From Candidatus Omnitrophota bacterium (GTDB lineage Bacteria; Omnitrophota; Gorgyraeia; Tantalellales; Tantalellaceae): a DNA stretch of 50,732 nt. The position numbers were made by a program, and so were the translations under genes. The stretch is from contig JBDRBG010000022.1 in NCBI GenBank assembly GCA_043823005.1, positions 1 through 50,732 on the forward strand, in the 5' to 3' direction. This document shows positions 1 through 50,732 of the stretch, in pieces. The stretch's first letter is position 1. Every line of letters begins with the position of its first letter. The notes under the pieces were generated by a model. The model ran no database searches. It was not told the origin of the DNA and saw nothing but the letters and a program-made list of their open reading frames with translations.

Positions 1-175
1 CAATGCCTATGTCATCCACGGATAAAACGATATCTTCTTCCGACGAAACAGCCGGCGCTTGAATAGAATCTGTAGTAACGGCAAAAGCCGTGTTTTGAAA
101 AGGAAAAGAAAAAACTAAAAACAAACTAATAAGTTTAAAAACCATCGACTTTTTTAAAGATTTTCCTGACAGCAT
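1..175 (-). CDS. 5' end of a signal-peptide protein, probably another giant-family protein (runs off the left edge; not in the ORF track)
   Basis: ATG at 175 preceded by AAGGAG (181-186). Frame is open to base 1: MLSGKSLKKSMVFKLISLFLVFSFPFQNTAFAVTTDSIQAPAVSSEEDIVLSVDDIGI. The signal peptide ends AFA and resembles that of the 5.2k-aa protein. Confidence 0.75.
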   Translation of the reverse strand, partial: MLSGKSLKKSMVFKLISLFLVFSFPFQNTAFAVTTDSIQAPAVSSEEDIVLSVDDIGI

Positions 176-368
176 TTTTTCTCCTTACGTTAAGGTTGGG
201 TTTTAATGTTAAAACAATTAAAGAAAAAAGCGCTATGCCCCTCCTCGTCTTTGCGAGCAAAGCGAAGCAATCTATAAACAATGTAGTAGGGTCTTTTTTC
301 TTTTTATAGCTGAACTATTACAAAATATTGCGCTATCTAACTTTTTATAAAGCTTACCTCACATATAT

Positions 369-397
369 AGTATATAACACCTCTTGTATGTTGTCAA
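369..397 (-). promoter_or_regulatory. sigma70-type promoter for the left-edge gene
   Basis: TTGACA (397-392), 17 nt spacer, TATACT (374-369) on the minus strand. Confidence 0.7.
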
Positions 398-495
398 TAA
401 GACTTTTACTGGCTATTTTCATAACTAACAAGGGTTCTGTTTTCTTGGTTTTTAGATTGCCGCGGTCGCTCTTGCTCCCTCGCAAAGACGACTTT

Positions 496-547
496 GGTTG
501 ACGGTTGATCGTTGGTTCGTTGACTGTTAACCATCAACTATCAACCG
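496..547. repeat. Heptameric tandem/inverted repeat (GGTTGAC/GGTTGAT... then CATCAAC/TATCAAC)
   Basis: About 7-nt periodic units followed by inverted units that can fold back. Confidence 0.6.
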
Positions 548-734
548 AATAAAGATTGCCGCGGCACTCGCTTGGCTCGTGCTTCGCAATGACGAATGAG
601 GTTTTGTCATTGCGAGCTTCGAGCCATGCGAGAAGCGCGGCAATCTATTTCTCTTTTTGAGTTGCTTCGGATCTCGTTTACCTCGGTCCTCGCAATGACA
701 AAATATGAACTTCCAGTTTTTCCTATACGCTAAA

Positions 735-2046
735 TTACGCTTTAATCATCACTTCTCTTAAATAGCGTTCATAATACCTTCTAATATTGCTTTCAAGATC
801 AAAAGCCCGCGTTTTCGGCTTATACACAAAAAGCCCTGAGGGTTTTTCCTCTAGCCCGGGCACAAGATATTCCATATCGCCCTGTTCACGTGAAATCAAA
901 AGATTAAAAAATATTTCATATTGATTAACATTGGACATTGCTTCAGGTGACATGTTTATCTGTAATAAATTATATTTTGAAGCAATTGTACTATACTTCA
1001 ACGACCCGTTTATGCATCTAAACCCTGTATTCAGAGGATCCACCCCTTCACAGGCATTACTTAACTTTGTGTAAATATCCCCTGTTTCATACTGCGCCCT
1101 GTCAAGAATAACAACATCATCTTCTGATACAATTCTATCCAGCATCCATATATCCATAAGCATCCGCTTAAACGTATCTTTTTCTTCTCTTGTCATGTTC
1201 TTCTCAGGCGCGACAATAAAAAACTTATCTTTATTCGGATCCGATGAAACTGTCAAGCCTTGCTGGCGCCGGCGTTTTTCTATTTCAAGGCCGGGTGGAA
1301 TTATTGTTGATCCGTCTTTTAAATAGATATTAGCTCCGTCAGCAAAATGAACCAGATAATGTGTTTTTCTGTTATCTACTGCCCGCTTTAAGTATTCCAC
1401 ATGACCTACTTTTGAATCTGTTTCCGAATGAAAAATACTAAACGCTTTTTCTATTTTTATTTGATAAAGACTTTTTTCGCTTAAGCTATAAGACCTTCCC
1501 TGAGGCAGAATTCTGGCGATTATATCCGAATTAACCGCAAGGTCTTCCAGAAGTTTTGCCACCTCCTCATTAATTTCTTCTAATACTTCAACTATCTCAG
1601 AAGTATCTACACCCGCAACCACTTCATTTGAGGAATCAATAGAATCAATCTTATCCTGCAATTCTTCTATTTTTCTCTCATGCGTATCCAGTTCTTCCAC
1701 AGTAAAAGCCCCATGCAATCGATTTTGCTTCTTACTCTGCAATACAGGAATAATATTTTTCTCAGCTTTTTCAATAAAATCCGTTATGATTTCCGCAACT
1801 TCCGAATAAAGATTCCCGCCATTAAACTCAACACTTTCATCTATACAGAAAAATAAACACGCTAAACCTGCAGTCATCCCTTCAAACTGCTCGAAACGAT
1901 CGACAGAACCCTTTATCCTTAAAATGTTTTCTACCCCGGCAATATCCTTTAACCTCTCTATGTCGTCTATTTCGCCGGACTGTTTTTTAGCCTGATCCCT
2001 TAATTTGTCATATATATTTTCAGGAAGCCCCACAATCACCTTTACA
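735..2046 (-). other. Conserved C-terminal domain of unknown function (paralog at 32139-33248)
   Basis: Aligns by eye: HYLVHFADG/HYLIHYADG, PPGLEIEKRR/PLGLEIQKRR, NQYEIFFNLLIS/NQYEVFVNLLIS, YERYLREVMIKA/YERYVLEVLVKA. Confidence 0.9.
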
Positions 2047-5000
2047 TTATGACTCTTTTTAGTAATACTCTTACGCGCTTTCACTATACGTTCTTGAAAT
2101 TTTCTGTCTCTTTCAGTAAGTAATTCTAAGCCTGAACAGGCACGCACCTGTTTTAATATTCTTGCAAGCTCCGGATGGATCCTTATTATTTTTCCTGCAT
2201 CAGGGATTTCCACCTCTTCAGCCAGTAGATCTTTCAACGCATCCAGCGCTCTTTTTTCGCGTATTCTTTCACTTCGATGAAATCTTTTCCAGATAAAACC
2301 TCCGAACTCTTCAAAAGTCTCAATAAAATCTTCCACCCGGTTTTTTTTGCGTTCTTTTACTATACGCTCATAGTTATTTCCTGTTTCAAAAGCATCCGAT
2401 ACTATAAGCACGGTCATCAAAAGACATAACATGGATTCACGTTCACGTGAAATCTTTCCTGCTGAAATACCTTCTTTGAGCCGTCTCTCAAAAACATTAT
2501 AATCATGATGAAATCTTATCAAAAGTTCCATTTCAAGAGAAACTTCTATGTTATTTTTTCTAAGAAACTCAATCGAGTCTCTTCCATGGTTAAATATGTT
2601 TTTTACTACTATCTCTTCTTCATCGGAAAGATCTTCCTTAAGGTTCCTCTTTAATACGATATATTTTATATACATCCGATATAAAGGATAATAATCGCCT
2701 GTTTCTCTTGCTTTATCCATCGTTATCCTTACATCTTCTATATAAGGAACATTTTTATCAATAAGAACTTTTGCGCTGGCCCAATCATAAATCCCTATTT
2801 CCGTCGGTTCTACGCTTCCACCCGGCGCGTTTTTAATGCCTATGTCCATTCGATGTTTAGCTTTTTTAAGATGCGGCGCCAGTTTTTGTTCCGCTCCGAG
2901 ATCATGTAATTGAATGGCTCTTTTTAACAACAAAAGATCATATTTTTTAAACTCGCACCCTTGATCCTTAAGTTTTGCGACTATTAACCGGGCTATTGCT
3001 TCAACCCTGTTCGAATGTTTTTGGGTACGCGAACTCATATTTTTCAATAATTCTTTTATTATTTTGTCTCCTTCCGGACTCATTATCCGCTTTTTCCGAA
3101 AATCAGGCATATTATAAATCGACCGGCGAGGAATAAATATAGTCTTCTTCATCATATTTTCGGTTACTTGCTCAAAAATACAAAGATTTTTTCTGGTTTT
3201 CAAAGTCCCGGGATCCAGAATATTCCCGAGTTCTTTATATTGATCTTCTTCAATAGTCGCCAGACTGCCGTTTGATAAAACATACAAATAGGCCTTGTCC
3301 TGCCCGTCATAGCTATACCTTACTTTCATATTATCACTAAAATTTTTCTTCATAGTTATTGCTATATCTTTAAAATCTTTATATCCTATAACATATTTAT
3401 CATTCTCTATATCTTCCAAAACCCGGCTTCTTCCAACACGTCTATACTGGTTAAGTTTCCATTGAAGGTTCTTCAAATAAAGCGTTTGCTCCCTTAATAA
3501 TTTACCTATCTCCCAAATATCATCTTTATTTTGCCCGGTTACTATTGTACGAATCTGCACTTCTTTTTCAGGATAGTACTTTTTTATCAAATCTAACATC
3601 CGCATTACGTTACGAAACTGCCATTTTTGGCGGGTAAAAGAATTTGTATTTTCATCATGCCCATCCAAAGATAAAGATATCATATTAACATAAGGCATTA
3701 TCTTATCTGTATCGCTTCTCTCATACATATATATATCATTCGCAAAAAGCCATGTTGTTATACCTTTTCGCTTCGCGCATTTTAAAAGTTCCGCGAGATG
3801 CGCAAGTGAATATTTGCTTCCGACAGTAAATACAAGACGCCGCATACCGTTTTCATACATAACATCTATCATCTTTTTCTGCGTTTCAAGATTAGCAGAC
3901 GCATGATCCGGAATATTGGCTTCCCAGGATACAGGACAATTACGGTCGTATTTTTCGCTTACGAGAAAATCCATGCCCGGAGGTAAAATACCCTTTCCTT
4001 CTGTTTCTGAAAAATGTCTTTCAATAATATTTTTAAGCCTCTTATAGCTTACAGAATCTGCTTTAAGAGTTGTCTTTTTAAAGATTTCATATACATCTCC
4101 CATGCAGAATTTCTTATAATCCCCGGGATCTGAGATCCTCCAAATACCGCTCATTTCTTCAGGACCGATCACTCTTTTCTGGCCGTTACTGAAAACTTTT
4201 TCATGTTTGCAGGTACGCGGATATAAATACATTCTAAGGCCCCAACTCTTATCTCTTATGATAAATTTATCTACTTCACATCCGGCTTTTTTTACTATTT
4301 CCTCCAGGTCATTACACCGTTTCGCAAATAAATTAGGCTCATCAAAACTTCCTTCCACGACAAACGCGGCTATCGCATGATCCCTATCAGGATAATTTAT
4401 TACCTCTGATATAATCTTTTCGCCATTCTTGTCCCTGGCAACAGACTGAATCTCAAATAATTCTACAGGCGCTTTTTCTCCTCTTTTAAAAAGGTTAATA
4501 TGCAGATGCTTTGTGAATTTAGCCCCGTATTTCCCGGGCCATGTTATTTGCCAATTTTTCAAGCCTTTAAGCATGGTCAAAACATCATAAAAATACTTCG
4601 GGTTCACGTCATCCTGCGGCATATGCTGTGAATTTATAGCTATAAACTGTGAAGCAAACACCGGAGCGGGTCTGGGAGAAAAGGTCCAATCGTCAGTTTC
4701 CGGCCGAGAAACCTCATTACTCCATTCCGAAACCGAACATAGATCGCATCTGCCTGACTCTCTTTCTTCTTTTATAGTCTTCCTGATCTTTTGAATATCA
4801 GGATCCCCTGTTGTACGGTCAAGAATTTTACACATATTCACACCGGGAGCAACAGACTCCTCTTTCTCCGCATTAATATATTTTTCTTTAAGAAAACCAC
4901 TCGCAATATTTGCTTTGATGCTATTATCAAGCACTTCATGCAAGTTAGAATAATCATAATATATATTAGGTGCTTCTTCTGCTCTGAAAATGTCCCTGAC

Positions 5001-8000
5001 TTTTTTGATTATAACACCTAAAAGAGGCAAAACCGCAAGCATACCCCAAAAATGGGAACGAAAAGATTCATGTGTATATATAAGCTGTTTGATCTTTTCG
5101 GGTAAATATTCAAAAGCAGGATTATAAGTAACTCTTCCGCTAGACTGCCTATAAGCTATATCTTTACTCCTGGCTTTTTCAAGAAATTCGATATCATTTT
5201 TTAAAAGTCTATTTGAAGCACGATCACGTAACATATCATTGCAAAATGCGTCTTTCACAGCTTTTGCCATAATCCCATACCGCATACCGCACATAAAAAG
5301 ACCGAAAAATAAAACAAGCGCTCCCATCTGTTTTCCAAAAGAAATATCACGCGTAATAAGAAAAAATAACCAACTGGCTATACCCCAAAAAATACAAGCT
5401 ATAAAAAATGTCCTTTGCCATTTGACTGCGGACGCGACATTAAAAGCATGTTCTTTTGTTTTGTCCGCATCTTTTGTTAACTTGCTTAGCACAACTTTCA
5501 CATCCTGGGCTTTCGATTCTATGGCTTTCGGGAGCTCTTCTACTACCACTGAAAATTGCATTCTTTTCTCCTGAGAATCTTCTGCTTCTACTGTTTTATT
5601 TTGAAACAGTTTTTTTTTGCGTCTCAACATATCTACGGGATATTTCAACAACCCCTGACTGGGCATGACCAAAGCAATAATAGGCCAAAAAGGTTTTTGT
5701 CTGGAAATATCCGTCATATATTGCGTAGCCATAGATTTATTTAAAAACATAACTATTACAGGTATTGTAAGTTTATTCCGGGCAATTGTTGTAAGTGTAT
5801 TAGCCTGGCCTTTAAGTACCACAGCCATCAATGATCGATCTTTAAGTATTTCTTGAACTTCTTTGCTCAATTTATGTAAAAACAGGCCTTCTCCTGAAAA
5901 CCCCAGTTTGATTACTTTTATTTTTCCGTTTTTTTCATGTTCTTGAAGCACAGGATGAGCCTGAATTATATCTTTAATCCCGCTATAATCAATATCTGAA
6001 TATGAAAACCCGTCTTTAGCCGCAACCACCACTCTATGCCCTATACTTATTAAAAATGCCCACACAAGAGCATCTATTTCCGCTTCGCCGAAATTATCCG
6101 GACAATATAAAAATGTACCTTTTTTATTTCCAAATACAAGGTTTTCAACAGCGCTAAATCTTTTTTCAAACTTTTCGGGTAGTTCCTGTCTTGTTATCCT
6201 GTTCAGCATTTGCTTTATCTTTTCATTATTTAAATTGGAAATAGATTCCAAACTTGTTACGTCAAAAAGTTTTGGGTCCATAGATAAGTCTATAAAATTG
6301 GCCCTGACTGCCAAAAGAGCCAGTCTTTTAAATAATGTTCTGGCTTGCCTTTTATTTAATTTCCCGGCTCTCATAGCTTGCGGCATCTTTCGAACGGCAT
6401 ATTTTCTTAATCCCAGAATAAGCGAATCCATAGTTTTGACACTAAGATCATCAGGCTTATATTTTTCTACTTTCGCCTGCACCTTGGCAATAATATAGCG
6501 TTTGATCTGCTGAGGGGTAAATTTGGAAATATTAGGTCCCGGACACGGCAGTTTTTTCCCCGGCTCCGGAATTATAGCATTAAGATCTTTTTGCATATCT
6601 TTACGCACCACTTCCCATTCTTCTTCACCCATATACTTATCAAAAATGCTTTCCGCGAAAGACCTTAATGACCGTTCAATATCTTCTCGATCATCAGAGG
6701 TTCTTTCTTTTAAGAAATAGGGCCCCGGAACATACGCATATGTTTTCCTTCGTTCTTTATTTGGATTTATGGTACAGTTTAAAATATCCAGCTCCTCCGA
6801 AATATGTATATCTTCTACTTTTTCATCGCATACAACGATCTCTTCTCTTATATCTGAATTTTTTACTTTAGCTCCATCCGAAACGATTGAATCAAAAACC
6901 GTGGAATTCTCGACCAATGCTCTATACTCTACATATGAGTTCCTGAATATAGAATGATATAATGAAAATTTTGTGTCATATGTAGCCGGTTGTTTATACC
7001 GATAAATATTCAGATCACGTCTTCCCGCGAAAATAGTGTTTTTCGCGCGCACACCTTTCAGGTTAACATGTTGTCCGACATGAGTCTTTCCCGAAAGAAT
7101 GATCTCCCTGGACCTGCCGTCAAGCATAGTACCGTTTTCTATCCTAACAGTATCTTCAAGAATAATATCTCCGTACAAAAAGATCTGGTCAATACATTTT
7201 TTGCCGTTTTTATCGCTCCCGAATATCCTCATTAAAACCTTTTCGTCTGATTCCTGCTGGTTCTTTTTGAGCCATATCGTTGTCTTTTTATTAGTAATAA
7301 GCCCCAGATCAGCCAGGTTTATATCTACAAGTTTGGTCCTTTCCAAACAACCTGTTTCCGAAGGAATCAGATAACGGGTAGTTTTATCGTGTAACCGGTC
7401 CTTTTCAAAAATTTCATCTTTTGCCACTACCCCCTGAAGTTTGACTCCTCGTTCAACTACGCAATTGCCGCTTAAACAAACATCCCTGTATTTCCCGTCT
7501 AAAAAAGCACCTTTTTTAACCCTGACCGTGTACTCCAGATGAATATGTCCGCGTAAACGTGTATGACGATAATCTTCGTCCTTCGTTAAATTGTCACCAA
7601 ATATATTAGAAATAATATCATCCCAATCCCAATCAAAATCAAGGCCCTTTTCGCTAAAAGTAGAAATAGATACAGTCGTAGCTTCGTCATCTATGTCAAC
7701 TCCCAGTTTTCTTATTTTCTCCAGGATCATTTCCTGCAATTCGTCCCTGAAATCAAGTGTCCTTTGAAGTGTCTTAGTAGCTACAGGAGCCGGGTCTGTC
7801 CCAATATTGATAAGTTTTAACAAAGGTTCCGGATCCTGTTCCCGCGTTTGTCTAGTTTTATATTCTTCTGCCGCGATATTCACAAAATCAGTCGCCCAGT
7901 ATTCATGTAGTCTGCGTTTTTGCTGTCCTCTTTTACCCAGATCATGACAATAATCTTTAAATAAAACTCCTCTTTTTTTATAAGTCCATCGAGCGTTAAA

Positions 8001-11000
8001 AATAAAAATATTCGCGTTCGTTAAATAAGCAGGACTCTTCAGCTCCCCGTCTTGATACAATTTTTCCTGAAGAGAAGCCAGTTCTTCGGATTCTTGCTTT
8101 TCTTTTTCTCCCATAGAGTTCCACTCTTTGAGCCCTGTAGCAATTTGCCCGTATTTTGGGCTTTGTTCAACAAATATCCTGGCCCGTCCCTTCCCTCTTC
8201 CATCAACAGGAGTTTTAGCGGCAATTGTAATTTTAGGTAAAGTGTCTCTTTGCGGAGAAATCCGGTTTATTGTTTTTAAATATCCTATAAATATATAATT
8301 CTCGTATTTATCAAGCATCCATCCGGGAGAATCAGCGTGGACAATAACAGAATATGCCGCTTCTTCTAATTTGCCCTTTTCTTCAAGTTGTTCCAGAGCT
8401 TCAACATAAGCGCTTCCATGCCCCTCCCCGGAATCCAGAACAACTATACAATTTTTACCTAAAAGAGCGTCTTTACGGTTTTGATCTATATACTCTTCTT
8501 CTTCTAAAACCGCTTCAAAAATAATTTGTGAAATCTTGTCAGTCAAAAACTGGCCCCGGGCGTTTCCTCTTCCTGTCACGCCATAAACAGCGTCTGATAC
8601 CAAATGTACAACCATGGGAAGATCCCTGATCCCGTCAGAACGGCGCGTATATCGCATTTTAGCCCTTATTATATCTCCCACTTCCTTTCTTATCGGAGCT
8701 TGTTCCTGTTCATAAATATATCTGCTATTATATGTCAGTCTATGAATTAATCCTTTTTCGCCGCATATTCTCTCTTGTATACGCTCCTTAATTCTGTCAG
8801 AAATTTCCAGTCCCGATTTTAAAATCCTTAAAGCAGTCGAGGTATCTATTATTACAACATCCTCCAGTTTTCCAAACGCGGCTGAAATCCTGCTTAACTT
8901 GATCTGTGTATTATACTGGTCAGGTTTAAAAACCGGTTTTACAATAAGACCGTCAGGAGAAAAACGGGTCCCTTTTCCTCCTCCTATTACTATCACTCTA
9001 AGCCCGAAACGTTCCGTAAGATACTTAATCAATTGTTTTTCGTCCTCAAAATGTTTACCTTCCTCTTTAAGAATAAGATAAATAGTGTCAATAAACTCCC
9101 GGGCATTTTTTTTAGCTTCTTCCGGATCTTTCAGCCTCTGATATTTTACCAGGTCCCTGCCAAGCACTTCATCTTCCATAAGAATCCTAATATGACATTT
9201 TTTCGCATATTCGGCGATGACTTTTTCCAACGGGTCAAGGCCTTTCCATATCTTTCCTTCGATCTCATCTATGTTCTGCCATTCAAGATTTTTTTGATTA
9301 TTACCGGGTGGACTTTTAGCTTTTTCGTCGCGAAATAATTCTTTAAGAATATTTTTCAAAATAAGTTTTGCTATATTCTCCGGCTTAGAAAGATCCATAT
9401 CATTAAGAAAACCTTCCACAAAATAATATTGTCCGTTTTTCCTGAACGCGCAAAGCATTTCAAAAATCGGTTCCTGGCTGTCACGGATCTTATAATATCC
9501 TATATTTTTCCAAAACGTTGCTTGCACAAGCTCCCCTATTCTGTGAACTATTTGTTCTCTCCTATTGACATCAATAGCCTGTGTTTCATTAATTGTCCGT
9601 TGAAGAAAACTGCAAGCGGCTCGAATCTTTCTAAAAGATCTGATTTCTTCCTTTTCTCCGATCAATACATCTTTTCCTCTCTTTAAAATCTTAGATTTTA
9701 TATGCTCTGCCCTATCCTGCCTCAACCCTTCTGTCCTTATCATAAAAAAAGACGTGTCTGTAGACGCTGCTGCAGAGAATTTTTCTCCTCCGGGATTATC
9801 ATAATTTTGAGCGATATAAAGACTCTCCTGGCTATCAAGGAGGCTATCTTCCGAAGCAGAAATAACATTTTCTTTATTAAAACCGCACATATAAAGAGAA
9901 TTTATGACATCCTGAAGGTCTATCGTTCTCCTTAATTTATCCACCTCGACGATAAGTCCGCGATACCCCGTATTCTCTCTATAAACAACCATACTGTCCC
10001 TTTTTAAATCATAAAGACCCGGGCCCTTTTTCGTTTCAGGATCTTGCCCGAATTTCCACATGTTTAAATAAGCGCTGATCGCCGCTATATCAGCCTGTTC
10101 TTTTTCTTCTTCATTTACGGCAACAGAGGCTTTATATTCAACCAGTTCATTACCTCTTGCTATCTCACTCCCCACAATCAAAACATCATCATAGATAAGT
10201 TTCCGCGGGTCTACTATGTCTTTTGAGATACTAAACCCCCCTTGCCTTCCTCCTGCAAGTTCAGGCATAAACGCCTTAAGTATCTTGGGCCTGTAATCAT
10301 ATTCCTCTCTTACAGTATAGATCCTGGGCACATGGTTTTCTTCCTTAGCGCTTATTTCTTTCCAAAGCTCTGTTGACTCTTTTATCAAAGCCATATCAAA
10401 AATCGTATCACCTGAAACCGGCCATATAACTCGAATTTCCCTGTCTTCCGCAGATCCGTCTGTCATATAAAACGTTACATGATAAATCACTTTATGCCGG
10501 CCGTTCACAAACCATCTTATACAGATATTGTCCACATTATCCGGATCTATATCCATATTCCTGACAAATAATTTATCCCGCCTTAACCGCCTTTCAACAC
10601 GGCTCATTCCATCAAGAATATCAGCTTCTCTGACACTTTTCAGATACATCAAATATTTATCCCGTTCATAACAGCCTTCGTTCACCAAAACCTTAAGCGC
10701 TTCCAGCGCAAGCTGTCTTAACATTCTTGATTTGGAATATTCGACTATATTTTCAACTTTTTCGATATCCGCAATATCCGCTTTTTCAGGATCTCCTTGT
10801 ATTGACGAAATTGAGTCTGCCGCGACTACTTCACTTCCTCCTATTTCTCCCAGGCCTTCCGGATCTTCAACCTTATGAAGAACTAATTCCTGAAACATCA
10901 AGTCATAAAGCTTCGGAAATCTATCTTTAATGCCGGAATGCTCTAAAAGCAGCCATATCCCCATACGGGATATCCCCATTTCCGTAAGAATATGCTGAAC

Positions 11001-17078: not shown

Positions 17079-20000
17079 TTACACCGAAAGCAATGCCTTT
17101 CTTTGTGCTTTATTTTTATCTATTATCACCTCAATGTCTTTTTTCACTGCTCTGGGCAGAAAAATCAAAAGTTTCTCTTGGAAATTAGAACGAGATCTAT
17201 CGACATATTCAAGCTCTGAAATATCGCTTCCCTTAAACGCTTTAATTGCGGCACGTAACATTCCAAAAAACCTAAGGTCCCAATAGCATCCTACCGTTAA
17301 AAGATTCATATCAAATTGCGAAGAATCGATTCCCGCTAGAAATGCCCTTTTATCAAGAACGATTTTCTCGTCTTTCCACTTACCCTTAAAATAATCGAGC
17401 GCTTCCATACTGCCTAATACCATTACATCAGAAAAATCTCCAGGAACAACCAGATTATCTGTAATTTCCCGCGCCCAGGATTCAATTGATTCATATTGCT
17501 TTTCCCTGCCGGACCATTTTCGAATAACCACATTTATATTATCAATCCCCATAGATTCCAGCGCTCCTTTCAAAAGTAAAGGACTGCTCACAATCGAATT
17601 GACCATATCCCGCACACTTCGATCTTCAATAAAACCCGGAATCCAGCTAAAATCAAAAGCCATAGTAACGGTTTTTCCTTCGCGTCCGGCGCTCCTGGCG
17701 CACATAATAATAGCGGCAAAAATATCATTGACGATTAACTCATTCTTCTGATTATTCTTATCAGGCTTTTTTGTTTTGAATTCTTTTTTTGCTTCATCCA
17801 CAGCATGTAAAATAATTTTATCCAAACCTCCACCGGATGATTTATTCTTTAGCTCAACCCCTTTTAATTGTTCAGAATTCTTCACACTCTTTCCTTTTAC
17901 ATTCAAATTCCTTTGTTTTACCGGCAAAAGACTTATTGCTTTCCCTGTTTTTTCCGATATTATCCTTTTTTCGACCAAACTGTCTATCATCGCTTTATGA
18001 ACCTGATTACTCCCGTTATTTGTACCGACAGCCATATTTCGGTCCGATAAAACTGTGTGAAAATCACTGCCATTAGTCGTTAATAATCGGTTCTTTATTG
18101 CCAACCCGTTGAAATAAATCGAATCTATGGGTTCCTGTCCCCGGGAAAAAGCCTCGATACCCGCTAATCCACAACTCTTTAATTTAGATATCATTTTTTC
18201 AAAACTCTCAGCACCCATTGCTTCTTTCTGTCCGCTTGGATGAGCAAATATCGAATATCCTTTATTGCTATTGATGAATTTAATAACCGTCTCCGTATTA
18301 TCCAGCCACCAGACTCCGCCGTCTTCCTGTTTTCCAGGCTTGCCAAAATATTCATATGGATGATCGAGAAAATACCCATTAAGCATATAAATACAATCTC
18401 TGATAAGTTTTTTCTTGCCCTCAGAATCACTTCTAACCCCCGCTTCTTCGATCTTATCAGCCAGCTGTTTTTCCATTGTTAATATAGCCTTCGACTTGTC
18501 TTTTCCAAGCTTTAGTTTATATCCTTTTTTTATACACAGGTCAAAAAGATACTCTAACGGCATCGCAAACTCACTAAGACTTGAAGGTAATTTATTCCAA
18601 AATTCCGCCTCATTTCCCGGATTTTTCATAGCCGTTTCAATATCTTCCTCTCTCATCCTCTGTATTTCAACAAAAGTATCCGCATCAAAAGATCTGCCCC
18701 TAGCCCTTTCATCTCTTATCCCGGCCAATATCAATTCTCTGTAACTCATGCTGAATTCGGGGTTATATTCCTTTAATTTCGTCCAGGACATTAACACCCA
18801 TTTCTTAAACACATTTGCCGAAAATCTCAGTTTTTTATGTAGTTCATTTAACCTGTCAAAATAATCTTTTTCTTTTTCATCAGAAAGCCTCGGGAAAAGC
18901 CCTACTATATCGGCACAATAAAAATTCCCCTTAAACAACGGTCTGCCATCCAAATCGTTACCCTGATAAAGACTAGTTATCTCCACTCCAGGAATCACTT
19001 CAACCCCCTGGCCAGAAGCTTTGCGCAAGAATTCAGGCGTATATATTTCCATATTCTCATGATCCGTTATAGCTATCACTTTAAGCCCTAATTTCCGAGC
19101 TTCATTAAGTATTTTTTCCGGCATCCATTGACCATCAGAAGCGGTGGAATGCATATGCATATCTATGCAGGGTTTCTCCGTTACTTTTTCAGGTATCATG
19201 CCGGATCGATAAATCAGGACTTCTTTTGATTTGAACATCCTTTCATGTTTTTCACCATCTAACACCATATTCATTTCAAGTATTTTTCTTCTCGCCGCCA
19301 AACAGATATTTTTATCATCACCGAAAATTAAAACCACATATTTTTTAAGTGGATTAAGATCCTGCCTTAACCACTCCAAATGACCAAATAAAGCATTTTC
19401 TGCCTTCTTATCGTTCGCATACTCATTCCACAGATCCGCGTCAAAAAGAATTACCTGGATGTCTTTTCCAAAAACCTCTGTGTAGCGATCCCGAAAAAAT
19501 ACGGATATCTCTTTTTCTTTAGCATGAAGTATTCTTGCCCACGGCGAATTTTTAACCGTTTTTTTCATAAGTTCCCCGAACTGGGTTTTAATTTCATTTC
19601 TTATAGCACCATCGTCACACCTTACAAGTTCCACACCGTTATCTTTGTATCCATCTCTATTCCTTGCATGTTCGGAAAGAGTAGGGTCCTCTACCCCATA
19701 CACGACCCTTCCAACCCCGTAAAACTCGGCAAGAGCCCTTGAACAAGCATAACATGAATCGATATTTATATACATAACGGCTTTGCTCCAATCATTGAAT
19801 CCTTTTGCCGCCGCCTCTTTTAATGCCTGCACTTCGGCATGCACCGCTTTTACCCCGTGTTCCGTAGGCTCATCTAGTTTTTTCCTGGATGTAGTCACAA
19901 TCACATTACCATTTTTATCCACTATCCGCGCAACTACAGGCAGTGTTTTAAAACTTTCATCCTCCGCCATTATTGATCCAGCATAATCGATAATGTCACG

Positions 20001-23000
20001 CATATGCTTTTTATCTTTTTCAGTAAACTTGCGGCTATAATCTACTGATTTTATAGCCTCCTCTTTATTCAGCTTATTACCCGGCATTATTTGACTCTTT
20101 TCATCCTCCGCGGGAAAATGAAGCATATCAGAAAGTATCTGTTCACGACCCGTTTTTTTTAAGTCATGCAGCTCTTTATCTGACATTTTCTGGGCATCCG
20201 CTGAAATCTCTTTGAACTTTTCTGTTCCTTTGACTTCATCAAACGCGTCAAGTATTTTTTTTAGTTCATCTTCAGGTATCTCTGACCTGTTTTTCAAATA
20301 TTCCCGCGTCTCATCCAAGGTTTCCAATCTAGAATCCTTATTCAAAAAGATCCGTTTAAAAAGATTCATTCCCTTTTCTATGATATCCGCAGCCACCAGC
20401 AAAGAGGCAATAAGCATAACTTCCCTTTTTTCGTCCAGGCTCCAATCAGTTCGTCCATCAAGATATCCGCTAAGTTCCCTGATATGATGATGAAAAAGAA
20501 CGGCAGTTTCAACTGCCCGGCTTATTGAAATCCCGTTATTTTTAGCCGCGCTTATAGCCGCACATGGTTCATAAATATCCAAAACAAAATCTTTGTCTTC
20601 ATCGCTAAACTCATTTCCTCTTTCAGCAAACATATCGCTAAAAAAACAGTATTCATTTACATTCCGTGATTTTTTTTCCGGAAGCAATATCCCCACTTCT
20701 TTGAATTTAGCCCTTACTCTTTTCTCTGCCTCCGGAGAGATATTTTCAGTCTTCTCCGGAGTGCCCAGATCATGGATAACACACGCAAAACTTACTTCAT
20801 CCGCCAATTTTTTGGGCAATCCCCATCTACGCCCCAAAAGCAACGCAATGCGCTTAACCCGCTGAGCGTGATTTTTTGCAAATTCACTTTTATAAAATTC
20901 AAGCGGATATCTTGATCCCACCGGCCCTGACTGATTGTTCCCGCTAATCGCTTCCCCTCCGACATAAAAAGATCCTGTTCCTTTCTGTTTTATCGGAATA
21001 GCCCTGGCAATTATTTTTGAAGTGATTTCACTGAATATTTTTCTGTTTTCAGGATTATTAAGTGTACTATCCGAAAATATTGTGCCCAGTTCGAGATAAT
21101 TGTTATTCTCTGTCGTAAGTATCATCCCGTTTGCAAGCATAAATAAATACGCTTTATCCCGGGCACGCGGGCTATACCGGGTATTAAGTTCCCGGAACTC
21201 TTGAGTAAGCGGCTCAACTACAGATTGAAAATCATCATACGAAAGAAAAAAAGGATCCTGGCTGCTGTTAGGATATAACATAACAGTCCTGCCTCTTCTT
21301 TCATATAAACTCAATTTCCAATGAAACGCAGGCATTCCTTTAGTTTCTTTCATCAACAAACGACCTATTTTTCGTAAATAGCTTTGATTTGTTTTTGTCA
21401 TAATAGTTAAAACCTGAATTTCTTTATCCTTATATTTCTCTTTCATCATCCTCAGCACCCGAAGTGTATCCGTAAAACGCCCTCTTGGTTTAGCGCCCTG
21501 CACATTTGAACTTTCATCATACCCGTTCAAAGGAAGTGATATCATATGAACATACGGCATAATTTTCTGCGCTCTCTCCTCATTCATAAACCTTCCATTC
21601 GTGTATAAAACCACGGTCATTCCTTTATCATAAGCATGTTTTAAAAGCTCCTGCAAACGGTGGGCTAAAAGAGGTTCGCCTCCTGTAAAAATTAAGCGTT
21701 TTACTCCGTTCTCATATAAACGATTTATCATTTTTTTCTTTTCTTCAAATCCGGACTCTATATGTTCGGGCATATTAACGCCAAAACATACAACACATTC
21801 TTCCGAACATTTTGTTGTAACAACAAAATCCATGCTTGGCGGCAACACTCCTCCTGCTACCAGACACTTTTCAGCCCGGCTGTTTTCGCTTACAGAAAAC
21901 CCGGACGGCTCCCCGATTAAAGTGCCGCATGTCACTGTTCTTACGTGAGATACGTCAGACAGGCTGCCTCCTGTACGAAAAGCAAAAATATTAGAAAAGC
22001 GCATGTCCTGTATAGCTTTTATATAAATATCCCTTTTATTTTCATCCGGTGGCTGAAAAACATCTGTAACAACATTTAAATTCGTTACTTTTATATGAAA
22101 AGCGCCTTCATATTTTTCCCTCCGGCATATAGAGTTAATTCTTTCCGCCATTAATCTCGCATCTTCTTGAGTATCATTTATACCTTCCATTAGAGTTACC
22201 CGAATGTCTAGGCGGTCAAGAATTTCAAAAGTCTTATTGTAGTCAATAGCAAATTTTATAATATCGTCAAAATCTGAAAGAAATTGGGGATTGCGAACTA
22301 ATTCCCTTCTTTTTTTATCATCCGAAGATTGCAAAGATAACTGCAGCATTGGCGGACGTATATTTTCATCCAAGCTAAAGATGCCTTCTGCCATTTTTTT
22401 CATTCTTTCCAGCATCTTTATATTTCCAACACTGCTTATACGCGTTTTTGTTATAATTTTTTCTTTTTCCAAATCATAAACCGCACCTAAAACTGCTTCT
22501 GGATAAAGAGCCGCTTCTCCCATACCCATCACACTTAATTGAATGTCTCCGGTTCCAAATAAAGGATCTATATTGTCTCTGACAAATTGTATAGCCAAAT
22601 CTACCTGGCCCTTTATCTCATCCCGCGTTAAACTAATATTAGGGATTTCTCCGTTTATTGTTTTTTCTCCGGTTCCGCAAAATTTACAACCAGGCGTATT
22701 CATGCAACCCGTAGCCACGGACACACAAATAGATTCCTGCCCGGGCCTTAAAACAGCAACTGTTTCAATACTTATGCCGTCTATACGATTGACCTCTGCT
22801 TTAAATAAAACATTCTTATTTTTTAAATCCAGTTTAATAGACTGAACCGTCAAAGTATCTGTTTTATAAGAATTGAGATCTATATTACTATATTTATATT
22901 TTAATTTCGGGATTTCAATTTCACGGACAGTAATTTTTCCTTTTTCCGTAATTATGTATCTCAAAAGCGTATTTGGATAAACAAAATACGACCTAAAGTG

Positions 23001-23630
23001 CCGCGGTCTATCCTGCTCTATTAATACGCCCCATACAGGGTTCCACGATTCAACAAAAAGCTTTTCTGCCTGATCTATGGTAAGATTTAAAGAATTAATA
23101 TGCGTAATAAGATCTGATATGAAAGAATCATGAGCAGCACTTAATCTCTTTGAATTTTCGGAATTCTGAAAGGAATCAATAGTATATTTAATTTCATACG
23201 GCCCGATGTTAAAGTTTTTCTTATTTCCTGCCCCGTTAAAAGGCTGCCTCTTATCCGATGTGAACTGAATGATACATTTTTTATCTGACTGCGCATAAGG
23301 TATCAATACTTTTTCACCTTTGATTTCTACTCCGGATAAATCTATCCCTGAAGGAGATCTGCCCAATTCAGAGGTCATTACTGATTCAAAATATTTAGGA
23401 GGAAGAGGTTTTAATCTTTTTTCCGGGTTACCCAATAAGTATTCGGCAATCGTATAAACAGTATTCAGTTCTTCTGCTATTTCCCTGAAATCCCGATCCT
23501 GTAAAAAAGAGTAAACAGCAATTTTGTCATATAACTTAAAAGGAGAGATTTCTACACCATAACAACATGTGTTTATTAAAAACACTCCCAAAACAAGTAT
23601 AATTATAATACTCCGAAGAATTCTATTCAT
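17079..23630 (-). CDS. Large multidomain protein (~2183 aa): signal peptide, RlmN/Cfr-like radical SAM, second radical SAM, HD, zinc deaminase, PHP phosphoesterase, C-terminal domain
   Basis: ATG 23630 with GGGTG upstream. N-terminus MNRILRSIIIILVLGVFLINTCCYG. Motifs ICVSVATGCMNTPGCKFCGTG/MGMGE/TCGTL; CSEECVVC/FTGGEP; HDLG; HAE..CYAC; DMHMHS..SDG/TDH/AHP/GSDFH. Confidence 0.92.
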   Translation of the reverse strand: MNRILRSIIIILVLGVFLINTCCYGVEISPFKLYDKIAVYSFLQDRDFREIAEELNTVYTIAEYLLGNPEKRLKPLPPKYFESVMTSELGRSPSGIDLSGVEIKGEKVLIPYAQSDKKCIIQFTSDKRQPFNGAGNKKNFNIGPYEIKYTIDSFQNSENSKRLSAAHDSFISDLITHINSLNLTIDQAEKLFVESWNPVWGVLIEQDRPRHFRSYFVYPNTLLRYIITEKGKITVREIEIPKLKYKYSNIDLNSYKTDTLTVQSIKLDLKNKNVLFKAEVNRIDGISIETVAVLRPGQESICVSVATGCMNTPGCKFCGTGEKTINGEIPNISLTRDEIKGQVDLAIQFVRDNIDPLFGTGDIQLSVMGMGEAALYPEAVLGAVYDLEKEKIITKTRISSVGNIKMLERMKKMAEGIFSLDENIRPPMLQLSLQSSDDKKRRELVRNPQFLSDFDDIIKFAIDYNKTFEILDRLDIRVTLMEGINDTQEDARLMAERINSICRREKYEGAFHIKVTNLNVVTDVFQPPDENKRDIYIKAIQDMRFSNIFAFRTGGSLSDVSHVRTVTCGTLIGEPSGFSVSENSRAEKCLVAGGVLPPSMDFVVTTKCSEECVVCFGVNMPEHIESGFEEKKKMINRLYENGVKRLIFTGGEPLLAHRLQELLKHAYDKGMTVVLYTNGRFMNEERAQKIMPYVHMISLPLNGYDESSNVQGAKPRGRFTDTLRVLRMMKEKYKDKEIQVLTIMTKTNQSYLRKIGRLLMKETKGMPAFHWKLSLYERRGRTVMLYPNSSQDPFFLSYDDFQSVVEPLTQEFRELNTRYSPRARDKAYLFMLANGMILTTENNNYLELGTIFSDSTLNNPENRKIFSEITSKIIARAIPIKQKGTGSFYVGGEAISGNNQSGPVGSRYPLEFYKSEFAKNHAQRVKRIALLLGRRWGLPKKLADEVSFACVIHDLGTPEKTENISPEAEKRVRAKFKEVGILLPEKKSRNVNEYCFFSDMFAERGNEFSDEDKDFVLDIYEPCAAISAAKNNGISISRAVETAVLFHHHIRELSGYLDGRTDWSLDEKREVMLIASLLVAADIIEKGMNLFKRIFLNKDSRLETLDETREYLKNRSEIPEDELKKILDAFDEVKGTEKFKEISADAQKMSDKELHDLKKTGREQILSDMLHFPAEDEKSQIMPGNKLNKEEAIKSVDYSRKFTEKDKKHMRDIIDYAGSIMAEDESFKTLPVVARIVDKNGNVIVTTSRKKLDEPTEHGVKAVHAEVQALKEAAAKGFNDWSKAVMYINIDSCYACSRALAEFYGVGRVVYGVEDPTLSEHARNRDGYKDNGVELVRCDDGAIRNEIKTQFGELMKKTVKNSPWARILHAKEKEISVFFRDRYTEVFGKDIQVILFDADLWNEYANDKKAENALFGHLEWLRQDLNPLKKYVVLIFGDDKNICLAARRKILEMNMVLDGEKHERMFKSKEVLIYRSGMIPEKVTEKPCIDMHMHSTASDGQWMPEKILNEARKLGLKVIAITDHENMEIYTPEFLRKASGQGVEVIPGVEITSLYQGNDLDGRPLFKGNFYCADIVGLFPRLSDEKEKDYFDRLNELHKKLRFSANVFKKWVLMSWTKLKEYNPEFSMSYRELILAGIRDERARGRSFDADTFVEIQRMREEDIETAMKNPGNEAEFWNKLPSSLSEFAMPLEYLFDLCIKKGYKLKLGKDKSKAILTMEKQLADKIEEAGVRSDSEGKKKLIRDCIYMLNGYFLDHPYEYFGKPGKQEDGGVWWLDNTETVIKFINSNKGYSIFAHPSGQKEAMGAESFEKMISKLKSCGLAGIEAFSRGQEPIDSIYFNGLAIKNRLLTTNGSDFHTVLSDRNMAVGTNNGSNQVHKAMIDSLVEKRIISEKTGKAISLLPVKQRNLNVKGKSVKNSEQLKGVELKNKSSGGGLDKIILHAVDEAKKEFKTKKPDKNNQKNELIVNDIFAAIIMCARSAGREGKTVTMAFDFSWIPGFIEDRSVRDMVNSIVSSPLLLKGALESMGIDNINVVIRKWSGREKQYESIESWAREITDNLVVPGDFSDVMVLGSMEALDYFKGKWKDEKIVLDKRAFLAGIDSSQFDMNLLTVGCYWDLRFFGMLRAAIKAFKGSDISELEYVDRSRSNFQEKLLIFLPRAVKKDIEVIIDKNKAQRKALLSV
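18050..19165 (-). other. PHP (TrpH-like) phosphoesterase domain
   Basis: DMHMHSTASDG, AITDHE, PGVEI, AHP, GIE, GSDFH. Confidence 0.9.
19600..20010 (-). other. Zn-dependent nucleoside/tRNA deaminase (TadA/CDA-like) domain
   Basis: PVVARIV, HAEVQAL, SCYAC, RVVYGVEDP. Confidence 0.85.
20180..21845 (-). other. Radical SAM domain (intact) plus HD domain
   Basis: CSEECVVC, FTGGEPLL, YTNG, then HAQRV...HDLG...FHHH...AADI. Confidence 0.88.
21915..22780 (-). other. RlmN/Cfr-like class A radical SAM methyltransferase domain
   Basis: IETV, ICVS..GC.....C..C.TG, MGMGE, SLQS, GINDT, TCGTL (equivalent to ACGQL). Confidence 0.85.
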
Positions 23631-23696
23631 GTAAGCACCCACATTATCACTAAAAAATCAGATCTTTGTAACGCACAATTAATATTCACACAAGAA

Positions 23697-23810
23697 AAGT
23701 CAAGATTTTGATTGTTTAACATATATTATATTTATTATAATACTATATGCCTTTAACTTATCAACCCCTAAATCTTGCTTTTTCCAGACTAACAGACGCT
23801 TTGCGTAAGT
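23697..23810 (-). promoter_or_regulatory. Promoter block shared with the 5.2k-aa gene (copy 2)
   Basis: Near-identical to 16394-16508. Confidence 0.8.
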
Positions 23811-23875
23811 CTTTACCGTTAAACAGCTTAACGCCTATTAAATAATCACACATTCTACAACTTTTCCAAAGTTTT

Positions 23876-24234
23876 TACCACAAAGACTCTGAGCCTCAGA
23901 GCCATAAAAAAACTAAAACCTTCCCACTCAGATTGCTTCGAAGCTCGTTTTCCTCGCTCCTCGCAATGACGAATGCAGTTTTGTCATTGCGAGCCGTGAG
24001 CCATGCGAACGGCGCGGCAATCTGAAATTTATTAACTATTTTCCAGAATTTTTACCGCAGAGGCTCTGAGTCATTCAAAAACTAAAAACAAAAATAAGGG
24101 GACTGGTACCAGCAAGGGATTATTCTCCTACAGGGGTACCTGTCCCCATCTGGAGACGGGTGATTCTCCCTCTGAGCTTTTTATTTTTTCAGTCAGATTG
24201 CGCGCCGTTCGCATAGCTCACGGTCCGCAATAAC
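23876..24234. repeat. Mixed intergenic repeat cluster
   Basis: Inverted family-1 pair at 23930-24023 with a spacer similar to that of 553-646. Degenerate copy at 24195-24234. GGGGACTGGTACC...GGTACCTGTCCCC palindrome at 24098-24147. ACCACA(A/G)AG-type repeats. Confidence 0.85.
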
Positions 24235-24238
24235 AGAA

Positions 24239-24288
24239 TTGGACAAATCGTTAATCCATTTGACAATTTGTCCAAAATATGATATTCT
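24239..24288 (+). promoter_or_regulatory. Promoter of first AAA gene with overlapping inverted repeat
   Basis: TTGACA (24260-65), 17 nt spacer, TATTCT (24283-88) with TGn. TTGGACAAAT...ATTTGTCCAA arms flank the -35. ATG is 9 nt downstream with no RBS. Confidence 0.7.
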
Positions 24289-24297
24289 TTAAATACT

Positions 24298-25458
24298 ATG
24301 ATAAAACGTATAATGGAAAAAGTAATAAAAAATTTATCTACAGGCTTCCCTTCTATAGCTTTAATTGGGCCGCGCCAATCAGGAAAAACTACGCTCGTAA
24401 AAAAAATCTTTCCCAAAAAACCATATGTTCTTTTAGAAGACCCTGAAACACAGCAATTTGCCATTAATGATCCGCGTGGTTTTTTATCCCAATTTCCCTC
24501 CGGAGCTGTTATTGACGAAGCGCAAAAAGCGCCTCAACTTTTTTCATATCTACAGGGAATTATAGATAAAGAAAACAAACCGGGAATGTTTATACTCACC
24601 GGATCACAAAATTTCTTATTAATGGAAAAAATCACACAATCACTCGCAGGACGTATTGCTATTTTAAAATTACTTCCATTCTCCGTTAAAGAGTTAAATT
24701 CAGCTAATATATCTTTTGAACATTATGAAGACTATCTGTTTAAAGGATTTTACCCTCGTCCATACGACATAAAAATTGATCCGTCTAATTTTTACTCAAA
24801 TTATGTTCAGACCTATTTGGAACGAGATTTACGTCTATTAAAAAATGTTCATGACCTGTCAACCTTTCATACTTTTCTTAAAATGTGCGCCCATCGTACA
24901 GGACAATTAGTTAATCTATCTTCCATAGCCAACGACTGCGGAATTAATCATAATACAGCAAAAGCATGGCTTTCACTTTTAGAAACAAGTTTTATAGTTT
25001 TTCTTCTGAGGCCATATTATAAAAATTACAACAAAAGACTTGTTAAAATGCCCAAACTCTATTTTACAGATCCCGGGCTCGCTTCATATCTGGCAGGAAT
25101 ACAAGATACTAACCATTTATCCAACCACCCGCTTAAAGGTCCTCTTTTTGAAACTTTGGTTATCAGTGAATTACTAAAAAAAAGGTTTAACTCGGCAAAA
25201 GATAATAATTTATATTTCTGGCGCGATAAAACAGGACACGAAATTGACTGTCTTATAGAGAACAGAAGTCAACTGTTTCCTATTGAGATCAAATCCGGCC
25301 GCACTATATCAGAAGACTATTTTAAAAATATAAAATACTGGAACAAGCTTTCAGGAAATGATCCCGCGCTATCGTACATTGTTTACGGCGGCACAGCTGA
25401 GCAAAAAAGAAAAACCGCCAACATACTAACATGGCAAAAAATATATACTCTTAATTAA
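24298..25458 (+). CDS. AAA_14 ATPase with DUF4143 (PD-(D/E)xK-like) C-terminus
   Basis: Walker A GPRQSGKT, Walker B IDEAQ, LTGSQ, KMPKLYFTDPG, EIDC...PIEIKS. Confidence 0.92.
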   Translation: MIKRIMEKVIKNLSTGFPSIALIGPRQSGKTTLVKKIFPKKPYVLLEDPETQQFAINDPRGFLSQFPSGAVIDEAQKAPQLFSYLQGIIDKENKPGMFILTGSQNFLLMEKITQSLAGRIAILKLLPFSVKELNSANISFEHYEDYLFKGFYPRPYDIKIDPSNFYSNYVQTYLERDLRLLKNVHDLSTFHTFLKMCAHRTGQLVNLSSIANDCGINHNTAKAWLSLLETSFIVFLLRPYYKNYNKRLVKMPKLYFTDPGLASYLAGIQDTNHLSNHPLKGPLFETLVISELLKKRFNSAKDNNLYFWRDKTGHEIDCLIENRSQLFPIEIKSGRTISEDYFKNIKYWNKLSGNDPALSYIVYGGTAEQKRKTANILTWQKIYTLN

Positions 25459-25526
25459 GTATTTATAAGAAGATAACCTTTCAGCATTCTCTATAGTTCT
25501 AAAAAAAATTGATACTTTTTTTCATC

Positions 25527-25592
25527 GTAGGAGCCGTCTCCTGACGGCGAACGCTACATTTTGTCGGGGCTCATCAGGAGACCCCTCCTATG
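25527..25592. repeat. Family-2 GTAG-type REP pair
   Basis: GTAGGAGCCGTCTCCTGACGGCGAAC followed by an inverted degenerate partner ending CCCTCCTAT. Confidence 0.75.
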
Positions 25593-25656
25593 TACCCAAA
25601 TCACATATAGTTATGACTTTTCACTTTTTCCGATATTCCAAATTTCAAAAATAGCA

Positions 25657-25684
25657 TTGATTTTTATAGGGCATATGGTATACT
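25657..25684 (+). promoter_or_regulatory. Promoter of HTH-Fic gene
   Basis: TTGATT, 16 nt spacer, TATACT with TG extension. RBS GGAGG at 25724-28. Confidence 0.6.
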
Positions 25685-25733
25685 ATAATTGTAGATAAAT
25701 TTTGATTGTGCCATATCATACCCGGAGGCAAAT

Positions 25734-26648
25734 ATGAAAGTTCCTTTCTTTTCTGACAGTGAAAAACTACAAAAAATTATCAACACCACTGGTATATCAC
25801 GAACAGCTCTTGCGAAACGGTTGGAAGTTGACTACAAAACAATCTGGCGTTGGCTGGACAATGGGGTAACTCCGCAAATTAGACAAAGCCGTTACATAGA
25901 CCAGCTTTTCAAAGAATATGTTTGTCTAAAAGAAATCGTTTTTAAATTAAAAAAGCACGTTAAAAACCCGCTTGAAATCTTAAAGCACGATGAAAAAATT
26001 CAAAACGATTTCTTCTCAAACATGACCTATCATTCCAATGCTATTGAAGGAAGCCGAATGACTTTGAAAGAAACAGAGGCGGCTATTGCCGGCAAAACAG
26101 TAAAAGGAAAGGAATTATTTGAAGTTCTGGAAGCTATTAATCACAAAAACGCTATGAAATATATGTTAAAAACAATCTCCCCGGACTTTAAAATCAACGA
26201 AAAGTACATTCTGAAATTACATGAAATAGTCATGTATAATTTTAACAATAAACTTCCCGGTGAATACAGAACAGGATATGTAAATTTGACCAATACTGAT
26301 ATAATCCTGCCTTCTGCCCAAGATGTACCCTTAAAAATGGGACAACTCATCAAGAAGATAAATTTCTACAACAACGATCCCATTACCAAAATAGCCAAAG
26401 ATCATTACGAATTTGAAATAATCCATCCTTTTTTTGACGGCAACGGCAGAGTAGGCCGCTTACTTATGGCAACTCAGCTCTTAAGCCAAGGTCTTACGCC
26501 GGCAGTAGTAAGGATAGAAGACAGATACAAATACTACATAGCATTAGAAAAATGTCATTCAGGAGATTTTAATAATATCACTCAAATGGTGTGCGACAGC
26601 ATAATGGCTGGGTATGAGTTATTTTTCCCTGCATTAGGGCATCTTTAA
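25734..26648 (+). CDS. Fic family AMPylase with N-terminal XRE-like HTH
   Basis: Fic motif HPFFDGNGRVGR. Inhibitory motif SNAIEG (class II). HTH ISRTALAKRLEVDYKTIWRW. Confidence 0.93.
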   Translation: MKVPFFSDSEKLQKIINTTGISRTALAKRLEVDYKTIWRWLDNGVTPQIRQSRYIDQLFKEYVCLKEIVFKLKKHVKNPLEILKHDEKIQNDFFSNMTYHSNAIEGSRMTLKETEAAIAGKTVKGKELFEVLEAINHKNAMKYMLKTISPDFKINEKYILKLHEIVMYNFNNKLPGEYRTGYVNLTNTDIILPSAQDVPLKMGQLIKKINFYNNDPITKIAKDHYEFEIIHPFFDGNGRVGRLLMATQLLSQGLTPAVVRIEDRYKYYIALEKCHSGDFNNITQMVCDSIMAGYELFFPALGHL

Positions 26649-26659
26649 AAGTGTGTTCC

Positions 26660-26750
26660 AATGGTTTCTGCCCACACCACGATATATTTTTTGAATTAAT
26701 CCTTCTTTTTGCAGAAAACTAAGCGCTTGTGTCGCAACTGACAAAGATTT
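26660..26750 (-). pseudogene. Fragment resembling an AbiEi-type antitoxin winged-HTH
   Basis: Translates KSLSVATQALSFLQKEGLIQKIYRGV, then an apparent frameshift. No start or RBS. Confidence 0.4.
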
Positions 26751-26789
26751 TTCTGCAAGAGATGCGGGAAGGTTTTTTGCGCGCCTTTA

Positions 26790-28187
26790 CTACTGGAAAC
26801 AGAACTGTCCGTCACTAATATGAATCAAAAACTGCACTAAAGGGACTATTTTGGTTTGATCCAGCGTTTTGTGTTCAACCCAAGGCGTGAGAATCATACC
26901 ATTTTTATATTGTTTAATTTGTTTAAATTCTTCGGGCCTTAACTGTTTGGCCCATTTGATCTCAATGGGATAAAAGGTTTTGTTTCGCACAATCGCTACA
27001 TCTACCTCGCCTTTTTTTCCTTTGATATAGAACGCGGGATTGCATCTTTTGCAATGATCTACAACAACTGTTTCTACAAATTGCAACATATATCGCGGTA
27101 CATTCAACCGTTCCTTGATCGACGCAAAAGAATAGTTTTGTCCGATATGCGCCAATACCGAATGATAGATAAACGGGTCCCTGAAATATAATTTCCGGTT
27201 CTTTTTAGGAGCCGCGGAAAGTCTGTGTTCGCTTAGAGCTTCCAGAACATACAGCACATTAATTGATTGCAAAAGATAGCAATAATCTGCTACAGTTTTA
27301 TGGTGATCAATTGAAAGATGTTTCGCCAAATTATTCCAGGAAATCTGACTTGAATAAGTCGTTTTAATGCCTTTTAGTATCTCACATAAATAATGTTCAT
27401 TTTTGTTATGCTTTAAAATATCACCGATAATCCATTCTACATAAGTGTTAATTACTGAATTCGAAATGGTTTTCCCTGTCAGATAATCAGAGATTGCCGG
27501 CAGGTAACCGCCATGAATAAGATACTCAAAAAAACAACCCTTCAAAACTTCATGATATTCTCGATAGCCTTTAATAGCAACCGTAATAGGAGCATTTGTA
27601 ATGTTTTCGCATAATGAATTTAGCCGCGGATTTTTCAAAAGCACGGATTCCTTGAAAGAAAGCGGCTGGAATATAAAATCGGCCTTATCGGCTTTACCAC
27701 GCCTGCCAGCAAACCTTTTCATAGCAGTTCGGATAATCTGATTATCAGAGCCTGTTAAAATAACTATCATATGTTCAAAAATTCCGGAATCTGCCAAATA
27801 TTTGATTGATTTATCCCAATCAGGAACATAATTGACTTCATCGATAAATAGATATTGAATTGTTTTTGGATTATAAAACTTTTCAACTATTCTACGTAGA
27901 ATATGGTGAGAATCGATAAGTTCACCAGTGAGAAAAAGTATATCATCAGGATTGTTTTTCTTTTCAGTCAATAACATAAGAATAAACTGCTTAATGAAAG
28001 TAGTTTTCCCGACTTGTCTTCCCCCGGTAATTAGATAAACTCCCGGAATATAAAACTCAGGTTTGTTAATAAGAGAAGATTGGTATTTGAACGGAAGACC
28101 CTTAATTTTCTTAAGATGAGGATCAAAATCCTTATACCGTATTATGGACTCTTTAAACTGATTATGTATCAAAAAATCTTCAAACAT
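26790..28187 (-). CDS. AAA_14/DUF4143 ATPase
   Basis: GGRQVGKT, FIDEV, LTGS, KLYFRDP, EVDV...PIEIKW. Promoter TTGACT-16-TATGCT lies 6 nt before ATG. Confidence 0.9.
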   Translation of the reverse strand: MFEDFLIHNQFKESIIRYKDFDPHLKKIKGLPFKYQSSLINKPEFYIPGVYLITGGRQVGKTTFIKQFILMLLTEKKNNPDDILFLTGELIDSHHILRRIVEKFYNPKTIQYLFIDEVNYVPDWDKSIKYLADSGIFEHMIVILTGSDNQIIRTAMKRFAGRRGKADKADFIFQPLSFKESVLLKNPRLNSLCENITNAPITVAIKGYREYHEVLKGCFFEYLIHGGYLPAISDYLTGKTISNSVINTYVEWIIGDILKHNKNEHYLCEILKGIKTTYSSQISWNNLAKHLSIDHHKTVADYCYLLQSINVLYVLEALSEHRLSAAPKKNRKLYFRDPFIYHSVLAHIGQNYSFASIKERLNVPRYMLQFVETVVVDHCKRCNPAFYIKGKKGEVDVAIVRNKTFYPIEIKWAKQLRPEEFKQIKQYKNGMILTPWVEHKTLDQTKIVPLVQFLIHISDGQFCFQ

Positions 28188-28210
28188 GATATAAGCATAC
28201 CATATAAATC

Positions 28211-28324
28211 ATTTTAGTCAATGGTCATTATCCAAATTATCCAACATTAAAAAGGAGCATTCAGAAGACTTTACTTTAATAATATCACTCAAATGGTGTG
28301 CGACAGCATCATGGCTGGGTATGA
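28211..28324. repeat. Junction of two duplicated segments: 28211-28259 (= 29550-29598) and 28258-28324 (= fic 3' end 26556-26617)
   Basis: Direct comparison: GTCAATGGTCATTATCCAAATTATCCAACATTAAAAAGG occurs twice. TTTAATAATATCACTCAAATGGTGTGCGACAGCAT(A/C)ATGGCTGGGTATGA occurs twice. Confidence 0.92.
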
Positions 28325-28332
28325 ACTTTTTT

Positions 28333-29493
28333 TCAAGACATAAGATCTGATAAACAATCGAGCGGTAAAAATATTTCATTTTTAACACGTTTTTTCTGAC
28401 TGCCCGCGTATACAATATAGCCGGTTTTTACCTCCTCAGGAAAAAGAGTTCTGAAAAATTTTAATCCTTTTGAATAATCCATATTCATTGTCTCCGAAGC
28501 TTTGATCTCAACAGGAACAAGATGCCGCGCGCATTCAAAAATCATATCCACTTCATTTCCCGTGCGGTCTCTAAAAAAATAAAGGTTTGACAATTTCGCT
28601 TGATTAAAGCGATTCTTCAAGCACTCTGCTACGACCAGATTTTCAAACAGATTTCCCCTAAGAGGATGGTTTTTTATGTGCGCTGTGGTTTCTATACCTA
28701 AAAGATAAGCGGCTAATCCTACATCATAAAAATAAATCTTAGGTGTTTTAATAAAACGTTTGTTCAAATTACGATAAAAAGGCTGTAAAAGAAAAACCAG
28801 GTAACTAGCCTCCAGCAATCTTAGCCACTTCTTAAGCGTAGGCTGTGAAAGCCCTAAATCATTTGCCAGACTATTGTAATTAACAAGCTGTCCTATTCTG
28901 CCGGCTAATAATCGTACAAATTTTTCAAACAACATTAAATCATCAATTTGACTTAATTGTCTTAAATCACGCTGAATATACGTCTCAAAATAATTCATAT
29001 AAAAATGTGAAGGATCAACATTTTCATTATACAGTTTTGGATAAAAACCACGGTATAATGCGCCGTTCAAATCGTTAACATCAATCAAAAAGCCAAGCTC
29101 CTTCATACTAAACGGTAAAAGTTTAATTAAAGAAGTTCTTCCTGCAAGCGACTGACTAATGGATTGTGATACTTCAAATTGCTGACTACCAGTAAGGACA
29201 AACATACCATTCTTTTTGTTACGATCAACTATTGATTGTATATAAGAAGGTATTTCCGGCGCACGCTGAATTTCATCAAGGATAACACCATTGTTAAACT
29301 CGGCAAGAAATCCCCGCGGATCTTCTATGGCTAAACGACGGCTGTCAGGTTCTTCAAGATTAACATACGGCAAATCAGGAAAAACGCTTTTAGCAAGGGT
29401 CGTCTTTCCGGACTGACGAGGACCGGTAATGGTTATAACAGGATATTGTTTAAAAAACTGAAGGCATAATTCAGATAATTCTCGTTTAATCAT
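28333..29493 (-). CDS. AAA_14/DUF4143 ATPase (close paralog of 24298-25458)
   Basis: GPRQSGKT, LDEIQ, LTGSQ, KTPKIYFYDVG, EVDM...PVEIKA. Promoter TTGACT-17-TATACT lies 6 nt before ATG. Confidence 0.92.
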   Translation of the reverse strand: MIKRELSELCLQFFKQYPVITITGPRQSGKTTLAKSVFPDLPYVNLEEPDSRRLAIEDPRGFLAEFNNGVILDEIQRAPEIPSYIQSIVDRNKKNGMFVLTGSQQFEVSQSISQSLAGRTSLIKLLPFSMKELGFLIDVNDLNGALYRGFYPKLYNENVDPSHFYMNYFETYIQRDLRQLSQIDDLMLFEKFVRLLAGRIGQLVNYNSLANDLGLSQPTLKKWLRLLEASYLVFLLQPFYRNLNKRFIKTPKIYFYDVGLAAYLLGIETTAHIKNHPLRGNLFENLVVAECLKNRFNQAKLSNLYFFRDRTGNEVDMIFECARHLVPVEIKASETMNMDYSKGLKFFRTLFPEEVKTGYIVYAGSQKKRVKNEIFLPLDCLSDLMS

Positions 29494-29610
29494 ACCCTAA
29501 GTATACTGTATGGCTAATTCAAAGTCAAGGTTAGTATTAGCATGGAGGTATTTTGGTCAATGGTCATTATCCAAATTATCCAACATTAAAAAGGGGCAGG
29601 CAGAATCTCA

Positions 29611-30153
29611 CGTCTTTGCGAAGGAAGCTTTAGCGACCGCGGCCCTCCAGAGGCGGATCCGCCTTTGACGGACAATCTCTATTTACCATGCACCAACTCC
29701 TATTCGCTTTTTTAAAGACCGATTTCCGGATTTTTCACCACAGAGCCTTTGGTCACAGAGCTATTCAAAACCCAAAAATATATTTTTTTTCTCTTCTCGC
29801 CCCAGTTTATTTCCCCCCTCCGTCTTTGCGAGCGAAGCGAAGCCCTACCAATGCTCTTATTCATCGCATTTCCAGGATCATTTTTCGTTATTCACAAAAA
29901 ATGTCAATCTCTTTTCCCTTCAGCCTTCAACCTTGAACAGCTCCGAAGAAGCCTTACCCGTGCTCTCTGTGGTTTATTTTTTTCTTTTTATTATATTTCT
30001 ATCCGAGTTTGCCGAGCCGTTCACTGAGCTCACGGCTCGCAATGACGAAATTTGAACCTTTTCCCCTTTATCTGTTCGGGGTCAGGAGACCTCTCCTACA
30101 TATTTTTTTTCAGATTGCCACAGGCCTCGTCTACCTCGGCCTTCGCAATGACG
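29611..30153. repeat. Mixed intergenic repeat cluster
   Basis: Family-1 copies at 29611-29678 (interrupted), 29821-29843 (truncated), ~30006-30047 and 30112-30153. Family-2 copy at ~30074-30099. CACCACAGAG repeat at ~29736. Confidence 0.85.
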
Positions 30154-30265
30154 AAATTGGGATTTTGACTTTTCCATTTTTCCTTTAAGCTTTTTCCTTA
30201 TTTCCGCTCGCCGTCAAAACCCCCCCAGAGTACGAACGCAATTGTCCGATACACAGCGGGTTAAA

Positions 30266-31558
30266 TCAAACAACATAAAAAGGAAAAAACATAACATCCT
30301 TTACTTTTTTTGTCATTCCTTTATTAGCAATAATCGTCGCCTTCGGGTTGTAACTATTTAAGAATGAAGCTATTCCAGAGGAAATTGTATCTGTATCTTT
30401 CATTTTAACTTCCACCGGAACAATCTCTTCTTCGTCAATTACAAAATCCACTTCCACCCCGTATTTCATTCTCCAGAATTTAATATTTCCCGGATTTTCT
30501 ACTCTTTTCAATAAATTCTTAAACACGGCATTTTCAATTAACGCTCCCGCATCCATTCTATCTTCTATTTTTCGGAAATTATTAATAATCCTATTTCTTA
30601 ATCCCGTATCATAAAAATAAACTTTCGGCATTTTAACTATTTCTTTTTTCTTATTAGTAAAATAAGGCTGAATAAATTTGCATATATATGTGTTTTCTAA
30701 AATTGAAAAATATTTTTCTACCGTCTGTCTTGCCATCCCTATTTCTTTGGAAATTTCCTGCACATTAATTAAATTCCCAATATTTAGCGCCAATAATTTC
30801 ACCACATTATTAAAAGCAGTTATATTTTCTAAAGAAAAAAGTGCGTTAATATCTTTCCGTATATAAGACGAATAAATATCATTAAGATACTTTTTCTTTT
30901 TATCCTGCTCTCGCAACAGAACAACAGCAGGATATCCTCCAAAAAGAGAATATTCATAATAATGTTTTAATATCTCTTTGTGTGAAATCTTTGATATCGG
31001 TTTAATCTGATTTAATTTTTCATATACCTGTATTATAGCTCTCAATTGAGGAGCTTTTTTAAAAACAAGATATTCTTTAAAGTTTAGTGAATATATTTCA
31101 AAATTTATTTTCCTGCCGACAAGTGAATCTTTAAATTTCTTTTTAATTGTCAGAGCAGAAGACCCTGTAGCAAATATTTTTATTCTATCAGAATAATGGT
31201 CTACAAGAATTTTTAATAAATTACTGGGATCATCTAAATATTGTATTTCATCTATAAAAACATATTTTTTCGCGCTTTTAGGATTCTGTTCCGAAAGAAA
31301 ATCAATCAGATTATCTACTCCTGCGTTCACCATATCAAGATTTTCGAATCTTTCTAAATCAAAATAAAAAATATCCTCAACCGCTATTCCCTCCTTCTTA
31401 ACAAGCTGTTGAATAAGTAAATACAATAAACTGGTTTTTCCGACCTGACGTGAACCTGATAATATAATTGCTTCCTTATGCGGAATCCACTTTACAATTT
31501 GAGGCAATATATCCCGTTCCATCAAATCCGAACCAAGAATGTCCATTAGATTATTCAT
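30266..31558 (-). CDS. AAA_14/DUF4143 ATPase
   Basis: GSRQVGKT, FIDEIQ, ATGSS, KMPKVYFYDTG, EVDF...PVEVK. RBS AGGAGG. Confidence 0.92.
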   Translation of the reverse strand: MNNLMDILGSDLMERDILPQIVKWIPHKEAIILSGSRQVGKTSLLYLLIQQLVKKEGIAVEDIFYFDLERFENLDMVNAGVDNLIDFLSEQNPKSAKKYVFIDEIQYLDDPSNLLKILVDHYSDRIKIFATGSSALTIKKKFKDSLVGRKINFEIYSLNFKEYLVFKKAPQLRAIIQVYEKLNQIKPISKISHKEILKHYYEYSLFGGYPAVVLLREQDKKKKYLNDIYSSYIRKDINALFSLENITAFNNVVKLLALNIGNLINVQEISKEIGMARQTVEKYFSILENTYICKFIQPYFTNKKKEIVKMPKVYFYDTGLRNRIINNFRKIEDRMDAGALIENAVFKNLLKRVENPGNIKFWRMKYGVEVDFVIDEEEIVPVEVKMKDTDTISSGIASFLNSYNPKATIIANKGMTKKVKDVMFFPFYVV

Positions 31559-31566
31559 AATACCTC

Positions 31567-31614
31567 CTATAATTTAGTATAACTAAATTATAGCATATGT
31601 TTCAATATAGTCAA
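31567..31614 (-). promoter_or_regulatory. Promoter with perfect 12-bp-arm palindrome (operator-like)
   Basis: TTGACT (31614-09), 16 nt spacer, TATAAT (31592-87). CTATAATTTAGT-ata-ACTAAATTATAG at 31567-31593. Confidence 0.75.
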
Positions 31615-31628
31615 GAATCCTTATAAAA

Positions 31629-31717
31629 GAAATGCCCCTGCCTGAACTGCATAGGCTACAGCTCGAAACAAGGGCATTTCAAGAGATGCGGGAAGGTTTT
31701 CATCGCACCTCTTTTTT
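31629..31717. terminator. Two adjacent hairpins with T-tracts (terminator-like)
   Basis: GAAATGCCC...GGGCATTTC with a T-rich tail on the minus strand. AAGAGATGCG...CGCACCTCTT with a T-tract on the plus strand. Confidence 0.45.
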
Positions 31718-31774
31718 CAAGAATCCATTTTGTTATGTAACAATCAAACACTTTTCCCCTACCATTTACCCAAG

Positions 31775-32138
31775 AGATTGCCGCGCCGCTCGCTTGGCTC
31801 GCGGCTCGCAATGACGAAAACAAGTATGTCGGGTTTGATAAATCAAACCCCTACCACGCCATTAAAACCTTACTCTTTTTTCCGTTCAGATTGCCGCGGG
31901 CTTCGTTTGCCTCAGCCCTCGCAATGACGACGCAATCTGTATCTTTTCCCCTTTATCCGTTCGCCGTCAGCCTGCCCTGTACCCGAACCTATGAGTGGTT
32001 CAGGGGAGACGGCTACGTACCCGAATCACATATATTCCTGCCTTTTCCCTTTATCCTTTACCCTTTTTTCTGTTCGCCCTGTACCGCGCCTGGTACAGGG
32101 CTCCTACTAACGACACCCGACAAACGACTAACGACTAA
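31775..32138. repeat. Mixed repeat cluster downstream of the largest giant gene
   Basis: Family-1 at 31775-31816 and 31888-31929. GGGTTTGAT-aa-ATCAAACCCCTAC at 31831-31854. Interrupted family-2 copies at ~31959-32020 and 32071-32107. Heptamer ACTAACG-like x5 at 32106-32138. Confidence 0.85.
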
Positions 32139-35100
32139 TTACGCTTTCACAAGCACTTCAAGCACGTACCTCTCATAATTTCGTATTTCCGCTTCAAGAT
32201 CTATTGCCTCAACACCCGACAGATACAAATATAAGCTGCCGTTTATCGAGACAAGAGTTCCTTTATTAAGCCCGTTTATCCAATCTTTATCTTTAGAGAT
32301 CAGCAGATTCACAAATACCTCATACTGATTAATATTGTTTTTAGCTCCCTGACCAAGATTTATCTGTAAAAAGTCTTCCTTGTCATATTCAAGCTCGCCT
32401 GCTATACAATTAAATCCCGTATTTCCTTTATTTGCTACTTCTCCAGACGATAGAAAAACTCTTCCATATATCTCGCTTGTCGAATAACCGCCATCATGCC
32501 TGTCAATAACATGAACGTCTGTATCATTCAACACTCCTTCAAGCATCCATAATTTAATAAGAGTCTGTTTAAAGATCGCCTTATCTTCGTCCGACACAAC
32601 TCTTTCAGGCGCCATTACAAATATTTTGTCATAAAATTTATCTTTACTTCTTGAGACTTTCATTTTCTGCCGTCTTTTTTGTATCTCTAATCCAAGCGGA
32701 ACAATCGTTCTTGTTCTATTTAAAAGTTCCCGGCCGTCAGCGTAATGAATAAGATAATGTTCTTCGGCTGAAGCTTTTACTTCAGGGGTAAATTTAAGAT
32801 TATTCACGCCCTGCGAAAATTTCTTAAATGTCTTCCGTATTCTTAATTGATATAAACTCGACGAATCAAGAGTCAGCGAACTTATCGCGTCTAAATATTT
32901 TCTCGAAATATCCGTTACAAGAGACTCTATATTTTCTATCTCCTTAACAGTCGTCTCATTCAGCCCGCGTATTTCAGGATGTCCCAATATAAAAGCTCTA
33001 TCCTTTATTTCTCCGGCGCATTTGTCAATCCTAGCAATAATCTCCGAAATATCCGCCTCTACATCAATCAGAATCGCCGCAGAAGCAAAATGCCTGATTC
33101 TCTGTTTTTCCAGGTCATCAAGCATGTCCGGTTCTACCGAGCCGTTAATTTTTACCGGACAAATAAGCGGATTAGCCCCAAGTTTTCGCATACTGTCTTC
33201 CGAAAGATCATCGTAAATCTTTGCCGGAATACCGACAAGAACCGTTGCTTGTTCTTTTATTTTATTGATAAGTATACGCGCCTGTCTGCTTTGCCATTGG
33301 CCCGCGAACTTAGCGCTTATTCTATCTAAAAACGGTATAGCTTCATCAACTAACACATACCTGTCAACAATATCGAACACCCTTTCCACAAAAGTGCTTG
33401 TCTTGTCATTATCAATATAAACTCTGTCTTCCAAAGCTGTAATTGCCTCTTTGTACAGCCCCATTTGTCCGCAAAGTTCAGCAAAAGCAAATACAGAAAT
33501 GTGCCCGACAAGAACCGGCATTGTTTTCGCATACGCCTTTATCCTGTCCGCATTGCCAACATCGTTCAAAGCACCTAAAAGATAGAGCATTCGAAACTGT
33601 GAATATATATTCCGGCCTTCTCCGGCAAACTTAATCATTTGATCAATTCGCTCCGAATCTTCTGCCAGTGTTTTTCTGTTTTGCCAATGTTTCATTAATT
33701 GTTCAAGATAGAAAAGAGCTATTATTCTTTTAGCAAGTTTTGCAGGATCAGTATTTTGAAGTTTAGCGTCTGTCTCTCCGCTTACGTCTATGCATTCAAA
33801 AAGCTTTAAAACCTCTCCTTTTTTATAGAAAGATTTCACTTCATTAAGTTCCTGATCCTTTATTTTAGGCAGAATTTTACGATAAAGCCCCATATAGAAT
33901 ATTTCCGGCTCGTTTACGTCATGCGGCAAAGCTATAGGCACTGACCTGTTTTGAACAATATATTTTTTCCCGTCAGGGGCTATCATCCATTCAATGTCCT
34001 GGGTCCAACAATGCCACATCCGGCTGATAATTTTGCTTATATCAGCCAATTCTTCGGCTGTTTTCGCGCTTAAAATTTTTGCCCGCGCTTCTACTTTCGT
34101 CGTGCCAAACGGAATAAGCCTTCCTTTGTCCCATATCTTTTTTCCGCCTTCACTTGCAAACGGTTGTAAAGACCAGACCTTTCTTGTCCCTCTGTGCTTG
34201 TTAACTATTGCCTGGGCTAATCTGCCGTGATCTCCGACAACACCGCTTATCCCCCGGCCGGCAATTATTTGCATCTCACCTTTATCCTCGGATAACGAGT
34301 TCCATGTATTGATCACGCCTGATGTAATCAGCATATTGCGCCAATTGTTATGCTCGCTCTTCAATTCATCTAATTGCTGAGAAGATATTCCGTTATCCTT
34401 ATAATTTTCAGTTAAATACCTTAAAGCAATATCATTAAATTTAACATAAATTCTCGCCAGATCAACATTCCCGTCATTCATTGCTTTTTCAATAGCATCA
34501 TTCTTTGCTTTTACTTGTTTTTGTATAGAAATGGCATCTTTGTCCTTAATATACATTTTATATTCACGGCATTCTTCGCGTGTTTCCCATGCTGAATCGA
34601 TTTCAAAAGCAGGTACCTGGATAATAACCCCGGGGAATACATCTTCATCGTTAACCCGGTATTTTTGTCTTAAATTAAAAGCTGACTGTGAATATTTTGT
34701 CGCAATAACACGTTTAACCGCCTCTATTATCTGGGCATCTTTACTGACTTCTTGCATTTCATCTAAATCCGGATAAGATTCATATTGGCCCGCGGCATTT
34801 ACCTGTAATAGATCCTCAAAATTAAACGAGGACCTTACAAAAAATCCTGTGTTTCCGTATTGTTCTCGCAAACTTTTAATATTATCCAAAATTGTTTTCT
34901 CGAAATCCGGCATTTTCGCGGCCACAATAAGATCCCTTATAACTTTTAATTTAGCAGAAATCTCTTTATCTGAAACCCCCTCTTTCCGCATACCGTACTC
35001 ATCCTGTATCTCTTGTAACGCCGCCTGTATCTGACTATTTATAGAACTGCCGTTATATTTAGCTTCCTCCAAAAACTTGTCGCAAAACGTAAACGTAAGC

Positions 35101-38100
35101 GCTATACCATCAGGCGGGGCGACCTCTTTTAATTCAGGGATATTCATCAATTCTCCTATGTTAGCGGCTTTCGCGCCAACACGGTTTATAAAAAATCTAT
35201 CGACATCCCCGAGTTTATATACCAATTCCCCGTCTAATACGGCTTCAGGTATTCTTAATAATCCTTTATCGGGTTTTGAACGTTTATATCTATCTTTATT
35301 CTCTATATCACTAGGCGCAGCCAGTCTAAACCTGACATATCCTTTTTCATTAACGCGAAGCAGGCAATATTTATCTCTAAATACCTGCTGATCGAGAAAA
35401 TTGACGGCATCAGGAATAACAGCTATCGGTATAGCCTCATCATCAGCCATATTTTGGGCATGTCCTGCGCCAAAAACACTCATTATTATACCAACGACTT
35501 TTTCTCCGCCAAGACTTGTAACATCCTTTGCCAGCATTTCAGGAACAACCCATATAATATCTTCGGCAGGAGTTTTTCCATCAGGCATAAGCTTAACTCC
35601 CGCTCTTTTAAGCGGAACCCGTAGGTCTTCAAACTCAGAAGCGTCTTTTACTATAACTATTTTACCGACAGCCCTGCCATAGCTTAGTCCTTGCCCTTCG
35701 TTACGGTTATATATTCCGTTCTTTGCCACATATTTGCGTAATATCTTACTTAATCCATCGGCTGTACTCATAAAAAGGATCATATCATTATTATTTTTAG
35801 CGAATTCAGCAATATCGGTCTTTTTCATCATAATCGAAGATAACTTAAACATAATAATCCCCATACCGTCTATTGCTTTTTCATAATCCATGTCCTCGAT
35901 ATCTTTACGAAGCGCTCTTACAGATCGTTCTAAATCCGCGAATACACCTCCCTCAAGTTCTCCAAAGTCTTTCTGCCACTCGGTTCTAGCTCCTTCCAGA
36001 TAGCAGTCAAGCTGGTCAAGAGTTTCTGCACGGATACTTAAATCGCGGTTCAAGGCTGTTTCGTTCTTTACTACATTTCGGATTTCTTCATCTATAACCG
36101 TATCAGCGGTTATTCTTTCCTGCAGGCTCTTTATCCTCAAAAGATCCCCGCGGGGATATAAATTACCTCCGTAATTTTCCCAAAATCGATGAAGCAGCGC
36201 CGCCCTTAATATCTGCTCATACAAAACAGGCAATTTTATTTCCAAAGGCATATCCTCAAAAAATGGCCTTGTCATATACACAGCTGCTGATCGGCCCTGC
36301 CTGGTGCCTGAAGACGCGGCTTGCCATTTATACCCTTTACAGGTAAAAAGATGAGGATGAGCGCTGTGTTTTTTCTCGTCAGATTTATCGCCAATAATAT
36401 AAAATTCCAGATTTTTGAATAACTCCTTGTTCCGGACAATAAATGCCCTAAACTCACTGTCATTATTCAAGGCTTCAAGAGTTTTGTAAAATTCAATTCC
36501 CGCTGGTTCCATTTTCATCTCTCCGTTCAGGTCCGGAACAATGCCGTAAATAGTAAGGATGCCCCTCTCAAGATCTACTCCAAGTTTAAGAACCCTTCCG
36601 TTGGAAAAGGATTCACTTATTCTGGTTTCAATATATTTCTCGGCATACTCCTGAGTCGCTGTACCGTCTGAACCTATATCAGGAGGATAATTTTCTTCGC
36701 GAATATTTTCAGCGTCTATAGTACCGTCTTTAAGCAAATAATCTTTTATGATCGCCATATGACCCGTACCAAAAGAAACATTCTCAATATCCAGAGTTTC
36801 ACGAGGAGCCATGAGCTGGGATATTATCGCGACAGCAAAAGGAGATAACATAAGCATTACGTATTTAGTGCTCATTTTGCCCGATAAAACCGCGCCTATA
36901 GCCGCACTAGCGCCTGTAACTGACAGCCAGCACGTTCCCATAAAAAGCAGAAATCCCAGGGCAAAAACAGCGCCTTGAGCTAAATAAAGTTTAGGATGAG
37001 ATTCAATTCCTTTCAAATGAAACCATTCATGGAACCAGAATAAGTACTGCATTAACTTATTATGTTTAGCCATTTCTTCTACATTGACATAAGTCTTACC
37101 ATCCATCACATAAACAATCCGTTCTTCGGATTTATCTGAAATAGGAAAGACATCGATCATGTTCGGCATAAAAGGAGGAATAAGCGCTGTTTTTATGTCC
37201 TCACCTTCCACAACAGGTTCAGGCAACAGCCTGATGCCATGAAGAGCCATTGTCTGTAGCGCATATAAAATTACAACTCCGGCAAATGCCAGAAGAGGTA
37301 ACCCGCTAAACCAATTTCTAACCCCTCCTAAATATATAGATGACAACAGAATTGTAAATATACCGTATCCCCATAACGCCCAGAGTGAGTTTTGTTTATC
37401 AAGGGCTAGTTTTTTACCGTCTTTCGAAAAACCCGGTGTTTGGTCTTGAAAATCCTTAAAATCCTCACATTTAAATTTATAACACGTGTATTGCGCATCT
37501 CCCATGTCAGGCCTTGCGTCGACAGTTTTCTCTTTCCATCTCTTTGTTTGAGCTGCAAAAAAAGCTTTGCCCTGGTCGTTTTGATTATGTACTCTAATAT
37601 GAAATTCCGATTTGCCTTTTCTTTGCGCTTCAACAAGAATAGCTTCAAAAAAGGCGTTTATAATATCCTCTGCTTTGATGTTACTTAACCAATTAAACAA
37701 GCCTTTTAGTTTAATAGACGGCAGATCTCCTGTTACAAAAAGCTCTTCTTCTTTTAAAGGCATAAAAGTTAAGTCATCTTTGTTTTTATAAAGAAAAAAA
37801 GCGGTGATAGAATCTTTATCCGCGCTGGTTTTCGGCACTATCGCATAATCGCTCTGTTTAATTATTTTTTGTTTAAATTTCGGATTTGTCGGATAAGACA
37901 GTGCTATGGTTGTTCTATAGTCCCTTTGTTTCATTAAAAGTTCATATTTACCCTCTATATTTTTGCATATGTCTAAGGCTTTTTCATCGTCTTTATTAAC
38001 AGAAATTACAACGTTTTCAGCCATAACATCCGGCGCTGTTCTTTTATAAAGGACATCAAAAACCGCAGATACAATATCCTGTCTTGTAACTTTAAACGGC

Positions 38101-41100
38101 AATTTGTTAAACTTATCAGGAAATTTCAAAATAATATCATCGCCTATCTTCTTCTGAGAAAAGTTCATACTTGTTATCAAATTTCCCTTAACATCTATAA
38201 TGGAAAATATTGATTCTTCTTCTTTGCCGGCTTTAACCATTACAATGTATTTTGGATATTTCGCGACTGCTTCGCCGTATTTTTGTTCGATTGAGATTGC
38301 CGCGCCACTCGCTTGGCTCGTGGCTCGCAATGACGAAGGCTGTTCGCCATCAGCCTCTGGTTCGCCGTCGGAGACGGCTCCTACTTGTAGTTTCTTTCTT
38401 TTTTCAGCAAGTTTTCTGCGCAGCGTTTCTCCGCCAAGACCAAGTAATGCCAAAAACGAAAGAAGTCCCGCCCATTTGGGCCAGTGTTTTTTTGCATGAT
38501 CTTTAAGCTCCTGTGTTGATTGCGCGATTATTCCGCGGCGTTTCTCCTCCTTGCATTCAGATTGCCGCGTCGCTGTAGCTCCTCGCAATGACGGGCGGCT
38601 ATCTTCGTCTTTTTCTGCCGGGCCGATAGATTCTACAATAATAGGGGTTTTACAGTTTGTCAGGCCGTTATATTTAAACTGAAGCCCATAAGTTCTGACC
38701 TTTTTTATATTAAATCCTTCTTTTTTGCGCGGTTCGAAACTTACATCTATTTGTTTTTCCGCTGTTAAAACATCCTGATATTCTCCAGACTGAAAATTGC
38801 CCTGTTGATCTTCTATAAAAAATTTTACGCGTGAAGGTATCCCTGTAATCCCAAGAAAACTTTCAGGGACAGTAATTCTCGCTAAAAATACGTGTTCTTT
38901 TAAATTTGCAGGTCTTTCCATTCTTACACCCATTTTTCTGTATTGAGGTCTTTTTAACGGGCTAAAATCAGCTGTAATAATATATTTCTCTCCTTTTTTA
39001 ACTATTACTTTAAAATCTTTTACATTGGACTCATTGTATTCTTCTCGAACCTTTTTATCTTCCTTAAATACCTTTTCAGAAATATCTTCTTTCTGTATCC
39101 GCGTTTTTCTTAGTTTTTCAAAAATTTTATTAAAAACCGCTTTGCCCGCAAAAACTAAGAATGACAGGATAAAAAATAAACCCGCCCATTTGGGCCAGTG
39201 TTTTTTTGCGTGGTCTTTAAGCCCCTGTGTTGACTGCGCGATTATTCCGCGGCGTTTCTCCTCCTTGTCTTCAGATTGCCGCGTCGCTGTAACTCCTCGC
39301 AATGACGGGCGGCTATCTTCGTCTTTTTCTGCCGGGCCGATAGATTCTACAATAATAGGGGTTTTACAATTTGTCAGGCCGTTATATTCAAACTGAAGGC
39401 CGTATGTCTTGATTTGTTTTGGATTAAACCCGTCTTTGTCACGAGGGCTGAACTGTATTTCTCTTATTTCGCCCGCTGTTAAAATATCGTGATAATCACC
39501 TGCCTGAAAATTGCCGAGCCTGTCTTCAGCAAAAAATCTTACGCGCGAAGGGATCTGCTCAATCCCGAGAAATTCTTCAGGAACAGTAAACCTTGCTGAT
39601 AAAGTATCTCCTTTTAAACTTAAGGGTTCTTCCAGAGTTACATCCATTTTTCCGTATTGATGCCCGTTGTGCAGACTGAAATCCGGAATAATAATATATT
39701 TACCGTCTTTTTTAGCTATTGTTTTAATACCTTTTATATTAAGTTCTTTTTGCCGTATACCCGGAACAGGCGCTTTTACCATTGTTTCTATGTTTTTACC
39801 CGCTTCGATCCTGTCATCCGCTATAACCTGTTCGGTAACAGGTTCCGCGGGTTTAATCTTTTCCGCGATATAGCCCCTGTTAACAAACGCGGCAGTAAGG
39901 ATTACCAGAAAAACAAAAACCTTAAACGGTTTAATAATATACGCTGTCCATGAAGTTTTCTGTTTTAACGGGGTCATATCCCATGGTATGTCTTTTTCAG
40001 GCTGGTGCCATTTGCGGTTTTTGTAAAACAACCAGGCTCCGACTGCGGCTATTCCGGCTATAATCATCGCGGATAACAAAAATATATTATTAACAGGCAA
40101 GACTCCTTTTAAAACAACGAGCCCGATTTTCTTTGTAAGCAGAAAATCCTTTATATCGATACGCAATCCCAAGGCTATTGTATAAAATATACCGGCTACA
40201 AACGCGAAATTAAGGTTTGCCTGCGTCCTGAGTTTAGTTTCTTTGAGTTTTTTGTCTAAAGTGTATTCCAAAGTATCTGCCGGCTTTACTCGGTCAGGAC
40301 CGGGACCTATAATAAAATATCTTGAAAACCTTCTGAAACTTTTCTTTATATTCTCTTTAGTATAAAGCGGGTCAGGCTTTGATACCGGAAGATATCTTTT
40401 TGTAACTTCCTGTTCCATGTCAGCGGCGCGAGGTGTAAGCCACCAGTATCCTATACGCGGACCTATTTCGTTCCATGCTATAGCATTACCGTATAAATAC
40501 ATCATGTGATAAAACGGGATAAACATATTAGCCATAGCCAGCCTGAACCTCATTGCTCTGATAGCTTTTTGTTTATCTGTAGGCGCGCTTTGTATATACC
40601 ACCGGCCGAGCCCTGTCATTACTGCCCAGGATATACCAGCAACACCGACCATAATTCCGCAAAATGAAATTATACCGGCGCTAAAAACTATTGCCGCTAA
40701 TGACCCGAAAAATAATGACGCGATAGTTATCCATTTAAGCGGAGATAAAAGGCTGAGTTTTTCTTTTTGGCCGTTCAGGAGAGTAAAATCATTGTGTATC
40801 TGCCCGGCTTCAACTGCCTGTTTCATCTTTTTGATCTCATATTTTCCGTTTTCAAGGCTTTCAATGGTTTCTTTCATTGCGTTGATGTTTTTCATCGCTT
40901 CTTCAAGGCTTTCAACCGCCTGTCGCATTGCTTTGATCTCATCCATTTCTTTTTCAAGGCTTTCAACCGCCTGTCGCATTGCTTTGATCTCATGCCTTCC
41001 TTCGATCTCAGAATTTTCTTTGATCTTTTCCTTTTGCTGTCCTTCAATCTCATGCCTCTCTTTGATCTTATCCATTGCTTTTTCAAGGCTTTCAACCGCC

Positions 41101-44100
41101 TGTCGCATTGCTTTGATGTCATACCCTGTTTCTTCAAGACTTTTCATCGCCTCTTTCATTGCGTTAATGTTATGATCTGCTTTTTTAAGATTTTTACCTT
41201 TTTGATTGTATAATTTCTCATAAAATTCATCAAACATATCCAGCGCTGTATCATATCCGAGTTCATCGTCAGGACCCTCAAAAATCGACGCGACAGTATA
41301 ATAAGAATGTATAATTATCATTCCCAGGGCAATTACAGGGCCTACTCCCCATGCCCAGCCTTTTGGCATGAAATTAAGGCTTATGGAAACCATCTCTCGT
41401 ATCCCCAAATGCACGGCGCTTATAAATGTTCCGGCATGAGTAATGGTTTCAAACCAGGCAAATACCGGCCCTATAAAGGATTTAATTAAAAACGGGCCTA
41501 TAACATTAATAGGTATTAAACTTACCCATAATATAAGAGCGAATATTTTTGCCATCCTGAACATAAGCGGAAACACAGCGCTCGCAAGAGTCGCGGCAAG
41601 AAATGACGTTACTCCGCTTATACCTTTTTTTCTGTAAAGTTGGAATAAGCGGCCTTCTCCGACAAACTGTAAAAGTCCTATAACATATCCTTTGTTCCAT
41701 CTTGAAGTCTGTAAAGCTCGCACCTCAAAAGTAAGAGAAGTCGCGGCTGCCGGGTCTTCTGATGTTAAAGTATAAAAATTAGATACATTAAATCCCCTGA
41801 ACCAGAGAACCAGCCCGAGTTCATAATCTTCAGCTACCTGCATTTCATCCCACGCGCCTAAACTAAGCAGTTTATTGCGCCTTTCATACTCTTTTTTTAT
41901 GTAGGCTTTAGGATTTTCAGTCAATAACCCGGAATTAATATCGTTCCAATAGATTTCTTCTGTCGGTTCTGTACAAAACCATCCTGTTGTGCCGCCAAGA
42001 GGTTTAAACGTGTCCTGCACAGCATGAAAACCGTCCCATCCCATAGTGTACCAGGCAGAATATTCGCCTCTAAAAAACGCGCCAGTAAGCCACGGCCTTG
42101 CTGAAAGAGCGTTTCTGTCCTGAGACAACCTGCCTTGTCCGTTTTTAGGCATGTTTATACGTTCAAATTCGCCGATTATAAGGTGTTTTATAAATTCGTG
42201 TTCATTAATATCCTTGTTTATATACTCAGTAGCTATTTCGCCGTAATCCGGCATAGTAGCTATCGTAGAATAAAGATCCATCAACGCTATGATCCGTTTT
42301 TTGTTGTTTTCTGGGTCCTGATTCAACTTTTTTATCCTGAGCCAGACAAGCGCCGGAGATATATAAGTTTTATTCTCTTGTGCCAATAAAAGCAGTTCTT
42401 TTAACGCGTGTGTCGTGAACCACCTTAAATGGCGTTTTAAAACATTACCGCGTTTAAAATTCATCCTGCAGACAGATACCCAGTCATTCGCGCCCAGAGC
42501 ACGGGTATATTCTACGCTTGCTTGTTCGGCTATTTTTTTATAATGTTTGATTTTTTGAGCAACAGAAGCTTTATCTTTAACTGCAGGCGCTTTTTGAATT
42601 GCTTCGTCCAATCTAACGGAAAAGTTTTCTCCGCTTAAACGCCGGGTCTCTGCCACGCCTTCTATGACGCCGGTTATCATCTTAAGCACCATTAAGTTAT
42701 CCGGAATATCTTCGGCGTCAAAGATCAACCCATAAGCGCCGTCAGTAGCTTCGGGCCTGAGACAGAAAGTATTTGCCCCGGGTTTTGTATAAGCTTGTTT
42801 TTTCTCGCGCGCAGGCGCAGGAGCTATCTGGCAGTATTTTTCGCCCGGGATCTTGTTTTCTCTCTGAAGTCTCTGTATCATCTGCGTAGTACCGTCGTCC
42901 CATGCCTCGCCCGCGACAATTATCTTTAATCTTTGATACGGATACCGAAAATTACCCAATACCTGAACAAGGTCCATAACCTGTCCTTCATCGCCCATAA
43001 CAACAACGACCCAGTTCTGCACTTTAGGCATAAAATCAAACATCTGTATAAGGCGTTTTTCATTAGGATGCTCGTCAAGAAACGCCCTTAACCGCGCCTC
43101 GTTTACATCATTTTGAGAAATAAGCGAAGGATTGTCCTGAATATCCCATATCTTTAATTCTTTATCAAGGCCAAAACGTTCAACCATATTCTGAAAACCT
43201 TTGCCGGACATCCTTTTAATAAGCTCGTCCCGGGTAAGATTGTTATACGTATTAACCAGGGCTCTGCTTATATCTTTACGCGAGGCTGTATCAGAGATAT
43301 TATAAATACTGCCCGAAGGGCGCGCGCCTTTACCGAAAAGTTTTTCGTATTTTATCCTGTCGTGTTCGTCTACGTTTTTCCATTTTACGCCCTGTTCAAC
43401 CTGCTTGTTTAACCGGGCGATCATCTGTATTTCCAACAGACTGAACCGTCTTATATATGTATCCCTAAACCGCTTGGTCGCTCTTTCGACTTCGTCTTGA
43501 TCTTCTCCTTCATACAGTTTATCCTCTTCGACAATTCCTTTAAAAGCCTTGCGCGTTATAATGCTCATGTACAGGTCAAACAATGAATGGAAAAATACCG
43601 TTCCCAGAAATATATTCACTATAAGCCCAACACCCACATTAAACTTTAAAGCTATACCCGCGCCTGTAAAAAGAGGTACGCCAAAAAGCAGGCTTCCTGT
43701 TACAAGGGCCTTAATTGACGGCCAGGCATAGTTTTTCCAGGTTATTTTTTTCTCGCCGATATGTTTTTTCGCGCGCGCGCCGTACGCGTAATAAAAATAT
43801 TTTAGACAAAAAAGCGCCACACTGCCTATAACCACGAAAGAAAACATCTGCGCGAATATAGTAGGTATACTCATAAGGCCTGCCCTCAAAACTTCCGCGA
43901 AAACTATTTTCCCAGCCGCATAACCTTTTATAGCGCCAAAAACTTTAATCATACCAAATGATCTCTGATACATCGCGCCCCAGGATAAAAGCCTGCCTGT
44001 ACCCACAAAATTAAATAACTGCGCGATAAACCATAAGGAACCCAGACCGAAAAGATACATGCCGAGTCCTAAAATACCACCGATCCACCAAACAACCATT

Positions 44101-47100
44101 ATTTTCTTCCAACTGAAAATCCTGTTTGTATCTTCAAGCGGCCTGGAATCAAAAGGCGTGCGAGCTATACCTGTGTCCCGGTTATTTATAAAACCATTGC
44201 GCTTTATATCAAGCCCTTCCTGATAAGTCTTTGTTTCAGCTGTGACCATTTTAGTCCTGACGCCTTCTCTTGCTTCTACAAGAAACCGCCAGATATCAAG
44301 AGTTTCCAACGGAGAACCGTCACGCGTAAAAAGATCCGTTTCTTTTTGCCTGAAAATCGCGCGCATATCTTCAGCAGGTTCAAATAACGCTACGTTCTTT
44401 GATAAATATTTTTTGGCTTCAAGCGATAAATAATTAAGCCCTATTACGGATAATGCCAAAATAATAATAAACTGATATGCCGACGGCACTGATAAAAATG
44501 CAGTTACTTTGTACACTAATAAAATAACGCCAAAAAACGCAGAAACCGCGCCTATAGCACCGATTTTCCCAAATCCTTTATCTTTCAATATAATGCCTGA
44601 TTTTTCTTGCGGCACCTCATCTTTTAACAACCCGTCTATTTGAGAGATCGCGTTATTTAAGACTGTCTCAAATTCAGGTGTTTTAAATATTTTTTCCGGC
44701 TGGCCCGCTTCAAATTCCTCGTCAATAAGATCTTCTCCTGCTTTTGCTTCAAACGATCTTCTGAACCGGCGCAATTTCCCGATCTTGGCCATAAGCGGTT
44801 TGTTCTCTTGTATAGACTCCAGGATAATTTTTGCGCGTTCCAGTTCAGCTCTTTGGTTTTTGGTTATATCTTTAGCGTCCGTAAGCCTGTTAAGATATCT
44901 CAAATACGGCGATACTGCCAGTATAAACGCTGCAACAAACCCGGCAAAAAGCGAAAAATTAACTAAACTAATGCCGAATATACCCGAGGCAATTGTCTGG
45001 CTTAAAAGGATCATCCCGCTCTGCAGAAAAAACTTAAACACCTTTTGTATGTTCAGGAAATTGTAATTAGGTAGAAGCGTGGCAATTGTAAGCACAGCAT
45101 ATGGAAGAAGCACAATCATCCTGCTAAACCCGAAAAACGGCAATAAAACCGCGGCCATAGTAAAAACTGAAACTGCTCTTGACGAAACACTTATGTTAAA
45201 TCTCGATATTTTATTCGGATCAAAGAAATCCCACAATTCTTCACCGCGTAAACGCGGCAGGAACATGTCTTTATCCTCTACCTTAGCTCTGCGGTCCCTG
45301 AAATCAAGATCAAGCCCTTTTGTCCAGGTTTCAATACCTTTGATAGCTTTATCTATCTCTTTTTTAACTCCATCATCATCCAAACTCCCGGCTTTTCCCG
45401 AATCCGGCGATGATATTAACGGCTCTGCAGAAGAAATGCCGGAACCGTCTACACCAGGACCTGAAACATCGCTTTCTTCCGGAGGAGGCCCGCCGCCGCC
45501 TTTTGAAGTGCCTTTTGTTAATTCAAGCTGTTTTTTTCTTTTCTTCGATTCCCCATAATTCAACCCCGCGATTCCTAGTGCAAGAACAAAAATTAGTATT
45601 GACGCATAAATAGCATACTTCACATAGTTTCTCTCAACACGGTTGGATATATTTGGATCTGGGAACAATCCAAATTTACCGCGAATAAAGTTCAACGGCG
45701 ACTGCTCGGTTAATACCCATCTTGTTTCTACGCGGACTATATGCGTGGGGTCAAAATCTCCGGATAAGCCGGCTGTAACAATTCCGTTAAAACTGCCGTT
45801 CGGATTGACTGGCAGACGCGCGTCATACAGATTACCTCCGGCATCGACAAAAGAAACCCGAACCATGTTTGTAATCTTATTATATGGCGCAGGAATTTTT
45901 CCTGATATATCGATGTTTTGACCTAAATAATTTACGGGCCGGTTATTCTGTTTAACATCAAGATATAAAAGCCCTTCTATTTGGCCCTTTTCAAGACCGC
46001 GGCTTTTTACTTTAGCGATCTGAAACGGAACAATGGCCTTTTCCGGATCAAGCAATAGTTTTACAATACCTTCCTGCGTTTTGCCTGATACGTCTTCTCT
46101 GTGTTCTATATGCAGTTTTTTTATTCTTCTGACAAGTTTAGCATCGTCTCCCTGGAATTTTATCCTGTATTCCACTACATTGGCAGGATCAAAATCTTTG
46201 GCTTCTTCAAGCTCATAACGGCAGCTCCTGGATGCGGGAGAAAAAATCACCAAATGCCATTCATTTGTTTTTTCAATCTCAACTCTTAGTCTTTTTTCTT
46301 TGCCTTTAGAATCCATTGCAATAACATCAACTTCATTGTAAGCTCCGGGCTGGACATCTTTCCACCAGTCCTGGACCACGTCTTTAAACTTACCGGAAAC
46401 ACGATCCATACGCATAAGAAACACAAGATTAGAGTTTGTTGTATCTTTTATCCTGAAATCGGGTTTAAGAACAATCAAATGTTCTCCGTCTTCTATGTTC
46501 AGTTCTTTATCAGCGTATACTTCTCTTTTTCTGCCGTCAACAAACATCTCAGGATAATATATACGTTTTTTCCATTTTGCTTTAACGGGTTTATATTTTT
46601 CCATATTGTCGCGCAATTCAGCCGCCACAATCATATGCCTGGATTTTTCCTGCGATGCTAAAACAGGTTTTACAAATATCTTTTCTCCGGAAGCCTCTAT
46701 GCTATCCAGCATAAGACGGTTTTGACTGTCATAGGTTACAGGGACCACAATCTTTTCTTCATCCGAATATACTGTTCCTCCCCCGCCTGGAAGAACTATT
46801 CCGTCTATTATCTCAGCTTTAATAGCCCCTGCTTTACCCTTGTCCGCGTCATACGGTTTTATATACACCCTGCCGTTTGGATCCTGCGTATACATCAATG
46901 CCGGATCCCTGTAATCATCATAGCCTATAGGTGTTATGATAATTTCACCGGTTTTTATAACTTCACCCCGATCATTCATTTCAAGACCGTTTATGACCTG
47001 CCCGATAATATGTCCGTGTTTATTGTCAACACTGTCATTTCTGATTATGTATAATATGCCATCCTCTCCCTTCATAACCCTGCAGGCAGAATCGATATAA

Positions 47101-50100
47101 TCTTCAAACCTGACCGGAATTAACGACGCGCTTAAATCCTGGCGTAATTTCCGGTCAAGATCCGTCAACTTTTCCCGTAAGAAATCATGTTTAATATTCG
47201 CATTGTGAAGTTTTGATAAAAGGCCGTTCACAACCATTATCATCGTGTTCTTCCATTTTTCGGGCTCACCCCGCACCTTAACGATTTCTTTCTCAGCGAT
47301 TTTTTCCCAAGCGCAAAATCTTATCCATATAAGTTTCTGCCATATCAAAGATGTATCCGGATGCAGATATTTCGCGTTAATCAGCTGATCTGTTTCCGAC
47401 CATACAGCTTCCTGGAGAAACTGTTCAACATAAGTTCTCGTCCTATCTTTATTAAAACCTAAAACATATTCAAAATTTGTATTAAGAGCGTCCTGAAAAT
47501 CCGCCAAAATAATCTTTTCGAGCTCTTTATAATCTCTTTTCGAAGTAACATTGCTTAAAGTACCCAGAACTCCTAATCCCCACGCGTTGTTCAATAAAAA
47601 TTCAGCTCCGGCTTTTTCTTTTTTATCCCGCGAAAACTTGACTTCCGAAACAAACTCGCTGTCTACTATACTTTCCCGAGAAACATATTTTCCTTTATAT
47701 ATTTTCACGGATTTTGTTCTATCCACCTTATTCTGTTTCATTAAAACAAGATGAGTAATATCCAGTTCTGTGTTATATACCAGAACATAATTCTCTCCGT
47801 AATAAAACTCAAGGCTACTGCCATCCTGATAGTTTATTCTTTTAAGCCTGCCGATTTTCATGTTTAATTCATCAGCGACAAGAGGGCCTTTGGTCTGATA
47901 TATATAAATAGTCTCTCTGCCTTGACGCATTTCTACTTTCTTCCGAACTCTTCTTGAGCTCCGACTGAAATAAGCCTGGTTAGATACAAAATCATAAATA
48001 GCTTTTTTATCCGAAACAAACGTATTTGACAGGTTCATCTCCGAAAAAGATTTCAGTTTTTTAAATGCCGGCAATACAGCGCCGGTTCCGTCCGGTCTGA
48101 TATATTTATTTTTTACGGTCAATTCCTGCCAAAGTTCGGACGCACGTTTTCCCCCCACGATTTCAGGGAAATCTGATTCCTCAACACTTCCCAAATATGT
48201 ATAAGAAAAAACCTCTGCTATCTTTTCCTCAACAGGATCTTTTCGCATTTCAATAAACATCCTGCCATCGGCATCATACATATATTCAGTAATAACCTGT
48301 CTGCTTGTTCTGTCAACTGTACCGTCACCGTTAAATTCCAAACCTATAACTTCTCTTGCCGCAGGACCTGCTTCACGATCCGCTGTATTATACAGTGCCT
48401 CAAAAACACGTGCTTTACCTGTTAATTCATCAAAATACTGTGTGCACTGCCATTTTTGGCCGTTATACATATAATACCCAATCGGAATTACGACTATTTT
48501 TCCGTCTGTTTTTACAGTTCCGCCTTTTTCAGATATAACAATGCCGCCTTTTATTACCCGGCCTAACGCGTCACCTGCTTCTTTTTCTTTCGCGTCATAC
48601 GGCGCAAAATACATTTTGCCGTCTTTAAGCGATTTTATATACTGCCATTTCGGAACGTCATAAGAATCATACCCAAACGGATTCATGAAAACATTATCTT
48701 TTGTTTTTACGTCTATTCCGTTGTCACTTCTTTTATTAAATTTTATTTTTCCTATTTCTTTTCCGTTCGTCTCAAAAATCATTTCTCCGACCGCATGGTT
48801 AGCTTCTTTTTCTTTCGCGCTATACGGCGCTTTAAATACGCGTGTTTTGCCTGTTTGTTCACTCATCATCTGTGTATACTGCCATTTCGGATTATCATAA
48901 TTATCATAACCTATTGGAAGAATATTCACTGTTCCCAGTTTTACTTCCCTACCGCCATCCGGTCTTTTCTCAAAACTTACCTCGCCTTTTACCTCGCCCA
49001 CTACATGGTTAGCTTCTTTCTCCTCCGCGTTATACGGTGACATGAAAAATCGCGTCTTGCCGGCTTTAACAATTTGTGTGTACTGCCATTTCGGATTATC
49101 ATAATTATCGTAGCCTATCGGAAGTATCTTCACCTTCCCTAATACCGCTTTCCTGCCGCCATCCGGTCTTTTCTCAAAACTTACCTCGCCTTTTACCTCG
49201 CCCACTACATGGTTAGCTTCTTTTTCCTCCGCGTCATACAGTGACATAAAAAATCTTACTTTACCCGTCTTTTTGCTCATCATCTGTGTATACTGCCATT
49301 TCGGATTATCATAATTATCGTATCCTATCGGAAGTATCTTCACCTTTCCTAATACCGCTTCCCTGCCGCTTTTAGCCGTATCCACAAAACTTACGTCTCC
49401 TTTTACCTCGCCTACTACATGGTTAGCCTCCATTTCCTTCGCGTCATACGGTGACATAAAAAATCGTGTCTTGCCGGCTTTAACAATTTGTGTGTACTGC
49501 CATTTCGGATTATCATAATTATCATATCCTATCGGAAGTATCTTCACCTTCCCTAATACCGCTTCCCTACCGCCATCAGGTCTTTTCTCAAAACTTACCT
49601 CGCCTTTTACCTCGCCCACTACATGGTTAGCTTCTTTTTCCTCCGCGTCATACGGTGACACAAAAAATCGCGTCTTGCCGGCTTTAACAATTTGTGTGTA
49701 CTGCCATTTCGGATTATCATAATTATCATATCCTATCGGCGCGATATCAAGTTCACCGGTTATTGATACTTCACCTTCTTCGGATATATCTATTTCATTA
49801 AAAACTTCTCCGATTACATGGCCGGCTTCGCGGGTTCTAGCATCCCACGGCGCTATAAATTTTCTGCCTGCAGATCCTCTTTTTTCGCCTGCTTTTTCTA
49901 ATACATCTTTATCTTTAACATACTTGCTATATACATAATCACCTTCTCTTCCTATATCTACAAAAGTAGTAAATTCTGCTATCTCATATTCAGCCTTCAT
50001 TTTCACAAAAGCGGAAAGTTTCGCGTAAACTCCGGTTATTTTTCCTATTGTTTTAGTTTCAGACTTCGGTAATTGCGATAAAAGCCATTTTCGTAATTTC

Positions 50101-50732: not shown

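Follow-up and report, generated by a model that had tools for sequence, protein, structure and literature searches.

A terminal domain family on giant, leader-bearing proteins of Omnitrophota, tentatively read as a recognition or docking tag

The stretch of DNA analysed here (50,732 nt; referred to as the window) holds three very long minus-strand genes in its list of open reading frames (ORFs), named A, B and C. By sequence comparison, the last ~280 aa of proteins A and C are one uncatalogued family, termed the AC-type end-domain. It closes proteins of exchangeable cargo, lies at their extreme C-terminus, is coupled to an N-terminal leader and a conserved N-module, has a conserved last residue and lacks catalytic conservation. 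It is tentatively regarded as one of several lineage-specific, apparently non-catalytic end-domains on leader-bearing modular and giant Omnitrophota proteins; as the role of the AC-type on the giants we favour, equally tentatively, that of a terminal recognition or docking tag.

Features of the window (position 1 is its first letter; all on the minus strand):
735..16400, gene A, 5221 aa; stop codon 735-737; cargo of HAD, ARMT1-like and radical SAM domains (Pfam), and a hydrophobic hairpin at residues 3664-3712 (hydropathy).
738..833, terminal tail of A, last 32 aa; predicted final beta-strand, Pro and amphipathic helix, ending ...EVMIKA.
738..1574, AC-type end-domain of A, residues 4943-5221; BLASTP against C, profile matches, AlphaFold model m0fe302a03c19.
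14415..16364, leader (MRQKRIFFKTISLLVAILFFYEQMVWA followed by SGEP) and conserved N-module of A; co-occurs with AC-type and W-type ends.
17079..23642, gene B, 2187 aa; leader, followed by radical SAM, cytidine-deaminase-like and PHP domains (Pfam) and closed by the BX-type end-domain.
17082..17750, BX-type end-domain of B, last ~223 aa; ...LLIFLPRAVKKDIE...KALLSV; model m0a242c0f9a15.
32139..50732, gene C, 3' part, >6197 aa; 5'-open, running off the contig end; cargo in the window of glycosyltransferase-2-like (GT2-like) and PPDK_N domains, with at least 21 hydrophobic segments.
32142..32963, AC-type end-domain of C, residues 5924-6197 of the part in the window; ends ...EVLVKA.

The end-domain common to proteins A and C

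Gene C is carried on over two further contigs through 141-nt overlaps; the N-terminus of its product lies outside the window. The translated ORFs of A and C end ...YLREVMIKA and ...YVLEVLVKA, respectively, so the EVMIKA and EVLVKA endings are those reported in the preliminary description. Their C-termini align by BLASTP with 37% identity over 284 columns (E 6e-48); in full-length comparisons, residues 4943-5221 of A and 5924-6197 of C are the sole stretch in common (E 3.6e-42), with a single weak 43-aa HSP farther upstream (E 5e-4). The homology that had been claimed is thus clear, at a length of ~280 aa and not the 370-440 aa first given; some other hosts can be aligned with A from about residue 4750 onward. 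Since this end is the only stretch common to A and C, their cargo does differ, as had been proposed. Proteins A and B have an internal radical-SAM block in common (A 4137-4697, B 598-1114; 31% identity in full-length blastp).

The earlier view that the domain is not a named family holds for Pfam, NCBIfam and PDB sequences: no match passed the cut-off when the C-terminal regions were scanned with Pfam (E <= 5) and NCBIfam (E <= 0.1), a profile search of PDB sequences with the end-domain gave 0 matches at E <= 1, and the ESM Atlas gave no usable match. Sub-threshold matches to GGDEF_GdpP (E 5e-4 to 1.7e-3; 19-21 bits, cut-off 30), Nuf2 and WH_DRP in the C-terminal region were dismissed as chance. 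A description of the end-domain was not found in the literature on Omnitrophota giant proteins and C-terminal domains.

Distribution was assessed by an exhaustive search of 1.84 billion representative proteins with a two-sequence profile at E <= 1e-3. It matched 74 clusters, 53 of them at E <= 1e-10; word-indexed homologue searches had yielded just 2 and 6 proteins. On re-scoring of the 74 clusters with a deeper profile of 35 sequences, the match ended exactly at the last residue in 67, 1-5 residues short of it in 6 and 11 residues short in one; internal copies numbered 0/74. Matches that had seemed partial or internal under the shallow profile proved to be full terminal domains or copies cut by a contig end, and at every fetched genome locus uncut by a contig end the match reached the stop codon. 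The expectation that the domain would occur at extreme C-termini is therefore borne out, all 74 clusters being terminal or near-terminal, and the frequent internal copies that would have spoken against it were seen neither in these clusters nor at the uncut loci. Ten short or mid-size matches were examined; six lie on contigs of 1.2-3.5 kb and may be fragments. Contigs of 7.8-43.5 kb carry three other short hosts (P0014, P0027 and P0058; 352, 594 and 785 aa), and the tenth match, P0059 (1021 aa, marked 'partial'), comes from a 7.8-kb contig. Host length reaches about 12-13 thousand aa (longest open frames 12,215 aa in a six-frame genome search), and many hosts measure only 800-1500 aa. By six-frame search the AC-type domain is present in 23/401 sampled genomes of the phylum: 19/24 in the window's own family, 1/2 and 2/5 in two others. 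Three publicly named related proteins bear the labels Candidatus Omnitrophota or Omnitrophica.

An AlphaFold model built from the 35-sequence alignment (pLDDT 82.4, pTM 0.75) predicts a helical lead-in of ~70 aa and an alpha/beta, Rossmann-like core of ~210 aa, with pLDDT above 90 for core residues 88-270. DSSP places a strand at 269-272 of the model, then Pro and a terminal helix at 281-299, the helix being of moderate confidence (pLDDT 60-72). Foldseek against PDB gave 0 matches at E <= 1e-3. With an exhaustive aligner the top structural match is the HAD phosphatase MDP-1 (1u7o; Z 9.0, rmsd 3.5 A, 135 residues, 7% identity), followed by other HADs (Z 5.7-7.4) and by CheB, LacI-type and other Rossmann-like folds (Z 5.7-6.9); models without a clear Foldseek match typically reach a best Z of 7-8, and Z 9 is only ~1-2 higher. 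The modelled likeness to HAD is accordingly weak and at the level of fold class.

Conservation points to the terminus. Nearly invariant in the 35-sequence alignment are L166, Y240, Y289, L297 and A300; tail positions kept in at least 80% of sequences are Y272, P274, D280, E284, Y289, R291, E295, L297 and A300, and outside the tail R122, R123 and D216 reach the same level; E118, D133, D137, N203, Q226 and Q239 are conserved at >=90% in subgroup 1. The strand-Pro-helix tail, with the charged residues D280, E284, R291 and E295, is the best-conserved part of the domain; its sequence (..DLExEIRxYERYxxEVLVKA) describes an amphipathic charged helix with mean hydrophobicity -0.21 and hydrophobic moment 0.44. 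The last residue is Ala in 34/35 AC-type copies, compared with 61/798 ORFs of at least 300 aa in this genome. No polar residue is invariant in the alignment. A match to a known catalytic domain, which would have counted against a signal role, was absent from Pfam, NCBIfam and PDB sequences. The domain is apparently non-enzymatic, and we conclude that its functional part is its very end.

Other end-domains, leader and N-module

Protein B ends differently, as the preliminary description held. A BLASTP search with its last 506 aa found no match in A (best E 5.4) or in C (best E 2.4), and its end belongs to a separate family, the BX-type. An iterated HMM found 15 BX-type copies in this genome, all terminal; the family occurs in 45/401 genomes of the phylum (five related families and one other) and is terminal in 28/30 fetched loci, the remainder being one contig-cut copy and one partial match. 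Its last residue is Ala in 32/41 and Val in 6/41 copies. The AlphaFold model (pLDDT 79.5) is likewise alpha/beta and closes with a strand, Pro and a helix; its structural matches are generic (best Z 6.2; MDP-1 Z 5.4). The models place the BX-type within the same broad Rossmann-like class as the AC-type, which by itself does not prove common ancestry.

The tail of B had been described as similar to that of A, and here the outcome is mixed. When profiles are compared, the AC and BX tails line up in register, LLIFLPRAVKKDIE.. with LFVYKPKTRAFDLE.., the very pair matched in the preliminary description (49.5% probability, E 1.7e-4, 24 columns), and local hhalign of AC with BX gave 65.5% and 5.9e-5, with P 0.045-0.76 for 9 unrelated control pairs; BLASTP gave nothing, so the resemblance is not clear. 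A third end-domain family, the W-type, has 7 copies in this genome and aligned tail to tail with the other families at P 0.002 and 0.034 (controls 0.045-0.76). A short, tail-only HMM iterated on this genome converged at 5 proteins and was too short to unite the families. Tail likeness across AC, BX and W is thus a weakly supported pattern at the sequence level; the matching stretch is short and of modest significance, and convergence or a solely structural role might account for it.

At the other end, proteins A and B have basic-then-hydrophobic N-terminal leaders. The pattern is a basic stretch, ~12-14 hydrophobic residues, a polar Q/N stretch and W/F-A; the hydrophobic core is short and the leaders close with V-W-A-like sites. 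These features suggest a Sec signal of the cleavable kind more than a membrane anchor, and the remainder of the protein would then lie beyond the cytoplasm. A crude hydropathy rule detects a leader in 14/19 end-domain hosts and in 124/423 other ORFs of at least 400 aa (Fisher p 1.2e-4). Five hosts were missed by the rule: four show leader-like stretches by eye; the fifth (C91) has no leader in its own frame, and an overlapping upstream ORF has one. Occurrence on proteins with signal-peptide-like N-termini, a further part of the original proposal, is thus supported by hydropathy and by eye.

In A/C-type hosts the N-terminus also carries a conserved N-module of ~550 aa. Among 31 matches of at least 1500 aa, 17 match A at both ends, over its N-terminal ~600-650 aa (32-44% identity, beginning at the N-terminus of each host) and over the end-domain; for 8 of the 17 these are the only parts in common with A. 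The other 14 are without leader or N-module and may be truncated. Among 18 such bookend proteins, 250/306 ordered pairs have less than 10% of the middle in common, and identities at the N- and C-ends co-vary (r = 0.52 for the 18 proteins, reached by 0/2000 permutations). The N-module stands at the head of 18 ORFs in this genome; counting ORFs complete at both ends, it is present in 6/6 AC/W hosts and 0/12 BX hosts, and 6/9 complete N-module ORFs close with an AC or W end. The full layout, namely leader and N-module, variable enzyme cargo and conserved closing domain, is that of AC-type hosts.

The N-module is found in 41/41 genomes of the family, with 4-35 copies across 40 related genomes (a single match in G416), and in 219/401 genomes of the phylum, a far wider spread than that of AC- or BX-type ends; lineages therefore pair it with different ends. 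Its invariant residues are D, H, Q, E, E, E, R, N and H. PF04187 (ChaN/TIKI) is touched by 2/18 N-module paralogues (best E 0.038), and the N-module profile gave only chance EF-hand matches in PDB. A 2His/2Glu motif characterises that superfamily according to the available text of PMC6254334; the invariant His and Glu residues of the N-module fit that motif, and a TIKI/ChaN identity is a lead only.

Possible roles and the question of a secretion machine

We know of no account of where the giant multi-enzyme proteins of Omnitrophota are located or how they are handled. In the tentatively favoured reading, of a recognition or docking tag, the N-terminal leader would bring the giant protein to the cytoplasmic membrane, and the end-domain would offer its final beta-strand, Pro and amphipathic helix with a free Ala carboxylate. 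The conserved free end has the look of a feature that a partner reads. Such a partner, whether the conserved N-module of the same protein or a shared receptor, might then bind the C-terminal tail, and both ends of a long, cargo-variable polypeptide would thereby be fixed or sorted at the envelope. Tail binding, its binder and the membrane side on which it would occur are the parts that we infer. The reading draws on the strictly terminal position, the conserved tail and last Ala, the in-register tails of AC, BX and W, the lack of a match to any catalytic family, the bookend layout with its N-module coupling and the excess of leaders among hosts. Against it weigh the cleavable look of the leader, the moderate model confidence of the terminal helix, the 14/31 long matches with neither leader nor N-module, the three short hosts on longer contigs and the modest tail likeness between families. 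Protein A has one hydrophobic hairpin, so both its ends should be on one side of the membrane.

Cargo bears on the direction of any sorting. In 23 other end-domain hosts of the genome it is of cytoplasmic type (Pfam), including two SecA motor domains, four Fis-type HTH domains, SF1 helicase, iPGM, carbamoyltransferase, NAD epimerase, ABC1 kinases and ARMT1. Radical SAM, SecA, helicase and HTH domains speak against ordinary export, and given such cargo classical export of end-domain proteins is doubtful.

The preliminary description had proposed a C-terminal recognition signal for a dedicated export or anchoring machine, co-occurring with a specific secretion gene set. Recognition is reasonable; a dedicated machine was not found, and the cargo is of cytoplasmic type. 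TolC-like genes are present in this genome. Its 3 RND loci (4 RND genes) all include a TolC-like gene, and each immediately precedes a giant gene that carries a leader; in one case this is the true start of gene C. In related genomes, which are not independent of one another in this count, an N-module gene follows on the same strand within 8.4 kb in 6/30 assessable RND loci, where a rough, uncomputed estimate would put the chance rate at ~2% per stretch of that size; on the upstream side of RND the number is 0/40 loci. The remaining 24/30 assessable loci are without a downstream N-module gene, and RND loci are few compared with the 4-35 N-module genes per genome. Most RND loci and most N-module genes are unpaired; the adjacency is a modest, non-universal enrichment, taken as a hint and not as the specific secretion gene set that had been proposed.

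These loci weigh on both sides of a two-step secretion or surface anchoring, by which the leader would take the proteins across the inner membrane through Sec and a dedicated outer machine would then read the C-terminal domain in a T9SS-like manner. We judge this unlikely while giving it real weight. It agrees with leaders that resemble signal peptides, having a short hydrophobic core and an A-x-A-like end, and with the strictly terminal position, the conserved last residue, the portability of the end-domain across cargo, the 3/3 RND/TolC loci in front of leader-bearing giants and the one-sided 6/30 adjacency to N-module genes. It is opposed by cargo that needs cytoplasmic cofactors or substrates (e.g., radical SAM, a PPDK-like ATP domain, SecA), by the 24/30 unpaired loci, by RND pumps not being known, as far as we are aware, as protein exporters, by the lack of any C39-type T1SS peptidase (PF03412) in this 96%-complete genome, and by an alpha/beta fold that is not the beta-sandwich given for T9SS CTDs in the available text of PMC11285876. 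The cargo of these hosts includes enzymes that should not function in a periplasm, and the signal-like leaders on them would be explained if the two ends were the working pair of a new protein-sorting route, in which the N-module, as a TIKI/TraB-like 2His/2Glu hydrolase fold, would bind or trim the ...VKA tail; this N-module step, perhaps with the TolC/RND genes found ahead of some of these genes, might commit finished cytoplasm-type enzymes (radical SAM, SecA-like motors, helicases, glycolytic enzymes) to a compartment beyond the cytoplasm or deliver them to a host or prey cell. We offer it as a long shot.

The remaining readings concern the domain itself. A degenerate HAD-like or Rossmann-like domain, whether ligand-binding, regulatory or a cryptic enzyme, might stand last in the fusion by chance and could sense a phosphorylated or nucleotide ligand and so control the enzymes upstream; MDP-1 as best structural match, the many HADs behind it, the R122-R123 pair with D216 and the polar residues of subgroup 1 would suit it. 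We consider it improbable: Z 9 is barely above the usual 7-8 and Foldseek is empty; strand 1 ends HFADG, HYIDG, HYADG, HFSSG or TAVDN, with no Asp invariant there; neither motif I, DxDx[TV], nor other HAD catalytic motifs were found in the AC-type alignment; the AC-type region gave no match to the HAD Pfam models, which do pick up the genuine HAD domain of A; and the terminal position and conserved last residue would be left unexplained. Alternatively, the terminal helix and Ala might mark a fully translated giant, a C-terminus-recognising protease or adaptor reading this completion or quality-control cap or its absence exposing truncated products to degradation. The conserved free C-terminal Ala and tail, hosts long enough for truncated products to be common, and one gene for an S41 C-terminal processing protease in this genome can be cited for such a cap; many hosts are just 800-1500 aa, S41 is near-universal (10/14 control genomes) and a folded 200-280 aa exceeds the needs of a degron, and we rate the idea as very improbable.

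Returning to the recognition or docking tag, the end-domain (200-280 aa) or its 30-aa tail offers a small experimental handle on the location and binders of the giants. Should it prove to be a sorting tag for cytoplasm-type enzymes, a targeting route not yet described would be indicated; as a docking cap, it would explain the membrane organisation of polypeptides of 5-13 thousand residues.

Comparison with known systems

Omnitrophota are abundant, uncultured, ultra-small bacteria. Their giant proteins are described, in the available text of West-Roberts et al. 2023 (bioRxiv 10.1101/2023.11.21.568195) and of bioRxiv 10.64898/2026.06.07.730766, as having a signal peptide and/or transmembrane segments and as carrying radical SAM, PPDK_N, HAD, SecA_DEAD and glycosyltransferase domains; the same topology puzzle is raised there. 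The available parts of these two sources contain no description of a C-terminal end-domain common to such proteins, nor of one paired with an N-module.

AC-type hosts resemble T9SS cargo of Bacteroidota in combining an N-terminal signal-like leader, diverse cargo and a conserved domain whose obligatory place is the extreme C-terminus. T9SS CTDs measure ~70-100 aa; the AC-type domain, at 200-280 aa, is modelled as Rossmann-like with parallel strands alternating with helices, is without Pfam match, follows cytoplasm-type cargo and belongs to a different phylum. The CTD is a compact Ig-like 3+4 beta-sandwich in the available text of PMC11285876. With the HAD phosphatase MDP-1 (1u7o) the modelled AC-type domain may have a three-layer alpha/beta/alpha Rossmann-like core in common; it differs in being 7% identical, in being without motif I or any other conserved catalytic residue, in escaping HAD profile HMMs and in its extra terminal strand and helix.

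MARTX toxins frame variable enzyme domains with conserved N- and C-terminal parts (PMC6254334, available text). The resemblance to bookend hosts, with conserved ends around exchangeable domains, is architectural only; unlike MARTX, these hosts bear an N-terminal leader, and RTX repeats, an autoprocessing CPD and a T1SS-type signal were not found in them. Type I secretion (RTX) substrates are free of an N-terminal signal peptide, bear Gly-rich repeats and go with an ABC transporter that has a C39 or C39-like domain. The hosts described here differ from them by the presence of leaders and by having no RTX-type Pfam match; TolC-like genes are present in the genome, and PF03412 was not found in it at 96% completeness.

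Dockerins are ~70-aa Ca-binding repeats, usually C-terminal, which dock signal-peptide enzymes to a scaffold and are not confined to the very last residue. Like them, the end-domain is non-catalytic, as far as can be judged, C-terminal and appended to varied leader-bearing proteins; it differs from cellulosomal dockerins in having no sequence relation to them and no identified cohesin-like partner. Sortase and exosortase signals (LPXTG, PEP-CTERM) consist of a short motif, a hydrophobic transmembrane helix and a basic tail; the AC-type tail, unlike these, is an amphipathic charged helix.

Full extent of gene C and the RND/TolC-like loci

The start of gene C, one of the three giant genes (A, B and C) of this stretch, lies outside the window, of which positions 50592-50732 are a contig-end overlap stretch. 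The end of the contig (C22) shares exactly 141 nt with contig C29 of the same genome, a further overlap of 141 nt links C29 to C67 (reverse), and the reading frame of gene C is unbroken over both joins. Assembled in this way, gene C would comprise about 13,600 codons in total. Its start would lie at C67:16251, where it would encode a leader (basic-then-hydrophobic, signal-like N-terminus) and, behind it, the conserved N-module; a TolC-like fusion gene and a pair of RND genes would lie directly upstream.

The genome holds three RND efflux loci, with four RND genes between them, and a TolC-like gene is present at every locus. In all three cases the next gene directly downstream, in the same orientation, is a giant gene with a leader.

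RND efflux loci with TolC-like genes
C67:1987-15412
C51:29689-35446
C65:4952-9651

In related genomes, the same arrangement was found for 6 of 30 assessable RND loci. The TolC-like protein of double-RND loci has a large N-terminal extension (frames of 760-1550 aa).

Other proteins with C-terminal end-domains

In addition to the AC-type (proteins A and C) and BX-type (protein B) end-domains, a third C-terminal family (W-type, approximately 250 aa) terminates seven large proteins, on contigs C74, C38, C69, C51, C89, C14, and C110, with tails such as ..IRPVNWENITEWKKHNDEILRAL; the N-module is present in all five that are complete at both ends. A BX-type end-domain is also carried by a leader-bearing protein of 4934 aa (C13:61146-75947), in which two SecA motor regions (SecA_DEAD, SecA P-loop, preprotein-binding) and four Fis-type HTH_8 domains were observed.

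Two pairs of long ORFs, adjacent or overlapping (C115:19464-33806; C91:7063-14818), have a leader on one ORF and an end-domain-like tail on the next, with the N-module accompanying the leader in C115. Both pairs look like single bookend genes (leader and N-module at one end, end-domain at the other), each broken by a frameshift or stop.

Shared cargo and the interval between B and C

A block of approximately 560 aa with a radical SAM domain is common to A and B (31% identity, E 4e-64), which indicates that cargo modules are swapped between proteins with different end-domain types.

Shared radical SAM block
2307-3989, protein A, residues 4137-4697
20301-21851, protein B, residues 598-1114

The interval between B and C (24298-31558) contains four paralogous ATPase genes, of which the genome has at least 10 paralogues, and one Fic-domain gene.

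Genes between B and C
24298-25458, plus strand, AAA_14/DUF4143 ATPase
25734-26648, plus strand, Fic-domain gene
26790-28187, minus strand, AAA_14/DUF4143 ATPase
28333-29493, minus strand, AAA_14/DUF4143 ATPase
30266-31558, minus strand, AAA_14/DUF4143 ATPase

The N-module

14415-16364, minus strand, N-module of protein A (approximately 550 aa, behind the leader)

The N-module is present in 219 of the 401 sampled genomes of the phylum; residues D45, H47, Q53, E75, E112, E128, R424, N431, and H452 are invariant among 18 paralogues. Judged from a sub-threshold Pfam match and motif resemblance, it may adopt a TIKI/TraB/ChaN-like hydrolase fold.
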